Origin: Pachysolen tannophilus NRRL Y-2460
Lineage: Eukaryota
DNA length: 64,000 bases
Reading direction: 5' to 3'
NCBI GenBank assembly: GCA_001661245.1
Contig: KV454016.1
Coordinates: forward strand, 433,381-497,380
The position numbers and the translations under genes are program-made. Numbering within the stretch: the stretch's first letter is position 1; every line of letters begins with the position of its first letter. This document shows positions 1 through 64,000 of the stretch, piece after piece. Under the pieces are notes generated by a model that did not search any database, had not been told where the DNA came from, and was given only the letters and a program-made list of their open reading frames with translations.

Positions 1-761
1 AAACCCGAATGAACAGCTGTTAATCCTTCTAAAATTTTTTGAAAATCTGGTGAAAGCCTATCGTATGCTTCTTGTGTATCAGCAAAAGCAGTATCACCAC
101 CAACTGTTGGTCCATCAAGAATACCCAAGAAAGTCAATCCGAGGGGTTGTAATTCGTATGAAACATCCGAGTGCCATGTCATTGTTGTAATATGTTGTTT
201 TAAATAAGAACCGGATGATGCCTTAGTATATTTATCCTTATAGACTAAATGAATATTTGGATGACCTCTTGGAGCTCCTGAAGTTGGATGAGAATGTAAA
301 GGACCATAATATTCACCATATTGTTCAACAAAATCTGGACCTTGAGAAGCAAAATCTTGATCTCTAAAAATGACAACACCTTTTTGAGCAACATATAAGG
401 CTAAATCATTTTTAGCAGCATCTGAAAGTTTTGATAATTGAATACCATGAATAATTGTACCAAACTTTGGAGTTAATTCTTCAATTTTAATTGAATTAGA
501 TTCTAAATCATTTGATGGAAATAAATTTTTTAATTTAGGATCTGCATCTAAACCTCTATCTCTAAATTTAAATTCTTTATAAGGTTCTTGCCTTTCAGTT
601 AAATCCCATGTTGGAGCAAACGCTGGATAAGTTAATTTTTCAGTATCTTCATCAGAAATTAATAAATATTTCTTATCTTCTGATAAGTGTCTATGAATTG
701 AATATGTGGTCTTGTAAGCACCAACACTATGTACTTCTTTTTTTTCGTTTTCTACAGTCAT
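1..761 (-). CDS. TauD/TfdA-family alpha-ketoglutarate-dependent sulfonate dioxygenase (Jlp1-like), 3' end runs off the window
   Basis: Hand translation from ATG 761: MTVENEKKEVH...ELTPKFGTIIHGIQLSKLSDAAKNDLALYVAQKGVVIFRDQD...WHSDVSYELQPLGLTFL...GGDTAFADTQEAYDRLSP; HxD iron-binding motif and GGDT motif of TauD. Absent from the ORF track because no stop is in the window. Confidence 0.9.
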   Translation of the reverse strand, partial: MTVENEKKEVHSVGAYKTTYSIHRHLSEDKKYLLISDEDTEKLTYPAFAPTWDLTERQEPYKEFKFRDRGLDADPKLKNLFPSNDLESNSIKIEELTPKFGTIIHGIQLSKLSDAAKNDLALYVAQKGVVIFRDQDFASQGPDFVEQYGEYYGPLHSHPTSGAPRGHPNIHLVYKDKYTKASSGSYLKQHITTMTWHSDVSYELQPLGLTFLGILDGPTVGGDTAFADTQEAYDRLSPDFQKILEGLTAVHSG

Positions 762-900
762 AATTATTTATAAGAAAGTAAACTTTTTTCTGATTTAATT
801 TTAAAAATAAACTTGAACATAATTTTATGGAATATCATTCATATATATATATATATATATAGATAATATTAGCCAACCAAGACAAACTTAAAGCTCTTTG

Positions 901-1031
901 AACCACAGTATTTTTCAACTTTAGTAATTAGTTCAGTACATAAGAAAAGTGTGTTTTGAACTATGATGCATCAATTCACATGATTTTCTTCATTATTATG
1001 CAGATCTGAAAGAGGAAAGGGCCCACACTTT
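901..1031. promoter_or_regulatory. Putative sulfur-regulon sites (Met31/32-like and Cbf1-like) upstream of the Jlp1-like gene
   Basis: CCACAGT 903-909 and CCACACTTT 1023-1031 resemble the reverse of AAACTGTGG; TCACATGA 976-983 is one mismatch from TCACGTGA. Confidence 0.4.
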
Positions 1032-1110
1032 TAAGCCAAATAAAAAAAGATAAAACCAACAGATTTAATGATATAATGAATATATGGAATAGAATTGATC
1101 TATCCATATA

Positions 1111-1149
<39 letters not shown>

Positions 1150-2031
1150 AGTTCCATAGATGTTAAGCTGGTATTGAATAGTATTAAATAGTACTTCAAA
1201 TTCTTGGACATAAATATTTATGGACGATATTTAAAAATCATGTTCGCTTGTCGCATGAGCGATAAAACCCCAAACCCCAATTTTCCATTCTACTTAAAGT
1301 AATGCTTTTACTTTTAGTTTATCTTTATTGCTTTATTCTTAAATCCAATATATTACACTTTATAATACCACCATATCCAATGGCAATTAATAGTACATCA
1401 TATCATTATCACTATTCAATCCCAATTTTTTTAGGATTTTTCAAATACATTTCTCGGATAATTCTCGGATATTAAAGGACATTAAAGGCCTTTTTATAAA
1501 AAAAAAATTTTTCCGCAGAGAGATTAGATAACAAAGAAACAGGTACTAAAAAAAATTCCCAAAGTGGAAGTTTGGCAGATAGATGAACGACCGTTTATTA
1601 TTCATATTTTTTTTTCTTTTTTTTTGCCTTTACGTCTCTCTCTCTCTAATCTAGACGAAATTGGAAAATCTTTTTGACCACTTTTAAATTAAATAATAAT
1701 ATTATATAATTAATTTATTATATTAATTATTTATCTATCTTTTTTTTTTTACCATTTAATATATCTTTTTTTCTTTTCATTTAGATATTAAAAAGTTATC
1801 TGCTTTATTTGTTTTCTTTTTTTTTTTTGTTTTATTTTTTTTTTTAATTTTTGTTTATCCATCGGATTAAAATTTTTTTGAAACAAGCGGGATATTATTA
1901 AACGGAAAACTTAAATTTTGGAGTCATAAACATTTAAATTAAGGCAACACAACGTCGCAAAGTAGTAATTGTTTAAAAAAAAATTTTTTTTTTTCTTTTG
2001 AAGAAATAAGAAGATTTAAGAGATTTAAAAG

Positions 2032-3588
2032 ATGTCGAATCAGAGTAAAGATATAGTGGATTTTAAAGGTGAAGTTGCCAGTGAATTAAACTGTCAAACA
2101 TATGAGTCGCTTAAAATTTGGAAAATGTTTAGTTCCAAGAAATCAAATTTACCTAATCATCAAAGAATTCAAAATTTATCATGGAGGTTGAATTCTATTT
2201 CAAATTCCAAGAAATTAGCAAGAAGAAATAATCAAAATATGATTATTAAACCGAAAATGAATTTGAATCATATACGGGGAGCAAATTCTGGTATTAGTAA
2301 TGAAGAATTTGATTATATTGAGCATATTAGGAAAATGTCAAAAGAAGAATTTGATGATTATAATAATACTTCACTTTCTAAAGTACCATTACCTGTTCAT
2401 ACTTTTAAATCTAGACAACAAAATATTGTTAATCAAACAAATCCAATTAATATACATAATAATAATGTCATGAATATTGATCATTCACCAGAAACTGCAA
2501 ATAGCCTAACTTCAAATTCAAATTCAATTTTTTCATCAAAATATGATCACTCACTTTCTGTATCAAGTCAATTCTCAAATCCTCCTCAAGCACATTATAA
2601 ACCTGAATTAGCAAGTATAATTCAAGATAATATAGATAATGATAATAATAATCGTCATGGTGATCCTTCGTTTGATATTGAAAATTTCTTAGATTTTGAT
2701 AATAAGAATAAATTTGCTGGTTCTAATGGATCTAATGGTGTAATAAATACAGATGAAAATAATAACAATAATAATAATAATAATAATAGAGCACTTGTTG
2801 GTGATTCGAATTTTAATGAATTTGATTTAGTGGATTTAACAAAATTAGATGTATTAAGTGAATTTGGTGCTGGAGGAGATAATCATGATATAACCATTTT
2901 TAATTCAAATAGAAACCATGATGTACTGTTGCATGAAAAAAATTTTTCATTATCTAATTATATAAATTCATTAGAAAGAGCAGTTAAAGAAGAAAATGGG
3001 AAACTTGATTTAACTAATAAGAGGAAACTGAATAAATCTTTTCTGAATAAAGATAATTTTTTCCATAATCAAGATTATAATTCATCTTACAAGACAAATT
3101 CAACAGTGGATATGACTACAAATACATTCTCACAATCAGTACCGATATCTTCCACTTCTTCAAACAAACAGCCAATGCGCTGTCATAGTTGTAATACAAC
3201 AACAACTCCCTTGTGGAGAAAATCAACAAATGAAAAAAATGAATCTTTAATCTTATGCAATGCATGTGGATTATTTTTAAAATTACATGGAAGTTTAAGT
3301 AAAAGAGGTGGTACGAAAAATGGCAATGGCGACGTAATTGGTAACGTTAATGGAAATGGTAACAGTAATAGTAATAGCAGCAGTAACGGGCACTTCGCAG
3401 ACGACCAGATGGGCGAAGTTGTTGATCAATTCCCTAATAAAAGACAGCAGTTTGATTTATTTTCAATTCAGAAACTTCAACTGCAACAACATTTACCACA
3501 GCAAAGGGCAAAACTGTCAACAATGGTAAATGGCGTGAGAAGCAAAATTCCTGAAGGCGATTACGATTGGTTGAAGTTTGGTTTATAA
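2032..3588 (+). CDS. Nitrogen-regulatory GATA zinc-finger factor (Gat1/Gln3/AreA-like), atypical finger
   Basis: N-terminal DUF1752-like motif (IWKMF...LPNHQRIQNLSWRL), finger CHSC...TPLWRK...LCNACGLFLKLHG, C-terminal DWLKFGL motif as in Gln3/AreA-type proteins. Confidence 0.85.
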   Translation: MSNQSKDIVDFKGEVASELNCQTYESLKIWKMFSSKKSNLPNHQRIQNLSWRLNSISNSKKLARRNNQNMIIKPKMNLNHIRGANSGISNEEFDYIEHIRKMSKEEFDDYNNTSLSKVPLPVHTFKSRQQNIVNQTNPINIHNNNVMNIDHSPETANSLTSNSNSIFSSKYDHSLSVSSQFSNPPQAHYKPELASIIQDNIDNDNNNRHGDPSFDIENFLDFDNKNKFAGSNGSNGVINTDENNNNNNNNNNRALVGDSNFNEFDLVDLTKLDVLSEFGAGGDNHDITIFNSNRNHDVLLHEKNFSLSNYINSLERAVKEENGKLDLTNKRKLNKSFLNKDNFFHNQDYNSSYKTNSTVDMTTNTFSQSVPISSTSSNKQPMRCHSCNTTTTPLWRKSTNEKNESLILCNACGLFLKLHGSLSKRGGTKNGNGDVIGNVNGNGNSNSNSSSNGHFADDQMGEVVDQFPNKRQQFDLFSIQKLQLQQHLPQQRAKLSTMVNGVRSKIPEGDYDWLKFGL

Positions 3589-3609
3589 ATTAGTTTTAAA
3601 TTTTGGGTC

Positions 3610-3640
<31 letters not shown>

Positions 3641-4276
3641 CAAGTTTTCAATTCTTTTCAATTCTCTTGAATCAACTTCTTGTGAAGTTTTTTCATTTTT
3701 TTTTTATTATTTTATTTTTATCTAGATAATATTTCCTCTTTTTTCTTTTTGTTTTTTTGTTTTGTTTCTGTTTCTGTTTGTCTTTGTGTTTTTTTGTTAA
3801 ATATTCTTCTTCCATTTTGTGATTTTTTTATTGAAGGTTGATATCGATTTTGGTTAGTTAATTTTTTTTTTCATTTTTATTTTCGTTTATATTATATTTT
3901 ACATATTCCTTTTTATATTTGATTTAGATGCTTTTTTTCTTTTCTAATTAAAAGATAATATTCATTTACATTAAGCAAGCAGATACTTTGGCATTTTGTA
4001 TTTCCGGATAAATGATTTTTTATTAAACACAAGATTGTTAAAATAGAGATAAAAAGAAAAAAGAAAAAAAAGAAGCTTGAACAAGAAGAAGAAGAAGAAG
4101 AAAAAGAAAACTATATTAAAAAAAAAAAAAAAGAAGAAAAAAAAAGCATTTTTTTTCTAACCTTAGTTGAAAGCAATTTTATATTAATTAATTAATTAAT
4201 TAATTTAGTTTCCATTTTTCTTTTCTTTTCTTTCCATCATGATTTTAATTTTTTAATTCTTGTTAATTAATTACAT

Positions 4277-4759
4277 TTATTCAACCTCATCAAATTTTTC
4301 ACCTTCAGTCAACTCTGGAATATCGTCTCCTGCAGTCTCTTCAACTTTTTCACCTGAAGCACCAGCGGCACCACCATCTGCTTGTTGTTGTAAGCTCAAC
4401 TGCTGAGCCAATTGCTGCAACATCTGTAAATTCTCTGTACCTAATTGTGGTAAAATTTGTGGAATCAATTCAGTAATTTCCTTTTCTTGAGCGTAACCAG
4501 TAAATGAAAAAGTATTATGTTCCATTGCAGCTTGAACACCAACCCTGTTGAAATGTAAAACTTTACCATCATCTTTAAAGAAATTAGCCTCTTCAATATG
4601 GTCTAAAGTTTGAGGGTGTAATTTTTGAAGAGCTGCTTGTAATTTAGAATCATCTTCTGAAGAAGTCTTATTAACTTTCTTGGCTTTAACTCTTGAACCA
4701 CCAACTTTCTTGGATGAAGCTTTTTGCAACTTGGCTAATTTTTCTGGATCAATAGGCAT
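4277..4759 (-). CDS. EGD1: Nascent polypeptide-associated complex beta subunit
   Basis: MPIDPEKLAKLQ...KVGGSRVK...DDSKLQAALQKL...IEEANFFKDDGKVLHFNRVGVQ; first ATG at 4759; RRPE-like TGAAAAATT motifs upstream. Confidence 0.95.
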   Translation of the reverse strand: MPIDPEKLAKLQKASSKKVGGSRVKAKKVNKTSSEDDSKLQAALQKLHPQTLDHIEEANFFKDDGKVLHFNRVGVQAAMEHNTFSFTGYAQEKEITELIPQILPQLGTENLQMLQQLAQQLSLQQQADGGAAGASGEKVEETAGDDIPELTEGEKFDEVE

Positions 4760-5115
4760 TGTCTTGGATTTGTTATACAACTAGATCTTACTTATTTGTT
4801 ATATCAATTATAATATATATATAGATATTTATTATACTATTACTATATTATACCTACTCACCTTTAACCTTGCCTGACAAAAATTTTTTGTCGACGAATT
4901 TTTTCACCAACGAAATTTTTCACTGGTTATGAACAATTACAAACACTACTAATAATACAATACAAAAATACAAAAATACTAAGTACAAAATACGATATTG
5001 ATGATATAAATATAGAGATATAATAAATACATATATTGAGAGTTATGGGAAGCTCTTTTCTTGGTTTCTATTTAGATTGGAATTGAAATTGAAATTGAAA
5101 TTGAAAGTAAAAGTT

Positions 5116-6072
5116 TTAAGATTGTTCTGTATCACTAGTATTCTTGATATGGACTAATCCTCTGTGATGTTCTTCTAGATCGATATTATTTTCTTTTAAG
5201 ATTGTATCCAACTCATCATTTTTCCTGCCCTCTTCATTAGGGATGTTTAACGTTTTCAACAACCGATCTCTATTTCTTCTACAAGTTAAGGTTGAAATAT
5301 GTCTTTTTAATGCATCTTTCCTTGCAAATCCTTTGTGACAAAGCTTACAAACGTTGGGTAATACTTCCAAATGAGTCTTTTCGTGTCTTTTCAAATCAGA
5401 AGATCGACGGAATGATAAGGAACATTTGTTACAAATAAAAGGTTTTTCTGAACCATCATTTAAAAGTGAGTTGGAATTTTTACTTGTAATTGAATTTCCT
5501 CTCGACATAGGTTCAACCTCATGTGGTACTATTGGTGGCAATACTGGCAGCAATATTGGCAGCGGTAGTACAGACAGTGCTTGTTGCTGAGATTCCTGTT
5601 GCTGTTTCTGCTGCTGAGGTTTCTGCAGTGGAACCTGCTGTTGTGGCACCTGCTGCAGTGCCTGTAGCCTGCCATTGAAATTGTCAATGGATGTAATTGC
5701 TGCGGTTGAAATACTATGGTGCCTTCTCACATTGGGGTCAAACATGTTCAAAGATAAATCAGGGAAATCTATATTATGGCTGTCATTACTAGCGGCATTA
5801 TCATTATCATTATGATAACTAAACCGACGTGGGTCCAAGTTGGACTGTTGCTGTTGTTGTTGTTGTTGCTGGTGCTGCTGTTGCTGGCGAAGAGGATACT
5901 GTAACGGTAAACCCCCATGTGGAGACGAAAAATACTGTACCCTTTCCAATAGAGTTTTTATTGTAGGATCAACTTGGTCTTTTATAGGAGCCGATTGTAA
6001 TACTTCATTAGCTAATTTTAAAAAATTTAAATCATCTGGTGTTGACTTCCTCCTCTTATTTGCATTATCGTC

Positions 6073-6104
<32 letters not shown>

Positions 6105-6237
6105 CTTCATTATTATTATGGGTCTTGGAAGTATCACCACCTAAAGAATGAGTATGAGAAACATTATTGTTATTATTTCGATTTTTAGAAGAGTTAAAAA
6201 GCTCTAATAGCAACCTTGCTTCATAGTTTTGATCCAT
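5116..6237 (-). CDS. MET32: C2H2 zinc-finger sulfur-metabolism regulator, Met31/Met32 orthologue
   Basis: FICNKCSLSFRRSSDLKRHEKTHLEVLPNVCKLCHKGFARKDALKRHISTLTCRRNR matches the Met31/32 finger pair; adjacent to EGD1 as in S. cerevisiae (EGD1-MET31, BTT1-MET32). Confidence 0.88.
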
Positions 6238-6502
6238 TATTGATGTAAATACAAACACAACAGCAACATCAACATTGAATAAACAAACAAACCACTATAT
6301 AATAAACAAGAGATAAAATGCAGGGGTTAAATAATATTTTCCTTTTCTAATCATAGATACTTTTACCTACATATATACAAATAATTTTAAATTGGATGAA
6401 GGATATCATAATAAATAATACAAATGCAATTAATTGCCAAAAAATACGCAAAATTTTGTGTTTTCAAATTTTTTTTAAAACAAATTTAATAAAATCAGGA
6501 AA

Positions 6503-6512
6503 GCCACAGTTT
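6503..6512 (-). promoter_or_regulatory. Met31/Met32 binding site AAACTGTGGC upstream of MET32
   Basis: GCCACAGTTT on + equals AAACTGTGGC on -, a perfect consensus ~265 bp upstream of the ATG. Confidence 0.65.
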
Positions 6513-6590
6513 TCCTATTTACACGACTTATCACACAACCTCCTACACCATATAGGTATAACACCCTGCACCACCTTTTTCTTTTTTTTA

Positions 6591-7208
6591 CTATACAAAC
6601 AATACATGATCTCTAACCATTTTATTTAACTTTGAATTAAACTGTTGTAATTCTGTGAGTCGTACAATATCGCAACCTTTTAAAGAAGTTACTATTCGTA
6701 TAATATTTGGTGTAGATAATCCTGTAATTCTGGACCAATAATTTTCATCATTATTATTACTAGATAGAATAAATGCACCTAATATTAACTCTTTTAAACA
6801 ATAATTATCACATTGATATTTGAGTTTATAATTTTGTAATACCAAAACTGATTTCTCATAATTCTTCAAGCTGAGCCGACTTCTAGTCAATAGCAGTTTA
6901 GCAAAAATATATAACTCATCAAATTTAACATCATTTTGAGGAAAAATATCTAATATACAACTAAGAACAAGTTTAACAATAAGATCCATCAATTGATACC
7001 TTTCATGATACAAATCAACATTTTCAGATTCATCTTCTGAAGAAAAATCAGAATCATATTTATTATTATAATAATTTTTTAGTCCATCATCTCGATGGTA
7101 ATTTCTATCCTGCAGTTGCAGATTTTTTTTTGGAAAAAAATGTCCCGAATCCATTATAGTTACTGGTGGTGATAATGAAACATCATGACAGTTTGAACTC
7201 ACCCCCAT
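6591..7208 (-). CDS. Small protein with a degenerate Pho80/Pcl-type cyclin box; syntenic with YPL039W
   Basis: LLTRSRLSLKNYEKSVLVL...ELILGAFILSS...YWSRITGLS resembles the Pcl5-like pattern LRRSR.S....ALYYL...FLAALILASK...WSKISGL; lies between MET31/32 and ISM1. Start uncertain (7208 or 7154). Confidence 0.55.
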   Translation of the reverse strand: MGVSSNCHDVSLSPPVTIMDSGHFFPKKNLQLQDRNYHRDDGLKNYYNNKYDSDFSSEDESENVDLYHERYQLMDLIVKLVLSCILDIFPQNDVKFDELYIFAKLLLTRSRLSLKNYEKSVLVLQNYKLKYQCDNYCLKELILGAFILSSNNNDENYWSRITGLSTPNIIRIVTSLKGCDIVRLTELQQFNSKLNKMVRDHVLFV

Positions 7209-8360
7209 TATAGTCACAACCTTCAACCTCAAATCAACCAAGTTCAAGTCACCCTCCCCACTATAGGAACAAATAAGTATATTTTTTTTTGTGTTTTTTT
7301 TTATTATTTTATAAATGAAGTTTCTCTTTGTTTATGACTCAAAACTAAAGAAAGAAAAAAAAAAAAAAAAAAGAAAAAAAAAATTAGAGCAAAAAAAAAA
7401 GCCGCATCGCATCTGGATCAAAAATTAGGGGTTTAAAAACAAAGGGGAAAATTAAAAGGTGAAGATGTTGTTGTTATTTTTTTATTACACATTTTATATG
7501 ATCATTAGCCAGATGCCAATGAGATGGCAATAATTTGTATGGTATTAAAGATGATAATGTTGTTGTTTGTTGCTACTACTACCACTACTACTACCGATTG
7601 ATTAAAAAAAAAAAATTGAAAATTTATCTTTTACTCTTTAACAACTTCCCTAAACAAAGAGCTAGTTCCTTATATTACATTGAGTACACAATAACATGAA
7701 CTACCAAGACTAAACTTGTTCAAAATACAATTAAGCAATCTCATTTCCATGATGGAATGAATCAATTGCTAAAAATCATTGAAATTTACAACAAGAAATT
7801 CTGATCAGCAAATACCAAGGGGGTTTATACGCTTAATACGAGAAACCACTTCAAGTTCGAGATTCAGTATCAAGATATGCACCAAATGACGGAATCAAAT
7901 TTATCAATTTAAACATTCAATGAATATCCTTTTTTTTGAAAAGTCCTGAATAGCGGTGGTAAAAGCCCAACTTTACATACCACACACTTACTCGCAGAAA
8001 GCTTAGCTTAGCTGTTGTTGTTAGCTATAAAGTAAGAAGAGAAAAAAAAAAGGCGCTGTATTAATGACACGTGTTTTACATTTACACACTTACACTCACT
8101 CTCACACACACACAGTGAATAAAAAGCGCTCATTGTTCCGGCTGGTCGATGCATCGTCTGCCATTTTGTGTTTTTTTTTATTTTTTTGAAATTTTTCAGC
8201 GTTATCTTGCACGACCATAATTTTCCACCATCGTTTTTGCACTGGAGTTTTTTTTTCTTTTAAAGGTTGGTTAACTACGATTTCTGGAAAGCGTATTATT
8301 GTTTGTCATAATATATATATATCTAAAGATTTTTTTTCTGGCCGTATGGTATATTAGAGG

Positions 8361-11300
8361 ATGAAACTACTTTGTGAAGGAGTGAATGGGGTGGCTAAGA
8401 GGTTGAATTTTCAATTATATGTGGGGAAGCATTATTATTCCACAAAGCAGAAGAAAAATTCTGTTGAGGATAACGATGATTTATCACACAAGTATTCGTT
8501 AAGTTTAAAATTACCATCTACTGAGTTCCCAAATAGATCTTCACAAGAATTAATTCAAAATAAATTGATTCCACAATGTTCTACAAATTTATATGATTGG
8601 AATAGTGGTAAGGAGGTAGATTCAATTAAGGATTTGTTTATATTACATGATGGTCCTCCATATGCTAATGGTAATTTACATATTGGACATGCTTTAAATA
8701 AAATTTTAAAAGATATGGTTAATAGGTTTCAATTGATTAATGGTAAAAAAATTTTTTATAAACCTGGATGGGACTGTCATGGGTTACCTATTGAGTTAAA
8801 AGCTTTAGAAAAATTAAATAGTTCTACAAAGAGGAAAGATTTGGATCCTGTTAAGATTCGTAAATTAGGTAAAGAACATGCTTTACAAGCTGTAAATTTA
8901 CAAAGTGAAGATTTCAAAAGTTGGGCAATAATGGGAGATTTTATGAATCCTTACAAGACTTTGGATAATACTTATGTGGTGACACAGTTGAAAATGTTTA
9001 AGAAAATGTTTGATAATGGGTTGATACATAGACAAAAAAAACCCGTTTATTGGGGTTGTGAAAACTCTACTGCATTAGCAGAGGGGGAATTAGAATATAA
9101 TGAAAATCATAAATCCACAGCTGCTTATATAAAATTCCAAATGGTTAACTTTAAACTTCTGGATGTTGATGTTGAAATCACGGGGAATACAAGTGCTTTA
9201 ATATGGACTTCAACTCCATGGACAATTGTCTCTAATAAGGCAATATCAATTAATGAGAATTTAACTTATAGTATATTGAAATCTCAACAACATGGATACT
9301 TGATTGTTGCAGAAGATTTAATTTCAAATTGTCTGAAATTTGATGGTACAATAAAAGATACTAAAATTAGATTCTTGGGGAAACAACTTGTTGGTTCCAC
9401 ATATTCCAATCCATTTACTAATGAAGCTTTACCAATAATTTCAGGTAGTCATGTTACCAATACTGCAGGTACTGGTTTAGTTCACACAGCTCCAGGACAT
9501 GGTCATGATGATTATTTGGTTTGCTTAGAGAATGGTATAAAACCATATTCACCTGTTGATAATTATGGTAGGTATACAGAAAAAGTGCCTGATAGTTGTA
9601 GAGATTTAATAAAGAAAAAAGTCTTGGGAGAAGGTAATGAATTAATGATAAATAAATTACAAACTTTAAACATGCTTTTCCATTTAGATAGAAATTATAT
9701 CCATTCTTATCCTTACGATTGGAGATCTAAGAAACCAATTATTATTAGATCTACTCCACAATGGTTTATAAATGTTGAAAAAATTAAAAAAATCACAACT
9801 GAATTATTAAATTCAAGAGTAAAATTTTTCCCCGAACGTGGTTCCAAAAGATTGATTTCATTTATTAAAAATAGAAACGAATGGTGTATTTCAAGACAAA
9901 GAAGTTGGGGTGTGCCAATACCTGTGATATATGATAAAAATACAGACGAAGCAATATTAACAGACGATTTACTTGATAAAATCATTAATGTTGTTGAAAA
10001 GGATAGCCCCAATAAATGGTTTGATCCTAACTCCAGTATAATAGAATGGTTACCAGAGTCTCTACAAGATAAGGCCGACCATTTAGTCAGAGGAACAGAT
10101 ACAATGGACGTGTGGTTTGATAGTGGTACTTCTTGGAACATAATTGAACAGTATCTTGTTGAAAATAATTTTATTCAAGATGCTAATCTGAGAGGTTATC
10201 TTGCAGATATATATTTGGAAGGTAGTGATCAACACAGGGGTTGGTTTCAAAGTTCAATATTGACTAAAATGGCAACAACAAAAGCAGCATCTCTTCCTGA
10301 AACTGATTTACATATTGAAAGTTCTTCTTCTACATTTGATAATATTGTTCTTCCATATAATAAAATTATCACCCATGGATTTACATTAGATGAAAAGGGA
10401 AACAAAATGTCTAAATCGTTGGGAAATATTATTTCTCCAGATTCAATCATTTATGGAGATAAGAAACTGAAGCTCCCACTGATCGGTGTCGACGGCTTAA
10501 GACTCTGGGTTGCACAATCAGATTATTCCAATGATGTTAATGTAGGATCAACCATTTTGAAACGTGTTGGTGAGAATTTGAAAAAAATTAGAATAACATT
10601 ACGGTTCTTATTGGGAAATTTGAATGATTTTAATGGAGAAGAAGTTAGTTATGAAAATCTTTCATTTTTAGATAAATTCACATTATCAAAGCTTTCTAAT
10701 CTTTCACTACTGTCTAAGGAAAATTTTGAAAATTTCAGTTATTCCAAGATAATAAGAGAATTGAATAACCACATGAATGTCAATTTATCTTCGATATATT
10801 TCGATATATCTAAAGATTGTCTTTATGCGGATGGTACAAGCTCACATAGAAGAAGATCCATCCAGACAGTATTGGTGGCAATTTTCAAAACTTATATCTC
10901 GATATTGTCACCTATATTACCTGTATTAACTCAAGAAGCATGGAACCATGCTCCAGATTTCATTACTAATGGTACACTGTCACCTTTCATGAAAAATTGG
11001 TATCAATTACCACTTGAATTCAGAGATCTCACATTAGAGGCAGAATTCGAAAATATAATTTGGCCCATTAAGGATCAGTTGAAAATCTTGGTAGATAAAG
11101 GTTCAAGAATAGATAAGCTGATAAAAAATACGTTGGAAACAAAAGTTTACATAACGACACAAAACCAAAATTCAAACACCTTAAATGTGTTGAACAAGCA
11201 CAGGGAACATTTAGCTGATTATTTTTTAACTTCGAAGCTATGCATTAATGATAATGTCCCTAAAGATAAAAGTGATTATAATTATGAATCAAAATTCACC

Positions 11301-11426
11301 GTTGGCGAAGATGAGGTTACAGTAAATGTATTGAGAAATGAAAACTTCAAGTGTCCGAGATGTTGGAAGTTCCAATCTTTAGAAGAAGATAGCTTATGCC
11401 ATAGGTGTAGTGAATTAGTAGAATAG
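8361..11426 (+). CDS. ISM1: Mitochondrial isoleucyl-tRNA synthetase
   Basis: HDGPPYANGNLHIGH, GWDCHGLPIE, WCISRQRSWGVPIP, EGSDQHRGWFQS, KMSKS and C-terminal CPRCW...CHRC zinc site; N-terminal presequence-like leader. Confidence 0.95.
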   Translation: MKLLCEGVNGVAKRLNFQLYVGKHYYSTKQKKNSVEDNDDLSHKYSLSLKLPSTEFPNRSSQELIQNKLIPQCSTNLYDWNSGKEVDSIKDLFILHDGPPYANGNLHIGHALNKILKDMVNRFQLINGKKIFYKPGWDCHGLPIELKALEKLNSSTKRKDLDPVKIRKLGKEHALQAVNLQSEDFKSWAIMGDFMNPYKTLDNTYVVTQLKMFKKMFDNGLIHRQKKPVYWGCENSTALAEGELEYNENHKSTAAYIKFQMVNFKLLDVDVEITGNTSALIWTSTPWTIVSNKAISINENLTYSILKSQQHGYLIVAEDLISNCLKFDGTIKDTKIRFLGKQLVGSTYSNPFTNEALPIISGSHVTNTAGTGLVHTAPGHGHDDYLVCLENGIKPYSPVDNYGRYTEKVPDSCRDLIKKKVLGEGNELMINKLQTLNMLFHLDRNYIHSYPYDWRSKKPIIIRSTPQWFINVEKIKKITTELLNSRVKFFPERGSKRLISFIKNRNEWCISRQRSWGVPIPVIYDKNTDEAILTDDLLDKIINVVEKDSPNKWFDPNSSIIEWLPESLQDKADHLVRGTDTMDVWFDSGTSWNIIEQYLVENNFIQDANLRGYLADIYLEGSDQHRGWFQSSILTKMATTKAASLPETDLHIESSSSTFDNIVLPYNKIITHGFTLDEKGNKMSKSLGNIISPDSIIYGDKKLKLPLIGVDGLRLWVAQSDYSNDVNVGSTILKRVGENLKKIRITLRFLLGNLNDFNGEEVSYENLSFLDKFTLSKLSNLSLLSKENFENFSYSKIIRELNNHMNVNLSSIYFDISKDCLYADGTSSHRRRSIQTVLVAIFKTYISILSPILPVLTQEAWNHAPDFITNGTLSPFMKNWYQLPLEFRDLTLEAEFENIIWPIKDQLKILVDKGSRIDKLIKNTLETKVYITTQNQNSNTLNVLNKHREHLADYFLTSKLCINDNVPKDKSDYNYESKFTVGEDEVTVNVLRNENFKCPRCWKFQSLEEDSLCHRCSELVE

Positions 11427-11674
11427 ACCAAGTAAAGGAAAACAATTCAACTTGTATATAGATAAAGATGTTACGAAGTGTACGTTTAAATTTATTGTAA
11501 ATATAGAATTTTTCATCTTTTAATAATGTATTTAATTTTTTTTATTATTTTTTTTTTTTTTTGCTTTTTGACTTTTAATCTTTTTAATTTAAACCTTCAT
11601 ATTTAATTGATAGTTAATTCAATGAATTTAAATCTAGAGGTTGGACTAAAGAAAGAAGCATATATCTTAAAATA

Positions 11675-12361
11675 ATGTTGTTGTTGATTTCCAGGAGATT
11701 GTCGGTTAATACTTTGTCGGTTGGAATTAGACCATTTTCGTCTGTGGGTATAGTATTGAAATCGACAGATCCGATCAATACTAAAAATACTATAAAGAAT
11801 AATGGAATCAATTCACAATCTGAACTGGTAACTGATAAACTGAAAGAAGAAAATGATAAACTTCTATTGAATAAATACTATCGCCGAACACCAAACTTTC
11901 TCAAGCCATATGTGAAAACTTTTATTCAAAATCCAATTGGTTCAGGTGTTTCTTTTGTGATTCTTCATGAAATCACAGCAATTGTTCCATTTATATCACT
12001 TTGGTGGCTATTCATACACTATGACTATGTCCCGTTTGAATTACCTCAAGAATTTGTGCAGAAAGGTTTGGAAGTTGTGAGCAAGACTGTGATGGAAATC
12101 TCGGATGAAAAATTACACAATGTCTACGATAAGTCTAAACTAATTATGGCCGGAGCTAACGCCTACGCTGCCACCAAGATGGTACTACCATTGAGAATCC
12201 CACTATCAGTACTATTAACACCATACATGGAGAACTACATTGTTGGACCAATAGGAAACTTATTCAAAAAAAACAAGAACAAAAAAACTCCAGTAGATGA
12301 AGAATTGACGCATTTGCCAGCAGTCAAGAAGAAGAAATTGGACCACAAGAAATTATTGTAA
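11675..12361 (+). CDS. MRX11: Mitochondrial FLILHELTA-family protein (Mrx11-like)
   Basis: SFVILHEITAIVP motif and AYAATKMVLPLRIPLSVLLTP; lies between ISM1 and SSN3 like YPL041C. Confidence 0.8.
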   Translation: MLLLISRRLSVNTLSVGIRPFSSVGIVLKSTDPINTKNTIKNNGINSQSELVTDKLKEENDKLLLNKYYRRTPNFLKPYVKTFIQNPIGSGVSFVILHEITAIVPFISLWWLFIHYDYVPFELPQEFVQKGLEVVSKTVMEISDEKLHNVYDKSKLIMAGANAYAATKMVLPLRIPLSVLLTPYMENYIVGPIGNLFKKNKNKKTPVDEELTHLPAVKKKKLDHKKLL

Positions 12362-12692
12362 AGAAACTTGTCATATCCATATCCATATCTTTGGAAGTCG
12401 ATTACTTAGATCATATATATATCTACTTATCTATCTATCTATTTATTTATTTATTTATTTGTTTCTTTATTGTAGGTGATGATTGTGTTTGTAGTAATGA
12501 ATGAATCAATTTTTGTAAACCATAGAAAAAAAGACTAAAAAATTTAAAAAAAAGAAAAAGTGAATACGAAATTCAAATCAATTTGATATATTTATAATCA
12601 AATCTATTGGAATCCATACGAATACTTGGTATTAGTTGAGCATTCTCTCTTGTGAGAAATTTGTTTATTGGGATCTCTTTTTGTGATTGATC

Positions 12693-14021
12693 ATGTCAAA
12701 TTTACAAAAACAAGCTCAATTGCAGCAACAATACAGGTCTCAACATACTCTTATGGCAGGATCCAATTTTTTCACAATAGACCCATACAAGACAAGAAGA
12801 GATTCTACAAGGATAAGTGTTACTCAGAAATATGATATCTTAGGTTATATAGCTGCGGGAACGTATGGTAAGGTGTATAAGGCGAAGACCAAGAATAAGT
12901 CGCCGACTCAACAGCAACACCTTTTCGCCATCAAGAAATTCAAATCAGATTCAAAAGATAACGAAGTGATCCATTATACTGGTATATCTCAGAGTGCTAT
13001 TCGAGAGATATCTCTTTGTAGAGAGTTGAATAATAGAAATATAACAAAGTTGTCAGAAATCATTTTGGAAAGGAAATGTATTTATATGGTATTTGAATTT
13101 GCAGAGCATGATTTATTACAAATCATTCATTTCCATTCTCACCCAAATTTAAAACCAATACCAGAACAAACATTAAAATCAATAATGTTTCAAATCTTGA
13201 ATGGGGTGAACTATTTACATCAAAATTGGGTTTTACATCGTGATTTAAAACCTGCTAATATAATGGTTACAGCAGAAGGTGTTGTTAAAATTGGTGATTT
13301 AGGATTAGCTAGAAGGTTTAATAATCCTTTACAATCTTTATATGCAGGAGATAAAGTTGTGGTTACAATCTGGTATAGAGCTCCAGAATTACTCTTGGGA
13401 GCAAGACATTACACACCTCTGATTGATCTTTGGTCTATTGGATGTATCTTAGCAGAATTACTTTCATTAAGACCAATGTTTAAAGGAGAAGAGGCAAAAA
13501 TTGATAATAAAAAACAAGTACCATTTCAAGAAAATCAAATGCTTAAGATCTTGGAAATTTTAGGAACTCCATCATTATCAAAATGGACTAATTTAGCAGA
13601 TTATCCAGAATATTCTAATTTAGTTTCTAGATTTTCAAAATTTCCAAATAACCTTCAACTGTGGTACCATTCAATAGGTGGAAATAATAAAAATTGTTTT
13701 AAATTATTAGGATCATTGTTAGAATATGATCCATCGAAAAGAGTCAATGCATTTGATGCAATGGATCATCAATGGTTTAAAGAATTACCAAGGTATTGTG
13801 AAAATATTTTTGAAGGTTCAAAATTCACATATCCAGTAAGAAAGATACAAAAAGATGATAATGATATATTAACTGGGAACGTTATAAGTAATATTAATAA
13901 TAGTGTAGGAAATAATGGTACGACTGGAAATAATACTGGAAGCAATAATAATAATACCAAAAGAGGTTACAATAATAATCTTGGGAAGGAAGATTTAAGA
14001 TCAAGAAAGAAACAAAGATGA
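12693..14021 (+). CDS. SSN3: Cyclin-dependent kinase CDK8 of the Mediator kinase module
   Basis: [67 protein letters not shown]; first ATG at 12693. Confidence 0.95.
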
Positions 14022-14239
14022 ATAAATGGAATGATTTGTATATGTATATATTTATCATAAAATAATATTAGCAATTTTTTATTTGAATAGCAAAAAGTAA
14101 ATCCACAAATTTTAGGAATTAAAATAAAAGACAATTCTCTATTAATCCATCTTTCTTTCTTTTTTTTTGTTTTGTTTGAAATAAGAAAAGATAAAGGAAG
14201 ACTTTGAGTAAAAAAAAAAAAAAATTTTTTTTTTTATAA

Positions 14240-15460
<1,221 letters not shown>

Positions 15461-15619
15461 CTAATAATAGTTAAATATGAAAAGCCAAAACGTAAAAGAA
15501 AAAAAAAAGGATATAAAACCTTTAACACAATTCTTCAAACCACAATCAATGAATCAATATATATATATATATATTACTAATTAAAAGAATGGTTTGTCCT
15601 TTGTTGTACACTTCTCCTC

Positions 15620-15658
15620 TCGTTTAAATCTTTTTTTCTTTTTTTTCCTGTTCGTTTA
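15620..15658 (+). promoter_or_regulatory. Two sterol-regulatory-element-like sites (Upc2/Ecm22) in the ERG10 promoter
   Basis: TCGTTTA at 15620-15626 and 15652-15658, 190-230 bp upstream of the ERG10 ATG. Confidence 0.5.
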
Positions 15659-15957
15659 CAAAAGCGAAAAAACGAAAAATTTTTGTTGAGAAAAATCAAA
15701 CAGTCGTTCGCGGAATATCAACTACAGCGGTGGGGGGAGTAAATAGGCGGCGGATGCTGGGCGGCGGCGGTAAGCGTAAGGAAAGGCGGTAGCTGGGTGC
15801 TAACGACGGGGGGGGGGGGGGAAGGGCAATTGGGCGGAAAGAGGCGGAAAGAGGCCGCGGAGAGCAGGAACCTTTGCTCGGTGGAACTGGTGGAAATGGT
15901 GGAAATGGTGGAAATGGAGCAACAAGAGCGCTGAGAGTATCAGTGTTAGCAGGAGTG

Positions 15958-16569
15958 TTAGCATGAGGCGGACAGTGTTGGAATTTGGAAGGCTGGGTTT
16001 AAGTTAAATTTTTCTTTTAGTTTCGATAAAGCTTCCTGGAGTACTTGATCAGGGGTTTTGTTTTCCACGTATAATGCTATACCATTTTCTGTAATTGGGT
16101 CGACAAGTTCCATAATATCGTACTGTGATTTTACCATGTCTTGTTTCATGTAATGACCCTTTCTCGCCGTGACACGCTTAACCAAGGACTCATAATCGGT
16201 ATATAGAAACAAAAAGATGAATTCGATATTATAACCTTGACCGCTATTAAAATTATGTTTATATGTATCAATGATCAATTCTCTATATTGACGTTTTAAC
16301 ATTGAGCATGTAACGATAGAAATTTTATTTTTGGAAGTTAAAGCCTCCTCACAACTTTTCTTTGATACTTCTTTCAACCAAGGAAACCTGTCTTGGTCAG
16401 TCAATGGGATATTATGTGCCATCTTATCTATATTTTCTTTACTATGTAATGAATCACCTTCTATGAATGGACTTTGAAATTTTGAAGCAAGTTGTGTCCC
16501 CACTGTGGTTTTACCACACCCAGCAGGACCACCAACTACTATGACAATATATTTATCTGAAGAATTCAT
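15958..16569 (-). CDS. Gluconokinase (GntK/IdnK family; YDR248C-like)
   Basis: VVGGPAGCGKTTVG, FIEGDSLHSKENIDKMAHNIPLTDQDRFPWL, CSMLKRQYRELI, RKGHYMKQDMVKSQY. Confidence 0.92.
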   Translation of the reverse strand: MNSSDKYIVIVVGGPAGCGKTTVGTQLASKFQSPFIEGDSLHSKENIDKMAHNIPLTDQDRFPWLKEVSKKSCEEALTSKNKISIVTCSMLKRQYRELIIDTYKHNFNSGQGYNIEFIFLFLYTDYESLVKRVTARKGHYMKQDMVKSQYDIMELVDPITENGIALYVENKTPDQVLQEALSKLKEKFNLNPAFQIPTLSASC

Positions 16570-16791
16570 TATTCTTATTCGCAGTTTATCTCTCTCTAAA
16601 TCAAGTCCATCCAGAAAACTATCTAAAAATTCTTTTACTTCTTATTAAATAAAAGTATTTACAATTGTAGATTTTCTATTCGCATTATATACATGTATAT
16701 ATTCCTAAAAAAACAAAACAAAACAAAACAAAATAAAATGAAATAAAAAGGTAAAACCAAAATTATCAACTATATATATATATATAGTTAT

Positions 16792-19152
16792 CTATGCAAA
16801 TGAAAACTTGTTTCTTCTAATCTTGTCGCTTCTCAATTCCTCCAATTCTTTGGTGATTCTGTCTTCAACCAATTCTTTAACTTTTAAAGCACTTTCCAAG
16901 TCAATAAAGTTTTTAGGGTACCTGTAACTCATCCATAAAAATAGCATTATTTCTTTGTGCAAAGTTTCCAATTTTTTTAATGTCTCTACACTTTCAGCGT
17001 ACTGAGAGTTGGCGCTATCGTAGTTTAAGCTGGAAGCTGCAGAAGAAGAAATAGAGGAGTCCTTGCGGTACAAGTTGAATAGTAGTTTGAAATCAATGAT
17101 TGATTTTGGTTCTCTATTGATGATTGTTTTTATGAAATCAGTCGTTGTATAGTCTGCATTTAAACTCAACTGATAGTTTATATCATTTTTGGTTTTAAAT
17201 CTTGTGGGATCATTATTGCTAAAGAAGAAAGGTGCTTTGATCAATCTAAATTGATCAAATATTAAAAAATTGCCATTTTTAAGTTCATTCCCATTGAAAA
17301 ACCTTGAAACTTGTTTAACTTCATCTAATGAACTAATGAAAAATAATGAGGAATCGTTAGAACCTCCTTCTAAAGCTTTCAGTTTTTGCTTGTATTTCAA
17401 TTCTTTTAAATCCATCTCAAATCGATCATAAATGTTAAATAATTTGGTTTCTTTTGAAAACATTGAAAAATATTTAACCCACAAGAAATCTGGAATCCAT
17501 AAACACAGTTGAGGAATATATTGAATTGGAGAATCAATTTTATCTCGAACAATTTCTAAAACATCTCCATCAATAGAAGTTATATAACCAGTTGATGTAT
17601 CTGAACTATTCTTACCAAAACCAAACCTACCAGCTCTACCACCAATTTGTTTAACAGATGAATCACTCAATTGAATTCTACTCTTACCATCAAATTTTTG
17701 CATTGTGGTGAATATAATTCTTCTAATTTTCAAATTAAGACCCATTCCAACTGCATCACTAGCTATCAAGAGATCATATTCTCCACTATTAAATTTCAAT
17801 GCTTCTTGAGCCCTCGTTTCTGGTGGTAATGCTCCATAAATAACACCACATTTGAAATTTGTCTTTTGCTCTATAAAAGCTTTGATATCCAATATTTTTT
17901 TCTTTGAAAATGATACAATACAATCACCTTTACGGAAATCAGTTAAATTTATTATTGGTGTATCACATACTTCCAATTTACCTAATCTATTATATTCATT
18001 GATTTCTAAATTATCACCAGTTAGTTGAACAATTTTTTTAATTAAAGGAACAGATGATAATTCACCACATAAATGTATTTCTTTTGCCCTTGCACCCAAT
18101 ACTACATTTGTCCAAGCCCATCCTCTATATTCATCACTAATCATTTGAATTTCATCTAGTACAATAACATCATATTCTTCATTCAACGAAACCATTTCCA
18201 CTGTACCACTTGTAATTCCTGAAATATTACCAAAATCATCAATATCAGGAATAACTTCTTCTCCAGTAAGTAAATTACAACGTATACCTTTTGATCTAAT
18301 TTTATCAAATACTTCTCTAGCTAAGAGTCTTAAAGGACCAGCATAATATCCTTTATTACAATTTTCGAGTTTTTGTAATGCATTATAAGTTTTCCCACTA
18401 TTTGTTGGACCAACATGCATTATAAAATTTCTTTTCAATTTTCTTGCATTGGGGAACCATTCTACTGGATTTGTTATATCAACTATCTTGAAAGTTGTAT
18501 TTGAAGTCGATTTTACATGATTAAACTGTTTGATATTATCTAAAGACCTAAGAGGTTTTAAATTATTATAAAAAATTTGTTCAAGAATATAATTGAATTT
18601 TTCTTGAATAAGCATAGAAGATTCATTAATTTTTAATCCACTAAGATTAGGTGGATCAATTGGTAAAAGTGTCACATCTTTTGAAGTTATCAAGCCATAA
18701 ATTATTGAGCTAAAATTTTCATCATTAGGATTAATATAATCTTCAAATTTCAGGGATTTAGAAACAACAGATATTTCAGCATTTTTCAATTTCGAAATCA
18801 ATTTTTTTTGTAAATTTTTCAAAATCTTTAACAACTCATATTCATTATTAATGAAAAAATCATTATTATTAGTACATAAATTCCTCAATAATTTGAATTG
18901 AAACTTGAACTTATCAGCATTATTATTATACTTGATCTTGGCTAATAAATTATTTATACCTGTAGAAAAAATATTTTTCAAATCAGTATGTTTCTCAAAC
19001 AAGTTAACAATAGAAGCATCATCATGGCGATGATGTTGATAAGTAGAAATATGGTCCTTAACATGATGAACACTCCGAAACTGAACCCCTATCACTTTTA
19101 ACCTCCTCAATGATCCATTTCGCCCCAACAGAAATGTGCATCTTTTAAACAT
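16792..19152 (-). CDS. SUV3: Mitochondrial ATP-dependent RNA helicase
   Basis: MHVGPTNSGKTY, YYAGPLRLLAREV, LDEIQM, RGWAWT, YGALPPETR, ASDAVGMGLNL, QIGGRAGRF. Confidence 0.93.
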   Translation of the reverse strand: MFKRCTFLLGRNGSLRRLKVIGVQFRSVHHVKDHISTYQHHRHDDASIVNLFEKHTDLKNIFSTGINNLLAKIKYNNNADKFKFQFKLLRNLCTNNNDFFINNEYELLKILKNLQKKLISKLKNAEISVVSKSLKFEDYINPNDENFSSIIYGLITSKDVTLLPIDPPNLSGLKINESSMLIQEKFNYILEQIFYNNLKPLRSLDNIKQFNHVKSTSNTTFKIVDITNPVEWFPNARKLKRNFIMHVGPTNSGKTYNALQKLENCNKGYYAGPLRLLAREVFDKIRSKGIRCNLLTGEEVIPDIDDFGNISGITSGTVEMVSLNEEYDVIVLDEIQMISDEYRGWAWTNVVLGARAKEIHLCGELSSVPLIKKIVQLTGDNLEINEYNRLGKLEVCDTPIINLTDFRKGDCIVSFSKKKILDIKAFIEQKTNFKCGVIYGALPPETRAQEALKFNSGEYDLLIASDAVGMGLNLKIRRIIFTTMQKFDGKSRIQLSDSSVKQIGGRAGRFGFGKNSSDTSTGYITSIDGDVLEIVRDKIDSPIQYIPQLCLWIPDFLWVKYFSMFSKETKLFNIYDRFEMDLKELKYKQKLKALEGGSNDSSLFFISSLDEVKQVSRFFNGNELKNGNFLIFDQFRLIKAPFFFSNNDPTRFKTKNDINYQLSLNADYTTTDFIKTIINREPKSIIDFKLLFNLYRKDSSISSSAASSLNYDSANSQYAESVETLKKLETLHKEIMLFLWMSYRYPKNFIDLESALKVKELVEDRITKELEELRSDKIRRNKFSFA

Positions 19153-19671
19153 CCTCTCACCTCGTAGTCAAACTGTCAAAACCAAAACCACACAAGGGGG
19201 AGGAACCACTACACTAAACTAACCTAACTAACTAACTGACTGACTGACTGATTATTTCTAACCTACCTATGCTCTCTAGGTTGAAAAAGTTTTTAAAAAG
19301 TTTGAACTTTCTAACTATCATCATCGCTTCCACTAAAGTTTAGTACCGCTGAAAAATTCAAACGCTTCTGACCTTTTTAGTGCGTACTTATATTGCGCAT
19401 GAAAGCACACATTACAAACCTTGTGCGTATCCCAAATGCGGTATTAAACCTTCTATTGTTTTTTTTTGATTTTTTTCTTTTTTGAATTTGCATTTGCCCT
19501 TTTTCACGGTATTAATGATTTAAACCTGCCCTTGAAAAGCGAATGAGCACTTTTTTTTTTTTTTTTTTCAGCGATTCCTTTCCTAGGGGAAAAGTTGAGT
19601 TGAAATATATAAATTAAATCAATCATATATATGTACTGGTTGGAACTGCTTTAGATTTGAAGCAACATAAG

Positions 19672-20980
19672 ATGTCGGACGTAGAGGTAATTGGAAAAGG
19701 GGCACAACTGTCGAATCATGGGGTTATTAAGATAGGTACTAGAAAATCTGCTTTGGCAGTGGTACAAGCTGAGTCTGTTGCTGCTGAAATACAAACAAAG
19801 TTTCCTGGTTTAAGTACAAAGATTACAGCGTTATCAACTTTGGGTGATCAAATGCAACATAAACCTTTGTATTCCTTTGGTGGGAAGTCATTGTGGACAA
19901 AGGAGTTGGAAATATTACTTTTAGAAAGTGTTGGAGAGCATGATAAAATTGATTTGATTGTTCATTGTTTAAAAGATATGCCAACAAGTTTACCTGATGA
20001 ATTTGAATTGGGTTGTATTTTGGAAAGAGAAGGTATGTGTAAATTGAGATTCTTTTCTTTTGAAATAATTTTTTTTGAAATAATTTTTTTCTTGCTTTAT
20101 TCTTCATGATGATTTAAAAGATTTTTTCAGACGTTAGACTTCCTAATTTATATTGAGGATGAATCTTTATTCTGATCTTATATATTGCAAAGAAGAAAAT
20201 GAGGTTTTTTTTTTTTTTTTTTTTTTTTTTCTTTGAACAATTGATACTAACAAGAATTTTTTTTTTTTTATCTTTTACTTAGATCCAAGAGATGCATTGG
20301 TTATGAAAGCTGGTTCGAGTTACAAGTGTTTAGGCGATTTACCGGATGGTTCTGTAGTAGGTACCTCATCAGTTCGTCGTTCAGCACAATTATTAAAAAA
20401 TTATCCACGTTTACGTTTTAAATCTGTTAGAGGAAATATTCAAACAAGAATTTCTAAATTAGATGATCCAGATGCAGATTTTTCATGTTTATTACTTGCA
20501 GCTGCTGGATTAATAAGAATGAACTTACACAATAGAATTACACAATATCTAGACGAAGACAATATGCATTATGCTGTTGGACAAGGTGCATTAGCACTCG
20601 AAATTCGTAAAGGTGATGAATATATCCGTCAAATATGTTCCAAATTGAGACATGATGCAACAACATATTGTGGTCTTGCAGAACGTTCATTATTAAGATT
20701 TTTAGAAGGTGGATGTTCCCTCCCCATTGGATGTATTACTAATTACGATGAAAACAGTAAAATCTTACGCATGAAGGCAATGGTAGTTAGTTGTGATGGA
20801 ACTGAATCTGTAGAACAAAATTATAGTGCAAAAGTTGAAACTGATGATGATGCTGAAAAATTTGGTATTGCTATTGCTCAATTTTTGTTGGACAATGGTG
20901 CAAAGAAAATATTGGATGATATTAACTACGACAAGATTGAGGAAATAAAACAAGCTGGAATCACCAAGGGCACAAATTAA
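19672..20980 (+). CDS. HEM3: Porphobilinogen deaminase; two exons, join(19672..20032,20283..20980)
   Basis: IKIGTRKSALAVVQ, GGKSLWTKELE, VHCLKDMPT; splicing gives ILERE-DPRDALVMK; GTSSVRRSAQL, LEGGCSLPIG. Confidence 0.95.
20033..20282 (+). other. Spliceosomal intron of HEM3 (250 nt)
   Basis: GTATGT at 20033, TACTAAC 20245-20251, TAG 20280-20282; removal restores the reading frame. Confidence 0.93.
20102..20179 (+). ncRNA. Intronic box C/D snoRNA, snR58-like (predicted guide for 25S rRNA Cm663, S. cerevisiae numbering)
   Basis: Box C ATGATGA 20106-20112; guide AGACGTTAGACT 20129-20140 is complementary to 25S AGUCUAACGUCU; D'-like CCTA 20142-20145; C'-like TGAGGA 20154-20159; box D CTGA 20172-20175. 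Confidence 0.75.
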
Positions 20981-21194
20981 TAAACTAGATATTCCAAGTG
21001 TATAGATATGAGATTATTCGCATAATATTATTATTGAAACTGATGATGACTTTTAAATGGTTTTATATGGTAGTAGTAGTTAATTAAATGACAAAAAATT
21101 TTCTTAATAAAAATACAGGTAGTATTATTTTACATGTAATTTTATTTTAAAAATATCATCTATTTGTAATATAATAATATAAATTTTGAAAGAG

Positions 21195-22286
21195 ATGACT
21201 GAGGCTATAGAAGAGCATCAAGTGGCAACTGTGCTGAAGACAAATGGAAATGGTGAAAGTGGTGGGAAAAACTTGTCAGTTTTGAAGAAGAAACATAAAC
21301 TTAAACCAGCAAGAGTTCAAGTAGACCCAGATTCTATAAATGATGATTCAAAACCACCACAGACAGGAACTGTTTTCAATATATGGTACCTGAAATGGTC
21401 TGGTGGGGACTCGAATAATAACCATCAACAGGTTCATTCACGTACACGTTGTAATATCAAGTTAGATTCCGGGTATACGAAAGCTGATAAACATCGTTTA
21501 AAAGAACCAATTTTTTGCTTATATTTTGCTAGAGGTTCATGTTGTATGGGTAAAAATTGTGAATACCTCCATAGACTTCCAACAGATGATGATTTGGTAT
21601 CTCAGACACATGACTGTTTTGGAAGAGAAAAATTTTCTGATTATAGGGATGATATGGGAGGAATAGGAAATTTCAATCGTATAAACAGAACTCTTTATAT
21701 TGGGAGAATTAATAATATGAGTGATCCAAACGTTGAATTGAAAATTAGTGAGAATTTTAAACAGTTTGGTGATATTGAGAAGATAAGAGTTATACATGAA
21801 AAGAATATTGCATTTGTTAGATACAAAAATGAATTAAATGCCCAATTTGCTAAAGAAGCAATGGCTCATCAATCATTAGATAGAGGAAATGAAAAGGAAT
21901 GTTTGAATGTTAGATGGGCCAATGAAGATCCTGATCCAGAACTGCAAAGAAGAGAGAAAAGGAAAAGAGAAGAAGATGCATTGAACACTGTTAAAAGATT
22001 GTTACTGAAGATAGAAGAAGATGATGAGAAATTAGCGGCAAAGAGAAATAAAAGAAACAATACTGTTATTATTGAAGAACCAGAAGAAATAGAAAAAAAT
22101 GAAGTACGAGAAACAAAATTATTGAAAGAATCGTCTGAGAAATCTAGTTTATTTACACACTCTTCTTTGGATATTTTGAAAAAAATGAATGTTGGTAGAA
22201 AGAATATAAATAATGTAAGTGATAATAATGATAAAAAAATTAAGAATTTGGTTAGCGGATATGGCAGTGATAGTGAGGAAGAATAA
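21195..22286 (+). CDS. CWC2: Pre-mRNA splicing factor Cwc2 (CCCH finger + RRM)
   Basis: KPARVQV, PPQTGTVFNIWY, FCLYFARGSCCMGKNCEYLHRLP, DCFGREKFSDYRDDMGGIG, AQFAKEAMAHQSL, LNVRWANEDPDP. Confidence 0.93.
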   Translation: MTEAIEEHQVATVLKTNGNGESGGKNLSVLKKKHKLKPARVQVDPDSINDDSKPPQTGTVFNIWYLKWSGGDSNNNHQQVHSRTRCNIKLDSGYTKADKHRLKEPIFCLYFARGSCCMGKNCEYLHRLPTDDDLVSQTHDCFGREKFSDYRDDMGGIGNFNRINRTLYIGRINNMSDPNVELKISENFKQFGDIEKIRVIHEKNIAFVRYKNELNAQFAKEAMAHQSLDRGNEKECLNVRWANEDPDPELQRREKRKREEDALNTVKRLLLKIEEDDEKLAAKRNKRNNTVIIEEPEEIEKNEVRETKLLKESSEKSSLFTHSSLDILKKMNVGRKNINNVSDNNDKKIKNLVSGYGSDSEEE

Positions 22287-22360
22287 ATAACATAAATACA
22301 TGTATTATTATTATTATTATTATCAAATCTATTTGAAATTATATAATATAATTTTAATTT

Positions 22361-24184
22361 TTAATTTTCAATATTTCTAAAATTCTTTTTTAGCACATAT
22401 TGATTTTTTTTCAATTCTTCAGGTATTCTAGTAAATTTCGAATTGGATAAAAACTTGTATAAATCGTATAATATATCTTTATCATCATCTTCATTTAAAA
22501 AAGTTATAGCCTTACCTTTCTTTCCAGCTCTACCAGTTCTACCAATCCTATGTGTATAATCTTCTACAGTTTTCGCCATTTGATAATTTATTACCAAAGA
22601 AACATTATTAATATCAATACCTCTACCTGCAACGTCAGTAGCAATCAAAATATCCTTTTCACCATTTTTAATTTGTTGAATTGCCTGTTCTCTTTTCTCT
22701 TGAGATTTAGAACCATGTAATGTTACAGATTTAAATCTTTCCTTCATTAATTTAAAATTCAAATCTTCACATGTTTTTTTATAATTAAGAAAAATTATTA
22801 TTGGTGGTTTGTATTTATTAGAACTCAATAATTGTAAAATCTTCAGGAATTTTTTATCATCAGATGATATGAACTCAACTTCTTGTGATATTGTATCCAG
22901 AGTTCTATTAACAGATACAAGACCGCCACCACTACCGCTACCGCCACCACGAATATTACTCTTGTCACCAATAACGACAATATTTGGTTTATATAAATAA
23001 TTTTTCGCAATTTTTTCAATCGAAGAAGACATTGTAGCTGTAAACATCATTGTAGTTCTTCTTGCTTCTCCAATTGATGGAGTTGATAAAGGTAACATTT
23101 CAAGGATTTTATTAACTTGTTCTTCAAAACCCATATCGATCATTCTATCTGCCTCATCCATCACCAAATATTTGCATTGGTTGAAGACCAATATCTTCCT
23201 TTCTATACAATCAATCAACCTTCCCGGCGTTGCTATTATTATTTCACTCCCATTTTTCAATTTATAAATTAATTCTTCAAATGAGTGACCACCAATAATG
23301 GAACAACAATTTAAATCATAACTATGATTTATTTCTTTCAATTTAATTAAAAATTTTTTAAATTCTTTTTCAATTTGTAAAGCCAACTCTCTAGTAGGCG
23401 CCAATACCAATACATAAGGTCCATCATTTTGAGTCATATCATCTAATGGTGGCAAATTTAATAAATTAGATAATATAGGTACTATAAATGAAAGGGTTTT
23501 ACCAGAACCTGTCTCAGCTATACCAATAATGTCCAAATTATCAATTGCTATTGGGATAGCTGCTCTTTGAATTGCAGTTGGCACTGTAAATTTCAAGCTA
23601 TGCAAAATTTCTAAAACCTCAAAAGGCATAGAACTTTCATCAAACGATCTTAATGGCGGTTTAACTTTACTATTACCACTACTATTACCACTATTGGACT
23701 TTATTGTTATATTGAAATCTTCCTTCAAAATTCTCCAATCCCGATCAGTCATCTCCTCTAAAGACTTCTCTGACCAGTGTCTTAGCTCACTATCATCACC
23801 ATGAGCACCAGCACCATTTTTCACATGACTAGCTCGATAAAGCTTCATCGATGGTTTTTTCATTACTATTGGATTATAATCCTGCAACGTATCATCTTCA
23901 GCATCCCAATCAAACTCAAACTTCCTACTGGGTTTCAGTAAAGCACGAGATGCACCATTAACAATCTCTCTCTCATGTTTTTCTTCTTTCTGCTCCTCTT
24001 CCTCCTCAAAAGTAGAGACTTTTATTTTCTTAATAGGTTTCTGTCTCTTCTCATCTTCCTGTTTTCTCTTTAAAGATTCCCTCTTCGGTTTGGACAAAAA
24101 CTTTGGCTTCGTGAAATCATCCCCACCACCCTTCTTAAGCCTCAACAACTCCTCCAATGACAAAGGCTCTTTCCTCAGCGACAT
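22361..24184 (-). CDS. PRP28: DEAD-box splicing helicase Prp28
   Basis: KFEFDWDAEDDT, HWSEKSLEEMTDRDWRILKEDFNI, AETGSGKT, DEADRMIDMGFE, HRIGRTGRAG; first ATG at 24184. Confidence 0.93.
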   Translation of the reverse strand: MSLRKEPLSLEELLRLKKGGGDDFTKPKFLSKPKRESLKRKQEDEKRQKPIKKIKVSTFEEEEEQKEEKHEREIVNGASRALLKPSRKFEFDWDAEDDTLQDYNPIVMKKPSMKLYRASHVKNGAGAHGDDSELRHWSEKSLEEMTDRDWRILKEDFNITIKSNSGNSSGNSKVKPPLRSFDESSMPFEVLEILHSLKFTVPTAIQRAAIPIAIDNLDIIGIAETGSGKTLSFIVPILSNLLNLPPLDDMTQNDGPYVLVLAPTRELALQIEKEFKKFLIKLKEINHSYDLNCCSIIGGHSFEELIYKLKNGSEIIIATPGRLIDCIERKILVFNQCKYLVMDEADRMIDMGFEEQVNKILEMLPLSTPSIGEARRTTMMFTATMSSSIEKIAKNYLYKPNIVVIGDKSNIRGGGSGSGGGLVSVNRTLDTISQEVEFISSDDKKFLKILQLLSSNKYKPPIIIFLNYKKTCEDLNFKLMKERFKSVTLHGSKSQEKREQAIQQIKNGEKDILIATDVAGRGIDINNVSLVINYQMAKTVEDYTHRIGRTGRAGKKGKAITFLNEDDDKDILYDLYKFLSNSKFTRIPEELKKNQYVLKKNFRNIEN

Positions 24185-24631
24185 ATCCAACAACAAAATT
24201 AGAAATATAATTACAAATCAGAACAATACCAATCTATCTATATCTTTAATACCTCTCCCATCCAGTAATGGAGGGCCCAAAAAACCCAAAAAAACCAAAA
24301 AAAGGCTAAAAACAAATGCATACTTTATTGGGAAGTCAAAAGTGTAATTACCCAATGGGGAAACTGTTCCCGTTTAGGAAATTGTTTTTTTTTTTTTGTA
24401 ACTTTTTCCGAATTTTGATTTTGTTTGAAATTTTCTTTGAGTTTTTCCCTCAATTTGTTAACAGCGGTTAAAGAGAAGAAGAATAATTAGTGTGTTTTGA
24501 TTAGGACAAAGGTTAAGACAACCAGAGTGGATATAGGTATATCTTCAATTGATAGGAATCAGATTGGTATAGGAAGTTGTCAGAGCAGCTAGTGATTTGA
24601 TAAAGTTTTGGCTTTGTTTATTCGTTAATTG

Positions 24632-24746
24632 GTATGTATTTATTAGTTATAGTAATAGATGGATTTTGGATTTTGAATTTGAAATCTACGTGTCTTCAAC
24701 AATTGGATATTAACAATTTTTAATTTCGTTTCTTTTAATATACTAG
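24632..24746 (+). other. Probable 5'-UTR intron of SEC26 (115 nt)
   Basis: GTATGT at 24632, branch-like TATTAAC 24708-24714, first downstream AG is TAG 24744-24746, 44 nt before the SEC26 ATG; no ATG seen in the ~130 nt before the donor. Confidence 0.5.
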
Positions 24747-24790
24747 TTCATCTATCATCACGGAATAAGATTTATAACATTTGAGGAAGA

Positions 24791-24822
24791 ATGGCAGACG
24801 TGGCATATACTTTGGTGAATGA
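24791..24822 (+). CDS. SEC26: SEC26 (beta-COP) coding exon 1, MADVAYTLVN(D), separated from its intron by an inversion
   Basis: ATG GCA GAC GTG GCA TAT ACT TTG GTG AAT GA; matches the beta-COP N-terminal AYTLV motif. Confidence 0.85.
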
Positions 24823-25860
24823 CTTTTTAAGTAATTTAACAACATCTTCAACATTTCTACTAGAAATTAATTGTAAAGTGATATCAATTGCTCTTCTACG
24901 AACTTCTAAATCTTGTGATGATAAAATTCTTAAAATTTCTAAAGTTAAATCGTCCAACATACCAGGATGATTCTTATGAAGTTCCAATACTCTTTCTAAA
25001 GTGATCAATTTAACATTATTATCTGGTTCTTTTATAGCCAATTCAATAAATTTAGAAGCTGCTGCTGTTACAGCAGTTGGTGAATGAGACAATATAGTCA
25101 ATGTTGTAGCTGCTTCATATATGACTGTATTTGATGTTGTATCCAACAAATCAGAGATAATACTTAAATATTGATTTCTTAAATCCGAATGTTCAACAGC
25201 ATCTTTACGAATGAATTCAACAAATGATAATTGTAATAAAGGATCTAAAGTGGCTAAAGATTGCAAATTATCTTGAATATAACGTAATGCGGATTCTCTT
25301 TGTAAGCTACCAAGACAAACAAAAGCATTTCTTTTGCAAGTTGAATCAGTTTCTACAGCCAAGAAATCAACTAATAAATCAGCAGCATCAAAGATTAAAT
25401 GTTCTGAAACTTTAAAAATGGAATAAATTGCAAATACAGCATTTTTACGAACATAAGCATGACGATGTTCTAAGCATAATCTTGCTGAAGCAACCAATGG
25501 TTCCAATAATTCTGGTTCTTTTAATTTTGATAAAAATCTTAAAGTATTTCCTCTAATATATTCATTTGGATGTTGTAAATCATGTTGAATTGCATTACAA
25601 ACCAAGATCATTTCTTGCTTTAATTTACCATCAGGTTCCAACTTGGGGCAAATTTCCCAATAAAAATATAATAATTTTTTCAATTCTTTATCTTTTGAAG
25701 GCATTACATAACGTATAACATACATCAATAACTCAGGCATCAAATTACCATTCAACATGGTAATTAAAATCCTTCTCATAGCATCAAGCTTATCTTCATC
25801 TTTGCCCTTTTCCAACAGTGATCTAAACTCTTGAACAGAAGTCTTGGATGAATTATTTGG
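24823..25860 (-). CDS. SEC26: SEC26 (beta-COP) residues ~12-357, inverted relative to the rest of the gene
   Basis: After the TAG acceptor: PNNSSKTSVQEFRS.LEKGKDEDK...HPNEYIRGNTLRFL...SRNVEDVVKLLKK; similarity ends at ~24823. Confidence 0.92.
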
Positions 25861-25965
25861 CTAAAAAAAAAAAAAAACAAAACAAACAAACAAATATGGA
25901 ATTGTTAGTATAATAAATTAAACAAAAAAAACAAACAAGCAAACAAAAACAACACAAATACATAC
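25861..25965 (-). other. SEC26 coding-region intron (105 nt) inside the inverted segment
   Basis: On the - strand: GTATGT from 25965, TACTAAC 25910-25904, TAG 25863-25861. Confidence 0.88.
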
Positions 25966-25966
25966 A

Positions 25967-27781
25967 GAATTACAGAAAACTTCAAATTCAAACGAAGAAA
26001 AATTTGCAGAATATAGACAAATCTTAATTTCTGCAATTCATTCTTGTGCTATTAGATTTGCTGAAGTTGCTGCAAGTGTTGTTGATCTCTTATTAGATTT
26101 TATGGGTGAATTAAATACAACTGCAGCAGTAGATGTTATTACATTTGTTAAAGAAGTTGTTGAAAAATTCCCAGCTTTACGTACTTCAATTATCCATAGA
26201 TTGATCACTGCATTATCTAAAGTTAAAAGTGGTAAAGTTTATAGAGGATCGTTATGGATTCTTGGTGAATATTGTCTTGATGAAAAAGATATCTTGGATG
26301 CTTGGAACCATATTAGATCATCTATTGGAGAAATTCCAATCTTAGCAAGTGAAAAGAAAGCTTTACAAGATGCTGCTACAGGAACTGGATCTGATGAAAA
26401 AGAATCAAAGACAAATGGTGCTGTTTCTCATAAACCAGTTGTTCTTCCTGATGGTACATATGCCACTGAGAATGCAATGACTGTTGATACTGCAACTAGT
26501 AATGAGGCAAAATCTGAAAGACCACCAATTCGTCTGTTAATTTTGGAAGGTGATTATTATCTTGGTGCGGTATTATCTTCAACTTTAGTTAAATTAGTCT
26601 TGAGATTTGAAGAAATAACACAAAAATCAAAGGTTAACGTTTTAAATGCATTAAAAGCTGAAGCTATGTTGATCATGGTATCTATATTAAGAGTAGGTGA
26701 TTCATCATTTGTTAAACAAAAGATTGATGAGGACTCTTCTGAAAGAATTTATTGTTGTATCAATTTCTTGTCAGAAGATAACAGTTCAACAGATTCTAAA
26801 GAATTTAAATTAATTGAATCTGCCTTCTTAGAATATACAAGAGAAGCATTTAAGAAACAATTAGAAATTGAAGATAAAAAGAAAGCCAAGCAAGATTCTG
26901 ATGAATTGGAAAGAAATGCAGAAAAAGTTGATGATTCGATTGTTTTCAGACAATTATCAAAAGAAGATATTAAAGATGTAGTTGATGACGAGCTATTGGC
27001 AGATCAAAACGTGGTGGCAACTACCAAGAAAGAAGATTTATCATCAAGACTTAATCATATTGTTCAATTAACAGGATTTTCTGATCCTGTTTATGCTGAA
27101 GCATATGTAAAAGTCCATCAATTTGATGTGGTTTTAGAAGTGTTAGTTGTCAATCAAACAACTGTTACTTTACGTAATCTCTCTGTAGAATTTTCAACTT
27201 TAGGAGATTTGAAAGTCATTGATAAACCAACCACTTCAAACATTGGACCTCATGGTTTCCATAGGGTTTCCACAACAATAAAAGTTACATCAGCCGATAC
27301 AGGTGTCATATTTGGAAATATTGTTTATGATGGCCAACATGCAAACGAGTCTACCATTGTCATCTTAAACGATGTTCATGTTGATATCATGGATTATATC
27401 AAACCAGCATATTGTAAAGAAAATCAATTCCGTAAAATGTGGAATGAATTTGAATGGGAGAACAAGATTACTATCAAGTCCACTTTGCTTACATTACAAA
27501 GTTATCTCGATCTGTTGTTGAAAGGAACAAATATGCAATGTTTAACGCCTGGTGCTATAATTGGTGGAGACGAATGTCAATTCTTATCTGCTAATTTATA
27601 TTCTAAATCTTCTTTTGGAGAAGATGCTTTAGCGAACTTGTGTATTGAGAAGAAAAATGATGGCCCAATTGTTGGTCATGTTAGAATCAGATCTAAGGGA
27701 CAAGGATTGGCATTGAGTTTAGGTGATAGAGTTGCTTCTGTCGCTAGAAAGACAAATAAAAGTGTTACTGCTAGTGTTTGA
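25967..27781 (+). CDS. SEC26: SEC26 (beta-COP) C-terminal ~604 residues
   Basis: Open frame from 25967: ELQKTSNSNEEKFAEYRQILISAIHSCAIRFAEVAASVVDLLLDFMGELN...LPDGTYATE...QLTGFSDPVYAEAY...RIRSKGQGLALSLGDRV. Confidence 0.93.
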   Translation, partial: ELQKTSNSNEEKFAEYRQILISAIHSCAIRFAEVAASVVDLLLDFMGELNTTAAVDVITFVKEVVEKFPALRTSIIHRLITALSKVKSGKVYRGSLWILGEYCLDEKDILDAWNHIRSSIGEIPILASEKKALQDAATGTGSDEKESKTNGAVSHKPVVLPDGTYATENAMTVDTATSNEAKSERPPIRLLILEGDYYLGAVLSSTLVKLVLRFEEITQKSKVNVLNALKAEAMLIMVSILRVGDSSFVKQKIDEDSSERIYCCINFLSEDNSSTDSKEFKLIESAFLEYTREAFKKQLEIEDKKKAKQDSDELERNAEKVDDSIVFRQLSKEDIKDVVDDELLADQNVVATTKKEDLSSRLNHIVQLTGFSDPVYAEAYVKVHQFDVVLEVLVVNQTTVTLRNLSVEFSTLGDLKVIDKPTTSNIGPHGFHRVSTTIKVTSADTGVIFGNIVYDGQHANESTIVILNDVHVDIMDYIKPAYCKENQFRKMWNEFEWENKITIKSTLLTLQSYLDLLLKGTNMQCLTPGAIIGGDECQFLSANLYSKSSFGEDALANLCIEKKNDGPIVGHVRIRSKGQGLALSLGDRVASVARKTNKSVTASV

Positions 27782-28129
27782 AGTTTATTTATGAAAAAGA
27801 CTTTTTTTTTTGTTCTGAAAGTTTTTTTATTTTTGTTTTTTGATTGATTAGTCTTGTTATATTTACTGCTTTTTTATTCTCTTTTTTTTTATACTAATTT
27901 TACTTTCAATTAAGAAGTATTCCATTTATTTTTTTTTTTTTTTTTTTTATATATTTTTTATTTTATTTTGTTTTGTTTTTCTTGATTTAAAAAGAAAAAC
28001 TATCATCACGGTATGAAAGTGAATGTTTTCGAATAGAAAGAAATATACAAAAGTTTATGTCAAATATTAAAAGAAAAATTATTTACAATGTATATATATA
28101 TATATATCTATTTAAGTACTATTTGGAGA

Positions 28130-29050
28130 TTATAGTAAATATTTTGGGATTCTTTCACTTCCAATGAATGGTAATCCATAAGCACTTAGCACTGTTCTAG
28201 CTTCAGCATCAATTTGGGCACTTGTATGGAAAAGTATATCCATACCAAAAGTTTTTGGCCAAAGATCTTGATTTGCTTCAATTTCAGGGAAAAATCTTAC
28301 TTCATTTGGAGTCAATCCAAATGAGATATTACCATACCTATCACCTGCTCTATTACTAATTCCTTTAAATTCTCTTATTTTAGGTAATACTAATTCTGTT
28401 AATGTAGATAAAAATTGAGTCATTTCTCTACCTTTTAATTCCACTTTAGCACCCATTTGCATACCAGGTCTAAGTTTCCAAGTTGGTACATTTGTCTTGG
28501 CATAAATTGGACGTGGTTTAACACCAGTAATTTGTTGTAATTGTAACATTGCTGAAATACTAAATCCTGTATTTTCCTTTGCTTCTTTAACAAATGAACT
28601 AAGAGTAATTCTTTCAATATTTGGAATATTTTTCCATGTTCTTGCTTTAACCGTTGGTGATGGAACTTTTTCACCACGAGGATGTCTATCAGGTCTATTA
28701 ATATGATATGGAGATGAATAATCCCATTCTCTACGCTTATTACCAACAACATCTTCTTGATCATGCATATAATTAATTAAAAGTAAATCTGATGCCAAAG
28801 TATTATCATAATGTTCAACAACACGATCCTGGTGCGTCGTCGTAGGCTTAAACTTTGGAGATCTTATATCATTTGGCTCCAACTTCAATTCAGGATACTT
28901 TGGAGATAATAACTGTTTAATAATCTTAATACGATGATGAACAGGTTTAACCATAGCACATCCAACCCTATATTGAATAGAACTCGATGAAAATGAACGG
29001 CATGATACCGTTATTCCTCCATACACAGATGACTGCAAACCAACAAACAT
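28130..29050 (-). CDS. MRPL7: Mitochondrial ribosomal protein uL5m
   Basis: [58 protein letters not shown]; adjacent to SEC26 as in S. cerevisiae. Confidence 0.92.
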
Positions 29051-29605
29051 ATTCTCTCTCTCCTACTTGCTCTTCAAAACCTAATCACAAATATCACAAA
29101 TATCACCACTTGTTTAATTATATCTTTCCAATTCTTGTCGTCGGTTTCCTTGGTCCAATTTTGGATGAAAAATTTTTGACGGACAAAAAGGAAGTCACGT
29201 GATTTTTGACCCGAATTTTTTTGGTATGTTTTGAATAAAATTTCAAAAAAAAACAATAATGAAGGACATAAATCTATTGAAATAGTTTTAATTATATTTC
29301 AAGTCAGTTTAGTTTCCATTTATTTGGGTATTGACGGGTCTTTTTTTTTCTTTTAGTGTTGTTGTGTTGCAGAGGAAGCGGTGTTGGAAAATTTTTTTAG
29401 GTTTTAACCATTTTTTTTTTTCATATTTGTTGCTTTTAAGAAGGAAGAATTGAAAGAAAAGAAAAGTAGAAGTAGAAGAAGAAAAAAAAAAAGAAGCGCT
29501 GGTTTGAAACTGACACTAAAAAATATTGCAGTTTTAAGTTGTACCCTGAAAATAGATATATAGCTATTGTTTGAAGAATAGGTTTTTTTCGAGGTTTATT
29601 GGAAG

Positions 29606-30475
29606 ATGGAATATTTAGAAGCATTTAGATTGAAGTATCAGTATGATGATCCTTTGGCTGATTTAAGAGTTCCATTTGTTGAAGAATATTTCAAACCGTA
29701 TCTTCCGGAAGCTTTGGGAAATGGGTTAAACCATATTCATGAAATTGTATTTGTGATATTGCTTTATCATGCAATTTTTGTTATTGCAAGAATTGTATTT
29801 AAGATTTTATGGCCAAATTATAAGATCTCACAAAATTTACTTAATGAATTTGGTATTCATGTTGTATCATTTATTCAATCAATAATTATCTTGATCATGT
29901 TAATACCTGCTCTTCAAAATCCATATTTAGAAAATGATCGTGTCTTTGGTTATACTCCATATTCTGGACTATTAACATCTTTTGCCGTTGGTTATTTCAT
30001 ATGGGATGCTATAATTTCAATTTTATATTCAGCATTTGGGTTTTTCCTTCATGGTCTTACTTCATCGATTGTTTTCGGTATTGGGTTAACACCTTATATC
30101 ATGTATTATTCACCAATTTTCTTACTTTTCGAATTATCAAATCCTTTTTTAAATCTTAGATGGTTTGGTATTAAATTTCCAGGTAGTTTTAGCGCTATTT
30201 TTCAATTGATCAATAACATAATTTTAATCACAATATTTTTCTTTATGAGAATAGGTTGGGGTTGGTATCAAGTTTTCAGATTGGCCTTGGATTTTTATCA
30301 AGTAAGAAACGATCCAAGGTTCAACTTAACCTACAGCATAATCATATTAGTTTGCAATTTCATCTTAGACATTTTAAATGTATATTGGTTTTATAGAATG
30401 GTTTTAGTTGCAATTAGAATCTTGAAACAAATGTTTTGCTCAAAGAAAGAAACTGAGTCCAAGAAGAAAATCTAA
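29606..30475 (+). CDS. TLC (TRAM/LAG1/CLN8) domain membrane protein, Tda4-like
   Basis: IHVVSFIQS, DRVFGYTPY, GYFIWD, FLLFELSNPFLNLRWF, LNVYWFYRM. Confidence 0.85.
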   Translation: MEYLEAFRLKYQYDDPLADLRVPFVEEYFKPYLPEALGNGLNHIHEIVFVILLYHAIFVIARIVFKILWPNYKISQNLLNEFGIHVVSFIQSIIILIMLIPALQNPYLENDRVFGYTPYSGLLTSFAVGYFIWDAIISILYSAFGFFLHGLTSSIVFGIGLTPYIMYYSPIFLLFELSNPFLNLRWFGIKFPGSFSAIFQLINNIILITIFFFMRIGWGWYQVFRLALDFYQVRNDPRFNLTYSIIILVCNFILDILNVYWFYRMVLVAIRILKQMFCSKKETESKKKI

Positions 30476-30813
30476 TTAAAAAACTTAAAACATCTATTCC
30501 ATTCTATTCCATTCTAGACAGAAATTACAATCCTATATATATATATACATTGTGATATGCATCTGTGGCACGGAGTTATCTAGATCTGCTTTCCTAATTA
30601 TATAGACGTTATCGTTGTCTTAAAATTTATATCTATATTTTTTTTTTTTTGAATTATTTGAATTTTTGTCTTTATATAATTTATTTACATTTTTGATTAC
30701 TTGACTTTTGATCAGACTTGAATCTTTGTGAATTTCCTACCGAAGATAAAATATATAATATATATATTTATATATAGATATAATTATTTATTTATACGCA
30801 TCATCATATTGAC

Positions 30814-31854
30814 TTATGGATCCATTTCTTTAAAACTCTCAATTTTCGAATGTTGTAACCAATCTTCACCCAATATTTTTAATCTAATACAACCATTGAA
30901 TTTTTGATCTTTAACCAGCTCTAACCAGTCACTAATTATTAAGTTTAAAATTTTTCTCAGTTGTAAACCGTACAGTTGTAAAAACTCTTTACAACAAGAT
31001 TCCCACCAGTTGCACACTATAAAGAAATGGACATTTTGTAAACGATCTAATGGTAAGTTCAACAATCTTGATAAAAAAAGCCAACTATATGAAATAGGTA
31101 ATGGGTGAGGTTTATCGTTAGCAACATCTTTAATAGATAGTCTTGTCATTACCGAATATAGTGTCACAATACCACCAATTCTCTCGTTATATTTAGTTTC
31201 TTCTTCCCATTTATTATCTCTCCTTTTCCAACCCATCCTGAGTCTTCCTTCTTCAGTGTCAATGGAACATGTATAACCAATCAAGTACGGACATTTCTTA
31301 ACAAATCTTGCTATAAGATAATATTTCAAATCTGGGAATAAAATTAATAAATTAAGTGCCAATTTAGCTAAAGGTATTGAATGTTGAGGTTTAACAATAA
31401 TTTCCACCTCTGCTTGAGATATAATTTCTTTAGCTATAAAATTCAATATGAAATTATATGCTAATTCATTTAATTGTGATTTTACTTCTGAAATTAATTG
31501 ATAAATTTCATTTGTTATTTCGTTTAATTTTGAACCAGAATTAGTCAACTGTCCAAACTTTGGATTTATCTTTCTCTTATATTTATTTGTCAGTTGTTTT
31601 AAAGCCTTATCTGCAAATAATGGTTCTTTTACTGTCTCTTTAATCTGTATTATATCTTGTTTATATTTGAAAAAATCTTTTTCAATACCACTAAAATTTG
31701 TTATTCCAATATTTCCCTTGGCTTCTTCTTCTTTTCTTTTCAACTCATCTTGTTGTTTCTTTATTTTTAACTCTTCTTCTTTTCTTTTCCTTGCCAATTC
31801 TTGTTGTTTAAGTAATTCCAGTTTCTTCCTTTGTTCTTCTTCTTGTTCAAGTTT
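30814..31854 (-). CDS. GLE1: GLE1 (mRNA export factor) C-terminal ~346 residues, lacking its own start in this orientation
   Basis: KLEQEEEQRKK...ITNF...KRKINPKFGQLTNS...NFIAKEIISQAEVE...ARFVKKCPYLIGYTCSIDTEEGRLRMGWKR. Confidence 0.92.
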   Translation of the reverse strand, partial: KLEQEEEQRKKLELLKQQELARKRKEEELKIKKQQDELKRKEEEAKGNIGITNFSGIEKDFFKYKQDIIQIKETVKEPLFADKALKQLTNKYKRKINPKFGQLTNSGSKLNEITNEIYQLISEVKSQLNELAYNFILNFIAKEIISQAEVEIIVKPQHSIPLAKLALNLLILFPDLKYYLIARFVKKCPYLIGYTCSIDTEEGRLRMGWKRRDNKWEEETKYNERIGGIVTLYSVMTRLSIKDVANDKPHPLPISYSWLFLSRLLNLPLDRLQNVHFFIVCNWWESCCKEFLQLYGLQLRKILNLIISDWLELVKDQKFNGCIRLKILGEDWLQHSKIESFKEMDP

Positions 31855-31862
31855 TCACTCAT
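31855..31862 (-). CDS. FMN1: Displaced FMN1 start (ATG AGT GA) at the edge of the inverted segment
   Basis: ATG at 31862-31860 on - is out of frame with GLE1 but in frame with FMN1 after re-inversion (MSEKQESADKVRP). Confidence 0.75.
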
Positions 31863-32068
31863 AGTTCCAATGTTTCACTAAATCTCTTGTCGTCTTGATC
31901 TTGGTGATGATAATTTTGTATGTGTATAAAAAATGATTGAAAACTCAAAAAGCCAAAAAAAAAAGAAAACATTTATAGTTATATTTATATATTATATAAA
32001 AGATTTATATAAATATCTTTAAATTGTTTTATAATAGAGAGGATAGATTCAGTTTCCATTAGAGGATC

Positions 32069-32563
32069 ATGAGGGTGTCTTTGGATGATATCTATAGTGG
32101 GAAGAATAGGTCAGAGATAAAGTATGGTAATCCAAGAGATGAATTTGAAGCGATTTTACTGGATGATAAAATAAGAGAGCTGTATTTATTAGCTATTGGA
32201 AATAGACAAGATAATATAACATCATCATCTCAGGTATTAGACACATTGACTTCTTTGGATCATGATCCTGCAAAGATTTTAAATGATTTGATAGGTGGTT
32301 GGGTGTCAAATTATAAACAAAAGATAATACAGCAAAATGATTTAGAGAATTCTTTTAAAAATTTGAAGATTAAAGAAATTAAAGATAGAAAAGATAATGT
32401 TGGTAAAATGTTTATGGATGATTTATCAAATTTTATCAAGGATCAAGATAATGAGATTGATAGTGTAATATTGAGGATTCAAGAGGAAAAAAAAATGAAG
32501 GAATTACAACGTCAAAAATTAATACTGGAGAAAGAACAAAAGAAAAAGGAAGAAGAAAGAAAG
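32069..32563 (+). CDS. GLE1: GLE1 N-terminal ~165 residues, inverted
   Basis: MRVSLDDIY...; ends in coiled-coil EEKKMKELQRQK...KKKEEERK, which continues in frame into KLEQEEEQRKK of the - strand fragment after re-inversion. Confidence 0.8.
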
Positions 32564-33161
32564 GAAGCAGGAGTCAGCCGATAAGGTGAGACCTCTTTCT
32601 TATCCAGATAAACCAATTTCTCCTCGTTTCCCGATATTGGTGAGACCTACTGCTATAATATCTGGTTTTGGTAGAGGATCCTCAGAATTAGGAATACCAA
32701 CGGCCAATGTTGAATCAAATGAAGTCTTGAATAGTTTGGAGACTGGTGTTTACTTTGGGTATTGTAAGCTCTTTAAACCTGAGGGTAAGAACCATTCCGA
32801 GATTATTGAATCCAAACTGATCAATGATAGAACTAGGAAAATTGAATTCAATTATGGCCTAGATTTGCCATCAAATGAATTAAATCAAGTTTACCTGATG
32901 TCGATGTCATTAGGTTATAACCCATTTTACGGGAATTTGATTGAAAAAGCTGTGGAGATCCATATTATCCATGATTTTAAAGGTAAATCATTTTATGGTT
33001 GTAATATCTCATTTGTGATCTTGGGATACTTAAGACCGGAATTGAATTTTAGCAGTTTACAAGTTTTAATCGATGAAATCAATAAGGACGTAGAAATAAC
33101 AAAACAGTTATGCTCTAAAGAAGGATACCTCAGTTATAAACACTTGTTTGATGATATATAG
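32564..33161 (+). CDS. FMN1: Riboflavin kinase, lacking its ATG in this orientation
   Basis: IISGFGRGSSELGIPTANV, ETGVYFGY, MSLGYNPFYGN, EIHIIHDF...FYG, LGYLRPELNF. Confidence 0.92.
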
Positions 33162-33351
33162 TAGTAGTAGTTGTTGCTGTTTTTGTTGTTGTTATCGTTG
33201 TTGATGTTGTTGATGTTGTTGATGTTGTTGTCTTCTTATCTCTTTTAAGTATAAAATGACTGCTTTTTTTTTTCTTCTTCTTTAATAGAAACTTGCTTTC
33301 AAAAATATATTTTTAGTTAATTTGCCATTTTGATATTATATTCCATTATAG

Positions 33352-35523
33352 ATGTTCAATATCAAGATAGCATCACTAGTGACGCGAGTGTTGGTTTTGG
33401 TATCCGGTGTGAGTCTGAGTGGGTTAACTATTGATGATGATGTTGAGAACGACGTTTGCAAATTGCCAATACCTTTTAAAGATGAGTACTGTCAGTATAT
33501 TGTAGATAATTGCAATTTACGTATTTTCAATTATTCTAAACTTTACTATTGTTCATCATATGATCATGGAATGATATTATTGATGTTATTTTCATTATTG
33601 ATTGTCTTTTTCATAACTTTGGGTATAATAACTTCAAATTTCTTATCACCAAATTTAGCACTGATATCATCGATTTTACAATTAAATGAGAGAATAGCTG
33701 GATTAACATTATTATCCTTGGGAAATGGTGCTCCAGATATTTTTAGTACTTATCAGGCCATGTCATCCAATTCAACTTCTTTAGCAATTGGAGAGTTGAT
33801 TGGAAGTTGTAATTTTGTCACATGCTTCATTGTTGGGTTGATGGGTATAACCAATCCATTTAAAGTACATGGACTGGAATTTTTAAAAGATTTGATCTTC
33901 TTTATGTTACTTTTACTCATGAGTTTTACTTTTTTACAAGATGGGAAATTAACATTACTTGAATGTGGATTCATGTGTTGGGTTTATATTTGCTATATTG
34001 TATTTCTTGTGGTTTACAATCTTAAAAAAAATGCAGAATTACAATTATATGATGATGAAGAACAATCTATTAGAAATTCACCTCAGAATCCAACAATGAG
34101 ATTATATTCTCCTTCAAGTAATAATGTGGATGAATCAAATAATCTAGAATTGATTGGAAAATTGAATCGATACTTGAAATTTGGTAATCTTCCAAGACTT
34201 TCAGTTTTTGATTCTTTAAAATTCTTGAATATGGAACAAGAATCTAACAACATTACCGATGCAGATTTTGGAGAGAATGTTTTAAACAATAATGATGCCA
34301 ACATTGCTTATGATGGCAATGATGGCGATGATGGCAACAATAACACTCAAGACCATGAGGAGCTTCATCAAGAGTCTTCTACTAAAAATAATAATCTATT
34401 AGCCCTGCCTAAAGCTACAAATCCAGCTTTAAGCAGGATAACTGAGCAATTGCTATTATCTAGAAGCACCAGCTACAATTCCATTCAAAACACGATTGAT
34501 GACCTTGAAACTGATGGAAGATCACCTGTTTCGCCAATTTCGCACATTTCTGTGCCCCATATGGCGGTATACACTCAAACAAATGATGAAGGCAATGATG
34601 ATATTTCATCAATTAACAAGGAAGGACAAATATGTTATTCTCTTGGAGATTATTTATTTCCTGAGTTGAATTCTTTCAAATCAAAAAAATTGTATGAGAT
34701 AATTCTTGCATTAGTCAGTACTCCTATAATATTTCTCTTGAGTTTGTTTATGCCAGTTTATCATGAACCAGAAGAAATGAATTTACATGAAAAATCATTG
34801 AAGAAAAAAGAATTTGAATTGAAATTAAAACTATTGAATTTGAATTTAACTCTATTACCATTTTTAATCAATGATTTTTCAATTTTACAGAGCTTGATCA
34901 CTGATTTCACTATAAGTGAATCAGACCGAAAAATTTTGACTTCATCACTAATAATACTGTCACTCAATTTAATTGGATATTTTATTTTCAAAAATTTTGA
35001 AATTTATCATCGTATTTATAAGCATGTATTACCAATATTAGGGTTTATATCATCATTATTTTTTATAACTATTATGACTTCGCAAATCATTAAAATTTTG
35101 AAAAATTTGGGTCTTGTTTTTGAAATTAACGAATCCTTATTAGGACTTACTGTTCTTTCGTTGGGAAACTCGATAGGTGATTTGATCTCTAACTTGACTT
35201 TGTGCAGTTTAGGTTTCCAACTAACATGTCTTAATGCATGCTTTGGTTCTCCGTTGATGTATATGTTATTAGGAGTTGGTTTGAATGGACTCATAATCAT
35301 AACATCGAATTATTATCAAGGTGATCATGATAATTTGTTTATAGAATTTGAGGTCAATGATAATCTCAATGTCAGTGCCATTGGATTGTTAGTTATATTA
35401 GTTTTTTATATTATTGTCATTCCATTTAATAATTGGAATTTTGGAAGAAAAATAGGAATGGTTGGTGTTTCTTGGTGGGTTTTAATTACTTTAGTCAATA
35501 TTGGAATGGAAGGGTATACTTAG
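33352..35523 (+). CDS. Ca2+/cation exchanger (CCX family; YDL206W/Ecm27-like)
   Basis: alpha-1 repeat AGLTLLSLGNGAPDIFSTYQAM and alpha-2 repeat LGLTVLSLGNSIGDLISN...ACFGSPL; many hydrophobic segments. Confidence 0.88.
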   Translation: MFNIKIASLVTRVLVLVSGVSLSGLTIDDDVENDVCKLPIPFKDEYCQYIVDNCNLRIFNYSKLYYCSSYDHGMILLMLFSLLIVFFITLGIITSNFLSPNLALISSILQLNERIAGLTLLSLGNGAPDIFSTYQAMSSNSTSLAIGELIGSCNFVTCFIVGLMGITNPFKVHGLEFLKDLIFFMLLLLMSFTFLQDGKLTLLECGFMCWVYICYIVFLVVYNLKKNAELQLYDDEEQSIRNSPQNPTMRLYSPSSNNVDESNNLELIGKLNRYLKFGNLPRLSVFDSLKFLNMEQESNNITDADFGENVLNNNDANIAYDGNDGDDGNNNTQDHEELHQESSTKNNNLLALPKATNPALSRITEQLLLSRSTSYNSIQNTIDDLETDGRSPVSPISHISVPHMAVYTQTNDEGNDDISSINKEGQICYSLGDYLFPELNSFKSKKLYEIILALVSTPIIFLLSLFMPVYHEPEEMNLHEKSLKKKEFELKLKLLNLNLTLLPFLINDFSILQSLITDFTISESDRKILTSSLIILSLNLIGYFIFKNFEIYHRIYKHVLPILGFISSLFFITIMTSQIIKILKNLGLVFEINESLLGLTVLSLGNSIGDLISNLTLCSLGFQLTCLNACFGSPLMYMLLGVGLNGLIIITSNYYQGDHDNLFIEFEVNDNLNVSAIGLLVILVFYIIVIPFNNWNFGRKIGMVGVSWWVLITLVNIGMEGYT

Positions 35524-35671
35524 TTTTGTTCAAAATGGGGATTATTACAGTGTCGACGGTTTTTATATATAATAATGATACATTAAAAGTGAGAAATTAA
35601 AAACATTTGGTAGTTATATATATATTTATATATTTATTTATTTTGAAATAAATTGGCTTATATTTTTGTAA

Positions 35672-37294
35672 TCAAAAATTCAACAATAAGTCATCTAAAT
35701 CCGATTGATCTTGAACTAGAAATAATTCCTTGAATCTTAAAAGTTTCTGCTTATCAGTATGATTCTCTAATTTATCAAATCCAAGTTTCCAAATGCGTTT
35801 TAATTCAGTGAGATTACCATTAGCAGCATTGTCATTTTCATTAAATCTTAAAAATTCCAAATAACTCTTCCAAAAAAAATAACTAGTTTTTTTGGATTCA
35901 TATTTTTGAAAGATTTTTAAAATTTTTTCATTTCGTATAAATTTAAATTCTATTAATTCATCAAATAATATATCAAACTTATATTCAAATTTGGAATCTA
36001 ATAAAGAATCTATTTTGAAAGTTATTAGATCTATTATATAATCTTCCAAGTCTTGTTTTTCTTTATTATCAAATGCCAATTTTTCAATAATTAACAATTT
36101 TGAAAAAACTTCCAAATTATTGGGGAAAATCTTGTAAATTTCCAAAATATTCGATCTTGCTGTAGGTAAATCATCAGTTAAAAGTTCTAAGTCTATTAAT
36201 TTTAATCTTACTTTTAAGCATGTAAATGGTAATACATGAAGTGATTTTTTCAAAACTTCTTTTGATTTTGAAAGTTGATTTCTGTTAAGGTAATAATTGC
36301 TATATTTGATCCAAAATTTTTCCATAGAGCTTCCTGTTATATATAAACATCTTTCATATGTTAATTCAATAAAATTTTCATTCAATTTTTTCAAAACTGT
36401 ATCCTTTGAATTTTTCATTAATAAATTGTTTGTTTCTAAAAATTGTAAATATCTTTCCCAATTATCAGTTTCCAGCTTACCTAGATCCCTATCTATCACG
36501 CAGAAAGTTGTCTTTATGTTTTTCTCAAACTGGTATAGCTGATATGAATGATATTGAGTTGTTATATATAAATCGATGTACCATTTTTTCAATTTCACTT
36601 TAATATCAGGCAAAATAGAATTATCAAGTTTTTTCAGATTTACACCTAATTTTTTAAAATCTTTTGAATTAAGAATGAATTGTAATTTTTTCAAATCAAG
36701 ATTTTCAATTGTTTCAAACCATTTTTTAAAATATTTCCCATAATGATATAACGGTATTTCCAATATTTTTCTTAATAATATATAATATTCTCTTTCATAA
36801 TGATTTTTTAATAAAAAATTTAAATAAAAATCATAAAAATCATGACTCAAATAATGCAATCCAATTTTCAACCTACAACGCTCAAGAAACTTGACAAGTT
36901 TTGAATCATCACTTTCAACAAGTTTAACAATATTTAAATAGTTCAACCAAATAATAATGGAATTTGGTAAAAAATTTAAAGCTTTTTCCATCATCTCAAT
37001 AGCTAAAGGGAAATCGTCTAATTTAACTAACCAGTAACTATAATCACACCAATATTTCTCCATGTAAGGAAATTTATTCAAGAAATTTTCATATATAGTC
37101 TTGAAAAGTTTTATATCCTGAGAAGAAGAAATCTTAGAGATACCACCATTTAAACTTTCTGTCTTTTGTATTAAATTCTCCCATTGAGAAAAGTTATCTG
37201 GTGACTTCAAAAGTATATCCTTGGCCAACAGTAACCATTCCGAGTCTATATCAGATAGATCCTTCTCCGAGAACCCATTTCCAATCGATGACAT
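35672..37294 (-). CDS. PRP42: U1 snRNP HAT-repeat protein, Prp42 (Prp39 paralogue)
   Basis: PDNFSQWENLI, YENFLNKFPYMEKYWCDY, IGLHYLSHDFYDFYL, LRKILEIPLYHYGKYF; near FMN1 as YDR235W/YDR236C. Confidence 0.75.
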   Translation of the reverse strand: MSSIGNGFSEKDLSDIDSEWLLLAKDILLKSPDNFSQWENLIQKTESLNGGISKISSSQDIKLFKTIYENFLNKFPYMEKYWCDYSYWLVKLDDFPLAIEMMEKALNFLPNSIIIWLNYLNIVKLVESDDSKLVKFLERCRLKIGLHYLSHDFYDFYLNFLLKNHYEREYYILLRKILEIPLYHYGKYFKKWFETIENLDLKKLQFILNSKDFKKLGVNLKKLDNSILPDIKVKLKKWYIDLYITTQYHSYQLYQFEKNIKTTFCVIDRDLGKLETDNWERYLQFLETNNLLMKNSKDTVLKKLNENFIELTYERCLYITGSSMEKFWIKYSNYYLNRNQLSKSKEVLKKSLHVLPFTCLKVRLKLIDLELLTDDLPTARSNILEIYKIFPNNLEVFSKLLIIEKLAFDNKEKQDLEDYIIDLITFKIDSLLDSKFEYKFDILFDELIEFKFIRNEKILKIFQKYESKKTSYFFWKSYLEFLRFNENDNAANGNLTELKRIWKLGFDKLENHTDKQKLLRFKELFLVQDQSDLDDLLLNF

Positions 37295-37732
37295 TTAAAA
37301 AACTCCAACCATATATATATATATTATATATATATATATATAAAACTATTTATATAATTACATCCACATCAATTCAGGTTCTATTATTGATACTTTCTTT
37401 TCAACCAGTTAACAAAAACGGAGAAGATTTTAAAAAAGAGGAGAAAATTAAATTCTCCTTGCCGGAAACTAAAAGGAGAATATTTTAAAAATCGGAGAAA
37501 TAAATCTTCTCCGACTTTTGCTACTATATTTTTAATCATTAAAATTATCATCATTATTATAATTAGTTTATACTCCAAAAATTAAAAAAAAAAGCTTTAA
37601 AGAGTTGAAAAAAAAAAAACTATACACAAATCATTAAATAAAACGTTGATATTAACTTCATGTCTCTAAAATCTCTATTACCTACTCATCTGAACATCCT
37701 TTGAAAAAAAAAAATTTTTTTTTTTTTTCTCA

Positions 37733-39541
37733 TTAAAAGTATTGACTATTGTTATTATTATTATTATTGTTGTTGTTGTTATTATTGATATTGTTATCTA
37801 CATCAACGTAGTTCGAATTAGTAACGTAACTGTTGATGTAGTTGTTATTCAAATCATTGACGTAGTTTGAATACAAATTGTAGCAAAAGCCAAAGTTCTT
37901 GTCATTTTCCGTTGGTGTTTTCACCTCTGTAGCTGCCCCATAATTCCTGATATCTTTACCAACTAAATATAAATCAGACGATGAAGGAACGGTTGAAGGT
38001 GGAGTAACATATTTTGTATTCTGATTTGTAACTGTTGTAAAGTTACCGATGTTTGGATTACTACTTGAATAAATTGGAGTCGGTTCTAATGAATCAATTG
38101 ATGAAGATGAAGAAGAGTAAAGAACCGCAGTGGACTCTGTAGCTATAGCTGATTCTGAAGCAGCGGCTGCAGCAGAAGCGGCGGCTGCCAGTGGACAAGT
38201 TCTCAATTTCGTAGCACCAGCTTCATCATCTGGATTTAACAAATCTTTAATATCAACGTGACCGATTGGAACAGTGACAACATTGACTTCTGGCTCTGCT
38301 TGGCCTCTTTCTTGAGAACTTCTCCGGGATTTCGAAACGTGATCAAATGGCACAGAACAGTTGTTATAATTGTGTTCATATGGACATATTGAAGATATAA
38401 AGTTCCAATTGCGTTGAGCATTAACTGTTTCGGCGTCTGTGACTCTTGTCGTTGCCGTAGTGGCTGTAGTCGCTGTGGCCGTGGCCATAGCAGCGACAAT
38501 GGCGCAATTTTGAGCTAATGGTCCGGAATTAGCTAGTTGTGGGCAATCTATGATATCCTTACGGAATTCAAATAAAGAATGTCTTCTAAAAGGATCAAGT
38601 GTTAAATATTTTTGTGATAATAATTGATAAATATGTTCAGAAATTGGTAAGATTTTCATCAATACTTCATTATTTTCTGTATACAGTTTAAAAGTATTAT
38701 CTGACAGTGAAGCTTTTAACCATGGGTTTCTAATAGAGATTAAATTAATTAAGATTATTGATAAGGACCAAATATCACCAGTGATAGTTGGGATTTTCTT
38801 ATTATAATAGTAATTAGATAATCTTTCTGGAGCCATATAATATGATGAACCACAACAGATATTATTTTCAATATATTCTTCTTCAATAGCCAATCCAAAA
38901 TCTGCTATAATTACTTTAGTACCATTTCTATCAACAAGTATATTTTCTGGTTTTAAATCACAATGAAAGATTTTATTTGAATGACAATAATTTAATGCAT
39001 CAATTAATTGTATAAAAACTGATTTTATCAAAATTGGATCATTACTATACCTTTTTTTATCAACTATTGTAGTAAATAAATCACCTTCTTTATAATAATC
39101 CATAACTATAAATATACAATCTGGATTATCATAAACTTTATAAATTGAAAGTATATTTGGATGTTTATGTACTTTTAATTGTAAAGCAATTTCTTTTAAT
39201 ACTTTACATTTGTTGCCATATTGAGAAATAAGATCCAAATTTAACATATTACAACTAATGTTATTATTAATAGATTTTCTTAATAACTTGTTTTCCATTT
39301 CTAAAAGTAATCGCTTACTAGTGGATTTGTCACCACCGTTACCATTGCCATTAGCGCCATTACCATTACCATTATTATTATTACTATTATTATTACTCAC
39401 TGATCTTTTAAGAATAGCTTTAATTGCATATTCCTTACCAGTAACAACATGTCTCGCTAAATACACAATCCCATATGAGCCTGAACCTATCTTGGATATA
39501 ATCCTATATTTGTTACTTATTATTATATTTTCCAAAGTCAT
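37733..39541 (-). CDS. Ran1/Pat1-family Ser/Thr kinase (Sks1/Vhs1-like)
   Basis: IGSGSYGIVY, EIALQLKVHKHPNI, FHCDLKPENIL, ADFGLA, CGSSYYMAPE, GDIWSLSIILINL...RNPWLKA. Confidence 0.88.
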   Translation of the reverse strand: MTLENIIISNKYRIISKIGSGSYGIVYLARHVVTGKEYAIKAILKRSVSNNNSNNNNGNGNGANGNGNGGDKSTSKRLLLEMENKLLRKSINNNISCNMLNLDLISQYGNKCKVLKEIALQLKVHKHPNILSIYKVYDNPDCIFIVMDYYKEGDLFTTIVDKKRYSNDPILIKSVFIQLIDALNYCHSNKIFHCDLKPENILVDRNGTKVIIADFGLAIEEEYIENNICCGSSYYMAPERLSNYYYNKKIPTITGDIWSLSIILINLISIRNPWLKASLSDNTFKLYTENNEVLMKILPISEHIYQLLSQKYLTLDPFRRHSLFEFRKDIIDCPQLANSGPLAQNCAIVAAMATATATTATTATTRVTDAETVNAQRNWNFISSICPYEHNYNNCSVPFDHVSKSRRSSQERGQAEPEVNVVTVPIGHVDIKDLLNPDDEAGATKLRTCPLAAAASAAAAASESAIATESTAVLYSSSSSSIDSLEPTPIYSSSNPNIGNFTTVTNQNTKYVTPPSTVPSSSDLYLVGKDIRNYGAATEVKTPTENDKNFGFCYNLYSNYVNDLNNNYINSYVTNSNYVDVDNNINNNNNNNNNNNNNSQYF

Positions 39542-40827
39542 TTTTTTAATAATATCACTATTACTATTACTATTACTACTAAAACAAAAGACTTTCTTTA
39601 TCTTTTATTAATATTGATATTAATCTTGATATTTTAAATTATTTTTTTTTTAATATATATATCTTTTAAAATTTACAAAGAGAAACTAAAGAGTATTTAA
39701 ATTCTCTACAATATATTCAATTCATCATATTACAGATAAAAAAGGACAAAAAAAAGAAAAAGAAAAAAAAAAAGAAATCAACCTCTTTCTGTACTCATAC
39801 ATACATGGTAAGATGTTTTAAGAATTTTTATTATTATTATTATTAAGATTTTAAACTAAGGTAAGATGATAATTTTTCCCAATTTTTTATTTTTCTTTGT
39901 TTTTAATTTTTTTTTTTTTAGAGTGGAGTGATAGAAGAATCAAAAGCTGAGCTCACTCGGATTAATCCCAATCAAACTGTTCATGTTGCCCGTAAAAAGT
40001 TTCTAAATTATGCGTATATAAAGCGTCTGCTCACTACTATATTTCCCAATTAAGCAAACTATTTATGCAATGCCCTTTTTCGAAAAAATGATCCAATTTT
40101 AATCATCGGAACAACAATTTTTCATTATTATTAGTTATTGTTAGAATTAATTACGTTACGTTATTTGCATTGTTGCGTTGTTTTTCGTTTTACAATTTTT
40201 TTTTTAGTGTTTGTTATTTATTGCTACAGCGTATAATAACGTATATAGCCTACAACGTATAAAATTATGGAATGAGGAGATGAGAATAACAAACAAACAA
40301 ACAAACAAAAAAAAAGTTTACTTTTTGATATTACTTGTAAAATGGGGATAAGGTATATATATTAAAAGAGGGGATTGTAAAATATAGTACTACTGTAGTT
40401 TATTGTTGCATTGTTTTGTTGTATTGTCAGCTCGTATAAAAAAATTTAAGTTGGTTAGAATTAGAAGTTATTAATCGTACCGGAATTCGCGAAAACATAA
40501 TCTAGACCAAATGCACCGTTGACTCACTCACTCACCCACTCATGCACTCGCTGTTTGCGCGAGTGTGGGCGCGGGTGTGAGCGCGGGAGTTAGGCGCTTT
40601 GGGTAGGACAGTAACAGTAATAGTAACAGTAACAGGTAACAGCCCTTGTTCTTTTGCTAAACAATACTAACTGTTTTGATATTGGTTGTATTCCCCTCAC
40701 GAATTGTTTCAGATGTAACGAAGGGCAAAGGTCCAAAAGTTGATTATGATAAAGGTTCAACCTTCCATTAACTATTGTTTTGCTGTTTGCTATTTGTTTG
40801 CTTTTTTTTTCTTTTTTCTTTTTTTCT

Positions 40828-43293
40828 TTATTTCTTGATCTCCTCTCCTATTAAAGTGGAAGGTGTGCTTTCTCTTGTGCGACTATCTTCAGATTGTGCG
40901 TATAATTTTCTACTTCTCCCCGCCCCAGTGTCGGTAGCTGCAGCTGCTGCTGCATTAGCATTAGCAGTATCAGCGGTAGTAGTAGTAGTAGTAGTAGTAG
41001 GAGTAGTAGCGGTCCCACCAAGGTCCACCACCCCAACAATTTGAAAATCGCTATTATCTATTGTTCTGGATTTTGGATTTTTCAATTTTAATTTCTTCTT
41101 TTCGTATCGTATTTGTTGCTGTCGTTCATAATTTAATTCTTTTTCTGTAATTATTTTTAATAAATCATCTTTGCTCAGAATTAAATCAGTCATAAGTTGA
41201 TTGGCAAAATTGATGTCACCTTTGATTAGCTGATCATTTTCATTTTTAATATAAGCTATATGCGGTCGTAAAATTAAATGCATAAAGGGAATGTATCCTA
41301 TTTTGCCCTCTAAGTTTAATAACATTTCCCTTTCTTTACCTAAAGTTGAAATATCGTTTATAATAGCATATAGACTAGATAAACTCACTCTTGATAAATC
41401 ATTGCTAATCCTAGTAATTATTAATTTTCTTCTTCTTAATTCATCTTGTTCTTTGTATAATTGTTTTAATGATTCATATGAAATACTTGGTATGATAGAA
41501 TCAGGTAATTCTAATAACCATATTTTCAAAATTTGAATCAATTCTTTTTCATCAAGTTCAATTTTTGTCATATATTTTTTTTTCATAAATTCTAATGATT
41601 CAAAATTTAAACAATTGAGCCATAATTCTTTATCTTTAATTCGTGATAACGTATCATATAGAAAAAATGGTAATGATTTTTCATGAACTTCAACTTTGGC
41701 AAATTCTGATTTCTTTCTATAAGTAGATAAATCAGATCCAAATAATGGTGGGAAATCTTCATCGAAATTTGTTATTTCTCTTTCAGTAGCTCCTAAAATT
41801 TTAATTCTTGAATAAATTGAATTATATAATGGATTCACTGAATAAATCCCTCCATTTGTATTATTTTTGATAACAACTTGTGTCAATTCTTTTAAATGAT
41901 TCTCTAAATTATCTTGATTATCAACAAGTTGATTCATATCTTGTAATATTTTTAAATTTGTCAAATGATCTTGTTGTAAAATTTTAGTCAATTTGTTAAA
42001 AACATTGTATATGAATTCAACTCTACTATATTCTTTTTCTTCAATTTCTTTGTTAATTTGGAAAATATTTGTTTCCAAGTTTGATCTTAATTCACTCCAT
42101 TCAATATATAAATCTTTTGCCCTTTCAGATAATAATTTTTCATTTTCCTCCAAAGATTGAATATTGTTTCGATTAGAAGTTGGAATATAAGTTGATAAAG
42201 ATGATAAAAATTTAGGCAGCAGCTGTAAATCTTCTTCTAATTTCTCAATTTTTACACCTTGGGGATCAAAATTCATAATAAATTTATATAAATCAGTATA
42301 TTCAAACCATAAAGATTCATCATCACTTTTAAATTTACCAAATTTTTTAGTCAAGTTACCTATTTGTAAAAATTTGTAATCTAATAATGATTGACCAATT
42401 TTCTCAATTTGAAACCTACTCAATGCTTGATTTTCTTTATTAATACATCCATTAACAGAACCAAAATTAATTTTTCTACTAGGAATGATATTTTTCAATA
42501 ACCAATTTTTAAAATCTACAACATTAAACGTTTCAACACTAGTTGTTACAAATGGGAACTTGCTGATAGTTTTAGGTAACGTGGAATACATGTGATTCAA
42601 AAACCCACATAATTGGTAATGATCGTTAAAAGTTAAAGTACCATCACCTAAAATCAATGGAAATTCAATTGGATAACCCTCTGTAGATTTGAAATTATCC
42701 AAACTTGTAGTACTAAATTTTGAAGTAATGAAATTAACAGAATTAAAAACAGATGAACCAGAAGGTGTCCTGCTTCTCTGCAAATTTATACTTTGAGAAT
42801 TGGGCACAGAACCTATCTTGAATTCATGCAATTTATTAAGATTACTGATATACTGTTGCTCTAATTTTTTCAACTCTTTTGATTTTAAATTATATGCATC
42901 TAAATTACCTAATAATTTTTGCTTACAATCATCAATAAAATTCTTGTATGATTCAATGAATTGATTTAAAGGTACTATTAACTTGATTTGTAATATTTTA
43001 GTTAAAACTAACTTTGAATCAAAATGATCTTGTAATTTACCCAAAATTGAATTAAACAAGGAATTTAAATCTTCTTCAAATAAATTTTTCTCAGAATTTT
43101 TAATAATCAAATCATGACCATTATCATAACTCCTAGTAACACAATTTTTTTCAAGCATTTTCAAAAAATTATTTTGGAAAAAAATTAAACTTGAATAATT
43201 ATGATCCAATAATGAGATGCTATTCTTAATACCCAATTCATAATTCAATGACCAACATCTATTACTTAAATGGATGGCTATATCATCCACCAT
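40828..43293 (-). CDS. Divergent F-BAR/DEP/RhoGAP protein (Rgd2/Rgd3-like)
   Basis: N-terminal CWSLNYELGI (F-BAR start), DEP-like EKIGQSLLDYKFL, LFGSDL and LKIWLLELPDSIIPS RhoGAP signature. Confidence 0.65.
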   Translation of the reverse strand: MVDDIAIHLSNRCWSLNYELGIKNSISLLDHNYSSLIFFQNNFLKMLEKNCVTRSYDNGHDLIIKNSEKNLFEEDLNSLFNSILGKLQDHFDSKLVLTKILQIKLIVPLNQFIESYKNFIDDCKQKLLGNLDAYNLKSKELKKLEQQYISNLNKLHEFKIGSVPNSQSINLQRSRTPSGSSVFNSVNFITSKFSTTSLDNFKSTEGYPIEFPLILGDGTLTFNDHYQLCGFLNHMYSTLPKTISKFPFVTTSVETFNVVDFKNWLLKNIIPSRKINFGSVNGCINKENQALSRFQIEKIGQSLLDYKFLQIGNLTKKFGKFKSDDESLWFEYTDLYKFIMNFDPQGVKIEKLEEDLQLLPKFLSSLSTYIPTSNRNNIQSLEENEKLLSERAKDLYIEWSELRSNLETNIFQINKEIEEKEYSRVEFIYNVFNKLTKILQQDHLTNLKILQDMNQLVDNQDNLENHLKELTQVVIKNNTNGGIYSVNPLYNSIYSRIKILGATEREITNFDEDFPPLFGSDLSTYRKKSEFAKVEVHEKSLPFFLYDTLSRIKDKELWLNCLNFESLEFMKKKYMTKIELDEKELIQILKIWLLELPDSIIPSISYESLKQLYKEQDELRRRKLIITRISNDLSRVSLSSLYAIINDISTLGKEREMLLNLEGKIGYIPFMHLILRPHIAYIKNENDQLIKGDINFANQLMTDLILSKDDLLKIITEKELNYERQQQIRYEKKKLKLKNPKSRTIDNSDFQIVGVVDLGGTATTPTTTTTTTTADTANANAAAAAATDTGAGRSRKLYAQSEDSRTRESTPSTLIGEEIKK

Positions 43294-43846
43294 TTTTCAC
43301 TGTTTCATAGAAGTTTTCAAAACATATATAAAAAATTTACCAAAACAAAAATGATAAATACAATTTATCTACTTACTGGTGGTACAAAACATGACGGTAT
43401 TAAATAAAAATCAATAGTACCTTTTATAAAGAAAGATAAAGACACTAAACTTGATGAAGTATTAAATGCATGTTTCTCGAAAATGCACACGACTGTACAA
43501 TATGTCCGAACCCTACAAAATACTAGTCAAACTAGTCAAAACCAATTGATATTAATGATATTAATAATATGTTGAACATTATATATATATGTTTTATATA
43601 AGTGTTTTTTTGATTTTTTTATTTTGTTGCCTTTCAATGTATGGAAATGTTAAGTGAAAGTAAACGTTAACAAAAATTAATTTTGAAGAGGCAAAATAGT
43701 AATAAAAAAAAAAAAAAAAAAAATTAAATGAAAAAAATGGTTATGTTGAATCCTGAATCCTAATCCTGATATATGAATTACAAAAAAAAAAATTTCCGGC
43801 TTAAATTTATGTTATGTACAAGAGCATAAAATGCGCATTAAAGAAC

Positions 43847-45274
43847 TTAATATAATAAACGGATAGAAATTTTGTTTGGGGTATTTTCCAAATGTTCGTA
43901 TAAATCTTTAATCTCAGCGCTATTAACATCAGAGATATCTGCCATCAAGTAAGCAATTTCACCTCTTGAATCTGAAAATTGTTTTTCAATATTGTAATTG
44001 GCCAAGATATGGTTAACAGTTCTTAAGACACCAGGAACATTTTGGTGGATATATAATACTCTTACGGAATTTTCTTGATCTAAATCCAATGCTCTTAAGG
44101 CAACTTCTGGGAAATTGACAGCACCTGTTGAAATACCTTCATTGATATATTTGGTTAATACAGTACCAACTTCAACACCAATGGCAGATTGTGCTTCTTC
44201 AGTTGAACCACCAATGTGTGGGGTTAAGATAACGTTTCTCAATGAAGTCAATTCTGTAGCCCAATCATTTAATTCATTTGAAAATAATCCAGTACCATTC
44301 TTTGAAGGTTCATTAGGGTAAACATCTAATGCAGCACCATAAATTTTTCCAATTTTCATTGCATCGACCAAAGCTGGAATATCAACAACAGTACCTCTAG
44401 AAGCATTGATCAAATAAGCACCATCTTTCATTGCAGCAATCTGTGGGGTAGAAATCATATGTTTGGTCTCTGGTGTTTCTGGAACATGCAATGTAACAAA
44501 ATCGGCTTGATTTAAAAGATCATTTAAAGTTGGAACTTGTTTTGCAGTACCTAATGCCATAATCATAAGAACATCGTAATAGATAACATTCATACCAAAA
44601 GCCTCTGCCAAAACTGATAATTGAGAACCAATATGACCATATCCTACAATACCTAGAGTTTTACCTCTAATTTCCCAACATTTAGCACTAACTTTATTCC
44701 AAGTTCCAGTATGCATTTCAATTGATCTATCACCTAATTGTCTTGCCAAAGTGATAATTTCAGCAATTACCAATTCCGCTACAGATCTAGAATTAGAGAA
44801 AGGAGAGTTAAAAACAGCAATTCCAAGCTTTGCAGCAGCTTCAAGATTAACTTGATTAGTTCCAATACAAAAACAACCAATAACAACCAAGTTCTTTGCA
44901 TGCTTCAACACATTCTCAGTTAATTTGGTCTTTGACCTAATACCAATAGCATGAACATCCTTGATCTTGTTAATCAAATCTTCTTCACTCAATGAAGTCT
45001 TGTAAAATTCAACTTGATAACCTTGAGAATTGAAAATATTAATAGCAGTTTGATTAACATTTTCCAATAACAATATCTTTATATCACCAGTAGAAAATGG
45101 TTTCAATGCCTTTACAGGCTTCGTAACAGAAAATGACCTAAGTCTTTGGTCACCATACTTGCTCATATACGAAGTTGATGGCGAAGTTGAAACCGCATTT
45201 GGCGAACTTGGAGAAACATTAACTGCATGTCTAAAAGCTTCGTTTAAATCGTTGATTTGTTGTGGAGTTGTCAT
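43847..45274 (-). CDS. SER3: D-3-phosphoglycerate dehydrogenase (Ser3/Ser33)
   Basis: ALKPFSTGDIKILLLENVN, GCFCIGTNQV, GIVGYGHIGSQLSVLAEA, TPHIGGSTEEAQ, C-terminal ACT domain. Confidence 0.95.
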   Translation of the reverse strand: MTTPQQINDLNEAFRHAVNVSPSSPNAVSTSPSTSYMSKYGDQRLRSFSVTKPVKALKPFSTGDIKILLLENVNQTAINIFNSQGYQVEFYKTSLSEEDLINKIKDVHAIGIRSKTKLTENVLKHAKNLVVIGCFCIGTNQVNLEAAAKLGIAVFNSPFSNSRSVAELVIAEIITLARQLGDRSIEMHTGTWNKVSAKCWEIRGKTLGIVGYGHIGSQLSVLAEAFGMNVIYYDVLMIMALGTAKQVPTLNDLLNQADFVTLHVPETPETKHMISTPQIAAMKDGAYLINASRGTVVDIPALVDAMKIGKIYGAALDVYPNEPSKNGTGLFSNELNDWATELTSLRNVILTPHIGGSTEEAQSAIGVEVGTVLTKYINEGISTGAVNFPEVALRALDLDQENSVRVLYIHQNVPGVLRTVNHILANYNIEKQFSDSRGEIAYLMADISDVNSAEIKDLYEHLENTPNKISIRLLY

Positions 45275-45502
45275 TTTACTTTCTTTCTTTCTCTCTCTCT
45301 AGCTAACTATCTTTTTTCTGGAAAAGTTTCCAAAATAATAATTTATTGATTGACCTTAAGGACTAAACCAAATTCAAATTAATCAGATATATACGGAAAA
45401 AAAGCAAGAGGTATTAAATATATATAATTTAATAAAAACTATGTTTGATGATTCATTTTTCTTTTTTTTTTTTTTTTTTTTCAGTACTTGAAGACAGTTT
45501 TC

Positions 45503-45591
45503 CACGTGAGATGTAAACATAATTTCCTCTTTAGGCAAAAAAGGTGGCTGATTATTGCTAGTAATAAAAAAAGCATGACTTTAGCCACTTT
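45503..45591. promoter_or_regulatory. Cbf1 site plus Gcn4-like and Met31/32-like sites upstream of SER3/33
   Basis: CACGTGA 45503-45509, ATGACT 45575-45580, GCCACTTT 45584-45591. Confidence 0.45.
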
Positions 45592-45799
45592 ATTTCCCTA
45601 TTAGGTAAGAGATGTTTTAAGAGGTAGTAAAGAATTTTCAATTAAATGAGTATGAGAGAAGAGACGGAAGTAGTAGTTGATTAGTTGATCAACTATGAGT
45701 ATAGAGATTAGATAGAAGAGTAAAAATTCTTTTTTTTCATTACCTATATATGTGAGAGAGAATTCAATTCCTTTTTTTTGGTTTTTTGGTTTTCGAATT

Positions 45800-47074
45800 T
45801 TACCTTAATTTACCCCATTTTATATTGATTTTTTTCTCATTTCTGCTGACATCATTTCTTTCTATAAAATCTAGTAAACTTATAGCAACTTTTTCAGGAC
45901 AATCTTCTTGGACGAAATGACCACAACGTTGATGTTCACCTGTTTCCAAGTTCAAGACACTGCTTTGAAAGACTATTAGTTGGTACTTTCCTTGCATTTG
46001 GCCAATCATAAGATATTTATCCAAGTTATCGTGGCCTGATAAGATTAAAAGTTTTGCAATTGATGATTTTATTGATGTGAAATTAAAGGATAACTTATCA
46101 AACCATTCATTCCAATATGGTTGAGTGTTGTATAGTTTAGCAATCCATTCATAATGATGTTTTTCTTCGTTATATTTAAATAAGGCAGGAATTGAAACTT
46201 GTGCAGATTTTAAATTATTCACTAATCCAACTTTCATATGCCATTTAATACAATCTTCTATAGTATCAAAATGCTTTGGAGTCTTGTCAAGATATGATAC
46301 CATTGCGTGTAGTGATTGGATAGCAACTTCTTCCACAATATCCAACATTGTTAAACCTTTTATGGAATTCACAATTTTTTCATCTTTAATATAATCTTTA
46401 ACTAGAACATTAGTTAATACAGAACCTCCTAAAGAATGACCCACCAAGAAAATACTTGGATTAATATAATTATGTTTCTTAACAAGTTCAGTTAATATAA
46501 ATGCAAAATCTTTAGAAAATGAATCCATAGAAAAATCTGTTTCAGGTTGATTTAATGATTCTGTTCTTGCATGACCTCTAAGATCAAATGAAAATATACC
46601 AGGTAATTCTTGACTATCTTCTTCTTGAACCATACGCTTGTTTTTATCTTCAAATTTTTTAGTTATCGCTTCGGACAATAATGCAAAAGTTAACCCAGAA
46701 GATCCGGCACCATGATGACATACAAATATTAAAGGATTATCATTAGTATAAAAAGGTGGTTGAAAATATGTGTTGTACTTATAATTATTTTCCGGATTAG
46801 TATAAATCTCATTATATTTAAAATATTTGTCCCATTGAGCTAAATCTTCTTTCCCTTTAATCTGTGTATTGCTGGAATTTCTTTTAGAAGCCGGTACCCT
46901 TCCATGAGGTAAACTGCTAGGTAATGCTGAAACCATATCCAACTCTTCTTCTTGCTCATCACCATCAGTATCAACATCACCACTTCCGCTATCAACTTCG
47001 TCAAAATTTAACCCAAGTTGGGCCTCTTTCTCCTTGATCTTCTTTTGAAAGAGTCTTTTTTGGAATTCTGACAT
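45800..47074 (-). CDS. PPE1: Protein phosphatase methylesterase 1
   Basis: HHGAGSSGLTFA, FDLRGHA, VGHSLGG, LDIVEE, LDKYLMIGQMQGKYQL, GHFVQEDCP. Confidence 0.93.
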   Translation of the reverse strand: MSEFQKRLFQKKIKEKEAQLGLNFDEVDSGSGDVDTDGDEQEEELDMVSALPSSLPHGRVPASKRNSSNTQIKGKEDLAQWDKYFKYNEIYTNPENNYKYNTYFQPPFYTNDNPLIFVCHHGAGSSGLTFALLSEAITKKFEDKNKRMVQEEDSQELPGIFSFDLRGHARTESLNQPETDFSMDSFSKDFAFILTELVKKHNYINPSIFLVGHSLGGSVLTNVLVKDYIKDEKIVNSIKGLTMLDIVEEVAIQSLHAMVSYLDKTPKHFDTIEDCIKWHMKVGLVNNLKSAQVSIPALFKYNEEKHHYEWIAKLYNTQPYWNEWFDKLSFNFTSIKSSIAKLLILSGHDNLDKYLMIGQMQGKYQLIVFQSSVLNLETGEHQRCGHFVQEDCPEKVAISLLDFIERNDVSRNEKKINIKWGKLR

Positions 47075-47335
47075 CTTCTAATACGTTGTTCCTAAACCAA
47101 ACCAACTTAGAAAACACACACAGAAAAAAAAACCTTCTCACCGTGTTGTTAATAGTATGTTGATACTTCATTTTAAACTACTTTTATTATATATGGGATC
47201 ATCAGATAACGAATTGTAATATGCAAATTTTCCACTACTGAAATATTTAATGTATTTGAATAATTTTGGTGTTTTTTGAGTAATTAACTCATCGATGAGT
47301 AACGTTATAGATAGATATATGAGTCAAGATAAGTC

Positions 47336-48121
47336 ATGGTGAAGGATTTGCGGCAACACTTTGAATTTATGGAAGAAGCTTTGAAACTTTCGGAGAAAGC
47401 TCTTGAGTTCAACGAGGTTCCTGTTGGGTGTGTATTTGTATTGGATGGGAAGGAAATAATTGGAAGAGGTATGAATGCAACAAATGAATCATTATGTGGA
47501 ATAAGACATGCAGAGTTTGTAGCTATAGATGAGATTTTGCAAAAATATTCGAATATTTATCAGACAAATGATGAAATAATTGAAAATGTCTTTTCCAATT
47601 GTGAATTATACGTAACAGTTGAACCATGTATAATGTGTGCTTCTGCATTAAGACAATTGAAAATTAAGAGAGTTATATTTGGATGTGGTAATGATAGATT
47701 TGGAGGAAATGGAACGGTGGTGAGTTGTAATAAAGGGTTCCCTAAAAATCATAATTCTAATAATTATCCAAAAGAATATAGTTCTTATCCAGGAATTTTA
47801 AATAAGAAAGCAGTGTTAATGTTACGAAAATTTTACTTACAAGAAAATGATAAAGCTCCAGATCCTCAAGTTAAGAAAAATAGAATAAATATTAATACAA
47901 ATGAGTTTCCAAAAATTGACTACCAGAAATATTTGGATTTGGAAGATTTCTTAAGCTTCTATGGTGAAGAGAGAATTGATTTCTTTAATGATCAAGTTGA
48001 TACAGATGATGAAATCTTGCCTATTCAAAATTTATCTTCAGAATCTTGTAATATTAAAAAACATATGGCCCACAAATTGAACGGCATAGAAGACTCAAAA
48101 AAAAAGCAAAAGGTTAATTAA
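47336..48121 (+). CDS. TAD2: tRNA adenosine-34 deaminase subunit
   Basis: EVPVGCVFV, HAEF, LYVTVEPCIMCASAL, FGCGNDRFGGNG; adjacent to SNX4 as YJL035C/YJL036W. Confidence 0.92.
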   Translation: MVKDLRQHFEFMEEALKLSEKALEFNEVPVGCVFVLDGKEIIGRGMNATNESLCGIRHAEFVAIDEILQKYSNIYQTNDEIIENVFSNCELYVTVEPCIMCASALRQLKIKRVIFGCGNDRFGGNGTVVSCNKGFPKNHNSNNYPKEYSSYPGILNKKAVLMLRKFYLQENDKAPDPQVKKNRININTNEFPKIDYQKYLDLEDFLSFYGEERIDFFNDQVDTDDEILPIQNLSSESCNIKKHMAHKLNGIEDSKKKQKVN

Positions 48122-48278
48122 AAAGAGAAAAGAAAAGAAAAGAAAAGAAAAGAAAAAAAAGGCTTTAAAGACATTTTATAGAATAGATTTAATACTTTAA
48201 TTGAAACCCCATATAAATTCCTATTAAAAACCATATAACCAAAAAATTATTAAAAAATTATTTATTTGATGATGAATG

Positions 48279-50390
48279 TTATACTGTTCCAATAATTTCT
48301 TCATTTTCATTATCTGATTCGATTGAATTAGGCTGGTTACTGACCATATCTTCTTCGTCCAAATCCAAGTGTGCATTATCATTTTCTTGTTCCTCATCTT
48401 CATGTCCATGAATCTCAGAGTTTTGCTCTGAGTCATGATCATCTCCATAATCATGGTCATGGTCCATATTTGAATTCAGATTTGGAACTTCTGCTATTTG
48501 CTCATGGCTGAGCTTGCTGTTTTGAGCATCCAGTTCAGATTTCCGTTTGTTTTTCCTTTCTTCATTATTTTTAACCAATTTATTATATTCATCTTCAATA
48601 ACACGTTCATTTTTTGATATTTCTTCACTATCGAAAAACTTTGAATCTTGATTCAATTTCAATTTAGAATTCACTAATTTATCCAAATCTGTGTCATCTA
48701 TCAATTTAAGATTCAAAGGTTCCCAAGTGTTTAAACAATTTTCATAGAAATTTAAATTATATCTTGATAATTTAATTAAATTTTCATTAATTTCTTCATC
48801 TTTTATAGCTTCGAATTTGGTAAATTCTCTTAATATATCTTTTTCAAAATTTTTAAAAATTTCAAAAGCTTCAGCTGTTGCCTTTTCCAAATTATTTATT
48901 TTCAAATTCAACTTTAAAATTCTATCATTTGTTGATGATTGTGATTGATATGAAGAAGAGGATGATGATAAAAATGATTCTAATTTTTTACTGAGAAAAT
49001 TAACTGTTGCCTCTGTAGCAGACCCAGAACCTCCATTTAACATAGATTGTTTCTCCTGTTTAGCTTTATTTAAATAATTTGTGAGTGCCTCATAATCTAT
49101 AAGTTTAGAATCTTTTAATTTTATCAAACTCTTCAATTGAATGATATAATGTTCCAAATCTTTTAAAGAAGTTAAATATTCATAATCAATTTTTGAAGAT
49201 AATTCATCAGCATGTTTCGATAATCTATGTAAATTTTGGGCAAAAGATTGAAAATTTTTCACCAAAGGTTGATCTAATTCGCAAGAACTTTCTTCTGTAT
49301 TATCTTCATTAATCAATTTATTTAATTTTAAGAATTCATCTCCAAATTTATTAAAATCTGAAGATAAATCATTTTGTCTTTTTAAAACCTTTGAATAAAT
49401 TTTATCTATTTTCAACAAATTCTCTTGTAATTTATTTGATTTTTCAAGCATTTCCTGAAATTCTTTTGAATTTTCTGTTTCAATGGTTGGCTTTTTAAAA
49501 GCATTCATAATATAATCAGAAAAAGTTTCATTATTGTCTAAAGTTGAAGGTAATGGATTATTAATTTTTAATGTTTGTTTATATGTATTCCAATAATCTG
49601 AATTTTCCAAAAAAATGTGATAAATTTTTGAATTTGACAATTGTGAACTCTTGGAAATTCTTTGCAAGAAATTATTTAAAGAAATTGCTCTTTTTTTAGT
49701 AAAATTTTCTGAAAATCTATCCCCTTTTATATATTCTAATCTTTGTTTATTTGGTAAAGGTGGTACTATCACCGTTGGGAAATCATTTAATAAACACTGA
49801 TATAAAAAATTAAAATCTGAAAACCTTCTTCTTATCTTAAAATTTGTTGATTGAAATGCTGGATTATTTGTAGATGTAACAATCAAATATGATATATAAT
49901 AATTGGCTCCATCCGATTCTTTCAAAGGATCTGAAACAGTTGAATGGATATAATAACTTTCATTTGAAGCTGAGGAATTTGATCCAGTAGCCTCACTTTC
50001 TCCCAGTTCTTGATTAGAACGTGACAGAGAAGCTGAATGCGATTGTAATTGAGATTGCGATAGTGAACTTGAAGTTACTCCTGCCACAGCCCGCACCCCA
50101 GGCGCCGCTGCTGGGTGCGCCGATGGCGAACGCGAGCCTTTAGGAAGCCCAACACTATGATTATGTTCATCCCTACTACTGCCGCCGTTCTCATTATCAT
50201 TATCGAGAGAATGTCTCAGCAAGACCGAATCAGAGGCCGCTTCTCCTTCCAGTTGTTGCTGCTGATGATGATGCTGCTGCTGCTGCTCATCGTCAGCTTC
50301 CAATATCGTTGAATGGTCATTATTTGGAACTAACGGCCTCAAAACGGGATCATCCCTATCCCATTGAACAGAACTAAACTCATCCGCCAT
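48279..50390 (-). CDS. SNX4: Sorting nexin 4 / Atg24 (PX-BAR)
   Basis: MADEFSSVQWD, VSDPLKE...YISYLI, RRRFSDF, PPLPNKQRLEYIKGDRFSENFTKKR, followed by a coiled-coil BAR region. Confidence 0.92.
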   Translation of the reverse strand: MADEFSSVQWDRDDPVLRPLVPNNDHSTILEADDEQQQQHHHQQQQLEGEAASDSVLLRHSLDNDNENGGSSRDEHNHSVGLPKGSRSPSAHPAAAPGVRAVAGVTSSSLSQSQLQSHSASLSRSNQELGESEATGSNSSASNESYYIHSTVSDPLKESDGANYYISYLIVTSTNNPAFQSTNFKIRRRFSDFNFLYQCLLNDFPTVIVPPLPNKQRLEYIKGDRFSENFTKKRAISLNNFLQRISKSSQLSNSKIYHIFLENSDYWNTYKQTLKINNPLPSTLDNNETFSDYIMNAFKKPTIETENSKEFQEMLEKSNKLQENLLKIDKIYSKVLKRQNDLSSDFNKFGDEFLKLNKLINEDNTEESSCELDQPLVKNFQSFAQNLHRLSKHADELSSKIDYEYLTSLKDLEHYIIQLKSLIKLKDSKLIDYEALTNYLNKAKQEKQSMLNGGSGSATEATVNFLSKKLESFLSSSSSSYQSQSSTNDRILKLNLKINNLEKATAEAFEIFKNFEKDILREFTKFEAIKDEEINENLIKLSRYNLNFYENCLNTWEPLNLKLIDDTDLDKLVNSKLKLNQDSKFFDSEEISKNERVIEDEYNKLVKNNEERKNKRKSELDAQNSKLSHEQIAEVPNLNSNMDHDHDYGDDHDSEQNSEIHGHEDEEQENDNAHLDLDEEDMVSNQPNSIESDNENEEIIGTV

Positions 50391-51142
50391 TATTCAACAG
50401 ATATATATATATATATATTTGTGTGTGTGTGTGTATAAATATATATATATATATATCTTTAATATGTGGAGATATATGGGCTTTCAAAAGTGAGGCAAAA
50501 ATACTTGCAGTTTAAGGCCTTATCAGTCTATATATATTTATATATATTTATATATAAATATATAAATATATATATATATCAATCAAAAAACCAACAATTA
50601 AGAATATTATAAACAAATAACAATAATGATCAAATCAATGAACTACTGATTATCTTTAGAAAAAGCCTTCTTTTAACTAAACCCTCTATTAAAAACTGTA
50701 TAAATCGTATTATATTTAGTTAACTTTGTTAAGATACGTTATGGAGGATTTAGCTCTTCTTCTTTTTTTCCTGTGTTTAAAGAAAAAAAAAATCAACTTT
50801 TTTATCGCGACAGTGCACGACTATTGTTTTTGGTGTGAGGAGAAAGAAAACCAAAATAGTAGTGCATAATCACAGAAAATATATAAATGATCGTGTGCAA
50901 AAATACAAAAGTAAAATAAATGGTCGTGTGGTGTTTTTATACCTACGCTTATTAGCGCCTGTTTGTGTGTATGCATCATGCATACGCATAAATTTATTTG
51001 AGTGCGTACTTTATATTAAAATAATGGTCGTGTATTTTGTCCCAAAAAAGATTACTTTGCAGCGAGCGATATGTTGCGAAAGCGATATGGATTGAGGGCG
51101 GCTAAAAAAATATAAGAAAACATAACAAGACAAAACAAAACA

Positions 51143-51148
51143 ACGCGT
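51143..51148. promoter_or_regulatory. MCB element (ACGCGT) upstream of RTT107
   Basis: ACGCGT ~75 bp upstream of ATG 51220, consistent with a G1/S DNA-repair gene. Confidence 0.5.
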
Positions 51149-51219
51149 TTAACAAAAGAAAGAGAAGAGAAAAGGGAAAAGAGAAAAGCTGAAGTTTGCT
51201 TATATTGATTGAAACGACA

Positions 51220-53736
51220 ATGGCGGGTGAGACACGTAATGGGTGCCTAGGGGATGTGAAGAGGGCTAATGGTTCTGATCGGTTATTTGAAAACTTTAAG
51301 GTTTTAATTGTGGAATCGTTGAAACTACCGCGCATAGAGATTGATATTTTACAAAAAATGTTGAACGAGAATGGGTGTCAAGAAACAGTGATCAACGGCG
51401 GGTTGATTGATGAATTAGTTGGGAGCTTAGAGTTTACACATGTTGTTTCCAATAGTGTTGATTTTCCTGGGTATGGTTTTGCAGATAAAAATATGATCCC
51501 AGTGGTTACTTCTAATTGGATAGAGTCTTCAGTACAAGAGAAAAGATTGTTACCACTTCGTCCTTATTCACCTGATGATAAGTATTTCTTGAAAGATGTC
51601 TTTATAACTGTTGTAGGATTACCTGCTGGAGATGTGGAGCTGATACATGGTGGTGTTCGGGCATTTGGAGGTCAGTTCCATGATCAATTGACAAATTTTA
51701 CAACACATATTATAACAACAAATATGGATAATAGTTTTTGTGAAGTGGCATTAGCGTGTAACAAAAGTGGCGATTCCAATATTAAGATTGTGGTGCCCCA
51801 TTGGATTGAAGACTGTTTTAAACTGGGGGTAAAATTATTGGATGATCCCTATGTGCTTCCTGATCCAAAAATTTTACAGAAAAATCATAATAAATTTGGC
51901 AAAAAAACTTGGTCATTATTTCAAAAAAAAACTGTTTTTATCAGTTCTGATTTGGAGTTGACTGAAACGATTAGGGATTGCATAAGTGAAATTATCAACT
52001 CTGCTGATGGTAAAGTTGTAGATGATGTTGAATCCGCCAATTGTTATATTGGTAAATACCGTGAGGGTAAAGATTTTTTAAAAGCTTCAAATAAACCCGA
52101 TGTTATTGTTGGGAATCTTAATTGGCTATATTGGATGTTAGCACATAATGAATGGTCATTACCTACTGCTAACTTATTACATTACCCTTATGTTAAAGAT
52201 GGATTGCCACAATTTAACAAATTTTTCATTAGTACTACAAATTATACTGGAGATTCAAGATTTTATCTTAGTACTTTAATAGAGTCAATGGGTGGGAATT
52301 TTACTAAAACTTTAAAGCCTACGAACACTCATTTGATATGTGCAAGACCTGTTGGTAAGAAATATGAAGCTGCTAAGAAATGGGGGAAAGAAAATAATAT
52401 TCATATAGTTAATCATCTTTGGTTAGAAGATACTTATACGAATTGGAAAATTCAAGATGAGACTCTGTCTAGATATGCTACAAGCTTCCCAAAGGTGCAA
52501 GCATTGGGCCAAATGCCATTAGATGTACAAATCTTAAAACAGTTTTATAAGAAAGAGGTAAACACGCCCCTTAAGAAGGATAAATTACCAACAAAAACAA
52601 CAAAAACAACAACATCAACAATAACAAAGGAACTACAATCAAAGCCATCTTCGAGTCCAAAATCAACAACTCCCATCATAGAAGAACGTGGGAACCCAGT
52701 ACATACTACGTCTGCTTCTACATCTCCTCCATCAACATCAGCATCAACTTCTAGATCTGCAAAATTGAAGGCGTCTGCGAAATTGCATTCCGATATGGAA
52801 GATTTAAATGAATTCCAGAAACTGAATAAAAATTCTCATCATGATAAAAGTCCAAAGTTGCCTTCAGAAATGGAGGAATTGAAAAATTTGAAAAAAATTA
52901 ATAAACAAAATGTTAAAAAGAGAAATTCACCAGATCTTTCACAAGATAATAACGAAATGGGAAATGAGGAAAATCATAAAAGACAAAAACAAAAAACAAC
53001 AGAAACGAAAAAGAAACCATATAATATAGTTGCATTAGCTACAGGCTGTGAAAATGATATTGAATTTTCTTCTTGGAATTTGAAATTACTATCAAAATTT
53101 GGTATCAAAATTATTGAAGAAGTTTCTGATTTAAATCAAACACTTAAACGAGATCAACTTTTAACAATAATTGCTCCAAAAATTCTAAGAACAGAAAAAT
53201 TTTTAACCGGATTAAGTTATAAACTTGAAAATTTATTAACTCCAGATTTTTTAAACGATGTAATTGATCTATACAAAGAAGGTGAAGAGCAAGATCAACA
53301 ACTTTTGGATGTTCCATCTCCACAAAAATACAACTTGTGTAAATTTATCGATTATAAAGATGTGAAATTAAAGGATATTTGGCAAGAACCTTCCGAGTCC
53401 AAGATTTTGGATTTAATTTCAAAATCTCAAGAAAATTCACAAATTTTTAAAAATAAACAAATCTTTATCTTAGGAACAAACCACGACAAATCCAAAAACG
53501 CGGCATACGCAAGAATTTTATCAGCCCATGGATCTGTTCCACCAATGATTAGTTCCAAGCCTACAGATATCATTGAAGCTATCCAAGAAAATAACGAATC
53601 TTACTTGCTATGCAATGACAAAAAATTGATAACTGCTTTCAACAAGGCATTGAAAAGCAAAAAAAAATTGAAAATAAAAATCAAAGACTGGGATTGGTTT
53701 GTCAAACGCATATTTAGAGAAGTTGAAGTAGAATAA
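51220..53736 (+). CDS. RTT107: Multi-BRCT DNA-damage scaffold (Rtt107/Brc1-like)
   Basis: PVVTSNWIESS...YSPD, GGVRAFGG...TTHII, VVPHWIEDC, ISTTNYTGDSRFYL...MGGNFTKTLKPTNTHLI, VNHLWLED, RSAKLKASAKLHSDMEDLNEFQK, RTEKFL. Confidence 0.85.
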   Translation: MAGETRNGCLGDVKRANGSDRLFENFKVLIVESLKLPRIEIDILQKMLNENGCQETVINGGLIDELVGSLEFTHVVSNSVDFPGYGFADKNMIPVVTSNWIESSVQEKRLLPLRPYSPDDKYFLKDVFITVVGLPAGDVELIHGGVRAFGGQFHDQLTNFTTHIITTNMDNSFCEVALACNKSGDSNIKIVVPHWIEDCFKLGVKLLDDPYVLPDPKILQKNHNKFGKKTWSLFQKKTVFISSDLELTETIRDCISEIINSADGKVVDDVESANCYIGKYREGKDFLKASNKPDVIVGNLNWLYWMLAHNEWSLPTANLLHYPYVKDGLPQFNKFFISTTNYTGDSRFYLSTLIESMGGNFTKTLKPTNTHLICARPVGKKYEAAKKWGKENNIHIVNHLWLEDTYTNWKIQDETLSRYATSFPKVQALGQMPLDVQILKQFYKKEVNTPLKKDKLPTKTTKTTTSTITKELQSKPSSSPKSTTPIIEERGNPVHTTSASTSPPSTSASTSRSAKLKASAKLHSDMEDLNEFQKLNKNSHHDKSPKLPSEMEELKNLKKINKQNVKKRNSPDLSQDNNEMGNEENHKRQKQKTTETKKKPYNIVALATGCENDIEFSSWNLKLLSKFGIKIIEEVSDLNQTLKRDQLLTIIAPKILRTEKFLTGLSYKLENLLTPDFLNDVIDLYKEGEEQDQQLLDVPSPQKYNLCKFIDYKDVKLKDIWQEPSESKILDLISKSQENSQIFKNKQIFILGTNHDKSKNAAYARILSAHGSVPPMISSKPTDIIEAIQENNESYLLCNDKKLITAFNKALKSKKKLKIKIKDWDWFVKRIFREVEVE

Positions 53737-53743
53737 TTTTATC

Positions 53744-53779
<36 letters not shown>

Positions 53780-54436
53780 ATTTATATATTTATATAAATA
53801 CATAGGAACTTTTTTTTTTTCCATATTACATAATCAGCACAAACAATAATACCATTTTTTTTGCAAATGATGTATTGAGCTTTTTTAGTTTTTTAATTCT
53901 TCAATTTTTTTTTTTCTCTCCTTTTAGGCCTCTTAGCATTTTAACATTTTTAGCATTCTGAAAGTTCTCAGTGTTTTCAACGTGTTAACCTGCATCTTGG
54001 GAGAAGATTAATCCGAGACCGCCCTCTTTCTCAGGAAAAAGTCCTGCAATAGACAGAGGAATATACCGCTACAAAATCATATCGGAGGAAAAAATCCTGA
54101 TTGAAAAGATCTTAAAGTTCTCATAGCCGGAGCAGATCATCCGCTACTTTCCAGATTCGGAACTCGTTCTCTGTGCATTAGCCACTTCTGCAATCAACGT
54201 ATTCCGTTTAAAAAGGTTTTTCTCAAATGAATCTTTTTTTTTATTTTTTTTGAGGACTTTAATGGCTAGAGCACAATTGCTTACAGTATATAAAGTATGA
54301 ACATTCCATATAAGATTTATTATACAATTCGTATTTAATATAAGTAAAATATATATTAATATATTTTTAATTATTAATATTATTCTAGTTGGTTTTTGAT
54401 ACCTATACATAGATATTTACAAACTTTTGAAAGAAA

Positions 54437-54599
54437 ATGAGTGCTCCAAAGTATGTATTAGAAATTGGATTTGTTCAATTGAATGAATGATCGTTGAATT
54501 TTAAAGTTGTCGGGAAAAAAGAAAAAAAAAGACGAGAAACAGCAAATGTACGAAATTTTTATTGAAATTTATTACTCCACTTGAATCAATTGATTAAAT

Positions 54600-54634
<35 letters not shown>

Positions 54635-56369
54635 TTTTTTTTTGCAGTTGATGAAGAAGGAGATTTGATTAGTTGGTTCATGCTCAGATCCAGTAATTGG
54701 TTGCTGGGTGGTTTAATGCAACTGAATCAGAACTTTCGTAGAACTGCAATTGACCGGTTAAAAAAAGTGGTACATATGGTTAATTATAAGATGGTACCTG
54801 AAGTAAAGTTAGTCAATTTGTCTGTTTTTCGTTGTATTTTTTTTTTTTCTTCTTTTTTGTTGATACACATATACTAACGTTTTCCAATAATTTTTTTTTT
54901 TCAGAGGTGATATCGGTCTTATTGGATTGGCCGTTATGGGTCAAAATTTGATCTTAAATGCTGCTGACCACGGATATACAGTTGTTGCTTTCAACAGAAC
55001 AGTTTCTAAAGTTGACCATTTCTTGGCAAATGAAGCCAAGGGCAAATCAATCATTGGTGCTCATTCTGTTGAAGAATTAGTTGCCAACTTGAAAAGACCA
55101 AGAAGAATTATTTTGTTGGTCAAGGCAGGAGCTGCAGTTGATGCATTTATTCAAAGTTTACTTCCTCATTTGGAGAAAGGTGATATCATCATTGATGGAG
55201 GTAACTCCCATTTCCCAGACACTAACCGTCGTTTTGAAGAGTTGAAGGAACAAGGTATTTTGTTTGTTGGTTCTGGTGTTTCTGGTGGTGAAGAAGGTGC
55301 TAGATATGGTCCTTCATTGATGCCAGGTGGTCATAAAGATGCTTGGCCACATATTAAGGAAATTTTCCAAGCCATTGCTGCCAAGTCTGATGGTGAGCCA
55401 TGTTGTGATTGGGTTGGTGATGCAGGTGCTGGTCATTACGTTAAAATGGTTCACAATGGTATTGAATATGGTGATATGCAATTGATTTGTGAAGCTTACG
55501 ATTTATTAAAAAGAGTTGGTGGTTTTGAAGATAAAGAAATTTCTGATATTTTTGCCAAATGGAATAAAGGTGTTTTAGATTCCTTTTTAATTGAAATTTC
55601 TAGAGATATTTTGAAATACAATGATACCGATGGAACTCCATTGGTTGAAAAAATCTTGGATACTGCAGGTCAAAAGGGTACTGGTAAATGGACTGCCATC
55701 AATGCTTTAGATTTAGGTATGCCAGTTACCTTAATTGGAGAGGCTGTCTTTGCAAGATGTTTATCTGCTATAAAATCTGAACGTACTAGAGCTTCAAAAG
55801 TTTTGGGAGGACCAACGATTCCTAAAGATGCAATCAAGGATAAACAAGCTTTTGTTGATGAATTGGAACAAGCCTTATACGCTTCCAAGATTATCTCATA
55901 TGCTCAAGGTTTCATGTTGATTAGAGAAGCAGCCAGAGATTACAAATGGGATTTGAATTTCCCATCCATCGCTTTAATGTGGAGAGGTGGTTGTATTATT
56001 AGATCTGTCTTTTTAGGTGAAATCACAGCAGCATACCGTCAACACCCAGATTTGGAAAACTTGTTGTTCCATCCTTTCTTCAACAACGCCATCACCAAGG
56101 CCCAATCTGGCTGGAGATCAACAGTCTCAAAGGCTGTCCAATACGGTGTTCCAACTCCTGCATTCTCCACTGCCTTGGCCTTCTACGACGGTTACAGATC
56201 AGAAAGATTACCTGCAAACTTATTACAAGCACAAAGAGATTACTTTGGAGCCCACACTTTCCAAGTCTTACCAGAAGCTGCTAATGACCACTTGAAGGTT
56301 GGTAGCAACATCCACGTAAACTGGACTGGTAAAGGTGGTAACGTCTCGGCAAGTAGCTACGAAGCTTAA
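54437..56369 (+). CDS. GND1: 6-phosphogluconate dehydrogenase; join(54437..54450,54905..56369)
   Basis: Spliced start MSAPK-GDIGLIGLAVMGQNLILN; GSGVSGGEEGARYGP, VKMVHNGIEYGDMQ, QAQRDYFGAHT. Confidence 0.95.
54451..54904 (+). other. Spliceosomal intron of GND1 (454 nt)
   Basis: GTATGT 54451, TACTAAC 54872-54878, CAG 54902-54904; frame restored on removal. Confidence 0.92.
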
Positions 56370-57361
56370 AAAAAGAAAATGATGAGAAATCTTGCATATA
56401 TATATATATAAATATATATATATATGAATGAATATGCACCCGTAAATAAACAGGAATTACTTAACCTTTTTTTTTTTTTTTTTTTTATTCTTTTTTTTTC
56501 TATATAATATTATATTATTACTCTTAGTTCCTTGCCTTCCTTTAGCGATAAATTAAATTATTAAGATGTTCATCCTTTTTATCAATGATAATTATGTTTT
56601 TATAATCAATCATATCTTGTCCACATTACTAACTCAACAATATGTATGTACGTATGTCTGTATGTATGTACATACGTATATCATGATTAGTACCGAAATC
56701 GATGGACCCCTCACAAAAGACGACATTTTGTGATTTTTCAATTTTTTTTTTTTTTTTCGAGATTTTTCCACCGCACAAATTCTGCGGGAAACTTGTCTTT
56801 CGGGGGAAAATCACTCTGCAAACCGGATAGACATCTTACTCAAAAGAAAAAAAGAGAAAAAAAAAAAAAAAACTACCTCTGAGTATCCGGACATCCCGTC
56901 TATCTGCTTTCCCGCCAGCTTGCCGCCTGTCTCTGTGTCTCTCTTTCGGCCACATCTCCGTCCACTTTTTTTTTTTCTTTATTTCCTTATTAGCACTAAA
57001 GTGCAGTAGCAGCAAAAATGAAAATAAAATAAAAAAGTGTGTGTTCTGTGTCCGAATAGTGCGGGCCTCTCTTTATTGACGTTTTGGACACATCATCAGA
57101 ACTATGATTTTTTCAGCGGTACTTATAAATTTGAGATACGTATACTTTTTAATATATATATATATATATATAAGTTAAATCATATTTTTAAAAACAAAAA
57201 ACAAAAGGCAATTTCTCTTGTATTTCCATTAATATTTAGTTGTTAGTGGATTAATTCGTTGGCGTTTAATTTTTTATTTTTTGTACTTGATTTTTATTTG
57301 GGTGTTTTTAATTTAAAATTGTCTTTGATTTGTTTGTAATAAATCATCCATCGTATATATA

Positions 57362-59350
57362 ATGTTTAACGTTAACCGCTGTTTGTTGACGGTGGCCGTT
57401 GCGCTATATGCTGTTTTGTTGATAGTTCTCCCATTATCCTCGCAGCAAGTCCAGGCTGATGAGGTTGAAAACTATGGGACGGTGATTGGTATTGATTTGG
57501 GTACCACTTATTCTTGTGTTGGTGTTATGAAATCAGGTAAGGTTGAAATTTTAGCTAATGATCAAGGTAATAGAATAACTCCATCTTATGTTGCTTTTAC
57601 AAAAGATGAGAGATTGGTTGGTGATGCTGCAAAGAATCAGGCTGCTTCGAATCCTAAAAACACTGTTTTCGATATCAAGAGATTGATTGGTTTGAAGTTT
57701 AATGATAAATCGGTTCAAAAAGATTTAGCTCATTATCCGTTCACAGTTGTTAATCAAGGTGGTAAACCAGTGGTTGAAGTTGAAGTAAATGGTAAGGATA
57801 GAACTTTTACTCCAGAAGAAATTTCTGGTATGATCTTGGGTAAAATGAAACAAATTGCTGAAGATTATTTAGGTAAACCTGTAACTCATGCTGTTGTCAC
57901 TGTCCCTGCATATTTCAACGATGCTCAACGTCAAGCCACCAAAGATGCCGGTACCATTGCTGGATTAAACGTCTTACGTATTGTCAATGAACCTACTGCC
58001 GCTGCAATTGCCTACGGTTTAGATAAGACCGATAAGGAAAAGCAAATCATTGTTTATGATTTGGGTGGAGGTACTTTTGATGTTTCTTTATTAACTATTG
58101 AAGGTGGTGTCTTTGAAGTTTTGGCCACAGCTGGTGATACCCATCTTGGTGGTCAAGATTTTGATTTCAGAGTTGTTAGACATTTCGTTAAAATTTTTAA
58201 GAAAAAGCATGGAATTGATATCACCGATAATGCAAAAGCTGTTAGTAAATTAAAACGTGAAGTAGAAAAGGCAAAACGTACATTATCTTCTCAAATGTCA
58301 ACTAGAATTGAAATTGATTCATTTGTTGATGGTATTGATTTCTCTGAAACTTTAACCAGAGCTAAATTTGAAGAATTGAATATACAATTATTTAAAAATA
58401 CATTGAAACCAGTTGAACAAGTCTTAAAAGATGCTGGTGTTAAAAAGGAAGATATTGATGATATTGTACTTGTTGGTGGTTCCACAAGAATTCCAAAAGT
58501 TCAAGAATTGTTGGAATCATTCTTTAACAATAAAAAGGCTTCCAAAGGTATTAACCCTGATGAAGCTGTTGCTTATGGTGCTGCTGTACAAGCAGGTGTC
58601 TTGTCAGGTGAAGAAGGTGCTGATGATATTGTCTTATTAGATGTTAACCCATTGACTTTAGGTATTGAAACAACTGGTGGTGTTATGACTACTTTAATTG
58701 GTAGAAACACTGTTATTCCAACAAAGAAGAGTCAAATTTTCTCAACAGCAGCTGATAATCAACCAACTGTTTTAATTCAAGTTTATGAAGGTGAAAGAGC
58801 TTTAGCTAAGGATAATAACTTGTTAGGTAAGTTTGAATTGACTGGTATTCCACCAGCTCCAAGAGGTGTTCCACAAATTGAAGTCACATTTGTATTGGAT
58901 GCAAATGGTATCTTAAAAGTTTCTGCCACCGATAAAGGTACTGGTAAGAGTGAAGAAATTACTATTACAAATGATAAAGGTAGATTATCAAAAGATGAAA
59001 TTGAAAGAATGGTTGAAGAAGCTGAAAAATACAAGAAAGAAGATGAAGCTGTTAGAGAAAAAATCTTGGCTAAAAATTCATTAGAAAATCTTGTTTCTCA
59101 ATTGAAAACAGCTGAATGGTTGGAAAAAATTGATGAAGAAGATAAAGAAGCTTTAAATGATGCTATTTCAGAAACTGAAGAATGGTTGGATGATAATGAA
59201 GATGCTACTAAAGAAGAATACGATGAACAAAAAGATAAATTGAACAAAGTTTCAAGTAAGATTGCCGAAAAATTATACGGCGGTGCTGGTGGACCACCTG
59301 ATGAAGATGATGAAGATTTCGATGACGATTATGATCATGATGAATTGTGA
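57362..59350 (+). CDS. KAR2: ER Hsp70 chaperone BiP
   Basis: Signal peptide, [13 protein letters not shown], Hsp70 motifs, C-terminal HDEL. Confidence 0.97.
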
Positions 59351-59876
59351 TTAAAATTTTTAAAATATCACTTAGCTCTGATTGAAACTTGGAAATGAAA
59401 AAGAATTTGAAATAAAAAATAAAAAAATTGAATTATATTTCAAAGAAAAAGAGGTCTTTTTTTTGTAAATTTTTTTGTATTGTTCTCATTTTTATATATT
59501 ATATATATATATTATCTTCTTTTTTACCCTTCTCTTCTTCTTTGATTTACTATATATTTTCTTGTTTTCTTAATAGTCCATATAATTTTTTTACAGTTTG
59601 TTCATAATTCTTATATATATATATATAATTACTAGATAGCAAGAATTCAATAATCAGTTACAAAAATTGTTGATTATATATCTAAAACCATGATAAACTT
59701 CAATTTCAATTTCAACTTCAACTTCTTCTTTCTTCATTTAACTTATAAATTCTGTCGTGTAGATCTTTGTAAGTTTCTCTATCAGACAAGCCACATTTTG
59801 ATAACATCTTTAAATATATATATATATATCATCAAATTGGCAGTGTAGGAAGATATTGTTATCTTGATCAGATCTC

Positions 59877-61712
59877 ATGTCATCCAATAACGCTAAAGGT
59901 AAAGGTAAAGTGAAAGTTGGAGTTGGAGCTGGAGTTGAAAATAGTGATGGGCTAGGGAATTTGGTAATGCTACAGCCTGGAAGTATGAAGAAAACAACAA
60001 ACAATTCTTTTAACCCAAACAAGTCTAAAGCTGAAATAGAACAGTTGGGTATAACTTGTTATAACGATAATGAAGCGGATAATTTATTGCAGCTAGATGT
60101 TGTCGATGATGGTGAAGACTCAAGTACGGATAATAGTGATGGAGAGGAGTCCAGTCAAATGTCTTTGTTTGGTACTACCACTACTACTACTTCTACTAGT
60201 GAGGATGAGTTTATTGTGTTGGGAAAAAATGATAATACAAAATTGGATACTATTGAAAATAGTGATACCAGAAAGGTTTCTTCTGGGTCTTTGAATGGGA
60301 ATTTGAGACCATTTAATCTAAGACTGTCTTCTCAATTACAATTACAACAATTTGATTTTAATTTTTTCCTTAATCAATTAAAAGTGAAAAATTGTGAACC
60401 GATTTTGAAATATATTAAATCTTTTTTAACTCAATTTCAAAAAAAAAATTGGAATGTCGATGAACAAGTTAAATTGATTAAAGATTTTGAAAAATTCATA
60501 TATGAAAAGATAATTACCATTAGACCTTTCAATGAGTATCATGAACGATATCAATTGGATAATATAAAAGAAGGTTTTGAAAAATTAATAACAACAAGAG
60601 TTTACAGGCAAATTTTCTCTCCAGTGATACCAAAAAAGAATCTTTCTGAAAAACATCAACAAGAAGATTTGCTTGTAGATTTGAAATTGAAACAAAATCT
60701 TTCTAGATTCAAATGGTTAGAGCCAAGACACTTGGATTTGCCTGAATCATTAATCACTGATGGATCATCTGTTTCATTTATTAAATCAAGTGTTGAAGAG
60801 TTGAACAAGTTAAATAAATATAGATCACCAAGAGATAAGATAATTTGCTTTTTGAATTGTTGTAAATTGATATTCATTCTCATCAGGCAACAATATCAGA
60901 AAAATAAATTAACAGAGAATGCTGATTCTTTAATTCCGGCTACTATATACGTTATTTTACAAGCTCAGCCAAAATATTTGTTTTCAAATTTAAATTATAT
61001 TGAAAGGTTCAGAAATGAAGCATTTTTACAAGGAGAGCCTTTGTACTATATAAGTACAATGAAATGTGCTTGTAATTTTTTAATAGATATCACAAAGGGA
61101 TCCCTAACAATTGATGAAGAAGAATATAATACAAAATTAAAGGAGGCTGAATTAAAAATAGCTGAAGATAAAATGGCAACGGTAGAGAAAATGAAAAACA
61201 AGACCGATTCTGAACTGGAAAATCAAAGTTCTATTTTGGGATTGTTGCCACAACAGTTCAATAATTTATCCCCACTAAATAATTTGAATCAAGAAACTCC
61301 TGCTACCCAATTTCTTTCGGATCAAGCTGAAATATTACAACAAAAATTATCGAATTTAAATTTAGGCAGTCAAAATAATTTGTTTTCAAATTTTTCAAAT
61401 CTTGTTAACAAATTTGGAAATACTCCATTGTTAGCATCTTCACCTTCATCCTCTTCTTCTTCAAATTCTTCACATTCTTCATCGTCATCTTCGCTTTCAT
61501 CAATTGGTCAATCTAATGGAGCATCTAATTACAGGCAGTACCAAGAACAAGATCAAGATCCTTTAGAACTGAATCATGTTTCTCAGCAGCTTATTGATGA
61601 CGTATCAGCCATGTTTCCTGATTTAGATAAAAATATTGTTGGTGATATTGTTGCTACGAAAGGTGGAAATATTGGAGAATGTGTTGATTTTTGTTTAGAA
61701 TTACAAGGTTGA
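59877..61712 (+). CDS. VPS9: Rab5 GEF with VPS9 domain and C-terminal CUE domain
   Basis: FDFNFFLNQLK, YRSPRDKIICFLNCCKLIF, NADSLIP, SNLNYIERFR; CUE-like MFPDLDKNIVGDIV...IGECVDFCL. Confidence 0.88.
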   Translation: MSSNNAKGKGKVKVGVGAGVENSDGLGNLVMLQPGSMKKTTNNSFNPNKSKAEIEQLGITCYNDNEADNLLQLDVVDDGEDSSTDNSDGEESSQMSLFGTTTTTTSTSEDEFIVLGKNDNTKLDTIENSDTRKVSSGSLNGNLRPFNLRLSSQLQLQQFDFNFFLNQLKVKNCEPILKYIKSFLTQFQKKNWNVDEQVKLIKDFEKFIYEKIITIRPFNEYHERYQLDNIKEGFEKLITTRVYRQIFSPVIPKKNLSEKHQQEDLLVDLKLKQNLSRFKWLEPRHLDLPESLITDGSSVSFIKSSVEELNKLNKYRSPRDKIICFLNCCKLIFILIRQQYQKNKLTENADSLIPATIYVILQAQPKYLFSNLNYIERFRNEAFLQGEPLYYISTMKCACNFLIDITKGSLTIDEEEYNTKLKEAELKIAEDKMATVEKMKNKTDSELENQSSILGLLPQQFNNLSPLNNLNQETPATQFLSDQAEILQQKLSNLNLGSQNNLFSNFSNLVNKFGNTPLLASSPSSSSSSNSSHSSSSSSLSSIGQSNGASNYRQYQEQDQDPLELNHVSQQLIDDVSAMFPDLDKNIVGDIVATKGGNIGECVDFCLELQG

Positions 61713-61796
61713 AAAATAAATATAATACATATTTCTACATAAACTAATCTTTCCGTTTTATGAATATTCCTCAAAACTTTATACTTTGATTATTCA

Positions 61797-63332
61797 TTAT
61801 TTCATCTTTAATCCCAAATCAGCGATCATACATAAATGGTCGCTTGCGTACATGCCTTCTCTTGGTTGACCACTAGGCTCAGGACCCATCTCTTGAGGAA
61901 GCGGCATTTTTAATAAACCTTTTATCTCAATATCATTTTCCATTTCAAACTTTTCCAAATCATCTACGTTTTTGCAATCCTCCTTCAAATCCCAATGTTT
62001 AACAACAAAAATATAGTCTAATAATCCTCTCCATGCATGAGCCCAATTACTGAAAATAGGTTCACCTTTATTATTATCTGTATTTTCTCCATGAACATAC
62101 TTATATGCAACTGAATAGAGAGATATGACTCTCATATCCAAAGAATTGTGTAAATTCGTAACATCTTGAACCATTTGCTGTTGTTCAGGAGTAGCTTTAA
62201 AACTCTCAGGAACTGGATCTTTTGGTTGATTTTCTCCAACTAATTCAATATTTTCCTCTTTTTCTTCATCAATCCCAGTACCTCTCAATTGTGAAAATTG
62301 AAACGCAGTAGAACAAGATATCACGGTCCTGCACCTACTATCATACGATACAGGTTTTTCCGTTATCGACAAGTATGGAGCATCATACGGCTGTGAATTG
62401 AAATCTCCTGCTGCAAACTTGAACCAACATTCGTCTGTGGTCTGATGCAAAACGTTGACTCTATGAATAAATTCTTTATATTTCTTTAACATAATATAAG
62501 TCTGTAATGTTCTTGTGAATGTTCCAAAAGGATGCCAAAACAAATGAGTAGTGAAAACCATACATCCTTTCTTTGTGGACTTGGGAAACTGTCTTTTAAT
62601 TGAATCTTGAAATTCCAATGCCAATATCAATCCAACGTTTGTTGATAAGGTAACTTGCTCAACATTTCCAGTACTTTCTTTATCATAATCTATGTGACAA
62701 ATATCAATGCACTTGAACAAATCTGATCTATAAAAAATTGCAATTCCATGATTCTTCACTCCACTTCTATAATATTGATTGTCATAACCCAAATTTTTCA
62801 TTCTTTCTTTCCAAAAAGAATTATATTGCGTAAAATCAACTTCTTGAAGACATAGTATATCGCAATTATAGTACTTTAACTCATTCAATAAAACTTGGGA
62901 TCTTCTAGACCATTTCAACGCATTCCCATTTGTCGGGAATAACGTCCGACGAATTAAAGCTTGAGCTAATAAATTGTATGTCATGATTTTAACATTCAAA
63001 TTCTCAATGCCCTTTTCATCATCATCTTTTCCACGGTTCGGATGAGGAATTGGTAAAACATTCCTTGTGATAAATCGTAAATAATCAGGAGTATCTATCT
63101 GAGAAATATCAATACCTTTGGCAACCATCTCAGCCAATTTTTTTTCCTTGGCAGCATTCCGAAGAGCTCTCTGTTGCTCTATGTATTCCGGTGTCAAAGT
63201 TTCTGGTCTTCTTTTACCATTTTTCTTTTGTTTCTGCTTGTCTTTTTTATTACCCTTTTGAACCGCTACAACTTCATTATCAATTGATGAATCCTGCAGA
63301 GCATCAGCAATTCCATTCACACCTTGGTTCAT
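61797..63332 (-). CDS. NGL2: CCR4-like EEP nuclease (Ngl2/Ngl3 type)
   Basis: IMTYNLLAQALIRRTLFP, CLQEVD, TTHLFWHPFGTF, GDFNSQP, FSNWAHAWRGLLDYIF, SDHLC. Confidence 0.85.
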   Translation of the reverse strand: MNQGVNGIADALQDSSIDNEVVAVQKGNKKDKQKQKKNGKRRPETLTPEYIEQQRALRNAAKEKKLAEMVAKGIDISQIDTPDYLRFITRNVLPIPHPNRGKDDDEKGIENLNVKIMTYNLLAQALIRRTLFPTNGNALKWSRRSQVLLNELKYYNCDILCLQEVDFTQYNSFWKERMKNLGYDNQYYRSGVKNHGIAIFYRSDLFKCIDICHIDYDKESTGNVEQVTLSTNVGLILALEFQDSIKRQFPKSTKKGCMVFTTHLFWHPFGTFTRTLQTYIMLKKYKEFIHRVNVLHQTTDECWFKFAAGDFNSQPYDAPYLSITEKPVSYDSRCRTVISCSTAFQFSQLRGTGIDEEKEENIELVGENQPKDPVPESFKATPEQQQMVQDVTNLHNSLDMRVISLYSVAYKYVHGENTDNNKGEPIFSNWAHAWRGLLDYIFVVKHWDLKEDCKNVDDLEKFEMENDIEIKGLLKMPLPQEMGPEPSGQPREGMYASDHLCMIADLGLKMK

Positions 63333-63680
63333 TCCTGAATTCTAGTAACTCTACTGTAGAAATATGAAAAGAAAATAAATTATAATACAATAAAATTACA
63401 ACGTCTTTTTAAACTATGTGAAAAAAAATGAAAAAAAAAAAAAAAAATGATAAAGAGAAAAATTGCATCTTAAAATCACATCTTTTAACCAATCGATAAG
63501 TTTTCAAAGGTTTAAAAAAATGCTTACAATCATCATCTACCGCTTTTATCTATTGGGATAGGGGAAGAGACATGACATATTTATATTAGAGAAGATCATT
63601 GAACAGAAATTACAAAAAAGAATTATGCAAAGTATTTGCATAAAATGATATAAAACAAAAGAAAATAAACCATAAGTTCG

Positions 63681-64000
63681 CTAGCTATTTTTCTGTAGCC
63701 TTGCTAAGGCTTCTAGCAAGTTAGCAGTATTAGCTTGTCCTCCCTGTTGACGATTCCTACTGTTTTGAGGTTGTTGTGGAAGAGGAGGTTGCTGCTGGTA
63801 GCCACCATACAGCTGATTTTGTGGAGGAGGAGGAGTAGGTTGCTGGTAACCACTGTATTGTTGAGGAGCTTGCAGTTGTTGATAACCACCATATTGCTGT
63901 TGTGGAGGTTGCGGCAGCAGCTGGTTATAGCCGCCAAAATTCTGTTGCGGATGACCTTGAGGAGGAGATTGCTGAGACTGTAATAAAGATAAGACACTCT
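63681..64000 (-). CDS. NAB3: 3' end of a Nab3-like RNA-binding protein (Q/P/Y/G-rich low-complexity tail); partial
   Basis: Hand translation: SVLSLLQSQQSPPQ...YGGYQQ...ANTANLLEALARLQKNS* (TAG 63683-63681), resembling the Nab3 terminal helix SLLDSLAKLQK. The ORF track reads other frames here. Confidence 0.7.
   Translation of the reverse strand, partial: SVLSLLQSQQSPPQGHPQQNFGGYNQLLPQPPQQQYGGYQQLQAPQQYSGYQQPTPPPPQNQLYGGYQQQPPLPQQPQNSRNRQQGGQANTANLLEALARLQKNS

Follow-up and report, generated by a model that had tools for sequence, protein, structure and literature searches.

A reversed 1.1-kb block in the beta-COP gene SEC26 of the Pachysolen tannophilus NRRL Y-2460 reference is probably a local misassembly

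The deposited reference of Pachysolen tannophilus NRRL Y-2460 presents SEC26, the gene for the coatomer subunit beta-COP, with 1.1 kb of its interior reversed, and this flip is, with a probability of about 0.87, a local misassembly (an orientation error) of the deposited reference. The window, that is, the whole 64-kb stretch of DNA analysed here, would contain one intact-looking SEC26 gene whose positions 24823–25966 the deposited assembly gives the wrong way round. The DNA of the organism itself would carry the normal colinear gene, as seen at the left junction in contigs derived from sequencing reads, and the flip would have arisen in assembly or finishing. As a consequence, the gene model would have been cut down to 605 aa and given a spurious first exon of four residues, and an N-terminal fragment would have been left orphaned on the opposite strand. 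This reading is favoured because contigs from two independent studies contradict the record, because there is no decay in a gene that the flip would destroy, and because the deposited proteome shows no second copy of SEC26, which is essential in S. cerevisiae. We infer from these data a colinear right junction and an origin of the flip during assembly. Most likely, the flip is not a feature of the organism.

Reading frames and Pfam matches revealed a single beta-COP gene in three pieces, the middle one lying on the opposite strand. The features are listed below with their positions in the window.

24791..24822, + strand: exon 1 of SEC26 (beta-COP) minus its last base, comprising the ATG, 10 codons and the GA of codon 11
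24823..25966, no strand assigned: reverse-complemented block of 1,144 bp, its limits taken from the loose end of the contigs
25861..25965, − strand: intron of 105 nt with a GTATGT 5' site, a TACTAAC branch point and a TAG 3' site
24823..25860, − strand: first part of exon 2, codons 12–357 (Adaptin_N trunk), placed by its Adaptin_N match
25967..27781, + strand: second part of exon 2, codons 358–961 and the stop, with the rest of Adaptin_N, Coatamer_beta_C and the appendage platform
25896..25907, + strand: spurious first exon MELL (ATG GAA TTG TTA) of the deposited model, within the backwards intron

Exon 1, read on the + strand from 24791, translates as MADVAYTLVN. Past 24822, the + frame opened by this ATG enters 50 junk codons and then reaches a stop, and the junk frame that the flip leaves behind exon 1 amounts to 61 aa. 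On the − strand, the block consists of one base of exon 1, the 105 bases of the intron, which is T/G-rich and of low complexity, and 1,038 bases that make up codons 12–357.

The colinear gene was built by a script that reverse-complemented 24823–25966. The re-inverted coding sequence has 2,886 nt and 961 codons, its splice signals are intact, and the only stop is the terminal one. The first-pass annotation had described an internal inversion of about 1.14 kb whose reversal yields a seamless beta-COP of some 961 aa with no bases lost, and had found the fragments free of stops and frameshifts. These points are borne out by a 1,144-bp exact reverse-complement block, by a 961-codon frame with a GTATGT...TAG intron and 0 internal stops, and by both seams, which align with orthologs; the fragments show no decay. 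The gene contains three CTG codons, which are Leu in the standard code but Ala in the deposited proteins; Pachysolen tannophilus uses the CUG-Ala code, NCBI table 26.

Family membership was evident from the separate pieces. The − strand frame 25860..24826 (345 aa) matched positions 2–343 of the 524 in the Pfam profile Adaptin_N (E 9.8e-77), and the + strand frame 25967..27778 (604 aa) matched positions 353–476 of the same profile (E 2.5e-22); the two matches are consecutive along the profile, and the trunk domain is present. The + strand piece also covered the full length of Coatamer_beta_C (1–137 of 137, E 1.2e-55) and of Coatomer_b_Cpla (1–128 of 128, E 1.4e-55). When the script-made colinear protein was aligned with 10 full-length orthologs of 927–971 aa, it ran end to end with these budding-yeast proteins, with 614–702 identities over 924–952 aligned positions (n=10). 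Seam 1 reads YTLVND|PNNSSK, and the pattern YTL[IV]..PN recurs in 8 of the 10 orthologs, the residues at this seam being absent from the other two, P0063 and P0069. Seam 2 reads VKLLKK|ELQKT, with a near-identical string in all 10. Within 20 residues on either side of seam 2, nine of the ten orthologs align with 0 gaps; the remaining one, P0169, carries a private insertion of 8 residues. Judged by these alignments, both seams are in register with the orthologs and the observation of an inversion is far beyond chance; by the same sequence comparisons, the restored gene is an ordinary member of the beta-COP family.

The deposited record already contains the flip. The closest database match to the C-terminal piece was P0062, a hypothetical protein of 605 aa from Pachysolen tannophilus NRRL Y-2460 with 100% identity. 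Its N-terminus is MELLKTSNSNEE, and from residue 5 onward it is identical to the colinear protein from residue 361. Its first four residues, MELL, are encoded at 25896–25907 of the window; positions 25896–25909, ATGGAATTGTTAGT, show the MELL codons followed by GT, and window positions 25970–25984, TTACAGAAAACTTCA, hold an AG at 25974–25975 ahead of AAA ACT. The intron of the P0062 model would accordingly span 25908–25975, across the right breakpoint, an exon-intron layout deduced from these signals. Because MELL is coded inside the backwards intron, the depositor's gene caller must have worked on the inverted sequence. The counterpart on the other strand is P0182, a deposited fragment of 257 aa that is 100% identical to the − strand piece and starts at residue 12 of the colinear protein; P0062 and P0182 are both recorded from contigs 1,128,252 bp long. 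No second beta-COP of Pachysolen tannophilus was found: among the 120 matches listed, the next best after the 100% match was 73% identical, and among the 61 matches listed for longer proteins, the best beta-COP match was 56% identical. As written, the deposited proteome would be without an intact SEC26 copy. For a public assembly of the strain, an excerpt of one source places the N50 of the contigs in the 10^4 bin and that of the scaffolds in the 10^6 bin, with <2% N (PMC13232491). This assembly was pieced together from many small parts. An independent draft assembly of the strain is cited as CAHV01000001–CAHV01000267 (PMC4937558).

Evidence outside the record came from public sequencing runs, five of which contain 0.95 of 332 sampled words from 23800–27000 and hence the body of the gene. 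Runs X1–X4 belong to one sample and study, and X5 to another sample, study and organism label. Contigs of X1, X4, X5 and X6 were compared with the window; the contigs of X6 do not reach the left junction. The contigs of X1 (565 nt, depth 183), X4 (4,727 nt, depth 169) and X5 (4,727 nt, depth 119) show 0 letters different from the window over 23800–24822, and beyond 24822 they run on for 110 letters unlike the window there. The first 30 of these letters are the exact reverse complement of window positions 25937–25966, a string that occurs once in the window. Thus, exon 1 is joined to the intron in its normal orientation (GAT|GTATGT...) in the contigs of all three runs covering the left junction, and the window's own left junction was found in none of the four runs compared, three of which cover the site. 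The contigs cross 24822 at full depth (119–183) without a branch or an end; a common second allele would presumably make the assembly graph branch there. The junction evidence consists of contigs, which drop rare variants, and concerns the left junction only, the state of the right junction being deduced. Over 24823–27000, the comparison, whose filter leaves some records out, placed two short contigs of X6 and otherwise only 20–33-nt stretches of unrelated long contigs that match by chance. An apparent joint skipping 156 and 1479 letters was rejected, as it belongs to these chance matches. Exact anchors of 32 and 43 nt, taken from unaltered window sequence on the two flanks of the block, matched 0 metagenome contigs. 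The contigs that cross the left junction also have one T more than the window in a 13-T run near 24384, indicating that the record differs from the reads elsewhere too.

The contigs also fix the position of the block. The first-pass annotation had offered 24823–25966 and 24824–25965 as equivalent limits; the former is correct and the latter is not, because the contigs continue after 24822 with a T, which is complementary to the A of position 25966. It had also placed a breakpoint at the exon/intron boundary, which holds in the sense of adjoining it and fails in the sense of lying exactly on the 5' splice site: one breakpoint is one base upstream of that site, and the other lies between two codons. 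64-nt windows starting at 25823–25926 have DUST scores above the window's 95th percentile, so one breakpoint adjoins the low-complexity intron, and the other lies in sequence of normal complexity. Assemblers tend to break within low-complexity sequence, and the position of the breakpoint near a splice site may be explained because such an intron favours assembly breaks. As to homology, the longest reverse-complement match between the ±40 nt of both breakpoints is 6 nt, and 416 of 500 random pairs of window stretches have one at least as long; for direct matches the maximum is 7 nt, which 251 of 500 controls attain. Terminal microhomology is 0 in all four comparisons. Between 24500 and 26300 there are 109 inverted pairs, and among the 25 longest, none has one arm at each breakpoint. 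A scan of the 29 ORFs of at least 180 aa across the 64-kb window found 0 members of recombinase, integrase or transposase families (E up to 1e-5); 27 of the 29 fall in ordinary cellular families, and two are without a family match. The earlier statement that no inverted repeat or transposon end marks the junctions is therefore upheld, the 6-nt match being a chance one and no transposase occurring in the 29 ORFs. No tRNA genes and no N letters were found in the window. A second flipped gene was considered elsewhere, in a porphobilinogen deaminase ORF lacking positions 1–95 of its profile, and was rejected; the N-terminal exon of that gene is on the same strand, further upstream, with an ordinary intron in between.

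The first-pass annotation had left the choice between a rearrangement and an artefact undecided. It is unlikely that the flip is a real inversion, perhaps heterozygous or subclonal, in the culture, clone or library from which the reference was made, and absent or rare in the DNA of the sequenced runs. Such an inversion would agree with the fact that the flip stands in the deposited record, its base-perfect junctions could be produced by blunt end-joining, and a minority form would escape the contigs. However, it would cut a gene whose S. cerevisiae counterpart is essential, leaving a 61-aa junk frame with no second copy found, and three runs from two studies have the colinear left junction at full depth without a branch. 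An assembly consensus, moreover, follows the majority of reads. The vegetative phase of Pachysolen tannophilus is probably haploid, in which case a real flip would be lethal. A base-perfect, repeat-free 1.1-kb variant that is heterozygous or subclonal in the reference culture and ends one base away from a 5' splice site is quite improbable; if true, it could hint at splice-site- or intron-associated breakage and rejoining in Pachysolen tannophilus. The flip, if real, would be an odd repeat-free inversion beside a splice site, and the evidence points the opposite way. Support for the uninverted gene from all raw reads had been named beforehand as the sign of an artefact; the contigs of all three covering runs come close to this, being colinear at the left junction, and the right one would be colinear as well. 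An assembly artefact is the part of the earlier alternative that these contigs favour; the invertible or scrambled gene has neither flanking repeats nor a recombinase among the 29 scanned ORFs to go with it.

That SEC26 is a programmed invertible or scrambled gene, switched by site-specific or homologous recombination like the flip/flop mating-type region, is very improbable, even though an excerpt of one source describes an experimentally confirmed invertible region in Pachysolen tannophilus (PMC6692504). According to the same excerpt, the species has an invertible MAT segment of 8 kb between inverted repeats of 2 kb, and this flip/flop (FF1) inversion is induced by nitrogen depletion (PMC6692504). 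That system needs long inverted repeats, whereas the SEC26 breakpoints share at most 6 nt, which is at chance level, none of the 29 ORFs encodes a recombinase, and it is not apparent what purpose the loss of an essential coat subunit would serve. The orientations seen in the contigs of the three runs are the colinear left junction only, contigs being prone to drop rare variants. Scrambling of the ciliate type finds no pointer repeats at the junctions (the 7-nt direct match is a chance one and microhomology is 0), and the host is a budding yeast. Template-switch and repeat-mediated inversion were likewise rejected, with no homology at the breakpoints. It is scarcely credible that the flip was introduced in silico after deposit, during preparation of the window. 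The base-perfect block does resemble the product of a cut and a reverse-complement operation, but P0062 starts with MELL from the backwards intron, its model intron would span the right breakpoint, and the 257-aa fragment of the − strand piece was deposited as well. The processing artefact that had been suggested alongside an assembly artefact is contradicted by the same observation, as the deposited 605-aa model already begins in the backwards intron.

An orientation error in the reference would have practical weight. In a widely used CUG-Ala yeast reference, the flipped 1.1-kb block apparently ruins the gene model of a coat protein that is essential, and correction of the record would replace the 605-aa model and its invented MELL start by a SEC26 of 961 aa. 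Any ortholog set, completeness score or comparative study based on this proteome will treat beta-COP as truncated. The locus also provides a calibration case: flips that are base-perfect and repeat-free, with undecayed fragments, should be checked against reads first.

Compared with known systems, the locus resembles a local inversion misassembly of a draft genome, in which a small graph node or contig is misoriented: the record disagrees with the contigs at the left junction, no bases are lost or doubled, decay is absent, the break in the gene model coincides with the junction, and one breakpoint adjoins a low-complexity intron. Mis-oriented assembly pieces are usually accompanied by an N gap or a repeat, and the SEC26 block departs from the typical case in having no N gap and no end repeat. 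Replication template-switch micro-inversions likewise place a short inverted stretch within a gene; they are much shorter and rely on local reverse-complement homology, whereas the SEC26 block measures 1,144 bp with a microhomology of 0. The FF1 inversion of the MAT region, as an excerpt of its source describes it, shares with SEC26 the species and a segment able to lie either way round (PMC6692504), but the SEC26 block is 1.1 kb long, has no repeats and interrupts a coding sequence. Set beside the coatomer beta subunit, known as SEC26 in S. cerevisiae and COPB1 in animals, the restored protein has the same order of Adaptin_N, Coatamer_beta_C and Coatomer_b_Cpla and is no different from it, and the record differs solely in the orientation of codons 12–357 and the intron.

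Regarding the deposited 605-aa gene model, which covers the C-terminal piece of SEC26 (beta-COP), its first exon seems to comprise four codons (MELL) inside the backwards intron, that is, the SEC26 intron carried within the reverse-complemented block. The model appears to be spliced from GT(25908) to AG(25975), across the right breakpoint of this block. The MELL start and the splice over the breakpoint (window 25896-25975) are an annotation artefact arising from the flip. Both neighbors of SEC26 look intact, and the L5 family neighbor is probably mitochondrial:

22361-24217, - strand, DEAD-box helicase with a DDX23-like N-terminal motif (PRP28-like)
28130-29062, - strand, ribosomal L5 family protein

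Between the helicase gene and SEC26 lies a 13-T run (window 24375-24387) that is longer by one T in the read-derived contigs of the public sequencing runs X1, X4 and X5 (insertion given behind 24384); here the record and these contigs differ in homopolymer length. In a further public run, X6, which bears a third organism label and of which just 1.47 million letters were read, two short contigs are at least 99% identical to SEC26 (window 25005-25213 and 26257-26512), suggesting that the same yeast is present at low depth in that sample.

The porphobilinogen deaminase gene was considered as another flip and rejected, as its apparent truncation in the Pfam scan reflects an ordinary intron between exons on the same strand (N-terminal exon ending near 20070, second exon starting near 20290). 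At a Pfam cutoff of E 1e-5, two long ORFs match no family. These features are as follows:

19618-20980, + strand, porphobilinogen deaminase gene, two exons
6594-7331, - strand, long ORF, 246 aa
40831-43296, - strand, long ORF, 822 aa

The coding sequence of SEC26 contains three CTG codons. In the deposited proteins, CTG is read as Ala, for example, FRSALEKG versus FRSLLEKG by the standard code, in agreement with the CUG-Ala code (NCBI table 26).

Follow-up and report, generated by a model that had tools for sequence, protein, structure and literature searches.

Organization of SEC26, GLE1 and FMN1 at the locus

Within the window, the 64-kb stretch of the P. tannophilus NRRL Y-2460 genome analyzed here, three protein-coding genes are interrupted by two short segments that are written in reverse. 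Inversion 1 (window positions 24823-25966; 1144 bp) breaks SEC26, the gene for beta-COP, while inversion 2 (31855-32563; 709 bp) breaks both GLE1 and FMN1. The features concerned are as follows (basis in parentheses):

24791..24822, plus strand: beginning of SEC26 (coatomer beta), from its start codon through nt 32 of the 33-nt exon 1, coding for MADVAYTLVN, with 2 nt of the D codon (read directly)
24823..25966, minus strand: inverted segment 1, 1144 bp (window letters, Pfam, read-derived contig joins)
25861..25965, minus strand: canonical yeast intron of 105 nt in SEC26, with GTATGT 5' splice site, TACTAAC branch point and TAG 3' end (window letters)
25896..25907, plus strand: spurious exon 1 (MELL) of P0001 / PACTADRAFT_4179 (P0001 against window letters)
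25967..27781, plus strand: rest of SEC26, ELQKTSNS... to stop (window letters, Pfam)
30814..31854, minus strand: last 346 codons of GLE1 and its stop, containing the GLE1 domain (Pfam GLE1, 1.6e-88)
31855..32563, no strand assigned: inverted segment 2, 709 bp (window letters, un-inversion, contig joints)
31855-31862, inside segment 2: first 8 nt of FMN1, present as the reverse complement of ATGAGTGA
31863-32068, inside segment 2: divergent GLE1-FMN1 intergenic region
32069-32563, inside segment 2, plus strand in the window: GLE1 codons 1-165
32564..33161, plus strand: rest of FMN1 (riboflavin kinase), CDS nt 9 to stop (Pfam Flavokinase, 1.4e-26)

Both inversions are exact, lossless and repeat-free in the window sequence, and flipping the segments back restores SEC26, GLE1 and FMN1 without the loss or gain of a base. 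The original prediction of two lossless inversions of about 0.7-1.1 kb at these ends was thereby confirmed; its account of the second inversion was correct in naming FMN1 as a broken gene, but it had overlooked that GLE1 is broken as well.

By Pfam, SEC26 is split between the two strands: Adaptin_N positions 2-345 are found on a minus-strand ORF (24775-25860), and a plus-strand ORF (25922-27778) carries Adaptin_N positions 337-476 together with Coatamer_beta_C and the appendage platform. Read along the minus strand, segment 1 contains, in this order, the last nucleotide of exon 1 (25966), the intron (25965-25861) and exon 2 up to ...VVKLLKK (25860-24823). When SEC26 is un-inverted in silico, it encodes a protein of 961 aa with no internal stops that is colinear with its orthologues, being identical at 684 of 944 positions to the orthologue from Kuraishia capsulata (P0003) and at 704 of 924 positions to P0002. 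Not a single gap falls within 30 alignment columns on either side of the junction in either comparison, and the restored N-terminus (MADVAYTLVND-PNNSSK) aligns gaplessly with that of K. capsulata (MTDVAYTLISE-PNTAGK). Un-inversion of segment 2 in silico likewise yields a GLE1 protein of 511 aa, and an FMN1 frame that is open from its ATG and restored as MSEKQESADK....

The 105-nt SEC26 intron inside segment 1 was missed in the first reading of this DNA. The SEC26 end of inversion 1 had been placed correctly at +32, but its position directly beside the intron, with the breakpoint 1 nt upstream of the 5' splice site, had escaped notice. The pattern of intron signals is by itself not rare (2 occurrences, against an average of 1.6 in shuffled sequence); what supports the intron is that its removal joins exons 1 and 2 in frame and without a gap relative to the orthologue. 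Splicing was also considered as an explanation and was rejected, as the signals, after the segment is turned back, are simply those of a normal cis intron.

Sequence features of the breakpoints

The breakpoint ambiguity of both inversions is 0 nt outward and 0 nt inward. Flanking inverted repeats are lacking, as had been noted before: within 40 nt on either side of the breakpoints, exact inverted matches reach no more than 5 nt for inversion 1 and 6 nt for inversion 2, and 99% and 85%, respectively, of 2000 random position pairs with the same spacing gave equal or better matches. A repeat search at the inversions returned low-complexity matches only, and the segments have no microhomology or pointer repeat (0 nt) at any of their junctions. 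With the segments restored to their true, un-inverted order, three of the four breakpoint ends lie in or beside low-complexity sequence, two of them in purine-rich runs of K/E codons and one where the SEC26 intron begins with T/G-rich sequence. We considered a common breakpoint motif and discarded it, because four ends in an AT-rich genome provide no evidence of one. The window is free of N letters, so the breakpoints bear no mark of a contig join. The junctions of inversion 2 are devoid of splice-like signals. Of the 35 ORFs of at least 150 aa in the 64-kb window, 32 have a Pfam match and three have none; a recombinase, integrase or transposase family was not found among them, in line with the earlier impression that no recombinase gene is recognizable in the window.

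These data bear on the suggestion that the locus reveals an undescribed gene-scrambling or inversion system, in which segments would flip in the cell in a programmed or reversible manner or the message would be repaired at the RNA level. The two events do lie close together and belong to a similar size class, each has an end close to a start codon, and P. tannophilus possesses a real invertible region at MAT. As described in the accessible part of PMC6692504 (citing Riley et al. 2016), this flip/flop region comprises 8 kb with 2-kb inverted repeats and the MATa and MATalpha genes at its ends, and both of its orientations have been experimentally shown. The segments studied here resemble it in being DNA inversions in the same species; unlike it, they have no inverted repeats, cut housekeeping genes, and occur in one orientation in the contigs described below. 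They also differ from scrambled genes of the ciliate type, in that pointer repeats are absent from the segment junctions. Given that no recombinase was detected among the 35 ORFs, that no splice-like signals mark inversion 2, that a single unbroken contig crosses inversion 2 in one orientation in each of four sequencing runs, and that these runs contain the colinear form only, the suggestion did not hold up, and we regard a programmed inversion as scarcely credible.

Public gene models and read-derived contigs

The public protein P0001 (PACTADRAFT_4179 of P. tannophilus NRRL Y-2460; 605 aa) begins with MELL-KTSNS, a start that can be read only from the inverted arrangement, where 25896-25907 is spliced over 25908-25975 to position 25976. 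On the window, 4 + 601 codons give 605 aa, a number equal to the listed length, and the exon MELL is the antisense of the inverted SEC26 intron. P0121, a GLE1 fragment of 346 aa, is identical to the C-terminal part of GLE1 in the window and starts at the breakpoint; P0121 and P0001 lie on the same contig of 1,128,252 nt. The deposited assembly itself contains the inverted form. One might suspect from the cleanness of the inversions (lossless, blunt, repeat-free) that the window was changed after download, as a manipulated or test sequence, and that the public record is colinear. This possibility, which the original prediction had also raised, is excluded because the public gene models were built on the inverted arrangement: the first exon of P0001 exists only there, and P0121 starts at the break in GLE1. 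The probability that we assign to it is practically negligible.

For comparison, we used Logan contigs (contigs, not raw reads) of four public runs of P. tannophilus from two samples and two studies; runs X1, X2 and X4 represent one sample and study, and X5 represents the second. The comparison covered window positions 22000-35000 (13 kb). The contigs of all four runs carry the un-inverted order at exactly these breakpoints. For inversion 2, one contig per run (7864-9416 nt) comprises 27991/29482..31854 (minus), 31855..32563 (plus) and 32564..35000 (minus) with contiguous record coordinates, so that both breakpoints are passed unbroken in each of the four runs; the "opposite strands" joints 31854/32563 and 31855/32564 were found in 4/4 runs (side 255, both 0). 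At k=31 the breakpoints of inversion 2 are not the edges of repeats, since the contigs cross them unbroken. For inversion 1, one contig per run (3043-3058 nt) leads from 25967..27916 (minus) directly to 24823..25852 (plus), again in 4/4 runs. The contig with 22000/24369..24822 matches up to exactly position 24822, after which 110 more record letters follow (4/4 runs), a stop that fits a continuation into the reverse-complemented intron; this left junction is inferred and not displayed, because positions 25853-25966, which hold the intron, had been passed over as repetitive. The original prediction had expected an artifact to betray itself by the lack of reads spanning the breakpoints; as far as contigs show, this is the case, in that every one of the contig pieces listed ends exactly at the breakpoints and then continues on the other strand. 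In six homopolymer runs (10-13 nt), the window is always shorter by 1-2 nt than all four runs, which suggests an unpolished reference consensus; the contigs of the four runs contain 0 other letters relative to the window over the 13 kb.

The contigs can also be set against the view that the inversions are real structural variants of one clone, the subclone behind the reference having acquired two repeat-independent inversions, for instance by end-joining of paired breaks. Blunt breakpoints with 0 nt of homology are what end-joining could give, the inverted form is truly in the public record, and the contigs are compatible with a different or minor population: they show one orientation only in the four runs, but contigs drop rare variants, so that a minority inverted form could have gone unrecorded. 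Such variants would, however, require two independent events within 8 kb that break three genes, SEC26, GLE1 and FMN1, each of them essential in S. cerevisiae; growth would not be expected of a culture bearing both inversions in a haploid genome. Moreover, all four runs from the two studies display the colinear form only while being otherwise identical to the window, and no second SEC26 copy from P. tannophilus is present among the 120 best matches. We therefore judge clone variants to be very unlikely. It is also highly improbable that some cells of the type strain, as a genuine clone or subpopulation, had undergone two blunt, repeat-independent inversions within 8 kb (through clustered double-strand breaks healed by end-joining, for instance) and that the reference recorded their DNA. 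If this were true, those cells must tolerate the broken genes, for example via a second genome copy, and the locus would testify to a locally confined episode of breakage and faulty repair.

Probable orientation errors in the reference and their consequences

Because the contigs of independent runs of the same yeast show the colinear form, we are confident that both inversions are orientation errors in the public P. tannophilus NRRL Y-2460 reference and that the real chromosome is colinear. The conservative interpretation offered at the outset, an assembly or scaffolding error, thus gains support from both the read-derived contigs and the public gene models. Two small pieces (1144 and 709 bp) would have been written in reverse during assembly, at a software step that we infer, and joined to their neighbors without a gap marker; the gene caller, acting on the wrong sequence, would then have produced the shortened SEC26 model, and the protein collection would for this reason hold a GLE1 fragment starting at the break. 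If the assembly is in error, SEC26 in all likelihood has two exons, the first of 33 nt and the second long, separated by an intron of 105 nt, and there is every reason to expect that GLE1 and FMN1 are intact divergent neighbors on the real chromosome.

Ordinary graph-based misassembly as a rule depends on inverted repeats that bound the misplaced piece. The lack of end repeats and of any microhomology speaks against an assembly error, as do the missing N letters at the breakpoints and the contigs of inversion 2 that are unbroken at k=31. The assembly is at scaffold level, with a contig N50 in the 10^4 bin and a scaffold N50 in the 10^6 bin, according to the part of PMC13232491 that was available. 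Scaffolded assemblies are known to contain mis-oriented contigs, and assemblies of one and the same genome can differ by small inversions (bioRxiv 10.1101/064352, available portion); the P. tannophilus segments resemble this inversion-type misassembly: a short piece on the wrong strand sits between correct neighbors, is contradicted by independent data and splits gene models. They depart from it in that the joins are base-exact and free of N and that the pieces measure only 0.7-1.1 kb; the cited case, as far as the available text goes, concerns Hi-C scaffolding of a mammal, which may not match the assembly method used for P. tannophilus. The accessible text of PMC6692504 contains nothing on these loci, and the accessible literature on small inversions and misassembly in draft scaffolds offers general cases only. 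In gene order, "a handful of small inversions" separate S. eubayanus and S. cerevisiae (PMC4651232, available portion). The segments share with such inversions the kilobase scale and the setting in budding-yeast chromosomes. Inversions fixed during evolution generally end in intergenic DNA and do not damage genes, whereas both segments cut through coding sequences, three in all, and are absent from the read-derived contigs.

The DNA of this yeast is thus most likely colinear, with the inversions being no real feature of it, and because of this colinearity they are biologically unimportant. Their significance is that of a curation warning: SEC26, GLE1 and FMN1 are broken in the reference, and at least two silent local inversions are contained in 64 kb. 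The reference SEC26 is cut to 605 of 961 residues and supplied with an invented first exon, FMN1 loses its start codon and first 8 nt, and GLE1 is represented in the protein collection only by a fragment of 346 of its 511 residues. P. tannophilus is a much-used yeast and the founding example of the genetic code in which CUG specifies alanine. Errors of this kind spread to orthologue tables, to calls of gene presence or absence and to intron catalogues. If the error rate of the window held genome-wide, many more genes of P. tannophilus would be affected, and a genome-wide read check is therefore warranted.

Two exact inversions in SEC26, GLE1 and FMN1

The inversions were located with stop-to-stop open reading frames, the letters at the four junctions and a script.

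Features of the two inversions
24823-25966, 1144 bp: inversion 1, an exact inversion
25965-25861, minus strand, 105 nt: SEC26 intron with the canonical yeast signals GTATGT, TACTAAC and TAG, inside the inverted segment, after codon 11
31855-32563, 709 bp: inversion 2, an exact inversion
30814-31854, minus strand: GLE1 domain and C-terminus
32069-32563, plus strand: GLE1 codons 1-165
31855-31862, reverse-complemented: first 8 nt of FMN1
from 32564, plus strand: remainder of FMN1 (Flavokinase domain)

SEC26 starts at 24791 (plus strand; MADVAYTLVN) and loses its frame at 24823; the 1144 bases after the break are the minus-strand continuation of this coatomer beta gene (last residues VEDVVKLLKK), and the gene resumes on the plus strand at 25967 with ELQKTSNS, its stop lying at 27781. 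In Pfam, positions 2-345 of the Adaptin_N profile match the minus-strand piece, while positions 337-476 and two coatomer-beta C-terminal domains match the plus-strand piece. The original prediction placed one breakpoint 32 nt into SEC26, a description that is incomplete: it overlooked the minus-strand intron that the segment contains. The left breakpoint is 1 nt upstream of that intron's 5' splice site. On its own the signal pattern is unremarkable, with 2 occurrences where shuffled sequences average 1.6; taking the intron out, however, brings exons 1 and 2 into one frame, and the join shows no gap in the alignment with the Kuraishia capsulata orthologue.

When both segments were flipped by script, SEC26 read through 961 amino acids with no internal stop, GLE1 through 511 amino acids, and FMN1 was open from its ATG. 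The restored SEC26 is identical to the K. capsulata orthologue P0003 at 684 of 944 positions and to the orthologue P0002 at 704 of 924, and neither alignment has a gap within 30 columns on either side of the junction. Within 40 nt on either side of the paired breakpoints, the longest exact inverted matches are 5 and 6 nt, lengths reached or exceeded by 99% and 85% of 2000 random pairs of equal spacing; breakpoint ambiguity is 0 nt, and the repeat search returned nothing beyond low-complexity matches of K/E codons. Both inversions are thus lossless and repeat-free, as had been proposed.

The proposed absence of a recombinase gene is likewise borne out for the 35 window ORFs of at least 150 amino acids, 32 of which matched Pfam, none to a recombinase, integrase or transposase. 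Two sizeable ORFs, 40831-43296 (minus strand, 822 aa) and 6594-7331 (minus strand, 246 aa), lack a Pfam match at E<=1e-5. Besides the genes broken by the inversions, no gene in the window is split between strands. HEM3 (porphobilinogen deaminase; 19618-20977, plus strand) occupies two same-strand ORFs (Pfam profile positions 1-96 and 96-206), separated by an ordinary 250-nt intron at about 20033-20282, which carries the signals GTATGT and TACTAAC as well as a long T run.

The inverted arrangement in public gene models

The C-terminal part of SEC26 finds its best match in P0001 (NCBI PACTADRAFT_4179; 605 aa, 100% identical), from a 1,128,252-nt contig of P. tannophilus NRRL Y-2460. Its N-terminus reads MELL-KTSNS; the MELL codons are read from 25896-25907, on the strand opposite to the inverted intron, and splicing out 25908-25975 connects them to 25976; 4 plus 601 codons give exactly 605 residues. 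This exon lies upstream of the C-terminal part in the inverted arrangement only. The public model thus lacks the 105-nt intron and carries an invented four-codon exon. For GLE1, the protein found was P0121 (346 aa, on a contig likewise of 1,128,252 nt), whose first residue falls exactly at the breakpoint. Together, the MELL exon and the start of P0121 place the inversions in the public reference; that the window was altered after download is contradicted by both models and hardly conceivable. CTG codons of the window are Ala in P0001 (e.g., PPIRALILEG, about 26500-26560), the known code of P. tannophilus (NCBI table 26), with which P0001 was translated and which any translation of the window should follow.

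Colinear order in read-derived contigs

Seven sequencing runs were found, five of which contain a fraction of 0.96 of the words sampled from 24000-33500. Logan contigs of X1, X2 and X4 (one sample and study) and X5 (another) were compared over 22000-35000 and have no other letters than the window; the sole differences are six insertions of 1-2 nt, each in a homopolymer run of 10-13 nt in which the window is shorter. These A or T runs (24384, 27801, 29481, 30637, 31954 and 33263) lie outside the listed ORFs and differ in all four runs, which suggests undercalls in an unpolished reference consensus.

For inversion 2, a single contig in each of the four runs (7864-9416 nt) spans sequence up to 31854 (minus), 31855-32563 (plus) and 32564 onward (minus) with contiguous record coordinates; the list of contig joints (table 5) gives opposite-strand joints 31854/32563 and 31855/32564 in all four (side 255, both 0). 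At inversion 1, every run has a contig (3043-3058 nt) in which 25967 and 24823, from opposite strands, are direct neighbours; this makes up the colinear junction KK|ELQ of SEC26. Again in all four, the contig that ends at 24822 carries 110 additional letters, which differ from the window sequence starting at 24823. The comparison passed over 25853-25966, the stretch with the intron, treating it as repetitive, and so does not display the junction of exon 1 and intron; set in colinear order, the overhangs of 110 and 35 letters would overlap by 31 nt. Of the contig pieces listed, none crosses one of the four junctions as they stand in the window.

These contigs, the lack of inverted repeats and the lack of a recombinase among the window ORFs lead us to reject the undescribed gene-scrambling system of the original prediction. 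A programmed or reversible inversion system is most unlikely: inverted repeats and a recombinase among the window ORFs are missing, and the contigs of the four runs show a single orientation; the invertible MAT region of this yeast, 8 kb in an excerpt of PMC6692504, has 2-kb inverted repeats there, whereas both segments here have none.

Probably mis-oriented pieces in the reference assembly

Given that the public record contains the inverted form, that contigs of two studies contain the colinear one and that flipping restores three genes exactly, the chromosome is very probably colinear, with two small pieces of the reference in the wrong orientation. The conservative reading of the original prediction, an assembly or scaffolding error, is supported, and we regard neither inversion as a real biological feature. 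That the two inversions are real and arose by end joining in one clone is improbable: the read data compared, all in the form of contigs, show the colinear order. In S. cerevisiae all three broken genes (SEC26, GLE1 and FMN1) are essential, a point that speaks against a living culture in which both inversions are fixed.

A software step presumably lies behind the flipped pieces. Three of the four ends, taken in the true order, are in or next to low-complexity sequence, a place at which an overlap assembler may break off. The missing inverted repeats are unlike the expected outcome of simple graph mis-traversal, and the window contains no N. Assembly GCA_001661245.1 (Riley et al. 2016) is scaffold-level and 12.6 Mb, with contig and scaffold N50 in the 10^4 and 10^6 bins, respectively (excerpt of a 2026 paper, PMC13232491). 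The closest known case, in an extract of bioRxiv 10.1101/064352, is the inversion-type misassembly in which a contig is mis-oriented inside a scaffold; unlike those contigs, the present pieces are unmarked, base-exact and very small.

For curation, the finding usefully flags three gene models (SEC26, GLE1 and FMN1), and it gives reason for a genome-wide screen of this reference.

Follow-up and report, generated by a model that had tools for sequence, protein, structure and literature searches.

Two neighbouring genes, GLE1, which encodes an mRNA export factor, and FMN1, which encodes riboflavin kinase, are both interrupted in the deposited sequence of the locus described here, which lies in a 64,000-nucleotide stretch of Pachysolen tannophilus DNA (hereafter the window). 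The C-terminal part of GLE1, consisting of codons 166-511 and the stop codon, occupies 30814..31854 on the minus strand, where it was recognized as a stop-to-stop open reading frame with a Pfam GLE1 domain. It adjoins a segment of 709 bp, 31855..32563, whose orientation relative to its flanks is the subject of this analysis. At the left end of the segment (31855..31862, minus strand) are the first eight bases of FMN1, which run from the ATG to the second base of codon 3 and are written here as the reverse complement of ATG AGT GA. These are separated from the divergent GLE1 start by an AT-rich spacer of 206 bp (31863..32068), which, from its position, is presumed to be a promoter region shared by the two genes. 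The remainder of the segment, 32069..32563 on the plus strand, contains GLE1 codons 1-165, assigned on the basis of the open reading frame and an alignment with 12 orthologues. The body of FMN1, which resumes at the third base of codon 3 and ends with the stop codon, follows at 32564..33161 on the plus strand and was identified by its Pfam Flavokinase domain.

As deposited, the C-terminal part of GLE1 is headless. Its 346-aa frame has no start, the first in-frame Met being residue 207, and it matches the Pfam GLE1 family (PF07817) over the whole profile (positions 1-249 of 250) with an E value of 8.3e-88. On the plus strand, a 171-aa ORF begins with the ATG at 32069, within a frame extending over 32063..32584, and ends with a stop at 32584. 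This ORF is a chimera of the GLE1 N-terminus and a six-residue tail that is read out of frame in FMN1, and it has no match to any Pfam family. It is overlapped, in another frame of the same strand, by a 212-aa frame (32523..33161) that matches the Flavokinase family (PF01687) with an E value of 3.5e-26 over profile positions 11-123 of 124. The FMN1 body is startless in this form, since the first in-frame Met is residue 126, within the Flavokinase domain.

When the segment 31855..32563 was reverse-complemented by script, a 511-aa ORF was obtained on the minus strand and a 201-aa ORF on the plus strand, the latter starting at the FMN1 ATG carried by the segment. Frame repair alone is an imprecise guide to the breakpoints, as 29 of the 144 breakpoint pairs tried restore both ORFs. 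The joints in contigs assembled from public sequencing runs are far more specific: in all four runs they fall at 31854|32563 and 31855|32564. At each joint the shorter side has 255 letters, and no letter fits both sides. The contig joints thus fix the breakpoints, and the segment coordinates 31855-32563 can be taken as exact. An earlier note on this DNA, made from the sequence alone, had given these limits as approximate and had described the structure correctly in every detail: the FMN1 start on the minus strand at 31862, the AT-rich spacer of about 200 bp and the first 165 or so codons of GLE1 inside the segment, the GLE1 N-terminus running out of frame into FMN1 as far as the stop at 32584, the lack of an N-terminal ATG in FMN1 as written, and the repair of both frames by one flip. 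Its suggestion that the breakpoints could slide by a base or so did not hold, because the bases at 31854/32564 and those at 31855/32563 are both t/g and so are not complementary.

The public runs were compared as Logan contigs, a form of assembly that drops rare variants. The stretch was found in five public runs, each containing 0.96 of the sampled words, and this share agrees with a simple calculation in which about 100 of the 2371 possible 31-mers overlap one of the two junctions or a homopolymer at 31954. Four of the runs were placed on the window: X1, X2, and X3, which share one sample, and X5, which belongs to another study. The library behind the deposit may be among them. In each of the four, one contig of 6.7-9.4 kb spans at least 30797..34000, and in three of them the spanning contig begins at 29482 or 27991. 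Over 12 kb the contigs of all four runs have no letters other than those of the window, i.e., no base substitutions, and their identity to the window in all other respects assigns them to the same strain.

Within a single contig in each of these runs (4/4 runs, two samples, two studies), 31855-32563 and its two flanks lie on opposite strands. The contigs cross the true junctions unbranched, with word depth equal to that of the neighbouring sequence (4 runs). The deposited orientation is absent from the contigs of all four runs, among which rare forms could escape representation. As far as the contigs show, then, only the repaired orientation is found, which is the outcome that the earlier note had named as one that would refute its reading. 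Other joints of the "skipping" type in the contigs were taken as chance, having sides of only 20-24 letters in AT-rich sequence of low complexity.

The identities of the repaired genes are supported by their relatives. Among 212 relatives of the 346-aa piece, the closest named ones are called mRNA export factor GLE1. The repaired 511-aa protein aligns from end to end with 12 orthologues, chosen from 120 listed, and it opens with M-R, which is common to the orthologues; the alignment is continuous. The junction is at column 311 of 705 in this alignment, within an E/K-rich coiled coil, and because such a coiled coil is of low complexity, whole-length alignment across it is permissive evidence. 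When the N-terminal piece alone was compared with the closest orthologue, the best E value was 0.15, which is not significant. Its assignment as the GLE1 N-terminus rests on its position, on the shared MR start, and on the register of the coiled coil.

FMN1 has 140 relatives, of which the named ones are called riboflavin kinase or FMN1. Its junction is at codon 3, so that alignment says little there. The orthologues start approximately 20-25 residues before the GFGRGSSE motif, and in the repaired FMN1 this distance is 36 residues. The locus tags of GLE1 and FMN1 follow one another in Eremothecium cymbalariae (5119/5120), Tetrapisispora phaffii (0C01930/0C01940), and Lachancea mirantina (0B05050/0B05072). 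Consecutive tags in three other yeasts indicate that intact GLE1 and FMN1 as neighbours are a conserved layout.

The broken form of the locus is present in public protein collections. By exact look-up, the 171-aa chimera (P0121) was found in NCBI, UniRef, nr, and MetaClust, and the 346-aa headless GLE1 piece (P0001) in NCBI and MetaClust; both entries are on a contig of 1,128,252 nt. The best match of the FMN1 body is the deposit's own FMN1 model (P0122), a 145-aa protein labelled "partial"; its contig is equal in length to that of the other two entries, and its source assigns it to Pachysolen tannophilus NRRL Y-2460. Gene models were evidently built on the inverted sequence, giving three fragment models. 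The entries match the ORFs at 30817-31854 and 32069-32581 only when CUG is read as Ala (translation table 26). Our use of table 26 rests on these exact matches between table-26 translations and collection entries, and they agree with the earlier assignment of the organism to the CUG-Ala yeasts. A tRNA scan of the window returned no genes.

A second inversion of the same kind lies a short distance to the left, at 24823..25966, and holds, from SEC26 (the gene for coatomer beta), the 5' intron together with some 343 codons at the start of exon 2. It was recognized from Pfam matches and from the contigs. The Adaptin_N profile is split, with positions 2-345 matched on the minus strand (24775-25860) and positions 337-476 on the plus strand; the latter match and two coatomer-beta C-terminal domains lie within 25922-27778. 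Flipping 24823..25966 produces an open frame of 950 aa. The segment reads as containing the SEC26 5' intron, with GTATGT, TACTAAC, a poly-T tract, and TAG, and one break of the inversion falls a single base ahead of the GTATGT. In each of the four runs, a contig joins 24823 straight to 25967, on opposite strands. We infer that the far junction joins 24822 to 25966; about 110 contig letters past 24822 were skipped as a repeat.

Five homopolymers of T or A, each about ten or more bases long (at 24384, 27801, 30637, 31954, and 33263), are 1-2 bases longer in the contigs of each of the four runs than in the window, and these differences are probably length errors in the consensus of the deposit. 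When the starts of 35 long ORFs in the window were checked, only the pieces at the two inversions were startless without a visible reason. HEM3 (porphobilinogen deaminase), at 19618-20977, consists of two same-strand ORFs approximately 130 bp apart that match Pfam profile positions 1-96 and 96-206, and the gap between them has the appearance of a normal intron rather than of a break. The frame of a 6-phosphogluconate dehydrogenase (54891-56369) begins after an F-rich stretch, with 15 codons preceding the first Met, and the gene may have a short 5' exon followed by an intron. An 822-aa ORF on the minus strand (40831-43296) has no Pfam match at 1e-5.

In our judgment, with a probability of roughly 85%, the deposited assembly has the 709-bp segment in the wrong orientation by error, and the inversion is not a state of the chromosome. 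The genome itself would then have GLE1 (511 aa, minus strand) and FMN1 (201 aa, plus strand) as intact, divergent neighbours with a spacer of about 206 bp. The record and the read-assembled sequence disagree in orientation at both segments, and re-orienting them restores GLE1, FMN1, and SEC26, as is typical of a misjoin. The presence of a second blunt inversion and five homopolymer differences within 12 kb further supports trouble in the consensus of the record. GLE1, FMN1, and SEC26 are all essential in Saccharomyces cerevisiae, and for this reason three broken genes in one viable culture would be implausible. The error may have been made after contig building, e.g., by mis-orientation of a small piece in scaffolding or finishing; a post-assembly step is suggested because neither read overlaps nor k-mer paths can produce blunt junctions that have no bases in common.

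The usual cause of inversion misassembly is ambiguity at flanking inverted repeats. That cause was considered and rejected here, as there are no such repeats at the joints and no shared letters. In other respects the locus resembles inversion-type local misassemblies: a segment of the record is the reverse complement of what the reads show, conserved genes are broken and are restored by re-orientation, and there are further consensus errors, here in homopolymer lengths, in the same record. The absence of the usual flanking inverted repeats is a difference, and it counts to some extent against an assembly error, since a blunt, base-perfect, repeat-free inversion is an unusual product of an assembler. 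A literature search found, in the parts of the sources that were available, no paper on errors of this kind in this P. tannophilus record.

The blunt, base-perfect joints also resemble what would be left by two breaks and a rejoining, and the gene models of the deposit were built on the inverted form. The inversion could therefore be a real rearrangement that is confined to the culture or clone used for the deposit, either subclonal or heterozygous, with other cultures intact. We consider this improbable. It would require two events of this kind inside 7 kb, with SEC26, GLE1, and FMN1 broken, and the contigs, which are from the same strain with no other letters, pass through the true junctions unbranched and at a depth like that of their neighbours. 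Alternatively, a minority of cells could carry the inverted form, generated by recurrent two-break inversion, independent of repeats, at promoter-proximal sites (SEC26 being another), with the assembler having fixed the minority form. This is very doubtful; if true, it would imply that small blunt inversions near gene 5' ends have a source not known so far. Two blunt and base-perfect inversions are also what an in-silico operation would leave, and the inversion could have been introduced into the window by editing or processing and be absent from the public record. The exact matches to the 171-aa chimera, a protein that is possible only if the sequence is inverted, and to the 346-aa headless piece, together with the 145-aa partial model, place the inversion in the deposit itself, and we give an edit of the window almost no weight.

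The earlier note had pointed out that the layout resembles an invertible switch acting on both genes at once. On this reading a programmed invertible promoter would turn GLE1 and FMN1 off together, the deposit having captured the "off" orientation. The resemblance is real in that the segment carries the presumed divergent promoter and both starts, so that one flip alters both genes, and P. tannophilus does have a genuine invertible region at its mating-type (MAT) locus (PMC6692504). A switch at GLE1/FMN1 is nevertheless scarcely credible. The note had seen no inverted repeats at the junctions, and this was borne out both by a repeat search and by the contig joints, which have zero shared sequence. 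Terminal inverted repeats were absent; the search returned only low-complexity GAA/TTC arms of 23-32 nt with 75-78% identity, off the joints, which belong to the coiled-coil coding region of GLE1 and would be direct repeats in the intact gene. Of the window's 36 ORFs of 120 aa or more, none matched a recombinase or integrase family (Pfam, E value at most 1e-5). A single orientation was seen in all four runs, and turning off three essential genes would have no plausible benefit. The switch-like interpretation of the layout is thus unsupported by the junctions, by the ORFs of the window, and by the orientation in the four runs. The note's own reservation, that a fixed natural inverted state is unlikely, is in keeping with the repaired orientation of the contigs in 4/4 runs.

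Comparison with known invertible systems leads in the same direction. In bacterial switches of the fim and hin type, short terminal inverted repeats are acted on by a site-specific recombinase, and coding sequences remain intact. Those switches and the GLE1/FMN1 locus both involve inversion of a short, promoter-bearing segment, but the locus has none of the features just listed, and its host is a eukaryote. Another parallel is offered by the flip/flop MAT regions of the yeasts Ogataea, Komagataella, and Pachysolen, in which the orientation of a chromosomal segment decides which genes are expressed, as it would here. Those regions are 8-138 kb in length with inverted repeats of ~2 kb, both orientations are viable, and the Pachysolen region is 8 kb flanked by 2-kb inverted repeats (PMC6692504). 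The GLE1/FMN1 segment, in contrast, is 709 bp long with repeat-free flanks, its inverted state destroys two genes, and the runs contain it in a single orientation.

If, as we think, the inversion is an orientation error of the assembly, the feature belongs to the record as an artefact, and no new biology follows from it. Its significance is for users of the sequence. A reference for a CUG-Ala yeast would contain, in 12 kb, two or more segments in the wrong orientation, and fragments derived from it, namely the 171-aa chimera, the 346-aa headless GLE1, and the 145-aa partial FMN1, have spread into NCBI-derived collections. If the local rate held genome-wide, which is an extrapolation, there would be many more such sites. 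The useful outcome would be a flag on the assembly and on the three fragment protein entries, as the record in its present form could mislead studies of gene loss, of the rates of small inversions, of synteny, and of intron and promoter structure in this yeast.
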